This document shows, one piece after another, positions 1 through 32,000 of a stretch of 32,000 nucleotides of DNA. The notes beneath the pieces were generated by a model that saw only the letters and a program-made list of their open reading frames with translations, was not told the origin of the DNA and made no database searches. Location of the stretch: the NCBI RefSeq assembly GCF_036323395.1, contig NZ_AP028907.1, forward strand, positions 780,001 to 812,000, written 5' to 3'. Both the position numbers and the translations under genes were made by a program. This stretch comes from Pyrodictium abyssi (lineage in GTDB: Archaea > Thermoproteota > Thermoprotei_A > Sulfolobales > Pyrodictiaceae). Every line of letters begins with the position of its first letter. The stretch's first letter is position 1.

Positions 1-449
1 GCTCCAACAGGGCAGCCGCCACCACCTAGCGCTGTTGCCCAGAACTGACAGCCCGCCGCATAGGCCGCTGCCTCGAGGAACGCGAACACTAGAGCCAAGG
101 TACGCTGGGCGCCCATAAACACCTTACGATCACGGGGCCTAGTTAGATCCATCTCTATCAAGCCACCGCCCACAAGCACCTCAAGCACTATACCAGCTGT
201 CACTATAGGGCCTATACCGAGCGTCATAAGCGAGCCGAGATTCATACCCAGTATCAGCGAGGCGAGAGCCTGTGACTGTTGCTGCTGGTACCCTAGCACG
301 CCATATAGGGGTATTTCGCTCATAATTAGGTATAGTAGCACCACTATACCGGTCCATGCTAGCCTCGTTGGGAGAGGCGGGCGCCGGGCAGGTCTTTCCA
401 CCGCCGGGATATACCGCGAAACCGAGGCGAGAGCCTCCAGTACACCCAT
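1..449 (-). CDS. secY: Preprotein translocase SecY, N-terminal part (gene continues beyond the left window edge)
   Basis: Manual minus-strand translation from ATG at 449: MGVLEALASVSRYIPAVERP...LMTLGIGPIVTAGIVLEVLVGG, the conserved SecY TM2 region. It sits downstream of L15, as in the canonical L30-L15-SecY order. Absent from the ORF track because it is edge-truncated. Confidence 0.85.
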   Translation of the reverse strand, partial: MGVLEALASVSRYIPAVERPARRPPLPTRLAWTGIVVLLYLIMSEIPLYGVLGYQQQQSQALASLILGMNLGSLMTLGIGPIVTAGIVLEVLVGGGLIEMDLTRPRDRKVFMGAQRTLALVFAFLEAAAYAAGCQFWATALGGGGCPVG

Positions 450-580
450 TGCTGGCGTCGCCCCCAGGCCCAAAGCCAGCTCTCGCCCAGCTTTAAAGAG
501 CCACCGGCCAGCTCTGTAGCCGGCTAGCCGTCATCGCCGACCTACCGATCTCTAAAGGTGTATGACCAGCAACCATCATA

Positions 581-592
581 GACTATATAGTC
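581..592. repeat. Perfect 12-bp palindrome gactatatagtc in the L15-SecY spacer
   Basis: Read directly. The TATATA core could act as a TATA element on either strand. Function unknown. Confidence 0.6.
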
Positions 593-776
593 ACTTCAGG
601 ATAGCTGCTGGAGCCACGGGGAGACAGCAGAAACAATGACCCGTAGAGGATCAGTAACAACCCCCTACACGAGGTTAGGACGGAAAAGACCGGAACAGCC
701 CCGTAGTCAGAACATTAAAGCTGTACGAGCTAGGGCTACACTGACGGTTATGAGCCGGGGTTCAAAATACTGTGAC

Positions 777-1235
777 TCAGTCTTCTTCGCTACTGAGTAC
801 TACTACTTCGCCGCCGGCCTCCTTTATCTTGCGTATAGCGGATTCGCTGGCAGCCGGTACTATCACCTTCACTGGCTTCGATATGCGGCCGCGGCCTAGC
901 AGCTTGTTGTAGCCCAGGCTAGCCAGGTTTACCACTATCTTACCGCCTTCTTCGCTAGCCTTGCCCTCGCGCACCCACGTGTCCAGCTTCTCTGCTAGTT
1001 CACCCACGTTTATCTCGTTCACCTTTACCTCGTAGGTTAGCGGTCTGTTGAAGCCATGTTTGCCGAACCAGGTGGGAGCGTACTTTACTACCCATGTCCA
1101 CATGTGTTTGTGCATGCCAGCTGCGCCGAAGCCTCCGCGGCTACCGCTGCCACGGTGCTGGCCTATACGGCCCCAGCCCATTGTCCTAGTGCGGCCGCGT
1201 AGACGCCTACTCTTTTTCCTGCGACGGACGACCAC
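777..1235 (-). CDS. rpl15: 50S ribosomal protein L15 (uL15)
   Basis: RKKSRRLRGRTRTMGWGRIGQHRGSGSRGGFGAAGMHKH signature; operon position. Confidence 0.95.
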   Translation of the reverse strand: MVVRRRKKSRRLRGRTRTMGWGRIGQHRGSGSRGGFGAAGMHKHMWTWVVKYAPTWFGKHGFNRPLTYEVKVNEINVGELAEKLDTWVREGKASEEGGKIVVNLASLGYNKLLGRGRISKPVKVIVPAASESAIRKIKEAGGEVVVLSSEED

Positions 1236-1284
1236 TACTCAACACCCGGAGGCTATCCCGCTTCCTAGCCCGGGGATGCAGGTG

Positions 1285-1827
1285 TTAGAGCATTCTCTTT
1301 ATAAGCTCGTTTATGCCAGCACCCCGGTAGCCTAGCTCGCCGCCAGCACCGTATGGCTTCTTTATGCTGCCCTTGAAGCCCCCGCGCGGCGGGTGTAGCC
1401 TAAACACCGGCTTTATTATCCATATCTTGTTCTTCTTGTCGTAGAGCTTGTGCAGCATTATCTCTCCCTTTAGCAGCTTGTCGGCCAGCTCCTCTATGCC
1501 GCCCTGCAGTCCTAGCTTCTCGCGGACATACTCGTCTGTCAGTGGCTTGTTGCCGGCGACACGGCCACGGCGGCGTAGGAGCTCTATCAGTGTCCCGCGG
1601 TCTATCTCGCCCCAGGTTACCCAGTCCTTGACCTTGTGTATCATCCTGTCTATGCCGGGGAGCGTTGAGGGGTACAGTACTAGGTGGAATTTGCGGTGCA
1701 GCCTTAGCAGCGACAGTGTGTACTCTACGTCGGGGTGTACATCTACCCTGCCACGTATCCTGATGATCGCGTAGAGCTTTACCTGGCCCACCGGAGCTGC
1801 CTTCTGCTCCGCCGTCGCGACTGCCAT
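1285..1827 (-). CDS. rpl30: 50S ribosomal protein L30 (uL30)
   Basis: [31 protein letters not shown] matches the L30/L7e family. ATG at 1827 is preceded by a gaggtgga SD-like element and is preferred over the GTG at 1869 in the track. Confidence 0.92.
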
Positions 1828-1943
1828 TTCTTCATCCACCTCTACGCGTGAAGATAACTGAGGGATCACCGCCTACCAGGCTTATCCGGGGAGGGGTCGC
1901 CGGGATGGATGCATAGATGGGGTTAAACACAAGTGTACGTAGG

Positions 1944-2597
1944 TTAGCCCTGGGCGGCCTGCACCCAGTCGATGGGTGTCACGAACTTGTAGGTCTGCTT
2001 TAGCGCGTTATAGGTAGCCTTCACGAAGTTCAGCGTCGTCCTGGTGTCGCCACGTGTGAAGCTCCATACGTCCTGTATACCAGCCATCCGTAGCACTACC
2101 TTGGCCGCGTCGCCCGCTACTAGCCCTGTCCCACGAGGTGCTGGCTTGAGGACTACCTCTACGCTACCGCTCTTGCCGCGTACAGTGAATGGTACACTGT
2201 GCGGCTGGTCACATAGACACTCCCAGCTGCCGCAGCCACGGCGTACCGGTATGACGTTGAGCTTTGCATTGCGGATAGCCTTCTCTATCGCAGGACGGAG
2301 CTGCCGTGCCTTACCCTGGCCTACGCCCACAAAGCCGTTCTCGTTGCCTATCACCACTACTACGCGGAACTTGTTTACGCGGCCGGCGTCGGTCATCTTT
2401 TGCACTAGCCTTACGTCTACAGTCTCGCTCTTAAGCTCCGGGCCTATCAGGTAGTCTACTATCTCCGGCTCTAGTATCGGCAAATTACGCTCGAATATCT
2501 CGCTGAGGCTGCGTATGCGGCCCTCCTTTACCAGCCTCCCTACGAACGTACGTGGCTTCCACTCCTGCTCAAGCTCGTAGGGCGAGAGGCTCATCAC
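1944..2597 (-). CDS. rps5: 30S ribosomal protein S5 (uS5)
   Basis: [19 protein letters not shown] and the C-terminal S5 domain; operon position. Confidence 0.95.
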
Positions 2598-3229
2598 GCA
2601 ACAGCCTCCTTAGCAGCCTTTACCTTCTCAACAACATCACGGTAGTCTTCTAGTATTTTACTCTTAACCTCCTCAAAATGCTTAGGCAGATCCTCGGGAC
2701 GCAGGCCCCTCTTCAGGTACAGGCTGAATCTGCGCTCGTAGAGCTCCGGGTTCTCCTGGGCAAGCATAGCAGCGTACTTGGCTATGTGCTCGCCACGTAT
2801 TCTGTACTCCTCTGGGAGTATCTCTTCGCTATGAGGCACCTCGAGACCAGCGTCCACCGCTCCCTTTAGGGCCGCGAACACGCGGGAGCCACGTACCGGC
2901 CGGTGCAGCCCTATGTCGAGTACCGCGTAGCCTATACCAGCCTTGAGCGCACGCAGAGCAGCGAGCATACCAGTTAGGTAGGCAGCCGACGTATTCTTTG
3001 TGCCGCCTAGCCAGCCATAGCGCTTCACAAGCTCCCTGCTATGCGCTGCAGCAATAGTCACGTCTCCCTGCGGCTTAGCTATTATGACTTGCACCCAGAT
3101 GTACTTGTTTGTCCTCCTGACTACAAGTCTAGGCTTACCAGAGAGCACCATGACGTAGCGCTTATAGTAGTTGGTCTTGCCCTCTCTACGCCGCCTTCTC
3201 GGCACCTTATATCTTGGTCCATGGGCCAT
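2594..3229 (-). CDS. rpl18: 50S ribosomal protein L18 (uL18/L5e)
   Basis: N-terminus [24 protein letters not shown]; 4-nt overlap with rps5. Confidence 0.95.
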
Positions 3230-3492
3230 GTTGGTCCACCAGCCCTAGCCGCGTACCCGGTGCGGAGAAGCCCAGCACCACGCTCCCTTAATAAATACAA
3301 ATTGTAGAGGCACCGAGGATAACCCAGCAAGCACCCCTCTATACCAGAGAGCCTTTGCCCCGTATGCCGGTGGCACAGAGAGCCGAGAAGAAAGCTACCC
3401 TGCCAGCCGCGGGACCAGGGAGAGGAGGATGCACGCTCTGGGCGGGTAGTCTGGCCGCATAAACAAGCCTAGGCGGAGGATAACTGCTAAAG
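3230..3492. other. 263-nt non-coding spacer between rpl19e and rpl18, with an AT-rich box (3289-3302) that could be an internal promoter
   Basis: No credible ORF; track ORFs 3121..3330 and 3339..3551 are low-complexity and overlap real genes. The minus strand reads tttgtatttattaaggg about 60 nt upstream of the rpl18 ATG. Confidence 0.4.
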
Positions 3493-3957
3493 CTACTTTC
3501 TGACGCTAGTTGGGTAGCCGTGCTCCTCCAGCCAGCGCCTAAGTGAGGCAAACGTCGGAAACATGCCGCCCTTCGCCCACATGTATAGCTTTCGGTAGGT
3601 CCTACGGTCTATCACACCGTGGTCGCGCAGGTAACGGAGATACCTCCTCATCTTGCGTATCCTGTGCATCCACTCCTCCTTGGGGTCACGCCTAGCACTT
3701 GCATCGCCCTTACGCCTGCCATAGCCGCGGTGCCTGCCCTTCTTACGGGCCTCGTGGCGCTCACGCCAACGGCCACGAGATGGGCTGTGCTTCGGCTTGA
3801 CCCTTATCACACCCTCCTTGATGAGGCGGCGTATCTCCTCCCTCGTTATAGCACTAGCCACGTCATCTAGCCGAGTAGGGTCTATCCATATCCTCGACTC
3901 GCCTACACCCAGTATCTCTGCCGCAAGCCTACGCTGCATGGATAGGTCCTGCGCCAC
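3493..3957 (-). CDS. rpl19e: 50S ribosomal protein L19e
   Basis: [27 protein letters not shown]...[13 protein letters not shown]; archaeal/eukaryotic L19e. Confidence 0.95.
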
Positions 3958-4035
3958 TTCTAGGCCACCTCACAGGCCTCTTCCTCGCCCCTAGGAGGCC
4001 AGGACAAACGTCCGCGGGTATAAGAAACGAAATGC

Positions 4036-4422
4036 CTACGCGTTGGCCACCTTGAAGCCCTTTGCACGCGCCTTCTCTAGTATCTGCTGCCGCTTCCTAA
4101 GCCCCACACCAGCCGCAATGTACACTATGTGCCTCGCCGGGTCTAGCTTGTCTAGCTCAGCAGGACTGCAGACACGCACTGGCTCAAGTCCTGTCGGGTG
4201 CAGCCCCCGTACGGCAGCCGGAGCCCTGTACCCGACATCCACTACTGCTGGCCTACCCTTTAGCCTCAGCCTCATTGGGTTGTCTATACCCTTAGGCTTA
4301 CGCCACTTGGGGTCGTTCTTGAACTTAGGGAACTTCCACCACAGCGTGCGCAGGAACTCAGGCTTCTTCGACTTTAGCTTCCGCCTAACCTGGAGGAGCC
4401 TCTCTATATCCCGGCGCTCCAT
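4036..4422 (-). CDS. rpl32e: 50S ribosomal protein L32e
   Basis: KFKNDPKWRKPKGIDNPMRLRLKGRP...VGYRAP motif set. Confidence 0.93.
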   Translation of the reverse strand: MERRDIERLLQVRRKLKSKKPEFLRTLWWKFPKFKNDPKWRKPKGIDNPMRLRLKGRPAVVDVGYRAPAAVRGLHPTGLEPVRVCSPAELDKLDPARHIVYIAAGVGLRKRQQILEKARAKGFKVANA

Positions 4423-4982
4423 TATTCAGCCACCCCCTTCTCGTATATGTAGACGCCGTCTACGAAAACACGCCTATCCTTACCCTTTACCTTTGTAGCA
4501 AGCTCTATGTTGGCAGCCGTCTGGCCTACAGCCTCTATGTCGATGCCCTCGACTATCACATCATCCTTCTGAACCTTTACAGTAACACCCGGCATTATTC
4601 TCGCTATACGCGGTGCCTTCTCGCCGAGGAAGTTCTCTATAACCACCTTGTCGCCCTGCACCTTAACCGTTACAGGGAAGTGAGAGAACACTATCTTCAG
4701 CTTATACCGGTAGCCCTTAGTGACGCCCGTTATCATGTTATCAATATGAGATGCAATAGTGCCTACGAGGGCCTTGAGCCTCCTATTCGCGAAGTACGCC
4801 TCTACTACTACCTTCTTACCCTCCTCGTCCTCATCAACCCTTATGATTATGCCGCGAGCGTGCGAGAAGTCGCGTGTCAGCTCACCCTTAGGCCCGCGAA
4901 CAGTTACCTTCATACCGTCTATGCTTACCTCTACGCCCTCCGGTATAGGCACCTCCTCTGCCACATGTACAAGCTTAGCCAT
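4422..4982 (-). CDS. rpl6: 50S ribosomal protein L6 (uL6)
   Basis: Two-domain L6 pattern ([35 protein letters not shown]...). ATG at 4982 preferred to the upstream extension in the track. Confidence 0.93.
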
Positions 4983-5122
4983 CCTACCGCACACCTCTTC
5001 TCTACCGCACAGATGCAGCGACGGGCACACGTTGTATCGCTGCTACCCCCTACGCGCGGAGGCTATCACAAACCCAGGAGCTGGCAGCAAAACCAGGCAG
5101 CGTAAAATTAGGTGTTGCCTGG

Positions 5123-5524
5123 CTAGTAGACATAGGCTAGCAGCACGCCACCTATCTTACGCTCTAGTGCCTCACGATGCGACATTACTCCCTGGCTCGT
5201 CGACAGTATCAGTATACCTATGTCTCGGCTTGGCAGGTACTTGCGGAGCCAGTCTGGCATCCTTATCAGATCACTGTACTTGACCGAATACCTCGGCTTG
5301 ATTACGCCCGCCTTGTTTATGCGGCCCAGAAGCCTTACGCGTATCTTACCCCAGCGACCGTCATCTATGTACTCGAATTCACCTATGTAGCCCTCACGCT
5401 GCATCACACGGAGTACATTGGCTATTAGCTTCGATGCCGGCATTATGACTACTTCAGGCTTAGCGCGCATCTCTGCATTCACTATAGCCGCCATAGCATT
5501 CGCAAGTGTATCAAGCATGACCAT
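5123..5524 (-). CDS. rps8: 30S ribosomal protein S8 (uS8)
   Basis: [20 protein letters not shown]...[14 protein letters not shown]. Confidence 0.95.
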
Positions 5525-5550
5525 GCATGCCCACCTCCACCCGCTCTTGG

Positions 5551-5715
5551 CTACGTGTACTTGCGGAAGCCTAGGCTAACTGCTAGCTCGCGGAAGCACT
5601 GGCGGCAGAGCATCAGCCCATACTTCTTTATCACAGCATCGTGGCTGCCACAGCGCTGACACTTGTAGGCGCCCCTACCGTACTTTACCACTCTAGGCGG
5701 CCTGTACTTCCCCAT
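5551..5715 (-). CDS. rps14: 30S ribosomal protein S14 type Z (uS14, zinc-binding), 54 aa
   Basis: Manual translation: [54 protein letters not shown], with a CxxC...CxxC zinc knuckle. Sits between rpl5 and rps8. Below the ORF-track size cutoff. Confidence 0.88.
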
Positions 5716-5748
5716 AGCCGGGCACCCCCGGATCTAGGAGCCTGCACA

Positions 5749-6363
5749 CTACTTAGGCTCTATAACTACTCCGAACATTTCGTGTAGAAGCACCATGGAC
5801 TCTTCCTTGGTCACACGGTGACGCCTTGGTATTCTACTGCGGGCGCGTCTTCTCCTGGCAATTCTGTAGCCTGGCCTCTCTATGGTTACTACGACGTCCA
5901 TGCCAAACACACCAATCTCTGGGTCGTAGCGTACACCTGGTATCGTTATGTGCTCCTTTATACCGAAGGCTACGTTGCCGAATTCGTCGAACTGGCTAGC
6001 CTTTAGCTTGTTTCCGACAGCCTGGAACGCCTTACGTAGGAACTCTATCGCTTTCTCGCGGCGTAGGGTCACTACCGCCGCTATGGGCTCGCCCTTCCTA
6101 ATACCAAAGTCACGTATAGTCCTCTTGGCCCTGCGGACCGATGGTTTCTGGCCAGTTAGCATCTCTAGGACGCGTATGGCCTTCTGAAGCCTCTCACCCG
6201 ACTCGCCTACACCTATGTTCACAGTGACCTTGACTAGACGCGGCTTAAGCATTGGGTTCTGCTCCCAGCGCTTCTTGATGGCCTCTATCTCTTCCTGCGA
6301 TAGCGGCAGCGGGGATATCGGCTGCTGAGCCACCGGTGTGTAGCTAAAGTAGCTCATTTCCAT
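5749..6363 (-). CDS. rpl5: 50S ribosomal protein L5 (uL5)
   Basis: [20 protein letters not shown]...[10 protein letters not shown] family pattern. Start could be the ATG at 6363 or at 6357. Confidence 0.93.
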
Positions 6364-7124
6364 GCACCCTCCGGGAGGCTTATCCAGGGCTCCTCCTCAG
6401 GCGGAGCAATTACGAAGACGTAATCGAGGCTAGTCTGAAGCTTCTCCCCGCGCGCGTCCTCCAGCGTGACTATACTTCCCTTGCGGCCAACACCACGCTG
6501 TATAGACACTATCCTGCCCACACGGCCGACGTTGCGGCCGCCGAATACTATGGCGAGGCTGCCTACCTCGAGAGGCGCGTAGCCTAGCAGCTCCTGCTGC
6601 GGCACTGTGATCTTCACTGTGCCGAGGGTGCGGTAGTCCTTAGCCTCAACGGGGTTTGTCGGGTCGGAGACGCGTATGAGCACGTTACGGCCGTCGTGGA
6701 GATGTAGCTGTATGTGGCCTCCCTTCACGGTGGACTTGTCCTCTACGCGCCCTAGCTTGAAGCCTGCTTCCTCCTTGGATATCGGGTGTAGCGTGAAGAA
6801 GCGTACCGGGTACGGGAGCACCCTGTAGGCTTCGCCGGTGTCAACTATCTCTATCACGTCCATGAAGCCTACCGGGTACTTGTAGTTCCTCCTAACCCTG
6901 CCGTCGATCTTGAAGTGTCCCTCAGCAATCAGCTTACGGGCCTCCCGGCCGGTCTTGGCATAGCCTAGCACATCTCTTACTAGTATTAGCAGCGGTATAG
7001 ACCTCTCTATAGGGTGCGGGCCAGGCGACGGCTTTACAGTGAATACCCCAGCACGCTGACGCACTGGCCAGAACTTTGGAGCAGCTAGAGTTCTTAGGTG
7101 CCTACGTCCACCCATCCTAGCCAT
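6354..7124 (-). CDS. rps4e: 30S ribosomal protein S4e
   Basis: [17 protein letters not shown]...[12 protein letters not shown] pattern. Confidence 0.95.
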
Positions 7125-7155
7125 ACCATGCCACCCCTAGCGCGACTCCCATTTG

Positions 7156-7596
7156 CTACTGGGCCTCAGGCTTCTGGCCCCCTATAGACCCCTCTCCTCC
7201 ACGAAGGAGCGCAAGCTGTATCTCGCGCTGTTTGCGCTTACGCTCTATTATCTCGCGGCGCCGCTTGTCCTCTAGGTTTAGTGACACTATCATTACCTTA
7301 GAGGGGTGTATCGGGTAGTAGCGTGGCTCTCCGCGAGCATTGTTTATCGTGGCACCCTCTACGTATATCCTCATGCGGCGCAGGTCAACACGCACCACTT
7401 TGCCCTTGTGGCCCCTAAAGTCGCCCCTCATCACGACGACTTCGTCACCTACGCGCACCGGCAGGCTCCGTATCCCGTACTGTTTGCGAAGCTCTGGGCT
7501 AAGGAGCGCCGCCATGAGCTTCTGTCTCTTGTGCAGCGGCGCGTTGAAGAGCGCTTTTCTCTGCTTCCGGGGCTGGCTTGACTTAACCCAGCGCAT
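7156..7596 (-). CDS. rpl24: 50S ribosomal protein L24 (uL24)
   Basis: KOW motif [24 protein letters not shown]. Confidence 0.93.
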
Positions 7597-7669
7597 CCTA
7601 CTGCACCCATCCTGTCCACGAGTTCGTTACAGATGAGTTCAAAACGTTAAGCTGATAAACAGCCTAGGG

Positions 7670-8086
7670 CTATATTATTATGCTAGCTATGTTGGCTACT
7701 CTTGGCCAGCGCTCGGCAGCCTCGCGTGCAACCGGGCCACGTATCTCGCTGCCCTTTGGCGCTCCATCCTGGCTTACTATCACTACCGCGTTGTCCTCGA
7801 AAGCTATCCAGGTGCCGTCAGGCCTGCGATACGGCCTCCTCTGCCTTATCACTATAGCGCGTGTTACCTGCTTCCTCATCTCCGGGGTACCCTTCTTCAC
7901 CGTCACCACAACCATGTCGCCGACAGTCGCTGGCGGTATTCTGCGCAGGCGACCGTGGTACCCTATGACGCCTATTATCATAGCCTCCTTGGCGCCGCTG
8001 TTATCGGCTACACGCACATAGCTGCCTACTTGTAGACCCGCAGGTATGTGCCTCCTGGGGCCCGCACTAGCTCCGCCCTTCGGCAT
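7670..8086 (-). CDS. rpl14: 50S ribosomal protein L14 (uL14)
   Basis: [15 protein letters not shown]...FEDNAVVIV pattern. Confidence 0.95.
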
Positions 8087-8168
8087 AGCAGCTCTACACC
8101 CCGAGCGCTCGGAGAAACACGCTTAGAGTTATTTAAGCGGTAGCAAGAGGCTTCCTTGACGCGTCTTA

Positions 8169-8519
8169 TTAGCTCATTGGCTTCTTGCCTACTATCCCTA
8201 GTACTACGAAGTGTACCGTCTTCGCTAGCGGCCTGGTCTCGCCTATCACTACAACGTCTCCGGGCTGCGCGTTTATACACGGCGGGTTGTGTGCGTGTAT
8301 CCTGCTCCTCCTCTTCTCGTACCTCTTGTACTTTCTATCGTAGTACACGTACTCGCGCTCGACTACCACTGTGTTCTTCATCTTAGCCTTTATCACGGTC
8401 CCGGTTAGCACGAGGCCGCGGACCCTCACACTACCGTGCCATGGACACTTCGGGTCATTGCATGTCTTCTCGGGTGGGTTGACGCCAGGTATACCTACGT
8501 TTCTTACCCGCACGGACAA
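8169..8519 (-). CDS. rps17: 30S ribosomal protein S17 (uS17)
   Basis: VRNVGIPGVNPPEKTCNDPKCPWHGSVRVRG pattern. The exact start is uncertain: codon 8519 is TTG and a GTG lies 6 nt downstream. Confidence 0.9.
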   Translation of the reverse strand: MSVRVRNVGIPGVNPPEKTCNDPKCPWHGSVRVRGLVLTGTVIKAKMKNTVVVEREYVYYDRKYKRYEKRRSRIHAHNPPCINAQPGDVVVIGETRPLAKTVHFVVLGIVGKKPMS

Positions 8520-8814
8520 GCCATCCGACCCCCTTGTACCTCTCTAGCCGCCTAAGACGCTCGGGCTGCACTCCCGGTATTTCTTCTCCTCGTACAACAA
8601 CCCACGTGCCGTCGGGCAACTGGACTAGAAATATAGCGTTTGCTTTAGAGGCCCAGACTGTGCCACCAAGGCTTCTCCGGACTAGGAGTCCCCGGCGTGT
8701 CTCAAGCAGAACAGTGCCCTCGAGGCCACGGAGCACAGGATCTGGGTGGAGGAGTACACGTACCCGGAGACCTACAAGTGTGTGGAAAACTATGTTCCAC
8801 TCTGTATGCTTCAA
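8455..8814 (-). CDS. rnp1: RNase P protein component 1 (Rpp29/Pop4 family)
   Basis: HTLVGLRVRVLLHPDPVLRGLEGTVLLETRRGLLV, an Sm-like Rpp29 core. Canonical position between rpl29 and rps17. ATGA overlap with the rpl29 stop. Confidence 0.8.
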   Translation of the reverse strand: MKHTEWNIVFHTLVGLRVRVLLHPDPVLRGLEGTVLLETRRGLLVRRSLGGTVWASKANAIFLVQLPDGTWVVVRGEEIPGVQPERLRRLERYKGVGWLVRAGKKRRYTWRQPTREDMQ

Positions 8815-9041
8815 GCCTTGCTGCCCGTCTTGCGCTGCTTTAGCTCCTCTTCACGCATAACGGTTAGTATCCTGGCTATGGTCTTCCTTATGGCACGTAT
8901 GGCGCCCGGGTTCTCCAGAGTACCTACTACTGCCTTTAGGCGCAGCTTTACCAGCTCCTCTTGGAGCTCTTCAAGCTTCTTGAGCCTCTCCTCGGGGCTC
9001 ATCTTGCGTATGTCCTCTGTCTTTATCATGTACTTGGCCAC
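8811..9041 (-). CDS. rpl29: 50S ribosomal protein L29 (uL29)
   Basis: EDIRKMSPEERLKKLEELQEELVKLR. Confidence 0.9.
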   Translation of the reverse strand: MAKYMIKTEDIRKMSPEERLKKLEELQEELVKLRLKAVVGTLENPGAIRAIRKTIARILTVMREEELKQRKTGSKA

Positions 9042-9088
9042 GGTGCTTCACCCCTTCACCTTGTCGTGGTTCGGGAAGTGTACTGGAG

Positions 9089-9799
9089 TTATGCTCCCCG
9101 TTCCTTGGCCTCTTCAGGGCTAGCTTCCTTTAGCTTCTCTGCCTCAGCCGCGCGCTGCCTCTCTAGCTCCTCGCGTATCTCCTCAATGAACTCCTTTGCC
9201 TCCTCGGGCTGCTTGACGCGGACATAGTCGCTGGGCTTTGCAGGCTTAACTATTGTCACCTCTATGCCGAAGACACCGGGTTTCAGTGTTATGTGCATTA
9301 CAGCCTTATCGACCATGTACTCTACCTGGTTGCCGGTAGAGTAGACCTTGCCTACGCGCACCTTCTCGTAACGAGCCCTCTCTGTACGCAGCTTACCGCT
9401 GATAATTATCTGCGCGCCTATGGCCCCCGCGTTCATTATGCGGCGAGCCATGACGTTAGCTACACGGCGGTAGTAGGCGCCCCTCTCGAGGAACACCGCT
9501 ATCCTGGACGCCACGACACGTGCATTTAGATCGGGGTTCTCTACACGGCGCACTGTTATCTGCGGGTTCTGTAGGCCGAACTGCTGCTCGAATATAGCGG
9601 CTAGCTGGCGTATGGTTTCGCCTCTCCGGCCGATGATCATTGCCGGGCGCTCAGCGTCTATGAAGACCTTCGTGCCGAGTGGGAACTGGATTATCTGTAC
9701 ACCAGCGTAGCCTGCGCGGTAGAACCGCTTTGCTAGGTACTCGTCTATCTTAGTCTGTGCTATCGCCTTCTTGATGAAGTGCCTCTTTATGAGCACCAT
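9089..9799 (-). CDS. rps3: 30S ribosomal protein S3 (uS3)
   Basis: KH-domain region ERPAMIIGRRGETIRQL plus an acidic/basic C-terminal tail. Confidence 0.95.
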   Translation of the reverse strand: MVLIKRHFIKKAIAQTKIDEYLAKRFYRAGYAGVQIIQFPLGTKVFIDAERPAMIIGRRGETIRQLAAIFEQQFGLQNPQITVRRVENPDLNARVVASRIAVFLERGAYYRRVANVMARRIMNAGAIGAQIIISGKLRTERARYEKVRVGKVYSTGNQVEYMVDKAVMHITLKPGVFGIEVTIVKPAKPSDYVRVKQPEEAKEFIEEIREELERQRAAEAEKLKEASPEEAKERGA

Positions 9800-9801
9800 G
9801 G

Positions 9802-10272
9802 TTACTCTTCCTCCGCGACTACTATCTCGATGTGGCTATACTTCTTGAACCTGGGGGTTGAGCGGCCGAAGGCGCGTGGCATCCACCTCTTGAGAATGCG
9901 GCCCTTGTGTACAGCTATATGTACGATGCGTAGCTTCTCCGCGTCGAGGCCCTTAACCTCGGCATTGTTGGCTGCGTTCTCGAGCAGCTTGAGCAGTATG
10001 CGAGCCGCTTTGACCGGGTAGCGTCCTATCGGCCACTTGTACTTGGCGGCGAGCCCGCGGTGGTGGGCCTGCTTCCTCGCGTACCTGCGGACCGGTATCG
10101 GCTCCTCGCCCGCTGCTACACGCTCTAGGAGCTTACGTGCCTCGTCCAGCTTCATACCGCGTATGACACGGGCTAGCTCGACTATCTTCTTGTAGGATAT
10201 CGGCGCATCCCACATCATTGCCTTAGCTGAGCGCTCCTCGTCAACCCGTACCGAGTAATGCCATGTTGGCAA
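9802..10272 (-). CDS. rpl22: 50S ribosomal protein L22 (uL22)
   Basis: WHYSVRVDEERSAKAMMWDAPISYKKIVELARVIRGM pattern. The only in-frame start after the upstream stop (10291-10293) is TTG at 10272, preceded by gaggtgg. Confidence 0.92.
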   Translation of the reverse strand: MPTWHYSVRVDEERSAKAMMWDAPISYKKIVELARVIRGMKLDEARKLLERVAAGEEPIPVRRYARKQAHHRGLAAKYKWPIGRYPVKAARILLKLLENAANNAEVKGLDAEKLRIVHIAVHKGRILKRWMPRAFGRSTPRFKKYSHIEIVVAEEE

Positions 10273-10757
10273 CCCGAGGCCCCACCTCTCTTACTACAGC
10301 ATCCCCGGGAGCCGCTCACACCTCTGCACGCCTAAATAAGTGAATAGAGTGCGGCTGGCTATAATCTAGGCGATACTCCTAGAGGGGATGAGCGGGCTGA
10401 CCTGCACAGAGCAGCCGCGGTGAAGAATGCCTCTAACAGGCGACCCTCCTCTACACCGACGAGAATTGCCGTGGCCGTGCGTGGCCGGGATTGTGGACAT
10501 GAGTGTAAGGGGGGCCGTGACGCCTAGGGGTGGAGCCTCCGCGCGCTCACGGGGCCCCGGGGACACGGGGCACTCGCGCGGGCCTGCTCCCGTCTAGTAA
10601 GCGTGCTATGGCATGCCCTATCAAGTCTTCCTCCATAACCAGAGGCCGGCAGATAGAGTACAGCCTATCCCGGCAGGGATGCAGAAGAGAGGGCTACGCG
10701 TATCAGCGTATCGTAGTAAAAGAAGACTTGATTCAACATAGCCCGGGTAAGGGCCGG
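10273..10757. other. 485-nt GC-rich structured non-coding block in the slot where rpl2-rps19 normally sit (candidate ncRNA, class unknown)
   Basis: Only Arg/Pro/Gly-rich junk ORFs. An 11-bp perfect long-range inverted repeat: atcaagtcttc (10620-10630) with gaagacttgat (10722-10732). A 7-bp GC stem: ccgcgcg (10539-10545) with cgcgcgg (10575-10581). A hairpin at 10380-10435: tagagg/cctcta closing GGAUGA...GGUGAAG around the gcgg(g)ctg/cagccgc stem. Confidence 0.4.
10333..10339 (-). promoter_or_regulatory. TATA-like box (minus strand TTATTTA), candidate internal promoter for rpl22 and downstream genes
   Basis: AT-rich heptamer in otherwise GC-rich DNA, about 60 nt upstream of the rpl22 start. 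The same element could serve a plus-strand transcript instead. Confidence 0.3.
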
Positions 10758-11018
10758 CTAGAGTATGCCTAGCCTAGCGGCTATATCGCTGGCACTGTAC
10801 TCCTTAGCTAGCCTAACGTAGGCCTTCTTCTCGCCGCGCGGCGTTATTAGCGTGTTTACCTTCTCCACTTTGACCCCGAACGCCTGCTCAATAGCCCTCT
10901 TTATATCGTGCTTTGTTGCCTTCCTGTCTACTATGAATGTTAGGGTGTTCTGCTCCTCTATCAGCCTTAGGGCTTTTTCGCTCTGGACCGGGCGTATTAT
11001 TATACTCCAGGCGCTCAT
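10758..11018 (-). CDS. rpl23: 50S ribosomal protein L23 (uL23)
   Basis: [50 protein letters not shown]. Confidence 0.92.
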
Positions 11019-11048
11019 GGCTACACACCTCTAGGCTCGCATGCTGCT

Positions 11049-11879
11049 CTAGGCTAGTAGTATCCCGTCAAACCTCTTGGAGAGTTCAGCCAGTGCAGAC
11101 TTGCTTACAACGGTCAGTCTGCCGGGTACACCGCCGGGGGCAAGCTGCAGCACGTTTACGTGCCATGGGCCTGCGACGTCTACGCCTGGTAGACCGGCCA
11201 CTGCTCTTGCTAGAGGCGAGTTGTGGCTGCTTAGTATGAACAGTACACTCCTAGGTGTTATGTACCGTCTGCCGCGGCGCTTACCCTTGCCAGCACGTAT
11301 CCTTGTCCTCTCCTTGGCGCGCTCTATGTCTGCCCAGACACCTAGCTTCTCTAGGAGTGCGCGCGCATCGCGCACCTTGGTTATAGACTGCTCTACCTCG
11401 TCGTCTATAACCACTGGGAGCGTCTCTGCCGTGAATCTATGGCCACGCTTCTCTACAAACTCCTTCCTAGCCGTTGCGGCGAGCGCGGAGGCTGTTGCTA
11501 GCTTCTTCTCCTTCCTGTTGATCTCCTCGTGTATCCTTTTCTCCACACGTGGCGGGTGAGCGAGGTGACCGCCGACAGCCGAGTTTATGAATGCTGCCCG
11601 GCCCAGACCGGGAATCCGTGGTACTCTCGCTATGCCGAGGCCTACACCGAAGCTCCTAGCTGTGGTCCTCTTGCCGGCCATTGGGTCGCGGCCTTTGGGC
11701 TGTAGCCTTGCCGTGAACTCGGATAGGAATGCACGCCTTATCAGGTCGACGCGTACTGGTAGCCCATAGACCTTGGGTAGCTCTACCTCGGCAATCTTCT
11801 CGCCCGCGGCGTTGAATATTGGGACTACTGGCGGCTTCTCTGCTAGCAGGAACACCATGGAGCCTACCTTGTCCGCCAT
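11049..11879 (-). CDS. rpl4: 50S ribosomal protein L4 (uL4/L1e)
   Basis: RDPMAGKRTTARSFGVGLGIARVPR...GKGKRRGRRY pattern. Confidence 0.93.
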   Translation of the reverse strand: MADKVGSMVFLLAEKPPVVPIFNAAGEKIAEVELPKVYGLPVRVDLIRRAFLSEFTARLQPKGRDPMAGKRTTARSFGVGLGIARVPRIPGLGRAAFINSAVGGHLAHPPRVEKRIHEEINRKEKKLATASALAATARKEFVEKRGHRFTAETLPVVIDDEVEQSITKVRDARALLEKLGVWADIERAKERTRIRAGKGKRRGRRYITPRSVLFILSSHNSPLARAVAGLPGVDVAGPWHVNVLQLAPGGVPGRLTVVSKSALAELSKRFDGILLA

Positions 11880-11916
11880 GCTACCGCACCCCAGGGGTTG
11901 CTGCCATGCATGTTAC

Positions 11917-12960
11917 TTAATTGCCTTGCTTGCTCTGTAGGCTGATGTATGTTATCTTTGGCGCTGCTTCTGGCATCCAGCGTGGTCTCACTGGGTGGCG
12001 GAGCACTATAGGCCTCTTCGGCGTGCCTGGTATGCTGCCTGCTAGTAGCACGTAGCTGCTCCTCACTATGCCGTAGTGTAGGAAGCCGCCGGCCGGCGTT
12101 ACCTCTAGACCGTTATCGCCTATCTTTATGATGCGCTTGTTGTACTCTGTCCTCCTGTGGAAGCCCATCTGACCTGGCTGTGGCACCTCGCTCCACGAGA
12201 AGGTTGTGGCCGGGCCCCTGCTGCCTGGACCGCTACGGCTACCCTTACGGTGCTTGTGCCACTTTGGCAGCTCCTTAACACCGAACCTCTTTATTACGCC
12301 CTGGAAGCCCTTGCCCCTTGTCACCGCTATTACGTCTACGAACTGGCCCTCCTTGAATACGTCCTTTATGCTGAGCGGGTTGCCGACGAGCTTGACAGCG
12401 TAGTTAAACCTCTCATCTATACTGCTTCCACCGCCTATCTTTATCTCTATGAGGTCTGGCTTCTTCTTGCTTAGGCCGCCTACTAGCCTTGGCTGGGTAG
12501 CCGCGATAATCCTTACATCGTATACCTTTTCAAGCTTCTCCTCTAGCTTCTTTACAGCTTTCTCGGTGTCTGGGAACCGGAGCCTAGGTATAGCGCGGTA
12601 TATGTCTAGCTTGTAGTTCTCTACTAGAGTCTCGGGCTGTGCCCAGGCCTCGCCCAGAGTGTAGAGGCCTATGTTGGGGTCATAACCGTATACACGTACT
12701 GCTGTAACTATCATTGGCGGTGTCTCCACCACCGTTACCGGCATGAATATTTCTCTGCTCTGCGTGAGCGAGCCAGGCTCATCGTCTATGACGAACACGT
12801 GCGTCATGCCAGCCTTGTAGCCTAGGAATGCGAGCGGTAGGGGCGTCTCGCTCTGGACTTCTGGCCACGTCTTCACTCTCGGTACTATGCTTGAGGCCCT
12901 CTTCCGTGGCCTTACAGCAAGGCTGCCCCTACGAGGCGCATGCTTCTTTCTTGCACCCAC
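11917..12960 (-). CDS. rpl3: 50S ribosomal protein L3 (uL3)
   Basis: HAPRRGSLAVRPRKRA...GYKAGMTHV...TRGKGFQGVIKRFGV pattern. Confidence 0.95.
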   Translation of the reverse strand: MGARKKHAPRRGSLAVRPRKRASSIVPRVKTWPEVQSETPLPLAFLGYKAGMTHVFVIDDEPGSLTQSREIFMPVTVVETPPMIVTAVRVYGYDPNIGLYTLGEAWAQPETLVENYKLDIYRAIPRLRFPDTEKAVKKLEEKLEKVYDVRIIAATQPRLVGGLSKKKPDLIEIKIGGGSSIDERFNYAVKLVGNPLSIKDVFKEGQFVDVIAVTRGKGFQGVIKRFGVKELPKWHKHRKGSRSGPGSRGPATTFSWSEVPQPGQMGFHRRTEYNKRIIKIGDNGLEVTPAGGFLHYGIVRSSYVLLAGSIPGTPKRPIVLRHPVRPRWMPEAAPKITYISLQSKQGN

Positions 12961-13052
12961 TAGACACCACCGCCGTCATGCCAGTACTAGAGTCTACCCC
13001 GTCTCACGTGGGCTCCCCGACTACTAGCTTTTAACCCTAAGCCCTCAATCAG

Positions 13053-13940
13053 CTAGGACTCTAGGAACATGTTGTAGATTGCCAGCGTCGCCGCTACTGC
13101 TTCCTCTACACGGACTGTCCGGGTGCCCTGGTGCGGGATAGTATTGTAGATCCTATCAAATACCTCCTCCACGGAGAAGCCCTCACTACGGGCTATCTCG
13201 TAGAGGCCTCTGTCCGGCGCACCCATGAATATCGCTATACCTCTTCTAGCAGAGACTTCCCTAGCATCCCTAGAAGCCTTCTCTGCTGTCAGAACCTCGC
13301 CTAGACGGCTAGTAGCTACGCGCAGAAGGCTCCTCGTGTTGTTCAGCGCACCCCTGAGCCCTCTTACTATGTCCGTCCTGAACCCTGTGTAGATTCTCGC
13401 TTCACCTGGCCGGAGTATACGCAGCCGTGGAGGCTTTAACGACGTGATTTCAACTAGCACTCGTTTGTCTGGCAAGCGCTCAGGCTTCCTACACTTGACG
13501 TATCTACCTAGGCCGGCATCAAGCAGAACAACATCCCCTAGATCACGTAGCACCAGCGCTTCACGTACTTCGCCTACCCGCGGCCCACCAACACCGTGAG
13601 TTGGCAGCTGCAGAGGAGGGAGAACGCCCACGTATCTTAGCTCCGGCTTTCTCGGGTAAAGCCTCTTTTTCAGATACGGGGCAGTGAGCATGTACTCTGT
13701 TACCTCTTTTATCAGTTTAGCATCCTCGTCGACACCCTCTCTGTCGATGTAAACGAGCAGCCTTGTGGCACGGAAAACAGCCAGTAGCCTTGCAAGGATG
13801 CCTATTTTTATGGTCTTTAGTAGTAGGCTATGCTCTGTAGACAAGTAGGAGGCAGGTACTGCTACCACTAGCTCTATCCTACGGGCTACCGGAGTGTCGC
13901 GACGATGCATCTCCGTCGTGCCTCTGCTGCTGGTTATCAC
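13053..13940 (-). CDS. SPOUT-superfamily putative RNA methyltransferase (COG2106 / MTH1 / DUF171-like)
   Basis: LVVAVPASYLSTEHSLLLKTIKIGILARLLAVFRATRLLVYIDREG and C-terminal RTVRVEEAVAATLAI resemble the DUF171 alpha/beta-knot family, which commonly lies directly upstream of rpl3 in archaea. ATG at 13910 may be the true start, since the codon at 13940 is GTG. Confidence 0.65.
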   Translation of the reverse strand: MITSSRGTTEMHRRDTPVARRIELVVAVPASYLSTEHSLLLKTIKIGILARLLAVFRATRLLVYIDREGVDEDAKLIKEVTEYMLTAPYLKKRLYPRKPELRYVGVLPPLQLPTHGVGGPRVGEVREALVLRDLGDVVLLDAGLGRYVKCRKPERLPDKRVLVEITSLKPPRLRILRPGEARIYTGFRTDIVRGLRGALNNTRSLLRVATSRLGEVLTAEKASRDAREVSARRGIAIFMGAPDRGLYEIARSEGFSVEEVFDRIYNTIPHQGTRTVRVEEAVAATLAIYNMFLES

Positions 13941-14105
13941 CTTCTCGAAGCGTTTTAGCGCTAAGACCTGCGAGACGCAGCAAAACCATGCACAGCTACA
14001 CGTGCTGCTACTGGGCTAGGAACAGCGCTGTAGAGATGCACGGGAGACGTGTGGCCATGGAGGCAAAAACCATGGAGACATGGAGCTGAGCCACTGCGGC
14101 GGGGT

Positions 14106-14213
14106 TTAACGCTTCTTGCCACGACGCTGCTGTTGCTGCTGCCTAGCCTGCTTCGCAGCAGCCTTTGTCTCTTCCTTGGTCATGAAGAGGCTTGTTCTCT
14201 GCCTACCGCCCAT
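14106..14213 (-). CDS. Candidate small basic protein, 35 aa (MGGRQRTSLFMTKEETKAAAKQARQQQQQRRGKKR)
   Basis: Manual translation. ATG at 14213 is preceded by a ggtggagag SD-like element. Below the track cutoff. Overlaps track ORF 14049..14249 (+), which looks non-coding. Confidence 0.3.
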   Translation of the reverse strand: MGGRQRTSLFMTKEETKAAAKQARQQQQQRRGKKR

Positions 14214-14389
14214 ACTCTCCACCCGCGCTCGAGCGGTGTAGAGAGCTAGGTACATTACTGCTACGCTTCTCTAGCTTCAGCCTGGCCGGTGACGTGTTTG
14301 CCGAGTGCTGAGCAGCCAAGCAAGTGCTGAGTATCCCCCTTCTGCCGAGGCCGCTAGCCAGGAGCGAGGATGGGCCCTTATTCCGGGAG

Positions 14390-14458
14390 GGGCTCAGACG
14401 GGTTCATCTCGTCACGGCGACGCTACGGGCTCGGCGTTTGCACCCCTCATCACAGCCC
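14390..14458 (-). ncRNA. Candidate box C/D sRNA (2'-O-methylation guide)
   Basis: Minus strand reads GGGC-U-GUGAUGA(C)-GGGGUGCAAACG(12 nt)-CCGA(D')-GCCCGUAGCGUCGCC-GUGACGA(C')-GAUGAACCCGU(11 nt)-CUGA(D)-GCCC. The 4-bp terminal stem GGGC/GCCC flanks the C and D boxes with K-turn geometry. Lies in a 270-nt intergenic region. Confidence 0.45.
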
Positions 14459-14477
14459 GGCCGGAGAGTAGCTCCCG

Positions 14478-14486
14478 ATAAATATT
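14478..14486 (+). promoter_or_regulatory. TATA-like box (ataaatatt) upstream of the CxxCxxCC gene
   Basis: About 40 nt upstream of the ATG at 14522. Predicts a short leader if the TATA is centred near -26/-27. Confidence 0.35.
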
Positions 14487-14521
14487 GAGGGTACGTTAGC
14501 CCTGCACAAGGGCTCGGGGAT

Positions 14522-15097
14522 ATGGCGAGGAAAAGACCGGTGTTTAACTGTTTGTTTTGCGAGCACTGCTGCTACTTTAGTGAAGAGTATGAAATGCCGG
14601 TAGTCTTTCCCTGGGAGAAACGAGAGTTAGAGAAAATAGCTGCCGAGATAGGTGTTAAACTTCACTTCAAGCCGCTCCAAGCATTTATTGACAGAAACGG
14701 CGTATGCGCTATAACCCTCTATAGGTGGGAGATTCAAGGATTCTGCCCATTTTTCGATAAGGCTAGTAAGCGCTGCAGCATCCATGATGATAAGCCGCTA
14801 GCATGTAGGATGTACCCACTGCTTATAGAGATGCCTTCAGGCAACCTAATGGCATCCGGTAAGTGTGACTGGATAAAACAGCAAGGACCAAGGTTCATAA
14901 GACAACTCTCTACAAAGCCGGAGACTATACCGGAGGTGTTTCCAGCGGAGTTCGAGGCCGCTAAGAAGGCGTTCATAGAGTTCACAACTATAAACTCCTT
15001 CATTGAGAGGCACGGCCTACAGCCGATAAATGTTAATAAGTTAAACAATTGTAATGAGGTCTTCGACATAGATGATTACATGGCGAGGTTCGACTAG
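14522..15097 (+). CDS. YkgJ/UPF0153-family zinc- or iron-chelating protein (CxxCxxCC motif)
   Basis: N-terminal CLFCEHCC (CxxCxxCC), with later FCPFF and C-x-I-H...P-x-x-C-R-x-YP elements typical of PF03692-type proteins. Confidence 0.7.
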   Translation: MARKRPVFNCLFCEHCCYFSEEYEMPVVFPWEKRELEKIAAEIGVKLHFKPLQAFIDRNGVCAITLYRWEIQGFCPFFDKASKRCSIHDDKPLACRMYPLLIEMPSGNLMASGKCDWIKQQGPRFIRQLSTKPETIPEVFPAEFEAAKKAFIEFTTINSFIERHGLQPINVNKLNNCNEVFDIDDYMARFD

Positions 15098-15099
15098 CC

Positions 15100-15378
15100 T
15101 TGGGGAGGGAGCGACGCCTCATCAGAGTGTTCTTCAACACATACTATGAAGACGTAGCAGAGAACGTGCTGAACGAACTCAAGAGCCTAGGATACGAAAT
15201 GAAGCTGACGAATTCAAGGGTTGTCCCGGAGCTGTATTACGTCGAGATGGAGGTAGGGGCTGAGAACTTAGACCAGGCTGTCGAGAAGGTGCAGAGACTG
15301 CTCGAAGAAGCTAGAGACAGGTATTCGGGCCGTCTATTCGGGGTCAAAGTATACGGTGTTGACGCATCGTCGTCATAG
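15100..15378 (+). CDS. Hypothetical small protein (about 85-92 aa), coupled to the upstream gene
   Basis: ORF begins 2 nt after the stop of the previous gene (TTG at 15100, GTG nine codons later). Balanced, non-repetitive composition. No family recognised. Confidence 0.45.
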   Translation: MGRERRLIRVFFNTYYEDVAENVLNELKSLGYEMKLTNSRVVPELYYVEMEVGAENLDQAVEKVQRLLEEARDRYSGRLFGVKVYGVDASSS

Positions 15379-15380
15379 CG

Positions 15381-15385
15381 TTTTT
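15381..15385 (+). terminator. T5 tract just after the 15100..15378 stop (archaeal oligo-T terminator candidate)
   Basis: cgTTTTTgctcc starts 3 nt after the stop; a second T-rich run ttatttt follows at 15396-15402. Confidence 0.3.
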
Positions 15386-15427
15386 GCTCCAGCGTTATTT
15401 TGCACTTTACCATTATGATGCTGTGTT

Positions 15428-17440
15428 CTAGCTTCGTATAATCCTGCGCATGACCGGCGCTATATCCTGTGGCGCTTTTATAACGTAGAGCCGTGCGTAA
15501 TGTCTAATCTTGTTTGCCACCCTCGTGTCGTGCTTTGGGGGCAGGATTATTGTTATTCTCCATCCTCTTTGCCGTAGTTCGCGTAGAATGTCTTCGATAG
15601 GTTCGTCGGCAGCTATTGTCTGCTTGAGGTCGCTTATTAGAACCATGTGCTGTGGCATTGCAGCTCTGGCCGCTAGGCGTATAGCGTTAACTATGTCTGT
15701 ATAGCCTGCGAACTTTGTTGAAAGCACTAAGTCTACTATGCGGAGCGGGTTTACTAGTTTCAGGTTACTATACATAGTTGCGTTTTCATCGAATATTATC
15801 AGCCTTGATATGCTTGCTGCGAGTGCTGAGGCTGCTAGTACTGTGTAGACTGCGTACGGTCTCATGCTACCGCTCTTGTCTACTACTACCGTGTACTGCT
15901 TTGTAGAGTACCTCGTAATCCTGACTATAGGATTAGAGCTGAAGCGTACAATGTTCTCTAGAGTCTTGCGTATATGTAGCCGGCCTCGTGTGCTGCTAAA
16001 GCAGCTCTTGCGTGATAGCCTCATGCCGTGTTCTACACGAGCTTCTCTCCATAGACTCTTCATGAGCATTACCGCGTAGCTTCTTATCCTCCTATCGTTA
16101 GTACTGCTATATACTGTGTGTAGGAGTTTTAACGCTTCGAAGACATCCATACTCTTCACAATATTCTTCATCAACGTGTATGTGTCTCCACGTTCTGCAG
16201 CATCAAATAGTTGTTTCAGTCTAGCTATTTCCGACTCAATTATGTCCGCCAGCTTGCCGTCATATTGACTCCTTATGCTGCTCCATCGCTCTACTGCACG
16301 AGTGAACTCGTATTCGGCATACTCTAGCAGAGCATCTGTAGGCTCAACTAGGCTCTTTAAAAGATAGTTCTTTGCCTCTGCGAGCCTGTTGAGCACGTCA
16401 AGAGCCTCGTTTGGGCCTCTACCTATGCTGCTTAGTAGCCCTATTTCACGTCTGTCAAGCATCTCCGCTACTACGCCTCGTCTTGAAGCACGTGCACCTA
16501 TAGCTTTCAGCGCTATTTCGATAGCTCCGTCCTTATTGTGTGATGACATTTCCACTGCTATGTCGAGGAGTATTTCTCTTCCGAAGTCTTTGACAGCTCT
16601 TTCTGCTAGACGAGGGTTGCGCTCAAGTATGCTGCGTAGGTGGTGTCGTGATAGCATGTTTTCTTTTCGGAGTATCTCGTATACGCTTTCAGCATCACTG
16701 TAATGTTCTCCTTGGTTCATCTTTTCCTCTATAGACCTTGAAATTATTCGTTTTAGATGCTTGTTTTTGCCTGCATAACGGTATAGCTTTACAAGCTCGT
16801 CTATGCTTAGCTCCCTGGAGTCTATGTAGTTGAATAGTTCGTAGCCCATCGAGGCAACTATACCGCCGTGACGAGCTATGTTACGCTTTATCATGTCTCT
16901 GACAGCGTCCTTATAGTCTCGGTAGCGGTGGGCTAGCTGCTCTATTATCCGGCGCGCCTGGCTACTGGATACTACATACTCCCCCTTGCGTCCTCGACGT
17001 ATTATTCCTAGTAGCTTTAACCTAGCATATGCCCCCTGGGTCTTTCCGCTAGTATAGTTTCTACGTCGTAGTTTCGCTCCGTAATGGAGTCCTAGTGTAT
17101 GCAAGTCCTTCTCTATCTCGTCTTCTATGCGTTTTGCAGAGCTTCGTGGTAGACAGCACCGTTTTACTAGATCCTTTACTATTTCATTTACTATGCGTTC
17201 TTCATGCATTCGTTTTGCGTATACAGAGGAAAGGACTAGAGCTATCTCATCAGGGGTAAGCGTTTCGACGCCAGATACAGCTGCGTATAATGCTAGTAAC
17301 CGTGTGGCTTCAACTATCTCTGCTGCTGATATTCTGAGTCCTCTCTTTCTAGCTTCTACTGCTACTCCGTATGCTATTTTGCGTAGTTCTTCTCTACTAT
17401 CTCTACGGATGTAGACCGAATACTCTCTCGATGGTTTCAT
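15428..17440 (-). CDS. von Willebrand factor A (VWA) domain protein with a long helical N-terminal region (CoxE-like partner of MoxR)
   Basis: C-terminal MIDAS elements VVVDKSGSM (DxSxS), GYTD and LISDL. Start ATG at 17440 overlaps the upstream MoxR gene by 38 nt. Confidence 0.8.
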   Translation of the reverse strand: MKPSREYSVYIRRDSREELRKIAYGVAVEARKRGLRISAAEIVEATRLLALYAAVSGVETLTPDEIALVLSSVYAKRMHEERIVNEIVKDLVKRCCLPRSSAKRIEDEIEKDLHTLGLHYGAKLRRRNYTSGKTQGAYARLKLLGIIRRGRKGEYVVSSSQARRIIEQLAHRYRDYKDAVRDMIKRNIARHGGIVASMGYELFNYIDSRELSIDELVKLYRYAGKNKHLKRIISRSIEEKMNQGEHYSDAESVYEILRKENMLSRHHLRSILERNPRLAERAVKDFGREILLDIAVEMSSHNKDGAIEIALKAIGARASRRGVVAEMLDRREIGLLSSIGRGPNEALDVLNRLAEAKNYLLKSLVEPTDALLEYAEYEFTRAVERWSSIRSQYDGKLADIIESEIARLKQLFDAAERGDTYTLMKNIVKSMDVFEALKLLHTVYSSTNDRRIRSYAVMLMKSLWREARVEHGMRLSRKSCFSSTRGRLHIRKTLENIVRFSSNPIVRITRYSTKQYTVVVDKSGSMRPYAVYTVLAASALAASISRLIIFDENATMYSNLKLVNPLRIVDLVLSTKFAGYTDIVNAIRLAARAAMPQHMVLISDLKQTIAADEPIEDILRELRQRGWRITIILPPKHDTRVANKIRHYARLYVIKAPQDIAPVMRRIIRS

Positions 17441-18422
17441 CAACTATTTCCTCCTCACCAACACGTTTGTACAGTATTATAGTGGCTGCATCTACCACCT
17501 CGCTGACCGTGACTTGTTGTTTACCTCGTAGCTTGGCTAGTCGGCCAGCTATTCGCGCCCATAGTACCGTGTCTGCTGGGCCTGGCTTATACGCCGCTTT
17601 CTGGCGAAGAATGCTAACTACTTGAATCATTGCTTCTAATATTTTTGAGTCCAACTCGACGTCTATATCATATCTTAGCTTTACTATTTCTGCTTCAACA
17701 TCGGGAGGTGGGTAACTGAAGGGTATCCTTACTACTCTCCTGAGAAATGCGTCGCTTAGCTCACTTTGTGCATAATCTTCGGGATTGCTAGTAAATATTA
17801 CTTGGAATCCTTCGCCTTTTGCACGGAAGACTCTACGGAGTTCTGGGACAATTATACGACGTTTATCTATTATGTCTAGGAGCATGTTTTGGAATTCTTC
17901 GTTGCTTCGTCTTATTTCGTCTACAAGTACTCCTGTATCAAGTATTAGTGCTGCAAGGAGGGGCCGTGGTATGAAGCTTTTCTCGTTAAAGCCGTATCTC
18001 AATGCCATCAGGGGATGGAAATCACCTATAACTCTATATTCATCGTAGTTCTCGCTACAGGGTATTATTAGAGCTGGCTTTCCAGCCCAGAGCGATAGTA
18101 TAGCTTCACCTATCTCGGTCTTTCCTGTACCCGGGGGTCCCTCAAAGAGCACCGGGCGTCCCGCGAGAAATGCTGCCACAACTAATGTGACAAGTTTCCT
18201 GTCAACGAGGAGTTTATACTCTCTTCTCAGAATCTCTATCATTTTGTCTACGCTTCTTACTGGCTTCCTTTTATGCTTCTCTATTACCTCGGCGTAGATA
18301 CTAGCAACTTTCTCCTCAATACTTTCATGCATTTCATCACTATCCTTTTGACTAGGTGAACTGATCATCTCTTCAACTATTTTTTCGACATACTTTTCTT
18401 TATCGACCTTGCTTACGTCCAT
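17403..18422 (-). CDS. MoxR-family AAA+ ATPase
   Basis: Walker A GPPGTGKTE; Walker B and MoxR signature VLVDEIRRSNEEFQNMLLDIIDKRRIIVPE; sensor region FQVIFTSNPED. Confidence 0.85.
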   Translation of the reverse strand: MDVSKVDKEKYVEKIVEEMISSPSQKDSDEMHESIEEKVASIYAEVIEKHKRKPVRSVDKMIEILRREYKLLVDRKLVTLVVAAFLAGRPVLFEGPPGTGKTEIGEAILSLWAGKPALIIPCSENYDEYRVIGDFHPLMALRYGFNEKSFIPRPLLAALILDTGVLVDEIRRSNEEFQNMLLDIIDKRRIIVPELRRVFRAKGEGFQVIFTSNPEDYAQSELSDAFLRRVVRIPFSYPPPDVEAEIVKLRYDIDVELDSKILEAMIQVVSILRQKAAYKPGPADTVLWARIAGRLAKLRGKQQVTVSEVVDAATIILYKRVGEEEIVDETIERVFGLHP

Positions 18423-18614
18423 TTTTGCACCCTTCTGACACCCTAGATTACTGGAGCCAGCTACATTATAGCTGTCTAACCTACAGCAGGTTTGCCACCA
18501 TGAGGGGTGTTGGCCTCGTACACACTTATTAGCCTCACTACAAGCTTATTGTCTACACAGCATTACTTGCTTTAGTACATAGCTAGAGTTGCTAGACTTT
18601 ATGCCGAGGCTGCT

Positions 18615-19097
18615 ATGCGACGAACTACCGGGGTATATAGGGCTATGAGTAGAATACGGCGCAGTAAAGACGACAATATCATTTATAGTGTCTGGATTCG
18701 TAGAGGACCAGATATATTCCATTACGACATAGTCTTTGAAGACGACTGTATAAGGCTTGTGTATCTAGGCGAGTACTGGGAGCGTGTTAGGCCAAAGACT
18801 GGTCTACAGCGACGTGTTGACATGTTTATATACTCCATAAGGAAGCGAAGGGAACGCATTTACGGAGAAGGAGAGAGACCAATGGTTATTAACTACTGCG
18901 ATATATCAAGTTATGAGATTGTTAAGCCTCGCCCTGCTGTATCTCGTGAAGACTTGTCTCCAGGTGCCCTGGAGCTGCTACTGCGTGATGGAAAGCGTAT
19001 TCGTATAGAGTTCTCTCCGAGGGTGTACGAGATCGTGAAGTCAGCTGTAAAGAAGTATGTAAGAAGCGGCATTGAACGGTGTAAAGGTAGGAGATAG
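18615..19097 (+). CDS. Hypothetical protein (about 150-160 aa), divergent from the MoxR gene
   Basis: Intact ORF with balanced composition. Internal ATG at codon 11 fits the ctttatg TATA-like box at about 18597. No family recognised. Confidence 0.45.
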   Translation: MRRTTGVYRAMSRIRRSKDDNIIYSVWIRRGPDIFHYDIVFEDDCIRLVYLGEYWERVRPKTGLQRRVDMFIYSIRKRRERIYGEGERPMVINYCDISSYEIVKPRPAVSREDLSPGALELLLRDGKRIRIEFSPRVYEIVKSAVKKYVRSGIERCKGRR

Positions 19098-19150
19098 TAG
19101 GCGCCGGGCGATGAAGATGGCCCGATAGGCTGAAGAAAGCATATGCCATG

Positions 19151-19726
19151 TCATGATGACGGATCAACCGTCGGAGCCCGGCTATGCTTTTGCTTGATGC
19201 GGATAAACGCGTAGTCCTTTGACGTTTCCCCTATGTATAGTCCGTAGTTTGGGAGTTCGCGTACTATCTTGTGTGCCTTTTTCAGGCTTGTAACTACGGC
19301 ATACAACTTGGTTACACGGTCCATCTCCTTTAATGCTCTTGATTTATCTTCAACAAGATCAACTACTGTGAAGGATACCGTGTAGTTGACGCTCTCGCTG
19401 CGTAGAGGAAGATTCTCGGCGTCAGCCTCGACATGCTCTACCATGTGCGCGAGCCCTAGGCTTGCTGTACGCTTTCTAGCTACGTCGAGCATTCCAGGAG
19501 ATAGGTCTAGGCAGATATAGTACGTTATGCCATCTACTCCATGCGTAGATGCAAGGTATTCCAGAAACAGCCCGGTACCACATCCATTGTCTAGGACTTT
19601 GCCGTGAAGCTTCACGCTACGCATTGCAAGCATGTATTTTTCAAATTGTTCGTCACGGTATAGCTCGTCGTACCCTGAGCTTGTAACATTGTATTTTTCC
19701 CGCATTATTGCCTTCTTTGAGGTCAA
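19151..19726 (-). CDS. Class I SAM-dependent methyltransferase
   Basis: Motif I VLDNGCGTGLFLEYL, post-I CLDLSPGML, acidic motif ADAENLP. The codon at 19726 is TTG; the first ATG is at 19705. Confidence 0.8.
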   Translation of the reverse strand: MTSKKAIMREKYNVTSSGYDELYRDEQFEKYMLAMRSVKLHGKVLDNGCGTGLFLEYLASTHGVDGITYYICLDLSPGMLDVARKRTASLGLAHMVEHVEADAENLPLRSESVNYTVSFTVVDLVEDKSRALKEMDRVTKLYAVVTSLKKAHKIVRELPNYGLYIGETSKDYAFIRIKQKHSRAPTVDPSS

Positions 19727-19874
19727 CTAGCCCCCCTTCGGTACTAGACATGCTCAACCATGAGTTTTTCGAGCACGTACATAGAAGGACGAGCTATAGT
19801 TACCATGTCGCCGGCACAAATCGGTTGCAGAGGCAGGTATAGTTTTGAGAGGTTTAGGTGATAGGTGATGTGGT

Positions 19875-19879
19875 AAAAA
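19875..19879 (-). terminator. T5 tract about 30 nt downstream of the rps19 stop
   Basis: Minus strand reads gtcaTTTTTacc. Consistent with the rpl2-rps19 unit ending here rather than running into rpl22. Confidence 0.3.
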
Positions 19880-19908
19880 TGACTGTAAATTAGAAGGTAT
19901 ACAGTGCT

Positions 19909-20376
19909 CTACTTCAGTGCTACATGTAGGCTGCTCCTTGTGGCCTTGAGGCCGGGCTCTCCATGCTGTACCTGGCGGCATGTTGGGCTGAACTCGCCGA
20001 GGTAGTGGCCTATCATTTCTGGCGTTATGCGCACTGGGACGAACTCCTTACCGTTGTATACGGCTATGGTCATTCCAATCATTTCTGGCAGTATTATCAT
20101 ATCCCTTACATGCGTCTTTACTACTACCTTTTTGCCCTTGAGTATCTTCTGCCGTGCCTTGCGTATCTTCCAGAGTAGGCGGCGCTGCGGGTCTGTTAGA
20201 CCTCTCAGTAGGCTTCTCCTCTGCCTTGCTGGTAGGAGCTTTATGAATATGTCCATTGGCATCGAGAGTAGCTCTTCTAGTGTGTAGCCGCGGTAGCGGA
20301 ACTTCCGCCACTCCGGCGGCAGGGTCTCAAGCCACTTCTTCATTTCCTCATCCAGCTGCGGCTTCACAGCCTGCAT
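19909..20376 (-). CDS. rps19: 30S ribosomal protein S19 (uS19)
   Basis: [14 protein letters not shown]...[44 protein letters not shown]. Confidence 0.93.
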
Positions 20377-20424
20377 ATTCTACACCCCATGTGGGCGAGG
20401 CTAAACACGTATGGGGGTTTAATG

Positions 20425-21141
20425 CTACCTCTTCTTCCGGCCTGTCGAGCGCGCAGCAATATGGCCGACTTTTCTGCCTGGCGGCGCATCTCTGGAGACT
20501 GTTGTTGGGAAGCTTGGGCTCTGGTGGCTGCCACCGCCGTGCGGGTGGTTTACAGCGTTCATGGCTACACCGCGTACACGTGGCCATACATGGGCCTTAG
20601 CCTTCCACTTATAGTATGCTGCACCAGCCTTGAGGAGCGGCTTCTCTAGGCGACCAGCGCCAGCGGCTATACCTATGGTTGCCCTAGCATCGTTTGGTAT
20701 CTCTTTGACTTTTCCGCTGGGGAGCTGTACTATCGTCTTATTACCACTACGGCCCAGTATGACTGCATAGGCGCCCGACGAGCGCGCTAATTTCCCGCCA
20801 TCGCCCGGCCTAATCTCCACATTGTATATCTGCGTACCTTCAGGAATCCTACCGACCGGGAGTATGTTGCCATTGGCGGGCTTCGCGTCCGGCCCAACCT
20901 CTATGATCTGGCCAACATACATGCCCTCAGCCGCTGGTATCCAAAATTCTTCACCGTTCTCCAGCACTACATGAGCGAGTGGAACCCAGCGGCCTGGATC
21001 GTGCACGAGCTCTACTACGCGCCCTCTCAGCGTTACTGGTGTCAGCGGCGGATACTTCGCTGGCGCTGGGTGCAGCCACGGCTTGCTGCGATATACTGGT
21101 GAGCCCTTACCCCTACGCTGTACTATCAAGCGCTTACCCAT
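20425..21141 (-). CDS. rpl2: 50S ribosomal protein L2 (uL2)
   Basis: MGKRLIVQRRGKGSPVYRS...VRGVAMNAVNHPHGGGSHQ. Confidence 0.96.
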   Translation of the reverse strand: MGKRLIVQRRGKGSPVYRSKPWLHPAPAKYPPLTPVTLRGRVVELVHDPGRWVPLAHVVLENGEEFWIPAAEGMYVGQIIEVGPDAKPANGNILPVGRIPEGTQIYNVEIRPGDGGKLARSSGAYAVILGRSGNKTIVQLPSGKVKEIPNDARATIGIAAGAGRLEKPLLKAGAAYYKWKAKAHVWPRVRGVAMNAVNHPHGGGSHQSPSFPTTVSRDAPPGRKVGHIAARSTGRKKR

Positions 21142-22537
21142 AGCGTAGCACCCTTCCCCGGCTGCTCGTCCCCTGTATGCTCGGACTCTTAACTGTTATC
21201 GGTACGGGGAGTATTCTAGCTGGAAAGGCTCTTTGTGACTGCTGGTAACGGATCAATGCCTCACCGACACCAAGCCTGGGAAGATACTCTAAATCCTCAT
21301 AGGCTATTCCACTAAATCTCTTCACATCTTCTAGATAAGTCTCATCAAGAGAACCAAACACTACTACGTTGTTAGAGTTATTCCATACCTCGGGACTAAA
21401 ATCTGCTGGATGTTGTGATAGTAGGACTAGGCTAATGCCACTACTCCTTCCTTCCCTGATAAGTTTTTTCACAACCTCACTATTACTGACTCTCCAGAAT
21501 TCATCTACTATGAGAACAGATCTTGCGTACATACTCTGCAGCATAGAGAATATACTAGCCAATGTAGATTCAAGGTGAATATATTTCTCGTTTTCACTAA
21601 GATATTTTAGGTCAATTATTAGAATATTGCTGAATTTGCTGGTAACCATGCTAGCTAAAAATATGCGTTGATGAGCATGCTCATCTTCCAATAACACGCG
21701 CTCAGCTAGACCAGTCCATGACAAGGTGTCCCACATATCTCCCTTTGGGTCAACAGCAACTACTCTAGCGTCATAGAGTAAAGTAGCCATAATTGCAATA
21801 AGAGCTGCAAGTGTAGTTTTCCCCTTACCCGTGGGACCTACTACTATTGTATGCTTAGCTCCCCTCTCATCCCAGAGAGGAAGTCCAACAACTTTTCCTA
21901 GCAGTAGGTCAAAGCCTATAGGTACAGACTCGCTCCCTAAGTATTCTCCTACTGTATATGGGTATTGCATCCACTCAATACCTTTGCTTACAAGTAGGCT
22001 TCGAGGTTGCACTACATGCTTATTATAGCTTTTTAAAAAATTTGGATCTACGCATTTAAGCCTAGGTTTACAGCCTAGAAGGGAGAACGCGTCTACTATG
22101 CCGTGGTATTCCTCTTCTATAGTCCCAGGCCTCCCACATACAACTATATGTAATGATGGTTCAACTGGATCACCATAGTCTGTTATCTTTCCATAAACTT
22201 CTCTTAGTATTTTTAATTTGGTTTTTGCACGCATGTTGTTTGGATTTCGTTCTAGCTCTACTTCGTAGGAGAGTATCTTTGACTCTATTACTCTGGCAGC
22301 ATAGCTGTTCTTAACAGGTCTGTAAAGTAGGAATATTCCACAAATTTTCCTATCGAGCAGTCTTAGTCTATCGCTTAGAAGCTTTGAGAAACACGACTCA
22401 TCGCCTCTAATTTCTACAATAATGCCCACTAGGTCCGACGCTATATCAAAGGTACAGAGACTGCTAACATGCTTGGGTGTACCTTCTACCACCGCGCGCA
22501 ACCTGTCTATATATTTTGATATACTTTTAATCACCAT
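21134..22537 (-). CDS. VirB4/TrbE-like P-loop ATPase of the HerA/FtsK superfamily (CedB-like), no TM segments
   Basis: Walker A VVGPTGKGKTT, followed by VVAVDPKGDMW. Walker B LIVDEFWRV resembles the DEAW motif of VirB4. About 230-aa N-terminal non-ATPase domain. ATG at 22537 lies 4 nt after the stop of the upstream 53-aa ORF; the track start at 22567 is TTG. The stop overlaps the rpl2 ATG. Confidence 0.7.
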   Translation of the reverse strand: MVIKSISKYIDRLRAVVEGTPKHVSSLCTFDIASDLVGIIVEIRGDESCFSKLLSDRLRLLDRKICGIFLLYRPVKNSYAARVIESKILSYEVELERNPNNMRAKTKLKILREVYGKITDYGDPVEPSLHIVVCGRPGTIEEEYHGIVDAFSLLGCKPRLKCVDPNFLKSYNKHVVQPRSLLVSKGIEWMQYPYTVGEYLGSESVPIGFDLLLGKVVGLPLWDERGAKHTIVVGPTGKGKTTLAALIAIMATLLYDARVVAVDPKGDMWDTLSWTGLAERVLLEDEHAHQRIFLASMVTSKFSNILIIDLKYLSENEKYIHLESTLASIFSMLQSMYARSVLIVDEFWRVSNSEVVKKLIREGRSSGISLVLLSQHPADFSPEVWNNSNNVVVFGSLDETYLEDVKRFSGIAYEDLEYLPRLGVGEALIRYQQSQRAFPARILPVPITVKSPSIQGTSSRGRVLRYG

Positions 22538-22541
22538 ACTA

Positions 22542-22703
22542 TCACCAGTATGCAGTTTTTCTGACAATTACGAACAAGGCTATATTAATCACCGAAAGTA
22601 TCATTAAAATTACATTTTTCGAATCTAATGCATGAATAACACCATATAGGGATAAACCTAGTGCTATGTATAGCGACTTTCTAAGTGTTAGAGTTACTTG
22701 CAT
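22542..22703 (-). CDS. Small two-TM membrane peptide, 53 aa (CedA2-like by size, topology and position)
   Basis: Manual translation: MQVTLTLRKSLYIALGLSLYGVIHALDSKNVILMILSVINIALFVIVRKTAYW. A ggtg SD lies about 9 nt upstream. Stop TGA at 22542 sits 4 nt before the ATPase ATG. Missed by the ORF track (<60 aa). Confidence 0.45.
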   Translation of the reverse strand: MQVTLTLRKSLYIALGLSLYGVIHALDSKNVILMILSVINIALFVIVRKTAYW

Positions 22704-22730
22704 CACTAAACACCATAGCTAATGTTCTGA

Positions 22731-24182
22731 TTAATCAAATATGATACGAGGAGACGATGCGCCCAGAACTCTAGCGAGATTTATAGATACCATGGACATT
22801 ATTGTCAAGTACGAGAATACTGTTATTGGAAATGCTGTGCCATAGACTATGTAGTACACTATCGCATCCTCAGTTGTCATATTAGGATATGTGACTCCCT
22901 CGCTTAGTTCTAGCTTGTAGATACTCGAAATACTATAGTAGTCTATGTTTTTAGTGAATCTCATATCTATTTTATCTACTCCATTTGGAATTTTTAAGCT
23001 GAGTATCTTTGTATAAACCTTTACGCCTCTCCAGGGAGTCGTCAGTTCCAACATTCTATATTCTTCAAAGAATACACTGTCTGGAGAAATCATTTCAATG
23101 TCGTTCTTGCCTAGCGATGATATTGTTATCATTATCCAGTCTGACATAGGTTCACATGTTACGTCTAGAATATTATCAGTCTGATATACTTTAGTTATCT
23201 TACATCCACTTATAATTAGTAGGCCTACTGGCTCTACAAATATAGCATCTTCTTCTACTGTTATGTCTAGACGGTACTCGGCTTCATCAAGTTCGTATGT
23301 AAGTTTAGCGTCTTCGGGTACCTTGACTGTCGGCCTGGATGCTCCTAGGATGTGGGCAAGGTATTCTACTTCTACACGGTAATCTCCGCTTGGCAGCATT
23401 TTTAGTGGCTTAGTTACATAGTATCCTCCATCCTCGTGAATAACGAATCTAAAAGACCCACCACTGTTTACGTCAATGAAACGAACCAGTCCTGCTAACG
23501 GCTGGTGTCCATATGCATCCTTGACCACTCCCCATAGGTGAATAGGCTCTCTACTCTCATTGGCACTGATGTATGTGCTAAGATACCCCGTAGCCAGGCT
23601 TTCATATATCATTGTTATCCAGTGCGGCAGGAATGGCAGCATTATATTACTGGCTATCACGAATGCGAGAAGTGAAGCACCAGCATTCCTGCCTATTCTA
23701 AAGGGTATAGCTATAAGAGCTATTGATAGAGCTGTTAGCTTTGCTTTTGCTGTTGAGATTATACTAGCTATTACTATGACTGTTGCTGCTGCAGTAAGCA
23801 TACCATAGTGCACTAATACCATTGGGAGCACGTATATGCTGAAGAACTTACCTATTATACTGTGTACACTTGCGAGTATTCCTACTAATAGTCGCGTTAT
23901 ATACTCCATTAGTATTATAGCTTTCATTCGAATCTGCATATATGATATTATGTCGTTTATACTGTATCCACTTAGGCTCGCTATAGCATCAGCAAACTTC
24001 AGTAGAGCAACATAGAGTGTGATTAGTATGCTAACCCACAGACTGTCTTGTATGAGTGTCGGCGCCCAGCGCTTTACACTACGCAAAGGTATGGGAAGCA
24101 TGTACACTAGCACTCCTATATAGTATGTTAGTACTGCTAGCTGTGCTGCAATCAGCAAGAAATACTGCGGAAGCGTCATCAT
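22731..24182 (-). CDS. Polytopic membrane protein (>=6 N-terminal TM helices, beta-rich ectodomain, C-terminal TM); CedA/VirB6-like candidate
   Basis: Residues 1-200 are nearly continuous hydrophobic helices. Residues about 215-290 (WGVVKDAYGHQPLAGLVRFID...DGGYYV...LPSGDYRVEVEY) resemble a carboxypeptidase-regulatory/prealbumin-like beta sandwich. Terminal hydrophobic helix AIVYYIVYGTAFPITVFSYLTIMSMV. Confidence 0.55.
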   Translation of the reverse strand: MMTLPQYFLLIAAQLAVLTYYIGVLVYMLPIPLRSVKRWAPTLIQDSLWVSILITLYVALLKFADAIASLSGYSINDIISYMQIRMKAIILMEYITRLLVGILASVHSIIGKFFSIYVLPMVLVHYGMLTAAATVIVIASIISTAKAKLTALSIALIAIPFRIGRNAGASLLAFVIASNIMLPFLPHWITMIYESLATGYLSTYISANESREPIHLWGVVKDAYGHQPLAGLVRFIDVNSGGSFRFVIHEDGGYYVTKPLKMLPSGDYRVEVEYLAHILGASRPTVKVPEDAKLTYELDEAEYRLDITVEEDAIFVEPVGLLIISGCKITKVYQTDNILDVTCEPMSDWIMITISSLGKNDIEMISPDSVFFEEYRMLELTTPWRGVKVYTKILSLKIPNGVDKIDMRFTKNIDYYSISSIYKLELSEGVTYPNMTTEDAIVYYIVYGTAFPITVFSYLTIMSMVSINLARVLGASSPRIIFD

Positions 24183-24188
24183 ATATTT

Positions 24189-24194
24189 ACCTCC
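24189..24194 (-). promoter_or_regulatory. Shine-Dalgarno GGAGGT between the pilin-like gene stop and the polytopic-protein ATG
   Basis: Minus strand reads TAA GGAGGT AAATAT ATGATG. The 12-nt spacer argues for translational coupling. Confidence 0.5.
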
Positions 24195-24476
24195 TTAACC
24201 TGTAATGTTGTACATTACTGGCGGTGGAGAAGCCACTGAACTGACTATGTAGGATACTAGCGCGAATATAGAGGAGCCCAGGGCTAGCCAGAATGCAGCC
24301 CATATGGCATCTTCTATAAGGTCTTGCCCTGCTCTCTTCACCCTCATGAAGGGTACAGGAGATCCTTTTAGTAGCCATCCAACACTCCACGTGAGTAGGA
24401 ATAAGCCCCATGCTATACTCATGACCTTTATGGTTAACGTGTTTATGAATTCTACTACGCTCACGTCTCCCCTCAA
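24195..24476 (-). CDS. Small two-helix membrane protein, VirB2/TrbC/CedA1 pilin-like topology
   Basis: Hydrophobic helix VMSIAWGLFLLTWSVGWLL, basic loop KGSPVPFMRVKRAGQD, hydrophobic helix AIWAAFWLALGSSIFALVSYIV. Start ambiguous: TTG at 24476, GTG at codon 5 or ATG at codon 19. Confidence 0.5.
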   Translation of the reverse strand: MRGDVSVVEFINTLTIKVMSIAWGLFLLTWSVGWLLKGSPVPFMRVKRAGQDLIEDAIWAAFWLALGSSIFALVSYIVSSVASPPPVMYNITG

Positions 24477-24637
24477 AACACGCTACTAGTTGTACGGAAG
24501 CCGTTGAGCCGCAGTTAGCCGTAACTACTCTATTACCGCTACATAGCGACACCGTTTAACTCACATCATATAGGTACAATATTAGTAAATCTTATTAGAT
24601 GTCTTAGTAAGATATCATAAAGTTAGTTATTCAGGCT

Positions 24638-27505
24638 TTATTTTCGTTTTTCGAGCTTATGCTTGTATTTATGATAATTTACCTCTGCCTCTATGAGAGC
24701 TCTGTAAAACGCCTCTTCGCCAAACACAAGTTTTTGCAGAACCCGCTTTGCTGTATACGTGCCGATGCCCGTTGATACAAGGGCTTCTACAGCCTTTTTG
24801 CCGTAACTCAGTACGAGATTAGCAGCATCCATGACTTCGCGAACAGCCTTTCTCTCTGCCTGGGAGAGTTTGGCTCCACGTCTCTGTTTCTCGATTAATG
24901 CCCTAGCTGCTTCTATGCGCTCTTTGGCTAAGGCAGGATATATCATTCGTGCACCGCAGCGCGGACACTCTATATTATTGCTGTTAACGTGTAGTAGCTT
25001 TCTTGTCCATATCTTTCCACACATCAGGCAGAGAAATATCACGTCTTTTGACGCTATCCTACGTTTTATTGCTTCAACAAGTATTGTCGACGGTAGACCA
25101 TCCGTCGTTACGCGGTCCCCGAATCGTGCTTCTGCTATAGCGTCCTCTGTGATAGGCGACGGTGTTTTCAAACTTACAGCCTTTACTTCTATCCTACCAG
25201 TCCTTATTTCCTCGAGGAACTTGTGCAGAACGTATGTATCCACCTTTCTTACACTTATTTCTCTGTATGCTTCCTCTCCGAGTATAGTGTCCCTCAGCTT
25301 ATGGATAATCGTCTTCACATGTCTTATGTCTGTATTGGCTGTTCTCTTTACCGCTCCGCTTCGAAGAGCTACATAGAGCATTATCCACTGGAATAGTTTG
25401 CTCTTAAGGACAGCTCTACGCAGTAGCGAATCCACCTCATTACTAGGTAGGCTAGTTATTTTCCGCAGTACATCGGCTATGAAGTCGGCGCGTTCTACTG
25501 AAGCGAGTCTTATAGCTACAATATAGGGTGTGCTTGCTGTTACAGGTGGATAACCCTTTACTTCGGATATATAAGCCGAGATCAGATATTCTAGTGCCTT
25601 GTTGCCGCGGCTACCAAGGAAACTGTATATAATGAATACATCGCCATAGTGCTCGATAACTACTCTCCTATCGGTTGGAAGAGGAAGACCCTTCGACATA
25701 TGCTTTAATATTTTATTTTGCACTAATTTTCTAGAATTATCGTCAAGTGGGTATTCGCTTAGCACTTTTTCGCCCTGTTTTTCGTACCTGCGGAGTATAC
25801 TGCCAATCTCGCGGGCAACATTATACTCTACGGGGATTAAGTCACCCTCCCATGCCGGAGGTATGAGCTTGTCTTCTTTTGTGTGCCTAACTCTCACACT
25901 GTCATCTGCAATATCTACTACCTCCCAAACCTGCCCTCCTAGTACGAATTTGGCCCCTTGTTCTAGTGTCGTAACGAACTCTTCGTCTAGGACGCCGAGT
26001 TTCCTTCCTGTACCTACTTCGTAGACATTGTACTGCTTCGTATCGGGTATCATTGTGACGCTGAAGTAGTAGCTCTTAGCCATGGGACCCATACTGATTT
26101 TTCTGTCCCTGACTCTTGCTATTCTGGATGCCTCCATGTAGCTTATCACTTGGTATAGCTCGTCTAAGCTTAGGTCCTTATAGTAGCCGCTGCACGTTAC
26201 AATACTGTAGATGGTGTCTATGTCTATTTCGCCTAGCTCTATGAGCATACCGGTAATCTGGTGTATAAGTGCATCATATGGTTTGATAGGATACTGTAGT
26301 CTTTCTAAGTTGCCTCGCATCGCTCTAGCAGCTATAACAGCAGACTCCAGTATATCGAATATGTTTGTGGCTGCTACTATTATGCCCCTAGATATGCCAC
26401 CTATTCTGTGCCCGGATCTGCCTACACGCTGAACTAGTTTCACTACTTGTCTAGGAGACATGTACTGTACTACAAGGTCTATTGCGCCTACGTCGATACC
26501 TAGTTCCAGACTAGATGTAGCTACAACTGCCTTCACTTTGCCGCTTCGAAGTCTTTGTTCAGCATCTACACGCTTTTCGCGGCTTAGACTGCCATGATGT
26601 ACCTCTATTCTGTCCTCGCCCATAGCTTGTTTCAGCAATGCACCTAAGACTTCCGCTGTATCGCGCGTGTTAACGAATATTATCGAGTTGCCAGGATTCT
26701 CCGACACTACTTTCTTTATTAGCTCCACTCTAGCCAGTGTTTCTCTCTGGGACTTTAGCCCATCATCCCTATTGCTACCACTGCTATGAATTGCTGGGGC
26801 GACGACAGTTATGTGGTAGCGCTTTACGGCTTTCTCTGTCTCAACTATTCGGACGTATCTATCGCCCATGAGTAGCCTAGCCACTGTATATGGATCACTA
26901 ACTGTAGCAGATAGTCCTATAATTTGGAGTCTATTTCTCGTATATAGTCGTGCTACGCGTTCAATAGCCAGGGATAGCTCTGCTCCACGCTTGCCTGAAA
27001 CAAGCTCGTGTACCTCGTCCACAACTATGTACTTAAGATTGCTGATATTTTGGCGGAATTTTTCCACGCTCAATAGGAAATAGAATGACTCGGGTGTAGT
27101 CACCATTACGTGGGGAGGGTTTTCAAGGAACCGCCTTTTCTCGGCCGCAGTACTATCTCCATGTCTGACCTCTAGTGTAAGCCTTACATCTGAAGCTATA
27201 TTTATCATGCGCTTAAATATATCACGGTTAAGACTACGCAAGGGCGTTATATATACAGCATAGATGCCTTTTGACTTAGAGCCTATAAGCCTTGAGAATA
27301 TGGGGAGAAGTGCGGCCTCAGTCTTACCACTACCAGTGGGAGCGATAGCCAGTACATGGTTTCCTCGAAGAACCTCGGGTATCACCTTGCTTTGTATCTC
27401 CGTCGGTCTTGTATAGCCATACCTTAACAGTACATGTTGGAGTAGCGGGTGAAGTAGTCTAAACACCCCACTTACGATGCGTCTTTCATTGCGCTGCGCC
27501 GCCAT
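24638..27505 (-). CDS. lhr: Lhr-family (large helicase-related) DEVH-box SF2 helicase with C-terminal zinc ribbon
   Basis: Motif I APTGSGKTEAA, II VVDEVHEL, III LSATV, VI VQRVGRSGHR. Long Lhr-type C-terminal extension. CLMCGKIW...CPRCGARM zinc ribbon and a GIGTYTAKRVL HhH-like element. Confidence 0.88.
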   Translation of the reverse strand: MAAQRNERRIVSGVFRLLHPLLQHVLLRYGYTRPTEIQSKVIPEVLRGNHVLAIAPTGSGKTEAALLPIFSRLIGSKSKGIYAVYITPLRSLNRDIFKRMINIASDVRLTLEVRHGDSTAAEKRRFLENPPHVMVTTPESFYFLLSVEKFRQNISNLKYIVVDEVHELVSGKRGAELSLAIERVARLYTRNRLQIIGLSATVSDPYTVARLLMGDRYVRIVETEKAVKRYHITVVAPAIHSSGSNRDDGLKSQRETLARVELIKKVVSENPGNSIIFVNTRDTAEVLGALLKQAMGEDRIEVHHGSLSREKRVDAEQRLRSGKVKAVVATSSLELGIDVGAIDLVVQYMSPRQVVKLVQRVGRSGHRIGGISRGIIVAATNIFDILESAVIAARAMRGNLERLQYPIKPYDALIHQITGMLIELGEIDIDTIYSIVTCSGYYKDLSLDELYQVISYMEASRIARVRDRKISMGPMAKSYYFSVTMIPDTKQYNVYEVGTGRKLGVLDEEFVTTLEQGAKFVLGGQVWEVVDIADDSVRVRHTKEDKLIPPAWEGDLIPVEYNVAREIGSILRRYEKQGEKVLSEYPLDDNSRKLVQNKILKHMSKGLPLPTDRRVVIEHYGDVFIIYSFLGSRGNKALEYLISAYISEVKGYPPVTASTPYIVAIRLASVERADFIADVLRKITSLPSNEVDSLLRRAVLKSKLFQWIMLYVALRSGAVKRTANTDIRHVKTIIHKLRDTILGEEAYREISVRKVDTYVLHKFLEEIRTGRIEVKAVSLKTPSPITEDAIAEARFGDRVTTDGLPSTILVEAIKRRIASKDVIFLCLMCGKIWTRKLLHVNSNNIECPRCGARMIYPALAKERIEAARALIEKQRRGAKLSQAERKAVREVMDAANLVLSYGKKAVEALVSTGIGTYTAKRVLQKLVFGEEAFYRALIEAEVNYHKYKHKLEKRK

Positions 27506-27565
27506 AGTATACTATTTCACCCTTGATTCCAGCCCTTCTACGCTATAAATCTGGGGCACCAGATT
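27506..27565. promoter_or_regulatory. Divergent promoter region between lhr and the membrane HerA-like ATPase
   Basis: 60-nt spacer with two AT-rich boxes: tatactattt at 27509-27518 and tataaat at 27544-27550 (atttatag on the other strand). Confidence 0.4.
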
Positions 27566-29452
27566 TTGGGCGGACCGGCCACTAGCTTATTTACTCGTCT
27601 ACTACTATTAGCCGTACTATCATCCCTAACTGTGGTGCTGATTGTCTGGGGCAATCAAGCAGATTACTTAGTAGCAACGACCGCTGTAGCGGCAATCATG
27701 GCCTTAGTATCCAAGTCGCTGGTAATTGCCGCGATAGCTGTTATCTATAATATTCTGCTAGGACTTTATTCTGCCCTGCTACCGCTCCCAGCATTTCTAC
27801 ACAACATGTCATCGGTCACAGTAGTGTACCCTAAGCTAAGCTACACCGTCCTAGCTATACTAGTGGCAATACTAGTCTCCGGCACTATACTTGTTGCTAG
27901 AATGTTCTCGCTCCTACGCTCCAGACCCTTCGTCGACACATTTCTGAGAAACCTTATGTACACACTAGCAAGGGACACGATAAGGTACAGTCTATGCTCT
28001 ACAAGAAGGCGTGCAGCTCTATCACTGTTACTCTCGTCTGTCATAGTTTACTATATTCTGCTATACACTTATCCGCCTCGCTACATCAACGATATGCTGT
28101 ACTACCTGCTACTCTCTGCATCCCTATTGCTTACAATACCCGCTATGATAGTGTCATCGTTTGATAAATCTGCTGCAGCTGCTCTCGTACCAGTACTCGC
28201 AGCTGCAGTAGTGCTACCTCAGCCATTGCTGCTAGCAGCGTTAGTATCAGTAATTCCAGCCGAGACGCTACACTCAACATTAAGAATTGCACTACGCGAC
28301 GGCTACAGGATAGGTAGCCTCGACGCAATCCTAGTATACATGCCGACTATTAGGTACAATATAGCCGGATCAGTAACTATTAGTGCTACACGTACCTGGT
28401 GGTCACCAGCTTACCCCCCGGTAGAGTACAGGGTCAAGACCAGTATAGATGAGAACCCGCACATACTCGTAACCGGGACCACCGGCTCCGGGAAATCATT
28501 TACAGCAATGAAGCTCGCCGCCTCAATCCTGGAGGAGAAGCAGAAGCGTAACGGACCAATACTAGTCGTTATAGATCCTCACGGCGAGTATGCGGATATG
28601 TTCCGCGGAAAACCAGGCATAAAGATAGTAGACGCATCCGAGGAGGCACCAAACCCTCTAGAGCTTGTAGGGCAAAGCCCTCGCGAAAGAACTCTAGAGC
28701 TCGTAGAGCTGGTGTCGGAATTCTACAGGCTAGGCCCTATTCAGTCACGAATACTAGAAGAGGCCATCTTGCTATCATACGAGAATGCTGGTATAAGAGA
28801 CGACGACCCCTTATCGTGGAGTAACCCGCCACCAACAATTAGAGACGTTGTCAGGATCCTTGAAGACATGTCCAAGCGAGACCCGCGTGCCAGTGTATTA
28901 GCTATGTATATCTCGTCTCTTGCATCTAAGGCTTTCAGCAAGAGCCGGCACGTGTCATTTCCCGTACCAGGAGCCGGCACACATGCAGTAATCTTCGACC
29001 TTTCAAGACTATCCACAAGAGAACAAATGGTTCTATACACAGAAACCATACTGTATAAGTTATACTACCTTGTTAAGAAACTGGGCCCTTCTAGTGATCT
29101 GCGTTATATACTTCTAATAGACGAGGCACATTTATTCGCCCGTAAGACCTCAAGGAGGCGTCAAATCATATCCCTTATAGCGGCCGAGCTGCGGAAGTAC
29201 GGCGTCATGCTGATAGTTGTTACACAGAAGGCCAGCGAACTCGACAAGACTATAATAGCAAATATCGGCACATTTATATGCTTAAAACACACTGACTCCA
29301 ACGAGTCAAAGTTCATGGCAGAGACTGTATCACGCAACCCTGTGGACGATTCCAGGGACGCACTCGCATACACCATTGCAACACTACCTAAAGGATACAT
29401 AGTCGTAGGGGACGTAGGGCTAGACACACCCCTCCTAGTCAGGCTTGGATAG
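27566..29452 (+). CDS. Membrane-anchored HerA-like (DUF87/COG0433-type) ATPase with a 6-7 TM N-terminal domain
   Basis: Residues 1-230 are hydrophobic helices. Walker A LVTGTTGSGKSF, VVIDPHGEYADMF (DPxGEY), Walker B LLIDEAHLFA and VVTQKASELD are typical of HerA/DUF87. Start uncertain (TTG at 27566). Confidence 0.8.
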   Translation: MGGPATSLFTRLLLLAVLSSLTVVLIVWGNQADYLVATTAVAAIMALVSKSLVIAAIAVIYNILLGLYSALLPLPAFLHNMSSVTVVYPKLSYTVLAILVAILVSGTILVARMFSLLRSRPFVDTFLRNLMYTLARDTIRYSLCSTRRRAALSLLLSSVIVYYILLYTYPPRYINDMLYYLLLSASLLLTIPAMIVSSFDKSAAAALVPVLAAAVVLPQPLLLAALVSVIPAETLHSTLRIALRDGYRIGSLDAILVYMPTIRYNIAGSVTISATRTWWSPAYPPVEYRVKTSIDENPHILVTGTTGSGKSFTAMKLAASILEEKQKRNGPILVVIDPHGEYADMFRGKPGIKIVDASEEAPNPLELVGQSPRERTLELVELVSEFYRLGPIQSRILEEAILLSYENAGIRDDDPLSWSNPPPTIRDVVRILEDMSKRDPRASVLAMYISSLASKAFSKSRHVSFPVPGAGTHAVIFDLSRLSTREQMVLYTETILYKLYYLVKKLGPSSDLRYILLIDEAHLFARKTSRRRQIISLIAAELRKYGVMLIVVTQKASELDKTIIANIGTFICLKHTDSNESKFMAETVSRNPVDDSRDALAYTIATLPKGYIVVGDVGLDTPLLVRLG

Positions 29453-29556
29453 GGTGGCCACCACCTACACAATAAGGAGGCGTGAAGAGTATAACTAGGG
29501 TAAGGATTTTTGCTGAAACGAAAACAGGGGGAGAAACTGCTAGGGTGGAGCGCGGC

Positions 29557-29790
29557 ATGTCGGAGGAGGAAGCCATTATCGAAGAGGAGGTCACGCCAGT
29601 AGCGGCAGAGGAGGGAGACGAAACAGAGGAAGTCATAGACCTTAACGCCGCCCTGCTAGAGGCTATGGTGAAACGTACAGAGATACTAGAAAGGTTCGCA
29701 AAAGGCGAGGTAAACGAGGTAGAGGCCGGTAATCTCCTCGAAACTGTGAAGGTACCTTCACTAGAAAGAAGGCGTAGGAGGAAACGCTAG
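29557..29790 (+). CDS. rpo13: Rpo13-like protein (crenarchaeal RNA polymerase subunit 13 candidate), 77 aa
   Basis: Acidic N-terminus (MSEEEAIIEEEVTPVAAEEGDETEE), a central helix-turn-helix-like core (LNAALLEAMVKRTEILERFAKGEVNEVEAGNLLE) and a poly-basic tail RRRRRKR. This is the architecture I recall for Sulfolobus Rpo13. ATG at 29557 with a ggtgg SD; the track start at 29482 is GTG. Confidence 0.45.
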   Translation: MSEEEAIIEEEVTPVAAEEGDETEEVIDLNAALLEAMVKRTEILERFAKGEVNEVEAGNLLETVKVPSLERRRRRKR

Positions 29791-29795
29791 GCTTG

Positions 29796-30176
29796 CTAAA
29801 ATGCCTTCTTTATTTCAACATCATATCCTAGCTCTCTAAGGGCCTCGGCTATCGTCTCAACGCTGACTCTCCTATCGAAGATTATTACAACGCGCTTTTC
29901 ATCATCCTTCTTGTATAGCTTAACCTTATCGATTACAGCATTACCCTTTATGTAGTCGTCTGGCCTATGCGGCGGCGCTATATAATCTTTAAACTTCTTA
30001 CGCATATAGTCGTAGAATTCGTCAAAGTTCCGTATGTACCTCATAGTCTCTTGCATATCTGCTGTTAGCCTACCCATGATTTCTGCTATCTTCTCGAGAA
30101 GCCTTAGAGCCTCGTCCGAAGACACATCGACAGACTTGTACTTAGCCATATCCACCTCTACAATTATCCGGGGCAT
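29796..30176 (-). CDS. Hypothetical protein, 126 aa
   Basis: ATG at 30176 (MPRIIVEVDMAKYK...) is preceded by a ggaggg SD. Balanced alpha/beta-like composition. No family recognised. Confidence 0.5.
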   Translation of the reverse strand: MPRIIVEVDMAKYKSVDVSSDEALRLLEKIAEIMGRLTADMQETMRYIRNFDEFYDYMRKKFKDYIAPPHRPDDYIKGNAVIDKVKLYKKDDEKRVVIIFDRRVSVETIAEALRELGYDVEIKKAF

Positions 30177-30467
30177 GGCGTAACCCTCCAAGGCATCCCT
30201 CTGTATATGCACCATGCATACAAACACTTTACAGTAACGCCACCACATAGGACGGGCGGCTTCATCCCTCGTGCCAGCCTACAAAACGGGGCCCTTCACC
30301 TGTATACATGTGCCCCGCCGCGATTACTGAACACTCATCGGTCAGCCGTTATACCGGGCAGCATGTCTCTAGGTTCATAAACTCTAACCGCTATAGCGAG
30401 GGGCGGCACCATTCATGGTTTTATAGCTAAAAACTCCGGCTCACTACCAGGGAGTAGGGTAGATACC

Positions 30468-30716
30468 ATGAGTATATTTTGGGAACGCTGTAGTATATGC
30501 GGTAGGCATTATCCACTCCGCCAGTGCTGGATACATAGCGAGCGCAATGTATGCGTGTACTGCTGTATAGCATGCACTGAGCGAAACATATGCCCTAAAC
30601 CAGTGTGGCTCCCTGAGTCACGTAAGCTACACGTTACCCGTGGCAAGCCTGCCGAAGGGGCTAGAGAGGCTAGAAAAGCTCTTGAAGAACTACTAAAAAG
30701 GCTTGAATCATCATAA
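30468..30716 (+). CDS. Small Cys-rich (9 Cys) putative metal-binding protein, 82 aa
   Basis: CSICGRHYPLRQCWIHSERNVCVYCCIACTERNICP followed by a charged helical tail. A ttttatagc TATA-like box lies about 40 nt upstream. Confidence 0.5.
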   Translation: MSIFWERCSICGRHYPLRQCWIHSERNVCVYCCIACTERNICPKPVWLPESRKLHVTRGKPAEGAREARKALEELLKRLESS

Positions 30717-30745
30717 GCCGGTGTCTGCTAGAGTACAAGCTCTCC

Positions 30746-31507
30746 TTATATACGTGGAGATACCCAATATACTAGTACACCGCCACTAGGCAGGTCAAAG
30801 CTTATCCTCATTGGCAGTGCCTCGCCATACTGAATGGTAACAGTATCTGCCGCACTTGTAGCCTTTACACTGGCCTTTAGAAGGTCAATAGAGTACTTGG
30901 CTCTTACCGGAGTGTTCCCCTCAACCTCGAGGCTAATCAGGGGCTCGCCCGCGCGGAGTATACCTACATACTGCTTCTGAGCGGATTCGGCGTACACCTC
31001 CATCCGGTCCTCGTAGCTGCTAAATTCCACCTCATCGCTAACTACCTTGGCGTCATTTATAATATTCTTAAAGTCGTCTGCCATCATCCTTGCCGTGACT
31101 GTGAGTTCTACCTGTGGCTCGCTAAGTTCTTCCACAACACCCTCTCTTAGAGGGACATAGAAGCTGCGTACAATGCTCGTCTTCTTATCAATAAAGTTCA
31201 CTTCGAGGCGTCTCCGTTCTTCATCGAGCTTAAGTTCCACTAAGTCGTTGCGGGTACCCCTCTTAGCTATACGATTGAGTTCATCCGAGGGCACAATAAA
31301 CGTCTTCTTTTCCTCGCTGAGCTCATATTCTTCAAAAGTTGTCATAGGGAGTCTCAGTATTATCATTGTGGTCTTGTCTGGGGTCAGAGTTCTAATATCT
31401 ACTCCTTCCTGTGTGGCTATAAACGGTATTTCATCCATAACCTTAGCTATCGTCTGAATTATGTACTTAAACTTAGTCGCAGCAGGGTATACCGCCCGAA
31501 ACGTCAT
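30746..31507 (-). CDS. pcn: DNA polymerase sliding clamp PCNA
   Basis: 253 aa with the two-domain PCNA pattern (MTFRAVYPAATKFKYIIQTIAKVMDEIPFIATQEGVDIRTLTPDKTTMIILRLP...). Confidence 0.92.
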   Translation of the reverse strand: MTFRAVYPAATKFKYIIQTIAKVMDEIPFIATQEGVDIRTLTPDKTTMIILRLPMTTFEEYELSEEKKTFIVPSDELNRIAKRGTRNDLVELKLDEERRRLEVNFIDKKTSIVRSFYVPLREGVVEELSEPQVELTVTARMMADDFKNIINDAKVVSDEVEFSSYEDRMEVYAESAQKQYVGILRAGEPLISLEVEGNTPVRAKYSIDLLKASVKATSAADTVTIQYGEALPMRISFDLPSGGVLVYWVSPRI

Positions 31508-31582
31508 AGTATCCCCACTGGGAGAAAACTGGAAGAGAGGCAGCTTTGACTATTTCCTAGTGCTGGGAGCAGTCTAGCCCCT

Positions 31583-31652
31583 GCGCAATGATGCAGCTCT
31601 ACCCGCCTCGAGCCCACAGAGGGCTATGAGGACCTTACCACCGGCTGAGCCA
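31583..31652 (+). ncRNA. Weak box C/D-like candidate
   Basis: aAUGAUGc - 12 nt - CUCG(?) ... AUGAGGA - 12 nt (ccuuaccaccgg) - CUGA. Box spacing is right, but C and D' are degenerate and no clear terminal stem exists. Confidence 0.2.
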
Positions 31653-31666
31653 TGAAGCTATCTACC

Positions 31667-32000
31667 CTACACCACGTTTAGGCCATGCCTACCCGCTATC
31701 TCTTTGAATCTCCTCGCGTCATCACCCATATACACGTTGTTGAACATTACATAGACTTCCCTTATGCTATCGTATTGTTCGATTATACTCCTTACCAGGT
31801 TCGCCAACTTAGCCAAATCATCGTCGCTATACCTATACCTGTAGTTTACTTCTCTCCCACCTATACCGTGAAGGCGTAGATAGAGTATCCTCTGCCAACT
31901 ACATATGACTGGGTTTCTTCTGAAAGGGTCTACAATGTGTATTACTCTGGGGATGATACATACTATGTCTTCTACTACATCCTGGTGATCTGACCAATTA
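31667..32000 (-). CDS. DUF72 (UPF0759) family protein, C-terminal part (gene starts beyond the right window edge)
   Basis: Manual translation: ...ILYLRLHGIGGREVNYRYRYSDDDLAKLANLVRSIIEQYDSIREVYVMFNNVYMGDDARRFKEIAGRHGLNVV*. This matches the DUF72 LRxHG / Y-Y-YS / VYVxFNN signature. Confidence 0.8.
   Translation of the reverse strand, partial: NWSDHQDVVEDIVCIIPRVIHIVDPFRRNPVICSWQRILYLRLHGIGGREVNYRYRYSDDDLAKLANLVRSIIEQYDSIREVYVMFNNVYMGDDARRFKEIAGRHGLNVV

Follow-up and report, generated by a model that had tools for sequence, protein, structure and literature searches.

A split S10-type ribosomal-protein gene cluster with rpl2-rps19 upstream of rpl3 in the Pyrodictiaceae

Fragmented S10/spc clusters have been described in Asgard and some other archaea, where uL3-uL4-uL23(-uL2) forms a cluster apart from the genes beginning with uS19/uL22 (PMC10833476). 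Sulfolobaceae and more distant archaea keep the order SPOUT-L3-L4-L23-L2-S19-L22, and a survey of Desulfurococcales-group relatives revealed the rpl2/rps19 segment to be broken in at least six other ways. Together with the published clusters, these patterns show that the premise of the initial annotation, an order L3-L4-L23-L2-S19-L22-S3 almost universal in Bacteria and Archaea, is too strong for Archaea. Among the relatives, a Desulfurococcaceae type (CP072660 and outgroup L013) has the order ced-SPOUT-L3-L4-L23-L2-Cren7-x-MoxR-VWA-S19-L22.

The locus considered here lies in a 32,000-nt stretch of Pyrodictium abyssi DNA (NZ_AP028907.1:780001-812000), referred to as the window. Like the published fragmented clusters it is broken around uL2/uS19, with uL3-uL4-uL23 together and uL22 to uL15 together. 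It is distinct from them in that uL2 and uS19 remain paired, directly behind a ced operon and on the same strand as uL3, which they precede by about 9 kb, leaving uL23 and uL22 as neighbours. It contains the same gene set as the Desulfurococcaceae type and the same neighbours (ced operon, SPOUT and MoxR-VWA), but in the latter L2 is behind L23, S19 precedes L22 and MoxR-VWA separates L2 from S19, whereas the window has L2 and S19 side by side, placed between ced and the MoxR module. A literature search found no description of this Pyrodictiaceae-type order.

Gene order and the ced operon

The minus-strand order runs cedA1-cedA-cedA2-cedB-rpl2-rps19-methyltransferase-orf160(+)-MoxR-VWA-orf92(+)-orf191(+), and continues SPOUT-rpl3-rpl4-rpl23-[485 nt]-rpl22-rps3. 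ORF and Pfam analysis confirmed that rpl2 (uL2; 20425-21141, -; Ribosomal_L2_C, E 2e-45) and rps19 (uS19; 19909-20376, -; Ribosomal_S19, E 3e-33), adjacent with a 48-nt spacer, are displaced some 9 kb upstream from their usual site, in unchanged orientation, as first annotated. Exactly seven ORFs separate rps19 from rpl3: a class I SAM methyltransferase (19151-19726, -; Methyltransf_11), orf160(+), MoxR (17403-18422, -; AAA_5), VWA (15428-17443, -; VWA_CoxE), orf92(+), CxxCxxCC-191(+) and a SPOUT-type putative RNA methyltransferase (13053-13940, -; Methyltrn_RNA_3, E 2e-39). Of these, orf160(+), MoxR and VWA_CoxE form a mixed-strand module (15428-19097), defined by Pfam, orientation comparison and rps19 look-ups.

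Downstream, Pfam identifies rpl3 (11917-12960), rpl4 (11049-11879) and rpl23 (10758-11018), which are contiguous and co-oriented on the minus strand (block 10758-12960), with spacers of 30–37 nt. A spacer of exactly 485 nt (10273-10757) then leads to rpl22 (9802-10272, -, TTG start; Pfam), the first gene of an intact minus-strand cluster (777-10272) reading rpl22-rps3-rpl29-Rpp29-rps17-rpl14-rpl24-rps4e-rpl5-rps14-rps8-rpl6-rpl32e-rpl19e-rpl18-rps5-rpl30-rpl15, assigned by ORF translations, Pfam (L22 and Rpp29) and tblastn synteny; L22-S3-L29-S17-L14 and onwards are contiguous to L15. In the window, L2 is not immediately downstream of L23, which is followed by the spacer and L22, and S19 is not immediately upstream of L22, as the methyltransferase follows S19 instead. 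The canonical L23-L2-S19-L22 adjacencies are thus broken between Pfam-confirmed genes.

Upstream of rpl2, the genes resemble the Ced DNA-import system in order, sizes and best matches. The first, cedA1 (24195-24476, -), scores above the NCBIfam cut-off (Ced_CedA1, 129.5 bits; cut-off 100), and its equivalents in L152, L153, L154 and L157 carry Pfam CedA1. It is followed by a cedA-like polytopic membrane protein (22731-24182, -; best NCBIfam match Ced_CedA, E 7e-36), whose full-length alignment with the gene preceding SPOUT-rpl3 in L013 shows 27% identity (E 3e-36), and by a cedB-like VirB4/HerA-type ATPase (21134-22567, -; Pfam AAA_10; best NCBIfam match DNA_import_CedB, E 3e-23), with 30% identity to the ATPase that precedes SPOUT there. 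In contrast to CedA1, both score well below their curated cut-offs (CedA 124 vs 330, CedB 82 vs 700). A 54-aa ORF at the cedA2 position (22542-22706, -) had no NCBIfam family match and is a putative cedA2; L152, L153, L154 and L157 have an ORF of 55–81 aa at this position, between cedA-like and cedB-like genes. The cedB stop codon overlaps the rpl2 ATG by 8 nt, and no such stop/start overlap between the 3′ end of the operon and rpl2 has been described for Ced loci.

Distribution and origin of the arrangement

The arrangement recurs in every Pyrodictiaceae genome examined, at least nine independent assemblies. Order and junctions are identical by tblastn synteny in L001, L002, L004, L005, L006 and L017 (L001 and L002 cover only parts of it), and the same order is present in L157 and in the complete genomes of Hyperthermus butylicus (CP000493, L152) and Pyrolobus fumarii (CP002838, L153). 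Three derived adjacencies, cedB|L2, S19|methyltransferase and L23|L22, are common to the window, L004, L005, L006, L017, L152, L153 and L157, and in the last seven of these the methyltransferase always adjoins rps19. The L23|L22 spacer ranges from 290 to 485 nt across the Pyrodictiaceae genomes compared, and in L007 two surface-protein genes have been inserted at rpl23|rpl22, so this junction tolerates interruption. The genera with the common arrangement have L3 proteins only 76–84% identical, and L3 identity to the window drops as low as about 76–78% among these relatives. The split cluster is an old Pyrodictiaceae family trait, and neither a recent event nor an assembly error; with identical order and junctions in at least nine independent assemblies, misassembly was rejected. 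A comparison of gene order across relatives had been proposed in the initial annotation, with an old lineage trait as the outcome that would count against novelty; the comparison revealed just such a trait, long-standing in the whole Pyrodictiaceae, and the novelty or recency implied there has to be given up.

A SPOUT gene upstream of rpl3 is also found in Sulfolobaceae, Methanomethylicia and other outgroups and is, judged from gene order, the ancestral upstream neighbour of rpl3. In L013 and the Desulfurococcaceae genome CP072660, cedA1-cedA-cedB lie directly upstream of SPOUT-rpl3-rpl4-rpl23-rpl2, which indicates that ced|SPOUT is the older adjacency and that, relative to the canonical order, the Pyrodictiaceae state corresponds to a three-breakpoint swap of [SPOUT..rpl23] and [rpl2-rps19]. 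The proposed starting point would be the order ced | SPOUT-rpl3-rpl4-rpl23 | rpl2-rps19 | rpl22, of which the two middle blocks would have been exchanged with their orientation kept, a three-breakpoint transposition. The adjacencies ced|SPOUT, rpl23|rpl2 and rps19|rpl22 would thereby have been lost, and ced|rpl2, rps19|...|SPOUT and rpl23|rpl22 gained, with the new rps19...SPOUT junction coming to hold the methyltransferase, the orf160|MoxR-VWA module and two small genes.

The history of the MoxR-VWA module complicates this picture. In 9/9 genomes looked up, its orthologues are found no more than 5 kb from rps19. Homologues of orf160 lie upstream of MoxR, and most other Pyrodictiaceae have the module in the opposite orientation to that in the window. 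A reading of the seven intervening genes as simple insertions is not supported; MoxR-VWA, together with orf160, proves to be a long-term neighbour of rps19 across the order. It is therefore conceivable, at somewhat longer odds than even, that the arrangement had a multi-step origin, in which MoxR-VWA already separated rpl2 from rps19 in the ancestor of the order, as it does in CP072660 and L013, and several inversions or transpositions followed, rps19 staying with MoxR-VWA and rpl2 secondarily re-joining rps19. Consistent with such a history, MoxR-VWA orthologues are directly upstream of rps19 in L154, L013, L158 and L159, remain less than 5 kb from it even where rps19 is otherwise solitary (L156, L160) or the region scrambled (L155), and adjoin IleRS both in L158/L159 and in Pyrolobus and L157. 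If the family ancestor had the MoxR-VWA-rps19 order, at least three operations rather than one would be required, and the rpl2-rps19 adjacency could be secondary; from the canonical order, by this unrooted comparison of gene order, one transposition plus insertion would suffice.

The rpl23–rpl22 junction

The 485-nt block had been described as non-coding, which holds with respect to protein, but it is not an empty spacer, as two blocks within it are conserved across genera. The first is a small-RNA candidate of ~88 nt (10505-10592, -), defined by a covariance model (R1) and its consensus fold: a hairpin of three helices, its internal loop K-turn-like (GA / NRUGA), followed by a nearly invariant single-stranded 3′ tail, ACCCCUAGGCGUCA..GGCCCC..ACA. 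R1 scores 77–122 bits in eight Pyrodictiaceae genomes, always directly after rpl23, and in these eight genomes the element is conserved while the flanking spacer is unalignable. The stems are conserved; covariation is slight, with two compensatory pairs and 11/500 shuffles scoring equally. The second block, GGGTCGCC...CAGGTCAGCCCGCTCATCCCC (10383-10446), identified by cross-genome comparison, occurs in the window and in L001, L006, Pyrolobus and Hyperthermus but not in L002, L004, L005 or L017; it gave no convincing fold.

No Rfam family reached its gathering score anywhere in the window. The candidate matches weakly the K-turn hairpins of the Pyrobaculum H/ACA-like RNAs sR204 and sR206 (E 0.48 and 6.1), with scores short of gathering (PyrR204 18.2 vs 71 bits, PyrR206 15.0 vs 46). 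Taking a K-turn as tandem sheared G.A pairs plus a 3-nt bulge in the upper stem, the pattern CGA-GU-GCCCC...GGGGC-YC-NRU-GA-GCG fits the consensus and aligns, at the sequence level, to the PyrR204/PyrR206 K-turn. The GA stem comprises seven Watson-Crick pairs (CCGCGCG/CGCGCGG) and two G.A pairs, and the resulting nine fall within the 8–13 bp of H/ACA-like RNAs, canonical RNAs having ~10 bp (PMC4652768). A canonical H/ACA RNA would have a large internal loop forming the pocket, a lower stem of 5–9 bp and an ACA 14–16 nt from the upper stem. Here, the internal loop from GGAGC/GCUCC to the upper stem has just 3–4 + 2 nt (0 + 2 nt in Hyperthermus), and the ACA is separated from GCUCC by 24 nt and from the upper stem by 31 nt. 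Lacking a pocket-size loop and with its ACA too far from the stem, the element is not a canonical H/ACA RNA.

Atypical H/ACA RNAs without the canonical pocket, lower stem or ACA spacing have been described (PMC11077068, PMC4652768), and include the guides sR203-sR210 of Pyrobaculum (Rfam PyrR204/PyrR206) and sR109, sR136, sR148 and sR563 of Sulfolobus islandicus (PMC11077068, PMC4652768). The candidate resembles these in its GA stem of ~9 bp and in having no real pseudouridylation pocket or long lower stem, and its 3′ flank, single-stranded and strongly conserved, could serve as a guide. It differs in falling far below the Rfam thresholds, in its ACA lying 24–31 nt rather than 14–16 nt from the stem, and in that its 5′ and 3′ flanks can pair over 5 bp (GGAGC/GCUCC). 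A 15-mer guide-target scan of metagenome contigs returned chance matches alone. The element would most likely be an L7Ae-binding RNA, possibly of the atypical H/ACA-like kind seen in Pyrobaculum and Sulfolobus.

Alternatively, the hairpin could be a cis-acting element of the ribosomal-protein mRNAs rather than an independent small RNA, either a processing or stability element in the rpl23 3′-UTR or an L7Ae- or ribosomal-protein-binding leader for feedback control of the rpl22 unit. It shares the strand of rpl23 and rpl22 and always follows rpl23 at 50–110 nt, K-turns are protein-binding motifs, and the window sequence alone carries no folding-energy signal for a stable stand-alone RNA (single sequence, no better than shuffled sequences, z = 0.29). 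However, a T-tract, TCTTCTTTT (10717-10725, -), present as first annotated, separates rpl23 from the hairpin; a TATA-like box lies ~25–30 nt upstream of the hairpin in six genomes (CTTGATAGGG, 10616-10625, -, in the window, with A/T-rich boxes equally far upstream in L002, L004, L006, L017 and Hyperthermus); a second TATA box stands between hairpin and rpl22; and Pyrolobus, in whose gap the R1 search found no such element, has the identical gene order. A cis-acting role is accordingly considered unlikely.

The position of the gap also bears on whether rpl2-rps19 were recently excised and re-inserted in this strain, possibly leaving a decaying copy behind. The gap sits exactly at the expected rpl2-rps19 site and is longer than is usual in this cluster, but the arrangement is common to the divergent genera noted above. 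When L2 and S19 were compared with the gaps in six genomes by tblastn (word size 2, E up to 100), only noise and no colinear remnant emerged, the best match being 13 residues on the wrong strand (E 0.027). What is conserved in the gap is a putative structured RNA and a promoter-like box rather than debris of a pseudogene. The suggestion of a decayed copy thus finds no support in the six gaps searched, and a recent excision is highly improbable. The sharp GC fall inside the window, from ~0.57 (1-14000) to ~0.45 (15000-32000), might point to a chimeric contig joining a high-GC ribosomal-protein region to a low-GC one, with the displaced rpl2-rps19 unreal, but the chance of this is negligible, as cedB|rpl2, rps19|methyltransferase and rpl23|gap|rpl22 recur in the independent assemblies, two closed isolate genomes and a 1.24-Mb MAG contig among them, and the GC3 of rpl2 (0.57) and rps19 (0.65), within the low-GC part, is like that of ribosomal-protein genes (0.57–0.72) and unlike that of their low-GC neighbours, so composition tracks gene class, not location.

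Transcription signals and the proposed units

Besides the tract after rpl23, a T-rich tract follows rps19 (ATTTTTA at ~19875-19880, within 19871-19895, -), and both appear terminator-like. The TATA-like box before rpl22, CTTATTTAGG (10331-10340, -), lies ~60 nt upstream of the gene and is the sole exact match in the window; all three signals were correctly noted in the initial annotation. The same box precedes rpl22 in L002, L004 and L017, with TTTATAGG there in L006, and it is a candidate promoter of the rpl22-rps3 unit. A conserved A/T-rich box, CCGATAACAGTTAAGAG (21186-21202, -), falls within the 3′ end of cedB, 45–61 nt before the rpl2 ATG, and GTTAAGA, GTTTAAA or GTTAAAG is found at a similar distance before rpl2 in 8/8 Pyrodictiaceae genomes compared. 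This may be an internal promoter for rpl2-rps19, although its conservation could instead reflect the cedB coding sequence.

The promoter-like and terminator-like motifs fit the earlier proposal of at least three transcription units, and four candidates can be counted once the small-RNA gene is included. The first would be (ced-)rpl2-rps19, probably read from a promoter inside the cedB 3′ end, and the second SPOUT/rpl3-rpl4-rpl23. The third would be the gene for the putative K-turn RNA, where rpl23 and rpl22 now meet, and the fourth rpl22-rps3 onwards, with its own TATA box. It is very probable, taking gene order, junction and motifs together, that the Pyrodictiaceae cluster represents an ancient block swap that became fixed in the family, most likely running as separate transcription units, with a putative K-turn small-RNA gene in the junction that rpl2-rps19 vacated.

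Gene order across the Pyrodictiaceae

Pfam matches place rpl2 (20425–21141) and rps19 (19909–20376) on the minus strand of the window, followed on the same strand by genes for a class I methyltransferase (19151–19726), a MoxR-type AAA_5 ATPase (17403–18422), a CoxE-like VWA protein (15428–17443) and a SPOUT-type putative RNA methyltransferase (13053–13940), and then by rpl3 (11917–12960), rpl4 (11049–11879), rpl23 (10758–11018) and rpl22 (9802–10272), with rps3 to rpl15 continuing downstream without interruption. Between rps19 and rpl3 lie exactly seven ORFs, the rpl23–rpl22 spacer (10273–10757) is exactly 485 nt long, T-tracts lie 3′ of both rpl23 and rps19, and a TATA-like box lies 5′ of rpl22; all of these features, and the gene identities, had been reported in the initial annotation and were confirmed by Pfam and from the sequence. 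GC content changes abruptly within the window, and the change follows gene class: ribosomal-protein genes, the displaced rpl2 and rps19 among them, have a GC3 of 0.57–0.72, against 0.36–0.55 for neighbouring genes. The whole window gave no Rfam match at gathering thresholds, and ARAGORN found neither tRNA nor tmRNA in it.

In a genome-collection search, L3 was 96% identical to that of a P. delaneyi metagenome-assembled genome (MAG), identifying the window as Pyrodictium-like. When 19 window proteins were searched by tblastn against 31 loci, four relatives with L3 identities of 78–84% (L004, L005, L006 and L017, one of them on a 1.24-Mb contig) showed the full order ATPase-L2-S19-methyltransferase-[VWA, MoxR, orf160]-orf92-orf191-SPOUT-L3-L4-L23-gap-L22-S3, and the covered portions of three more (L001–L003) agreed with it. 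Look-ups of the MoxR orthologue revealed the window order again in Hyperthermus butylicus (CP000493) and Pyrolobus fumarii (CP002838), both closed genomes, and in a further MAG (L157). Misassembly is excluded by this identical order in several genomes, two of them closed, together with the tracking of GC by gene class, and a recent strain-specific move is excluded by the occurrence of the order among family relatives. The displacement of rpl2–rps19, whose first description implied novelty or recency, is thus real and was accurately described, but is a long-standing trait fixed at the level of the family, the very outcome that the initial annotation had named as its refutation. Literature searches for a previous description of this gene order gave nothing specific.

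Instability of the cluster and a route to the present order

The displacement had been set against a near-universal conservation of the S10-type order. For this region of the tree that premise claims too much, given the varied breakages within the Desulfurococcales group and a published account in which Asgard and certain other archaea have the uL3-uL4-uL23(-uL2) cluster apart from the genes that begin with uS19/uL22 (PMC10833476). Sulfolobaceae (L016, L019) retain the canonical L23-L2-S19-L22, as do more distant archaea (L024–L031). Within the Desulfurococcales group, the outgroup locus L013 and the Desulfurococcaceae genome CP072660 have L23-L2 | MoxR-VWA | S19-L22; L008 and L023 keep L23-L2, with S19 and L22 inverted elsewhere. 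The pair is swapped to L23-S19-L2 in L009 and L011, and S19-L2 has moved away in L010, L012 and L014. In these Ignisphaera-like loci the universal order is reversed, with rps19 ahead of rpl2, and the pair is found directly 3′ of rpl23, at 7 kb downstream, or upstream of rpl3 in inverted orientation. Neither L2, S19 nor L22 lies within 10 kb after L23 in Ignicoccus (L015), L018, L020 and L021; the locus is scrambled in L155, S19 is solitary in L156 and L160, and L158 and L159 carry MoxR-VWA-S19-L22 without L2. In the clade to which the Pyrodictiaceae belong, the rpl2/rps19 part of the cluster is generally unstable.

The genes directly upstream of rpl2 probably constitute a Ced DNA-import operon, an operon that is damage-inducible in Sulfolobales. 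It comprises, on the minus strand, cedA1 (24195–24476), which passes its NCBIfam cut-off, a cedA-like membrane protein gene (22731–24182) and a cedB-like ATPase gene (21134–22567), whose best NCBIfam matches, CedA and CedB respectively, fall below cut-off; component names follow PMC11868833. The cedB-like reading frame runs into rpl2, its stop codon overlapping the start codon (ATG) at 21134–21141 (ATGGGTAA), which physically joins a DNA-import operon to a ribosomal-protein gene; this overlap, or a very short spacer (≤89 nt), is kept across the Pyrodictiaceae. Flanking the operon are an Lhr-type helicase gene, 24638–27505(−), and a divergent gene for a membrane-anchored HerA/VirB4-like ATPase, 27566–29452(+), with CedD as its top, weak NCBIfam match; Hyperthermus (L152) has the same trio upstream of ced.

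In the two outgroups L013 and CP072660, orthologous ced genes immediately precede SPOUT-rpl3, the membrane protein being 27% identical to its outgroup orthologue over its full length (E 3e-36). The older adjacencies ced|SPOUT, L23|L2 and S19|L22 have been replaced by ced|L2, S19|...|SPOUT and L23|L22 with every orientation kept, a pattern that is the signature of a single three-breakpoint transposition, in which the neighbouring blocks [SPOUT-L3-L4-L23] and [L2-S19] exchanged places. This could have proceeded by tandem duplication followed by reciprocal loss, or by excision and re-insertion, which would give an identical outcome. The idea of a decayed rpl2/rps19 copy in the vacated spacer is rejected, as permissive tblastn of six such gaps returned no colinear or frame-consistent L2 or S19 match.

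Association of MoxR–VWA with rps19

The interval between rps19 and the SPOUT gene contains a module (15428–19097) in which MoxR–VWA is accompanied by orf160(+), a conserved divergent partner of MoxR. Its orientation varies: the window, L001 and Hyperthermus have the block co-oriented, and it points the other way in Pyrolobus, L002–L006, L017 and L157; against most other Pyrodictiaceae it is inverted in the window, in the P. delaneyi MAG and in Hyperthermus. The block has undergone this inversion within the family since the rearrangement. Between the two orientation groups, VWA has diverged much further (28–34% identity) than MoxR (66–72%). An IleRS gene also lies within the interval in Pyrolobus and L157.

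In all nine genomes looked up, rps19 is found within 5 kb of the MoxR–VWA orthologue (58–75% identity). It is directly downstream, after a 17–59-nt spacer, in L013, L154, L158 and L159, and in four of the loci examined MoxR–VWA directly precedes rps19-rpl22; in L156 and L160 the association persists although rps19 has no other ribosomal-protein neighbour. MoxR–VWA is no random insert, and these positions suggest a conserved and possibly functional linkage. The same observations raise an alternative to a single transposition, namely that the ancestor already had L2 | MoxR-VWA | S19 and that several operations followed, in which case the L2–S19 adjacency might be secondary. Reaching the present order in this way needs at least three operations, and a multi-step origin is considered possible but less likely than not. 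Searches of the literature for a link between MoxR–VWA and ribosomal genes gave nothing specific. The top NCBIfam matches, both far below cut-offs, are "MadB family AAA-type ATPase" for MoxR and "MadC family VWA domain-containing protein" for VWA.

The rpl23–rpl22 spacer and wider implications

Across six genomes the spacer is mostly unalignable, apart from a few conserved blocks, one of which, of ~88 nt at 10505–10592(−), was folded by RNAalifold into a three-helix hairpin (GGAGC/GCUCC, CCGCGCG/CGCGCGG, GCCCCG/CGGGGC). Between helices 2 and 3 lies an internal loop of K-turn pattern (GA opposite NRUGA); a nearly invariant single-stranded tail (ACCCCUAGGCGUCA..GGCCCC..ACA) comes after the hairpin, and a TATA-like box (10616–10625 in the window) lies 25–30 nt upstream of the hairpin in six genomes. 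A covariance model scored 77–122 bits directly 3′ of rpl23 in eight Pyrodictiaceae genomes, including Hyperthermus, and had no match in 17 other archaeal loci or in the Pyrolobus gap. There is little covariation: the apical helix has two compensatory pairs, a result equalled in 11 of 500 shuffles. The window sequence has no special folding energy (z = 0.29), and its MFE-predicted fold differs from the comparative one; thermodynamics alone lends no support, so that comparative conservation has to carry the claim. When metagenomes were scanned with the invariant 15-mer GGCTCCACCCCTRGG, a pattern too short for the purpose, 120 loci came back, all chance matches without the hairpin.

The sole Rfam matches of this candidate RNA, both weak, are the K-turn hairpins of the Pyrobaculum H/ACA-like sR204 (E 0.48) and sR206 (E 6.1). 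It lacks the pocket, lower stem and ACA at 14–16 nt of canonical H/ACA RNAs (PMC4652768), and resembles instead the atypical guides without a lower stem of Pyrobaculum and Sulfolobus islandicus, including single-3′-guide types such as sR148 (PMC11077068). An H/ACA-like guide function is a reasonable conjecture, if somewhat short of an even chance, and an L7Ae-type K-turn RNA of some kind is the likelier assignment. If it is such a guide, the target U would be framed by the complements of AGGCUCCACCCCUAGG and of the 5′ flank of the RNA.

A second conserved non-coding block (10383–10446, GGGTCGCC...CAGGTCAGCCCGCTCATCCCC) is shared by the window, L001, L006, Pyrolobus and Hyperthermus, and absent from four other family members. 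Its consensus fold is weak and unconvincing, with no family match. The opposite strand carries a weak box C/D look-alike, with a non-canonical D-like box and a CUGA that follows the C-like box by only 5 nt, and a micro-ORF of 9–11 codons whose stop is not conserved in Hyperthermus.

Promoter-like boxes and T-tracts suggest four transcription units: (ced-)rpl2-rps19, with a conserved A/T-rich box inside cedB (21186–21202, 45–61 nt upstream of the rpl2 ATG) and a T-tract after rps19; SPOUT/rpl3-rpl4-rpl23, with a TTAAAAG box upstream of rpl3 and a T-tract after rpl23; the putative K-turn RNA; and rpl22-rps3 onwards. The TATA-like box upstream of rpl22 (CTTATTTAGG, 10331–10340) is conserved in several genomes; with mismatches allowed, the 10-mer is not enriched (25 matches against 31.9 expected in shuffled sequence), and just the exact copy before rpl22 carries meaning. 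In L007, an uncultured relative (L3 76% identical), genes for two secreted/surface-type proteins (280 and 1087 aa; 12165–16393) replace the small-RNA spacer, an insertion that speaks for a loss of co-transcription between rpl23 and rpl22.

The broken order itself is unsurprising in this archaeal group and has been visible in public genome records for years, but it provides a useful synapomorphy-like marker for the Pyrodictiaceae, and illustrates cleanly a rearrangement with three breakpoints in a gene cluster that ranks among the most conserved known. Of greater interest are the unannotated, family-conserved K-turn RNA candidate exactly at the old rpl2–rps19 site, which could be a new atypical H/ACA-like guide, and the linkage of MoxR–VWA to rps19. 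The combined proposal, in which MoxR, VWA and orf160 make up a chaperone module linked to the ribosome, with a functional tie to uS19 and the operon head, and a new K-turn guide-RNA family occupies the rpl23|rpl22 junction, is a long shot. Such a module would be a prokaryotic analogue of midasin/Rea1, with its AAA_5 and MIDAS logic, and selection for its position beside rps19 would explain the repeated joint departure of rps19 and MoxR–VWA in the Desulfurococcales group, as well as the Pyrodictiaceae order seen here. That rps19 has moved with MoxR–VWA through many rearrangements may point to a connection, so far unrecognised, of a MoxR chaperone system with ribosome biogenesis in Crenarchaeota.

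Follow-up and report, generated by a model that had tools for sequence, protein, structure and literature searches.

The DNA analyzed here, a 32-kb stretch that we call the window, comes from a hyperthermophilic archaeon of the family Pyrodictiaceae. Its minus strand carries the genes for ribosomal proteins L2 (rpl2, 20425-21141; 238 amino acids; Pfam Ribosomal_L2_C, E 2e-45) and S19 (rps19, 19909-20376; 155 amino acids; Pfam Ribosomal_S19, E 3e-33), which directly follow an ATPase gene, cedB. The cedB open reading frame (21134-22567, minus strand; 477 amino acids from a TTG codon) closes with TAA at 21136-21134, and the rpl2 frame opens with ATG at 21141-21139. The stop codon of the first gene and the start codon of the second share the 8 nucleotides ATGGGTAA (21141-21134, minus strand). 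The L2 start is secure because the N-terminal sequence MGKRL is kept in all relatives. A Shine-Dalgarno-like GGGTG (21149-21153, minus strand) lies 8-12 nt upstream of this start, within the 3′ end of cedB, and a GGGG(T) motif is found at -13 to -6 of the L2 start in 12 of 12 genomes. Both the overlap and the Shine-Dalgarno motif in the ATPase gene had been recognized in an earlier interpretation of this DNA (the sequence-only reading), and both are confirmed.

No terminator was found between cedB and L2. Folding of the junction RNA is unremarkable (z = -1.47), with no structure that occludes the L2 ribosome-binding site and none that enforces coupling. Beyond rps19, a T5 tract (19875-19879, minus strand) is located 29 nt past the stop codon. 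The sequence-only reading had drawn attention to this tract, and it is indeed present, but it is not rarer than chance (three runs of at least five T versus 3.5 expected in shuffles, over 5 kb), and it does not stand out statistically.

The genes upstream of rpl2, all on the minus strand, form what looks like a complete set in the order cedA1-cedA-orf54-cedB, with cedB as the last gene. The first, cedA1 (24195-24476), encodes a VirB2-like Ced pilin of 93 amino acids with two hydrophobic segments, which scores 129.5 bits against NCBIfam Ced_CedA1 (NF041797; cutoff 100) and matches the Aeropyrum pernix pilin of PDB 8DFU with a phmmer E value of 7e-25. The second (22731-24182) encodes a cedA-like polytopic membrane protein of 483 amino acids whose best NCBIfam match is Ced_CedA (profile positions 5-193 of 259; E 7e-36; 124 bits, short of the 330-bit equivalog cutoff). 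Its N-terminal ∼190 residues match CedA, with 6-8 hydrophobic segments in residues 8-185, and are followed by a C-terminal extension of ∼290 residues. A hydrophobic ORF of 54 amino acids (22542-22706; one to two hydrophobic segments) occupies the cedA2 position; neither this ORF nor a 57-amino-acid ORF in the same place at another archaeal locus (L016) gave a family match. The cedB-like gene (21134-22537; 467 amino acids from a Shine-Dalgarno-preceded ATG at 22537, with TTG at 22567 also open) encodes a HerA/VirB4-type ATPase with the Walker A motif GPTGKGKT. Its best NCBIfam match, DNA_import_CedB (E 3e-23; 82 bits, where the cutoff is 700), outscores CedD (30 bits) and HerA, and it also matches Pfam AAA_10, the TrwB/TraG P-loop family, and HerA and TrwB structures in the PDB.

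These matches support the prediction of a Ced-type DNA-transfer operon upstream of rpl2, much as the sequence-only reading had proposed in calling it DNA-transfer-like. The Ced (crenarchaeal exchange of DNA) systems of Sulfolobales and Aeropyrum (CedA1, CedA, CedA2, CedB and the later-described CedD) have the same order of cedA1, cedA, a small transmembrane ORF and cedB; in Sulfolobales, Ced takes up chromosomal DNA and responds to UV or DNA damage. In contrast to Sulfolobales, the CedA and CedB proteins of the window fall far under equivalog cutoffs that were trained on Sulfolobales. The set also differs from the known systems in the long C-terminal extension of CedA and in the clustering of all genes, with an Lhr helicase adjoining; a CedD-like ATPase is located 5 kb from the ced genes. 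Passages of PMC9905601 on the A. pernix CedA1 pilus report it from the extracellular culture fraction and do not mention UV treatment, which weakens an argument from UV inducibility that the sequence-only reading had carried over from Sulfolobales. PADLOC assigned generic HerA and mad8 labels to the ATPases and a BrxH-like label to Lhr, and gave no sign of a defence island.

The canonical archaeal S10-type cluster consists of a PF02598 RNA methyltransferase gene followed by L3-L4-L23-L2-S19-L22-S3-L29, and few gene orders in prokaryotes are as conserved as its stretch from L3 to L22. All of these genes are present in the window, on one strand and within ≤13 kb; the usual order is kept on either side of the break, and L2 and S19 are still mutual neighbors. 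However, the pair has moved from between L23 and L22 to a position ahead of the operon, behind cedB, and 5.5 kb of unrelated genes separate it from that operon. The methyltransferase gene (13053-13940) precedes L3-L4-L23 (10758-12960, minus strand; Pfam matches), of which L23 is an 86-amino-acid ORF matching L23 of all relatives. The canonical L2-S19 slot is an ORF-free gap of 485 nt with 61% GC (10273-10757, minus strand), beyond which rpl22 (9802-10272, minus strand; Pfam), S3 and the remaining operon resume. The pair that would fill it lies 9.6 kb upstream in the same window, an absence that the sequence-only reading did not mention.

No remnant of L2 or S19 was found in the gap (best tblastn match E 0.013, over 13 residues and on the wrong strand), and tandem duplication with loss is therefore indistinguishable from a cut-and-paste route. 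The gap contains a TATA-like box, CTTATTTAGG, ahead of L22 at 10340-10331. It also holds a conserved K-turn-type hairpin RNA candidate at ∼10598-10497 (segment GGAGGCUCCACCCCUAGGC). The whole 32-kb window yielded neither tRNA genes nor a match to any Rfam family at the gathering threshold.

To place this arrangement, the window was compared with 11 fetched Pyrodictiaceae loci (L001-L011), giving 12 genomes that represent ∼8 independent lineages. By tblastn mapping, all 11 relatives have the order cedA-cedB-L2-S19, then, after other genes, methyltransferase-L3-L4-L23-L22. The neighborhood is syntenic over ∼18 kb, with a constant order from PCNA to L23, and the vacated slot is a noncoding gap of 150-485 nt that has its own TATA-like box for L22. 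L23 directly adjoins L22 in five additional metagenome contigs. In contrast, ∼60 other archaeal loci have the order methyltransferase-L3-L4-L23-L2-S19-L22-S3, which bears out the earlier remark that the placement of L2-S19 is unusual. We found no report of this rearrangement in the literature, and likewise no Pyrodictiaceae transcriptome.

The ced genes have a similar position outside the family. In Desulfurococcaceae, the ced operon lies directly ahead of an intact operon running from the methyltransferase and L3 through L2-S19-L22. Locus L016 has cedA1, cedA, the small ORF and cedB, then the unbroken ribosomal operon. L017 and L018 have a CedB-like match at matching coordinates upstream of an intact methyltransferase-L3 operon, and cedB is likewise just upstream of methyltransferase-L3 in L012, L013 and L107. 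Because cedB occupies this position in other Desulfurococcales, the boundary between ced and ribosomal genes is ancestral. Together, these comparisons show the relocation of L2-S19, its family-wide age and the ancestral nature of the boundary.

Base composition changes at the same junction. The sequence-only reading placed a sharp shift near 21200, and this step is real (0.412 GC at 21201-21600, 0.575 at 20801-21200), although the values counted by hand underestimate the ced genes (28-38%) and slightly overestimate the ribosomal genes (∼60%). The ced genes have 0.35-0.47 GC per 400 nt (cedB 0.42, cedA 0.41), and L2 and S19 have 0.58 and 0.53. Such a step might be expected if ced were a recently acquired low-GC island that split the ribosomal operon. 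Relatives with L2 proteins that are 77-90% identical, the window's included, share only 26-37% identity in their Ced proteins, and Ced is a domesticated derivative of a type IV secretion system (PMC9905601). However, the ced values are near the 0.44-0.47 of other nonribosomal genes in the window, and relatives with anywhere from 41% to 63% GC at this locus show the same excess of L2 over cedB. The step reflects ribosomal genes versus everything else, and it does not serve as a sign of acquisition. Synteny is also unfavorable to an acquired or accessory operon, as the sequence-only reading had considered it: The PCNA-to-L23 order is kept in all 11 Pyrodictiaceae loci, and in Desulfurococcaceae, as in two further lineages, the ribosomal operon that ced directly precedes is unbroken. 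The searches turned up neither a tRNA nor an integrase nor flanking repeats, and we consider a recent insertion of this kind very improbable.

An abrupt composition change exactly at the junction could also betray a chimeric join made during assembly or binning. Against this, the same junction recurs in 11 MAG loci that are independent of one another and apparently stem from several projects, as well as in contig L097 of a JGI metagenome, while the matching empty L23/L22 slot is seen in the window, in three relatives (L001, L009 and L010) and in five metagenome contigs. The prospect of an artefact, which the sequence-only reading had raised, is negligible. The view of 32 kb leaves room for the idea that L2-S19 next to ced are an extra paralogous pair whose working copy lies elsewhere. 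Yet the canonical slot is empty and without a pseudogene trace, both genes are intact, with Shine-Dalgarno motifs and ribosomal-type composition, and a genome scan gave a single L2 locus for each of the relatives listed. Moreover, L2 and S19 are native genes because their identity to relatives (77-91%) matches that of L3, L4 and L23. A second copy is thus slightly less credible still than a recent island.

How the relocated pair is expressed is a separate matter. The sequence-only reading offered two options, namely co-transcription with the upstream operon or a promoter buried in the ATPase gene, and a search for TATA elements upstream of rpl2 gave a candidate. The TATA-like box GTTAAGAG (21186-21193, minus strand) lies inside cedB, 51 nt upstream of the L2 ATG. 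A TTAA box is located at -58 to -32 of the L2 ATG in 11 of the 12 genomes, at a distance of 35-51 nt from the start codon. The background, estimated from each genome's own cedB, is 0.01-0.25 per genome; motif and search window were chosen after the sequences were inspected. The box is present also in genomes whose cedB has 58-61% GC, and the rpl2 candidate resembles the L3 promoter box GTTAAAAG of the same genomes. Other sequences in the window, CTATAAAT and GATAAATA among them, match a TATA box better than GTTAAGAG does. In two relatives (L002 and L007), the TAA within the TTAA box doubles as the stop codon of cedB.

Conservation of the DNA points to the same region. Among the window, L001 and L003, nucleotide identity peaks at 0.70-0.77 over -71 to -41 and at 0.67-0.80 over -26 to -1, and the CedB proteins are 32-35% identical. 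The conserved DNA also codes for a conserved peptide, PITVK, and part of the footprint could result from protein constraint. Internal transcription start sites are common in compact archaeal genomes, as seen in the primary transcriptomes of Sulfolobus, Thermococcus and Haloferax. The arrangement predicted here by comparison resembles known promoters at the tail of a preceding same-strand gene, with the same kind of TATA-like box and Shine-Dalgarno leader inside its coding sequence. The 3′ end of cedB likely contains an internal promoter for rpl2-rps19.

The main competitor, toward which the sequence-only reading leaned, is that L2 and S19 genuinely belong to the distal end of the ced operon, transcribed solely from the cedA1 promoter, with L2 translated by termination-reinitiation at ATGGGTAA. 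Overlapping stop/start pairs reportedly act in this way in archaeal and bacterial operons, and the ATG...TAA overlap of 8 nt here, with a Shine-Dalgarno motif in the upstream gene, resembles them. The genes here are on the same strand, overlap without an intergenic spacer or terminator, and have a Shine-Dalgarno motif within cedB. The distance from the cedB stop to the L2 start in the 12 genomes is -8, -29, -29, +42, +1, +83, +63, +54, +3, 0, +1 and 0 nt, and in eight of them the stop overlaps the start or lies within 3 nt of it, a pattern that would also be expected under selection for termination-reinitiation coupling. In the other four, however, spacers of 42-83 nt carry TATA-like boxes. 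Because spacing ranges from -29 to +83 nt, the overlap looks incidental, and tight translational coupling cannot be upheld as a conserved design. Of the hallmarks of termination-reinitiation, the overlap and the upstream Shine-Dalgarno motif are present at this junction, whereas conservation across orthologous junctions is absent among the 12 genomes.

Several other observations count against purely distal ced genes. The conserved TTAA box and Shine-Dalgarno motif sit as a promoter and leader would, and no RNA structure hides the ribosome-binding site so as to enforce coupling. In contrast to known coupled pairs, cedB and L2 are functionally unrelated, and a promoter-like element lies just upstream of the overlap. 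L2 and S19 are needed one-to-one with ∼60 other ribosomal proteins, whereas Ced is membrane machinery, and GC3 is of ribosomal type for L2 and S19 (0.57-0.65) versus 0.36 for cedB. T runs within cedB (T6 at 22040-22035 and T5 at 21661-21657) could attenuate read-through. We regard transcription from the cedA1 promoter alone as unlikely. Of the two options offered earlier, the comparative data favor the buried promoter, leaving co-transcription plus translational coupling as a side route at best. For annotation, a stop/start overlap with a GC step is by itself not indicative of operon membership or of horizontal transfer.

The best account, to which we assign a probability of ∼0.7, is that rpl2-rps19 were relocated in the Pyrodictiaceae ancestor, are expressed mainly from their own promoter inside cedB, and overlap cedB as a by-product. 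The pair was cut out of the L3-L4-L23-L2-S19-L22-S3 operon and now lies 9-10 kb upstream, directly behind cedB, at the ancestral boundary between the Ced and ribosomal operons. Transcription would start mainly from the TTAA-type box ∼50 nt before the ATG, in the last ∼60 nt of cedB, and L2 translation would begin at the GGGTG motif. The T5 at 19879-19875 is likely the end of the L2-S19 unit, where transcription would stop; of the 11 relatives, six also have a T4-T5 tract after S19. The C-terminal tail of CedB (the last ∼20 codons) is poorly conserved and would simply be the product of the cedB frame running on across the promoter and leader of L2 to the first stop codon. Any ced transcripts that escape termination within cedB probably extend into L2-S19, with possible re-initiation by ribosomes at the overlap, presumably as a minor and nonconserved share.

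A regulatory role for the junction is doubtful, and we rate it somewhat below transcription from the cedA1 promoter alone. Read-through from ced with re-initiation at ATGGGTAA might supply a meaningful share of L2 and S19, in which case DNA-import expression would be coupled to ribosome synthesis. Alternatively, an L2 promoter that is strong and constitutive might, when bound by TBP/TFB inside the cedB 3′ end, form a roadblock that holds down the expression of full-length cedB. Under the preferred account of a relocated pair with its own promoter, the finding is an evolutionary marker rather than a new mechanism. Genomic changes as clean and family-wide as the removal of L2-S19 are rare, and this one is usable as a marker for Pyrodictiaceae. 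The idea of a promoter within a coding tail can be tested at this junction.

Other related lineages break the same ribosomal junctions otherwise: L2 stands alone behind HisRS in one arrangement, and a MoxR-VWA pair lies between L2 and S19 in another. Such repeated breakage suggests that L23/L2 and S19/L22 are fragile points in this order. A VWA-MoxR-o160 block is inverted specifically in the window, and no inverted repeats were found flanking this inversion. The MoxR(AAA_5)-VWA pair, which separates L2 from S19 in one lineage, is located 1-2 kb from S19 in Pyrodictiaceae. By analogy with the AAA/MIDAS module of eukaryotic midasin, this pair could be a ribosome-assembly factor.

The genes for ribosomal proteins L2 (21141-20425; Pfam Ribosomal_L2_C, E 2e-45) and S19 (20376-19909) follow a cedB-like ATPase gene, on the minus strand like the ced, Lhr and main ribosomal operon genes below. 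The main ribosomal operon is also present in the window, on the same strand; the sequence-only reading missed it, along with its empty L2-S19 slot. It begins with a PF02598 RNA methyltransferase gene (Mtase, 13940-13053), followed by L3, L4 and L23 (11018-10758), and then by L22 (10272-9802), S3 and spc-type genes. L23 and L22 are separated by an ORF-free gap of 485 nt (10273-10757) that lacks L2 and S19, both of which lie 9.6 kb upstream. No recognisable remnant of either gene was found in this gap.

L2 was scanned for in one genome per GTDB species, which yielded 80 loci, and the window proteins were mapped onto these loci by tblastn. As far as contigs reach, the gene order of the window is common to all 11 closest loci (L001-L011, Pyrodictiaceae or Hyperthermus MAGs; L2 77-90% identical): PCNA, o150, HerA(-), Lhr, cedA, cedB, L2, S19, methyltransferase, VWA/MoxR, o160, o92/CxxC, Mtase, L3, L4, L23, L22, where o150, o160 and o92 are ORFs. 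L23 directly adjoins L22 in five further metagenome contigs. The canonical order Mtase-L3-L4-L23-L2-S19-L22-S3 is found in ∼60 loci from Thermococci, Thermoplasmatota, methanogens, Altiarchaeota and Desulfurococcaceae. Relocation of L2-S19 is near certain, and because 11 of 11 Pyrodictiaceae loci share their order and ∼60 other archaeal loci are canonical, gene order indicates that it is an ancient trait fixed across the family. In the synteny comparison that the sequence-only reading proposed, the agreement among the 11 closest loci rules out both an assembly artefact and a recent event. The similarity of L2 and S19 to their relatives is on par with that of L3, L4 and L23, which marks them as native genes. 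The VWA-MoxR-o160 block of the window (15428-19097) is inverted relative to all nine relatives that cover it, and no inverted repeats were found at its borders.

The guess that the upstream genes resemble Ced, the crenarchaeal DNA-import system, proved sound. The two-TM protein CedA1 (93 aa, 24476-24195) scores 129.5 bits with NCBIfam CedA1 (cutoff 100) and matches PDB 8DFU, the solved Aeropyrum pernix conjugative-type pilin (PMC9905601), with an E of 7e-25. A 483-aa protein (24182-22731) has CedA as its best match (E 7e-36, over the N-terminal membrane domain), and the ATPase (22537-21134) has CedB (E 3e-23). Both score below the equivalog cutoffs, which were trained on Sulfolobales, and are therefore taken as distant orthologues. 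The window CedA carries a ∼290-aa extension beyond the CedA profile, and a hydrophobic 54-aa ORF (22706-22542) occupies the expected place of cedA2. Immediately upstream of cedA1 lies an Lhr-type helicase gene (955 aa, 27505-24638), and divergent from it a HerA-type ATPase gene (27566-29452) whose best NCBIfam match is CedD (described in PMC11868833). Both keep this position in the Pyrodictiaceae loci, and L016, a Desulfurococcaceae locus, has Lhr there too. A helicase and the full Ced machinery seem to be grouped in this region. Identities between the window and L001-L011 are 26-37% for CedA, 27-37% for CedB, 43-51% for Lhr, 67-74% for MoxR and 77-90% for L2. On these values the Ced proteins evolve very fast, which would fit a surface or partner-specific machinery. 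The argument, drawn from Sulfolobus, that Ced is strictly UV-induced need not apply; the A. pernix CedA1 pilus is described in the extracellular fraction of cultures, in passages that do not mention UV treatment (PMC9905601).

Could L2-S19 have joined an acquired or accessory operon? In L016, cedA1 (110 bits), cedA, a 57-aa ORF and cedB directly precede an intact Mtase-L3-L4-L23-L2-S19-L22, which argues against this proposal. Just upstream of Mtase-L3 there is also a CedB-like tblastn match in L017-018, and cedB in L012/13 (uncultured Desulfurococcales) and in metagenome contig L107. Because cedB precedes Mtase-L3 in all of these, the ced operon is, judging from synteny, a long-standing upstream neighbour of the ribosomal operon, and the boundary between them ancestral. 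In Pyrodictiaceae, L2-S19 took over from Mtase-L3 the first place after cedB, in effect a block interchange; duplication plus loss and cut-and-paste are both compatible with it, and no remnants are seen. The sharp GC change near 21200 that had been noticed is real (0.412 at 21201-21600, 0.575 at 20801-21200), although the hand-counted values were several points off. By gene, GC is 0.41-0.42 for the ced genes, 0.58 for L2 and 0.53 for S19. L2 exceeds cedB by 5-15 points in every relative, at locus GC of 41-63%, and the window ced genes are near other non-ribosomal genes (0.44-0.47). The step therefore separates ribosomal genes from the remaining genome, and the ced genes are rejected as a foreign island.

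The reported overlap of the ATPase stop and rpl2 start is borne out by the ORF coordinates. The ATPase ORF (22567-21134, 477 aa, or 467 aa from the ATG at 22537, which GGTGA precedes) ends with TAA at 21136-21134; the L2 ATG is at 21141-21139, and ATGGGTAA is common to both ends. The distance from cedB stop to L2 start differs among the 12 genomes (window plus L001-L011; -8, -29, -29, +42, +1, +83, +63, +54, +3, 0, +1, 0 nt), and with spacing from -29 to +83 nt tight coupling is not a conserved design. Two elements hold their position: an A/T box of TTAA type, 35-51 nt before the L2 ATG (for example GTTAAGAG in the window; CTTAAGAAAG, GTTTAAAC and AATTAAAG elsewhere), and, at -13..-6, the Shine-Dalgarno motif GGGG(T). 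TTAA occurs within -58..-32 in 11 of 12 genomes, including genomes with cedB at ∼60% GC, at a chance frequency of 0.01-0.25 in their own cedB. The product over ∼8 independent lineages, one genome each, is ∼1e-9, to be discounted because motif and search window were picked post hoc. A box like it precedes L3 in these genomes (e.g. GTTAAAAG). The CedB proteins of the window, L001 and L003 share just 32-35% identity, yet at the nucleotide level identity rises to peaks of 0.70-0.77 across the box and 0.67-0.80 across the leader. L002 and L007 use the TAA of the box as the cedB stop codon. Where the cedB frame escapes this TAA, it continues across the GC-rich leader until it meets a stop at the L2 start or past it, which would account for both the overlap and the variability of the CedB tail.

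The sequence-only reading had offered co-transcription or a promoter buried in the ATPase gene. Since cedB and L2 have no terminator between them, transcripts may read through and ribosomes may re-initiate; oligo-T tracts inside cedB (T6 22040-22035, T5 21661-21657) could attenuate the read-through. No RNA structure masking the L2 start was detected (z = -1.47). The kept box favors a predicted internal promoter for L2-S19, to which we give odds of roughly two in three, with co-transcription as a possible side route. The T5 tract noted after rps19 is present, 29 nt past the stop; T5 runs here are no rarer than chance (3 observed, 3.5 expected). The feature is a real move of L2-S19, throughout the family, to the ancestral boundary between ced and ribosomal genes, with a probable embedded promoter. 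Of the earlier interpretation, the Ced-like operon stands and the buried promoter is favored, and the acquired operon and tight coupling as a conserved design are not supported. The relocation is one more case of the well-known breaking up of the conserved ribosomal gene cluster in particular lineages; the predicted promoter belongs with known promoters embedded in the tail of a preceding gene. No description of this rearrangement was found in the searchable literature.

Related lineages broke the same junctions in other ways. The cluster was split independently in L012 (8635-12265) and L013, where L2 stands alone behind histidyl-tRNA synthetase and converges on aminotransferase-L23-L4-L3, with no S19 within 10 kb. 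L2 is isolated in L014 as well. In L015 (Thermoprotei MAG JAEMPT010000116, 5285-9333), L2 is separated from S19 by a MoxR (AAA_5) and VWA pair of the same strand; in Pyrodictiaceae this pair is 1-2 kb downstream of S19 (window 15428-18422). Eukaryotic midasin, in 60S biogenesis, offers a speculative parallel to such recurrent association of an AAA_5/MIDAS-type pair with L2/S19.

After excision of L2-S19, the genes from L22-S3 onward appear to have their own predicted promoter; a TATA-like box, CTT(T)ATTTAGG, is kept 45-68 nt upstream of L22 (window 10331-10340, minus strand; L001, L009, L010). The vacated gap (10273-10757) also contains a conserved RNA-like element at ∼10598-10497 (minus strand), with a 7-bp stem, a K-turn-like tandem GA/AG, a CCCCG/CGGGG hairpin at the apex and the invariant 19-mer GGAGGCUCCACCCCUAGGC. 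Most copies also pair GGAG with CUCC at the base, with ACA after it. Compensatory changes affect 6 of the 14 pairs in the consensus of 15 copies. Besides the window, the L23-L22 slot holds copies in L001, L002, L004, L009, L010, L083, L084, L090, L114 and L115; that of L107 lies between cedB and Mtase-L3, and further copies are in L088, L092 and L103. The element has no family in Rfam, where the only hint is RF02802, an H/ACA-like sRNA of Pyrobaculum, weakly matched at E 0.46. This candidate may be an H/ACA-like guide RNA always located beside the ribosomal operon. A G variant of the 19-mer occurs ∼20 times, without the hairpin, in an AT-rich repeat (...GTAAAGTTTTATACAG, 19-mer, TCAAACCCTTACCC...) of metagenome loci L081, L082, L085-L087, L089, L091, L094, L096, L098, L100, L102, L104-L106, L110-L113, L117 and L118, mostly from one metagenome, Ga0126336. 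This repeat is a different element that shares the invariant 19-mer.

What the first reader, a model, noticed from the sequence alone, without database searches (positions are those of the whole stretch)
21134..24476. AT-rich four-gene operon with Ced / type-IV-secretion-like architecture: pilin-like, polytopic membrane, 2-TM peptide, VirB4-like ATPase
Seen in the sequence:
- Four minus-strand genes separated by only 12, 27 and 4 nt, with GGAGGT and GGTG ribosome-binding sites.
- (i) A 93-aa protein with two hydrophobic helices joined by a basic loop, which is VirB2/TrbC pilin topology.
- (ii) A 483-aa protein with at least 6 TM helices.
- (iii) A 53-aa two-TM peptide absent from the ORF track.
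- (iv) A soluble P-loop ATPase with GPTGKGKT, DPKGD and a DEFW Walker B, as in VirB4/TrbE.

Established knowledge: this list and order match the crenarchaeal Ced DNA-import system (CedA1, CedA, CedA2, CedB). That system is related to bacterial conjugation machinery (VirB2/VirB6/VirB4).

Inference: the locus encodes a DNA-transfer pilus apparatus. Its sequences, its ectodomain and its genomic context may still represent an undescribed variant.
Basis: partly seen in the sequence, partly recalled or inferred. Interest (0 to 1): 0.8.

Follow-up and report, generated by a model that had tools for sequence, protein, structure and literature searches.

The report
Ced DNA-import pilus operon, Pyrodictium

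Summary
The four tightly packed minus-strand genes exist as described. They are the Ced (crenarchaeal exchange of DNA) system: CedA1 pilin, CedA channel protein, a small two-helix CedA2-position peptide and the CedB ATPase.

- **CedA1:** it passes NCBI's CedA1 equivalog cut-off and matches the solved Aeropyrum pernix Ced pilin (PDB 8DFU, E=7e-25).
- **CedA:** its first 190 residues match the CedA model.
- **CedB:** it matches the CedB model, and its predicted fold is closest to R388 VirB4.
- **Source:** the proteins are identical to Pyrodictium abyssi proteins. RefSeq already names the pilin 'DNA import protein CedA1', and a 2025 paper reports CedA1 homologues in all Pyrodictiaceae. The core finding is therefore already known.

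Four incremental points go beyond that:

1. The 53-aa ORF is unannotated but real. Its dN/dS is about 0.18, and an ORF of this kind sits at the same position in 16 of the 19 genome-scan loci where it could be checked.
2. CedA carries a 225-residue tandem beta-sandwich ectodomain. This long form is the common one outside Sulfolobales.
3. An Lhr helicase and a membrane-anchored HerA-type ATPase (candidate CedD) are conserved neighbours.
4. cedB overlaps rpl2 by 8 nt.

The locus is not a mobile element.

The parts
24195..24464 (-). cedA1: VirB2-like Ced pilin, 89 aa from GTG 24464 (alternative TTG 24476 gives 93 aa). Two helices are joined by the basic loop MRVKRAGQD. The C-terminal tail carries an N-I-T sequon.
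   Evidence: NCBIfam NF041797 CedA1 equivalog scores 129.5 bits against a cut-off of 100. PDB 8dfu_B pilin matches at E=7e-25 over residues 6-77. The protein is 100% identical to WP_338252306.1, 'DNA import protein CedA1 [Pyrodictium abyssi]'. 18 columns are invariant across 13 Desulfurococcales orthologues.
22731..24182 (-). cedA: VirB6-like polytopic channel protein, 483 aa. It has an N-terminal CedA1-like hairpin (aa 1-70), a further helical membrane core (aa 71-210), an ectodomain (aa 211-436) and a C-terminal membrane helix (aa 437-472).
   Evidence: NCBIfam NF041796 CedA hits at E=7.3e-36 on residues 6-194 (model positions 5-193 of 259). The score of 124 bits is below the 330-bit equivalog cut-off. 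The CedA1 model and the 8DFU pilin also hit residues 9-68. The AF2 model has mean pLDDT 82.5. The protein is identical to BES81321.1, PABY_08880, 'hypothetical protein'.
22875..23552 (-). Ectodomain of CedA (aa 211-436): two beta-sandwich domains, D1 (aa 211-302, carboxypeptidase-regulatory-like) and D2 (aa 303-436). It is inserted between the sixth helix and the last membrane helix and is absent from the 246-300-aa Sulfolobales CedA.
   Evidence: AF2 predicts strands from 216 to 431. Pfam CarboxypepD_reg gives only a weak hit, E=0.1. Foldseek against PDB finds nothing below E=0.009, only weak tandem Ig-like ectodomains and Gram-positive pilins/adhesins. D2 is the fastest-evolving part: 17-27% identity in family-level relatives, against 50-59% for the N-terminal hairpin. 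Extracellular placement is inferred from the positive-inside rule.
22542..22703 (-). CedA2-position small ORF, 53 aa. It is a two-helix membrane hairpin with a DSKN loop, a conserved Asn in helix 2 and basic ends. It is unannotated in the public genome.
   Evidence: dN/dS is 0.17-0.19 against the 94%- and 79%-identical orthologues in the annotated frame, and 0.44-2.0 in the shifted frames. A 53-69-aa hydrophobic ORF sits between cedA and cedB in 16 of 19 loci. The same is seen in the close relatives L027-L030 and in H. butylicus (60 aa). A 52-aa ORF follows cedA in a Sulfolobales genome. The exact sequence is not in the protein collection.
21134..22537 (-). cedB: soluble VirB4/HerA-like ATPase of the FtsK-HerA superfamily, 467 aa. 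Walker A is GPTGKGKT and Walker B is VDEFW.
   Evidence: NCBIfam NF041017 CedB hits at E=2.6e-23, 82.5 bits, below the 700-bit cut-off. Pfam AAA_10 and TrwB_AAD_bind score above their cut-offs. The Foldseek top hits are R388 TrwK/VirB4, followed by HerA. The sequence profile against PDB gives HerA 1.7e-14 and VirB4 1.6e-7. No N-terminal membrane helix was found. The protein is identical to BES81320.1/WP_338252302.1.
24465..24637 (-). AT-rich 173-nt intergenic region upstream of cedA1. It is the presumed promoter and 5' leader of the ced operon, with TATA-like runs near 24610, 24575 and 24558.
   Evidence: This rests on reading the sequence only. It is an inference, because no archaeal promoter tool was available. 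The bacterial sigma-70 scan was at background level.
24638..27505 (-). Lhr-type DEAD/DEAH DNA helicase, 955 aa, immediately upstream on the same strand. It is a conserved neighbour of the ced operon in Desulfurococcales and only a possible accessory.
   Evidence: NCBIfam PRK13767 hits at E=1.8e-137 and the ligase-associated DEXH helicase model at E=7.7e-118. Pfam WHD_Lhr and DEAD_assoc are present in the orthologues. Lhr lies upstream of cedA1 in 12 of the 26 genome-scan loci, in the four close relatives L027-L030 and in H. butylicus. It is absent from that position in the Sulfolobales locus.
27566..29452 (+). Membrane-anchored HerA/FtsK-type ATPase, 628 aa, with an N-terminal polytopic membrane domain of about 230 aa. 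It is divergently transcribed from lhr and is a candidate CedD.
   Evidence: The best NCBIfam hit is CedD, E=3.3e-16 and 59 bits, far below the 600-bit cut-off. HerA scores 52 bits and CedB 39 bits. Pfam DUF87 (64 bits) and TrwB_AAD_bind (35.6 bits) are above their cut-offs. Hydrophobic stretches cover residues 5-233. The gene is conserved, divergent from lhr or upstream of the ced genes, in 13 loci and in H. butylicus.
20425..21141 (-). rpl2 (ribosomal protein L2), followed by rps19. Its start codon overlaps the end of cedB by 8 nt, and it has its own GGGTG ribosome-binding site.
   Evidence: ORF coordinates come and the sequence. The same overlap or tight linkage occurs in L027, L028 and L030. 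The gap is 34-83 nt in H. butylicus and other Pyrodictiaceae.

Best explanation
The locus is the chromosomal Ced system of Pyrodictium abyssi. Ced is a domesticated archaeal relative of the bacterial type IV secretion / conjugation apparatus that takes up DNA from neighbouring cells.

The following mechanism is inferred from work on Sulfolobus and Aeropyrum pernix. None of it was tested here.

- CedA1 (VirB2-like) is inserted into the membrane as a helical hairpin. It is extracted and polymerised, together with lipid, into a hollow pilus.
- CedA (VirB6-like, seven membrane helices) forms the membrane platform and channel at the pilus base. Its N-terminal hairpin is homologous to the pilin. Its two beta-sandwich domains project outside the cell, where they could form a collar in the space beneath the S-layer or contact a partner cell.
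- CedB, a soluble hexameric VirB4/HerA-type ATPase, powers assembly and/or DNA translocation at the cytoplasmic face.
- The 53-aa two-helix peptide is the CedA2 counterpart. It is either a minor pilin or a small membrane partner that docks the soluble CedB.
- The neighbouring membrane-anchored HerA-type ATPase is probably CedD, the second ATPase needed for import in Sulfolobales.
- The adjacent Lhr helicase may process incoming DNA for recombinational repair.
For: **Homology of the parts**
- CedA1 exceeds the NCBIfam equivalog cut-off (129.5 bits against 100).
- CedA1 aligns with the cryo-EM Ced pilin 8DFU at E=7e-25. PMC11823120 identifies 8DFU as A. pernix CedA1.
- CedA residues 6-194 match the CedA model at E=7e-36.
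- The N-terminus of CedA also matches CedA1 and the 8DFU pilin. PMC9905601 describes this relationship for Ced.
- CedB matches the CedB model at E=2.6e-23.
- The CedB AF2 model best matches R388 VirB4, then HerA.

**Gene order and conservation**
- The order cedA1-cedA-small ORF-cedB recurs in Desulfurococcales genomes and in H. butylicus.
- The order cedA1-cedA-small ORF recurs in a Sulfolobales genome.
- The small ORF is under purifying selection.

**Identity and context**
- The proteins are identical to P. abyssi proteins, and RefSeq names the pilin 'DNA import protein CedA1'.
- PMC12518558 reports CedA1 homologues in all Pyrodictiaceae.
- The locus is chromosomal: about 20 kb of flanking synteny is shared with H. 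butylicus.
- The window contains no tRNA.
- CedA and CedA1 have no plasmid or phage homologues. CedB has only marginal hits to a plasmid ATPase motif.
Against: - CedA and CedB score far below NCBI's equivalog cut-offs (124 of 330 bits and 82.5 of 700 bits). Those models are built mainly on the shorter, membrane-anchored Sulfolobales proteins.
- The small peptide shows only weak similarity to the Sulfolobales CedA2-position peptide (hhalign E=0.0027, probability 11%). It shows none to CedA1.
- The CedD assignment rests on a 59-bit hit that barely exceeds the HerA hit.
- The CedB model is of moderate quality (pLDDT 70.5), and its VirB4 superpositions have high rmsd.
- No functional data exist for any Pyrodictiaceae Ced system. 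DNA import, its direction and its regulation are all extrapolated.
Confidence: 0.9

Rival explanations
1. The genes belong to an integrated conjugative plasmid or element. They would export that element's own DNA, as classical conjugation does, rather than form a domesticated chromosomal import system.
For: - The components are homologous to VirB2, VirB6 and VirB4.
- The operon is markedly more AT-rich than its flanks, which can mark foreign DNA.
Against: - The same gene order, flanked by lhr on one side and rpl2-rps19 on the other, is found in four Pyrodictiaceae-type genome-scan loci (L001-L004), the close relatives L027-L030 and H. butylicus. Most of it recurs across Desulfurococcales.
- The AT-rich dip is shared by H. 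butylicus and L030, so it is old and follows the genes.
- The window has no tRNA, and none of the neighbouring ORFs scanned against NCBIfam matched an integrase or relaxase.
- CedA and CedA1 have no homologues in 72,556 plasmids or 50,697 phage records.
- cedB overlaps an essential ribosomal protein gene.
Confidence: 0.03
2. The apparatus builds a CedA1 pilus used mainly for adhesion, biofilm formation or cell-cell contact. Alternatively it moves DNA outward or in both directions, rather than acting as a dedicated DNA importer.
For: - DNA transfer through a Ced pilus has not been shown directly in any Desulfurococcales species. PMC9905601 shows only the pilus structure.
- In S. islandicus, CedA1 and CedE also affect export (bioRxiv 10.1101/2024.09.27.615246).
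- CedA here carries a rapidly evolving surface ectodomain whose weak structural matches include Ig-like receptors and Gram-positive pilins/adhesins.
Against: - Orthology to Sulfolobus CedA, CedA1 and CedB, which are genetically required for import (PMC11823120).
- A conserved neighbourhood containing two DNA-handling ATPases, Lhr and the CedD candidate.
- The hollow, lipid-lined lumen of the orthologous A. pernix pilus (PMC9905601).
Confidence: 0.1
3. The 53-aa ORF is a chance open frame in an intergenic spacer, and the system has only three genes here.
For: - The ORF is not annotated in the P. abyssi records or in the gene calls of L027-L029.
- PMC9905601 states that CedA2 is not conserved among Ced systems.
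- No family model matches it, apart from a sub-threshold DUF2759 hit.
Against: - dN/dS is 0.17-0.19 in frame and 0.44-2.0 out of frame.
- The length, two-helix topology, polar loop and basic ends are retained at 48% identity in L030 and in 16 of 19 more distant loci.
- It is annotated in H. butylicus (60 aa) and in L030 (49 aa).
- It has a GGTG ribosome-binding site and a 4-nt junction with cedB.
Confidence: 0.04

Closest known systems
Ced system of Aeropyrum pernix (CedA1 pilus, PDB 8DFU; Beltran et al. 2023, PMC9905601)
   Same: - Both are Desulfurococcales.
- The pilins align over the whole structured region at E=7e-25, including the basic loop and both helices.
- Neither pilin has a cleavable signal peptide region.
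- Both systems are chromosomal.
   Different: - It is a different family (Pyrodictiaceae).
- The A. pernix locus could not be fetched, so its CedA length and small ORF could not be compared.
- The papers read either do not find CedA2 in A. pernix or describe it as not conserved. Here a CedA2-position ORF is clearly present.
Ced system of Sulfolobales (S. acidocaldarius Saci_0567-0569 and Saci_0748; van Wolferen et al. 2016, cited through PMC11823120)
   Same: - The same four components are present.
- The cedA1-cedA-small ORF order is the same in a Sulfolobales genome (Ca. Aramenus).
- CedA1 is 50-60% identical.
- The small ORF is the same size (52 against 53 aa) and has a similar S/T-K-N loop.
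   Different: - Sulfolobales CedA is 246-300 aa and lacks the 225-residue beta-sandwich ectodomain.
- Sulfolobales CedB is membrane-anchored and encoded elsewhere. Here CedB is soluble and lies in the operon.
- There is no Lhr or CedD-like neighbour in the Sulfolobales locus.
- UV induction and Ups pili are Sulfolobales features and were not testable here.
Bacterial type IV secretion / conjugation inner-membrane complex (R388 TrwK/VirB4, TrwI/VirB6, VirB2 pilin, TrwM/VirB3; PDB 7O41, 8RTB)
   Same: - The CedB model best matches TrwK/VirB4 (E=2e-19).
- The pilin plus polytopic protein plus ATPase logic is the same.
- A small membrane protein is encoded directly before the ATPase gene, as virB3 is before virB4.
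   Different: - CedA and CedA1 show no detectable sequence similarity to VirB6 or VirB2 with the tools used.
- No homologues of VirB5, VirB7-VirB11, VirD4 or a relaxase were seen among the ORFs examined.
- The system is chromosomal and, in Sulfolobus, works in the import direction.
- By sequence profile CedB is nearer HerA than VirB4.
Ted system of Thermoproteales (TedC/TedA/TedB; PMC9905601)
   Same: It has the same architecture of pilin, VirB6-like channel and VirB4-like ATPase. HerA-like and other DNA-repair genes lie in its neighbourhood.
   Different: According to PMC9905601, Ted proteins share no recognisable sequence similarity with Ced proteins, and TedC has a cleaved signal peptide. 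The proteins here match the Ced models directly.

Membership tests
Ced system (crenarchaeal exchange of DNA) | CedA1: a small two-helix VirB2-like pilin without a signal peptide | tested here: met
   NCBIfam CedA1 equivalog scores 129.5 bits against a cut-off of 100. The 8DFU pilin matches at E=7e-25. RefSeq gives this name to the identical protein.
Ced system (crenarchaeal exchange of DNA) | CedA: a polytopic (6-7 helix) membrane protein whose N-terminus is homologous to CedA1, encoded next to cedA1 | tested here: met
   The CedA model hits residues 6-194 at E=7e-36. The CedA1 model and the 8DFU pilin hit residues 9-68. The precomputed Pfam family PF27251 (CedA1) is listed for all homologues. 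The gene lies 12 nt downstream of cedA1. The score is below the equivalog cut-off (124 of 330 bits) because only the first 190 residues are shared with the 259-position model.
Ced system (crenarchaeal exchange of DNA) | CedB: a VirB4/HerA-like ATPase of the FtsK-HerA superfamily | tested here: met
   The CedB model is the best NCBIfam hit, at E=2.6e-23. The Foldseek top hits are VirB4, then HerA. Walker A and B motifs are invariant. The score is below the equivalog cut-off (82.5 of 700 bits). The protein lacks the N-terminal membrane anchor of Sulfolobus CedB, which PMC11823120 reports as variable among organisms.
Ced system (crenarchaeal exchange of DNA) | CedA2: a second small two-helix membrane protein encoded next to cedA | tested here: inconclusive
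   Position, size, topology and a polar S/T-K-N loop agree with the 52-aa ORF after cedA in a Sulfolobales genome. Sequence similarity is weak (hhalign E=0.0027, probability 11%), and no CedA2 model exists in the libraries searched.
Ced system (crenarchaeal exchange of DNA) | Chromosomal and vertically inherited, not carried on a mobile element | tested here: met
   Synteny is conserved with H. butylicus and many Desulfurococcales MAGs. The window has no tRNA. CedA and CedA1 have no plasmid or phage homologues.
Ced system (crenarchaeal exchange of DNA) | CedD: a second, membrane-bound HerA/VirD4-like ATPase that co-occurs with CedB | tested here: inconclusive
   The 628-aa ATPase at 27566-29452 has CedD as its best NCBIfam hit, but at 59 bits against a cut-off of 600, with HerA at 52 bits. 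It has a large membrane domain and a TrwB_AAD_bind hit. It is a conserved neighbour of the operon.
Ced system (crenarchaeal exchange of DNA) | Function: import of DNA from other cells; induction by DNA damage in Sulfolobales | not testable with these tools
   This needs genetics or expression data, and none exists for Pyrodictiaceae in the papers read.
Bacterial VirB/D4-type T4SS | Sequence membership of the VirB4_CagE/TrbE, VirB6/TrbL and VirB2/TrbC families | tested here: not met
   VirB4_CagE scores 27.7 bits against a cut-off of 643, and the TrbE models score below 20 bits. The 93-aa and 483-aa proteins have no Pfam hit at all. The relationship is seen only at fold level or by profile-profile comparison in the literature (PMC9905601).

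The most novel reading that the evidence does not exclude
The unannotated 53-aa two-helix ORF belongs to a small protein that is near-universal in Ced operons but routinely missed by annotation. The published view is that CedA2 is not conserved.

On this reading it works as a VirB3-like membrane tether for the VirB4-like ATPase CedB, rather than as a second pilin. Four observations fit this, and none proves it:

- It is always encoded directly before cedB, overlapping or a few nucleotides away.
- It shows no profile similarity to CedA1.
- Every locus whose CedB lacks a membrane helix has the small ORF.
- In the three loci that lack the small ORF, CedB has its own N-terminal membrane helix.

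A related open reading concerns the fast-evolving outer beta-sandwich domain of CedA. It could supply partner recognition in lineages that lack Ups pili.
Probability: 0.25. Interest if true: 0.45.

Novelty: already known. Interest (0 to 1): 0.2.

Why it matters
Ced is the only chromosomally encoded, conjugation-like machine known to import DNA, and it is thought to help hyperthermophiles repair their genomes. Confirming the locus here adds nothing fundamental. The system is published, the pilin is already named in this genome, and CedA1 homologues in Pyrodictiaceae have been reported.

The practical value is in annotation and hypotheses:

- In P. abyssi, CedA is still labelled 'hypothetical protein', CedB carries a generic T4SS name, and the small ORF is not annotated at all.
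- The comparative data suggest that the 'optional' CedA2 is in fact widely conserved.
- The common CedA outside Sulfolobales carries a large surface ectodomain that is not mentioned in the papers read.
- An Lhr helicase and a probable CedD sit next to the operon across Desulfurococcales, which gives concrete candidates for the unknown DNA-processing steps.

Tried and rejected
- **Pfam-A scan of the four proteins:** nothing for CedA1 or CedA, because the local copy lacks PF27251. NCBIfam was needed instead.
- **Foldseek of the full CedA model against PDB:** no match below E=0.009 and no VirB6 match. The VirB6 relationship therefore rests on the literature.
- **Profile of CedA against PDB sequences:** only the 8DFU pilin matched, on the N-terminal hairpin.
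- **hhalign of the small-peptide profile against the CedA1 profile:** no similarity. I rejected the idea that the 53-aa ORF is a detectable CedA1 paralogue.
- **Giant repeat proteins hit by the CedA profile (P0115, P0162):** Pfam showed a mix of unrelated repeat families. I treated these as motif-level hits to beta-sandwich repeats and did not use them.
- **Bacterial promoter/terminator scan:** at background level and not applicable to an archaeon.
- **Exact look-ups of window CedA and of P0187 for encoding contigs:** nothing found. The source organism was identified through cluster look-up instead.
- **Papers and supplements:** van Wolferen 2016 (PMC4780597) is not held, and the supplements of PMC11823120 are not held. 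The published lists of CedD and CedA2 orthologues could not be checked.
- **A. pernix locus:** it could not be retrieved.
- **Horizontal transfer as the cause of the AT-rich dip:** rejected, because the dip is shared by H. butylicus and L030.
- **Fisher test on small-ORF presence against a CedB membrane helix:** about p=0.05 by my own calculation from the counts. The loci are not phylogenetically independent, so this is only suggestive.

Full report
**1.

The six-frame ORF list and the sequence itself show four consecutive minus-strand genes:
- 24476/24464-24195 (93 or 89 aa);
- 24182-22731 (483 aa);
- 22703-22542 (53 aa);
- 22537-21134 (467 aa).

The ATPase motifs GPTGKGKT, DPKGD and DEFW are present, and all three are largely invariant among homologues.

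A hydropathy scan and an AlphaFold2 model give the following topologies:
- The 93-aa protein has two hydrophobic helices.
- In the 53-aa peptide the scan flags the second helix; the first helix is read from the sequence.
- The 483-aa protein has six N-terminal helices plus one C-terminal helix.
- The ATPase has no N-terminal membrane helix.

The operon is AT-rich, with GC of 0.33-0.42 against 0.51 for the window and 0.58 for the adjacent rpl2.

**2. What the genes are**

*Pilin (CedA1).* Against NCBIfam the 93-aa protein exceeds the curated cut-off of the CedA1 equivalog (129.5 against 100 bits). It aligns with the pilin of PDB 8DFU at E=7e-25 over residues 6-77. PMC11823120 identifies 8DFU as the A. 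pernix CedA1 pilus, and Beltran et al. 2023 (PMC9905601) describe that pilus.

*Channel protein (CedA).* Residues 6-194 of the 483-aa protein match the CedA model at E=7e-36. Its first about 60 residues also match CedA1 and the 8DFU pilin. PMC9905601 describes this same CedA/CedA1 relationship.

*ATPase (CedB).* Its best NCBIfam hit is CedB (E=2.6e-23). An AF2 model (pLDDT 70.5) has R388 TrwK/VirB4 as nine of its top eleven PDB matches (E=2e-19 to 1.6e-13), followed by Sulfolobus HerA. By sequence profile HerA is nearer than VirB4 (1.7e-14 against 1.6e-7). This agrees with the published description of CedB as a HerA-clade ATPase with a VirB4-like N-domain (bioRxiv 10.1101/2024.09.27.615246).

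*Model cut-offs.* CedA and CedB fall well below NCBI's equivalog cut-offs. Those models represent the short CedA and the membrane-anchored CedB of Sulfolobales.

**3. Source and prior knowledge**

The 89-aa pilin is 100% identical to WP_338252306.1, 'DNA import protein CedA1 [Pyrodictium abyssi]'. The other exact matches are as follows:
- CedA is BES81321.1 (PABY_08880, 'hypothetical protein').
- CedB is BES81320.1, named in RefSeq 'type IV secretory system conjugative DNA transfer family protein'.
- The helicase is a P. abyssi DEAD/DEAH helicase.

A 2025 paper on P. abyssi cannulae states that CedA1 homologues occur in all Pyrodictiaceae and speaks of a conserved endogenous Ced import machinery (PMC12518558). 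The core interpretation is therefore correct and already known.

**4. The 53-aa ORF is a real gene**

Its exact sequence is absent from the 15-billion-protein collection, while its neighbours are present. It is also uncalled in three close relatives.

Against orthologues that are 94% and 79% identical, dN/dS is 0.19 and 0.17 in the proposed frame. In the two shifted frames it is 0.44-2.0.

At 48% identity (L030) the peptide keeps four features:
- the basic N-terminus;
- the first helix;
- a polar S-K-N loop;
- a second helix with a conserved Asn, followed by a basic end.

A 53-69-aa hydrophobic ORF lies between cedA and cedB in 16 of the 19 genome-scan loci where the interval could be read. 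It usually overlaps or abuts both neighbours. H. butylicus has an annotated 60-aa version. A Sulfolobales genome (Ca. Aramenus) has a 52-aa ORF directly after its 261-aa cedA, with an S-T-K-N loop.

Sequence similarity between these peptides is weak (hhalign E=0.0027), and the peptide shows none to CedA1. I therefore call it the CedA2 counterpart by position, size and topology, not by demonstrated homology. This runs against statements that CedA2 is not conserved (PMC9905601).

**5. The CedA ectodomain**

The AF2 model (pLDDT 82.5) shows three parts:
- helices up to residue 208;
- two beta-sandwich domains (216-300 and 307-431);
- a final membrane helix (437-472).

The positive-inside rule places the sandwiches outside the cell; this is an inference. 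Pfam gives only a weak CarboxypepD_reg hit (E=0.1). Foldseek finds only weak tandem Ig-like matches.

An exhaustive profile search of 1.84 billion representatives found 211 relatives. Most of the best 150 are 445-515 aa and align end to end. The proteins of 246-300 aa are a minority, and the one checked that carries an organism name (P0061, 261 aa) is from a Sulfolobales (Ca. Aramenus). The long form is thus the common one, not a local oddity, although the Ced papers I could read describe CedA only as a 6-7-helix protein. The outer domain, D2, evolves fastest: 17-27% identity against 50-59% for the N-terminal hairpin.

**6. Context**

Upstream on the same strand is a 955-aa Lhr-type helicase. 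Divergent from it is a 628-aa ATPase with an N-terminal membrane domain of about 230 aa. The ATPase has DUF87 and TrwB_AAD_bind domains, and its best NCBIfam hit is CedD (59 bits; cut-off 600; HerA 52 bits).

Both genes accompany the ced operon in many Desulfurococcales loci and in H. butylicus, but not in the Sulfolobales locus. CedD was recently shown to be essential for import in Sulfolobales and reported to co-occur with CedB in Desulfurococcales (PMC11823120; bioRxiv 10.1101/2024.09.27.615246). The 628-aa protein is therefore a reasonable but unproven CedD candidate. None of the Ced papers in the library mentions Lhr.

Downstream, rpl2 starts 8 nt before the cedB stop and has its own ribosome-binding site. 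The tight cedB-rpl2-rps19 linkage is shared across Pyrodictiaceae.

**7. Not a mobile element**

- About 20 kb of flanking gene order is shared with H. butylicus.
- The window has no tRNA.
- CedA and CedA1 have no homologues among plasmid or phage records. CedB has only marginal ATPase-motif hits.
- The AT-rich dip is also seen in H. butylicus and L030. It is an old, gene-linked property, plausibly reflecting low expression and membrane-protein composition.

**8. Mechanism (inferred from the Sulfolobus and A. pernix work)**

CedA1 hairpins are drawn from the membrane and polymerised with lipid into a hollow pilus on a CedA platform. CedB, and probably the CedD candidate, energise assembly and DNA passage. 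Imported DNA serves recombinational repair.

Two lineage-specific questions remain open.

*What holds the soluble CedB at the membrane?* Among 22 loci, including the window, the pattern is as follows:

| Small ORF | CedB membrane helix | Loci |
|---|---|---|
| present | absent | 13 |
| present | present | 6 |
| absent | present | 3 |
| absent | absent | 0 |

This is compatible with the small peptide acting like VirB3 does for VirB4. It is only suggestive, because the loci are related.

*What does the CedA ectodomain do?* It could form a collar at the pilus base, or recognise a partner cell.

**9. Verdict**

Novelty is low: the system is known and partly annotated in this very genome. The residual interest lies in the conserved unannotated small ORF, the widespread CedA ectodomain and the Lhr/CedD-candidate neighbourhood.

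Noticed in passing
window 24638-27505 (-); also L001-L003, L005, L009, L011-L013, L016, L020, L021, L024, L027-L030, L032: A 955-aa Lhr-type DNA helicase sits immediately upstream of cedA1 on the same strand. It accompanies the ced operon across many Desulfurococcales genomes but not in the Sulfolobales locus examined. No Ced paper in the library mentions Lhr. It may process imported DNA.
   Followed up: partly
window 27566-29452 (+): This 628-aa ATPase has an N-terminal polytopic membrane domain of about 230 aa and a HerA/DUF87 plus TrwB_AAD_bind ATPase domain. It is divergent from lhr and conserved next to the ced locus. Its best NCBIfam hit is CedD (59 bits, far below the cut-off), so it is a candidate for the recently described second Ced ATPase.
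   Followed up: partly
window 21134-21141 (-): The rpl2 start codon lies 8 nt inside the end of cedB and has its own GGGTG ribosome-binding site. GC jumps from 0.42 to 0.58 at the junction. rpl2-rps19 are detached from the rest of the r-protein cluster: rpl3 lies about 7 kb away in the relatives. This suggests transcripts running from cedB into essential ribosomal genes, or a promoter inside cedB.
   Followed up: partly
window 24195-24210 (-), C-terminal tail of CedA1; alignment A4: The C-terminal tail of CedA1 ends in an N-x-T sequon (NIT here; NVT or NAT in L001, L002 and L030). This is a possible N-glycosylation site on the pilus surface. PMC9905601 reported diffuse density on the A. pernix pilus that would be consistent with glycosylation.
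   Followed up: no
window 1-14000 versus 15000-32000: The first 14 kb of the window, which is densely packed with minus-strand ORFs that were not scanned, has 54-58% GC. The rest of the window has 44-50% GC.
   Followed up: no
window 15428-18422 (-): An AAA_5 (MoxR/GvpN-like) ATPase of 339 aa is followed by a 671-aa VWA_CoxE-domain protein. The pair is conserved in the same position in H. butylicus and in close relatives. Its function is unknown and it appears unrelated to Ced.
   Followed up: no
L031 1-4988 (Ca. Aramenus, Sulfolobales): In this Sulfolobales genome the cedA1-cedA-small ORF operon also abuts a ribosomal-protein cluster, though a different part of it (S5-L30-L15-SecY-adk-L34e-cmk). 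Linkage of ced genes to r-protein clusters may therefore be ancient.
   Followed up: no
L004, L022, L023 (cedB 5' ends): In the three loci without a separate small ORF, CedB begins with a single hydrophobic helix. In five other loci (L005, L007, L011, L016, L024) CedB has two N-terminal helices and the small ORF is also present. The membrane anchoring of CedB is therefore evolutionarily fluid.
   Followed up: partly
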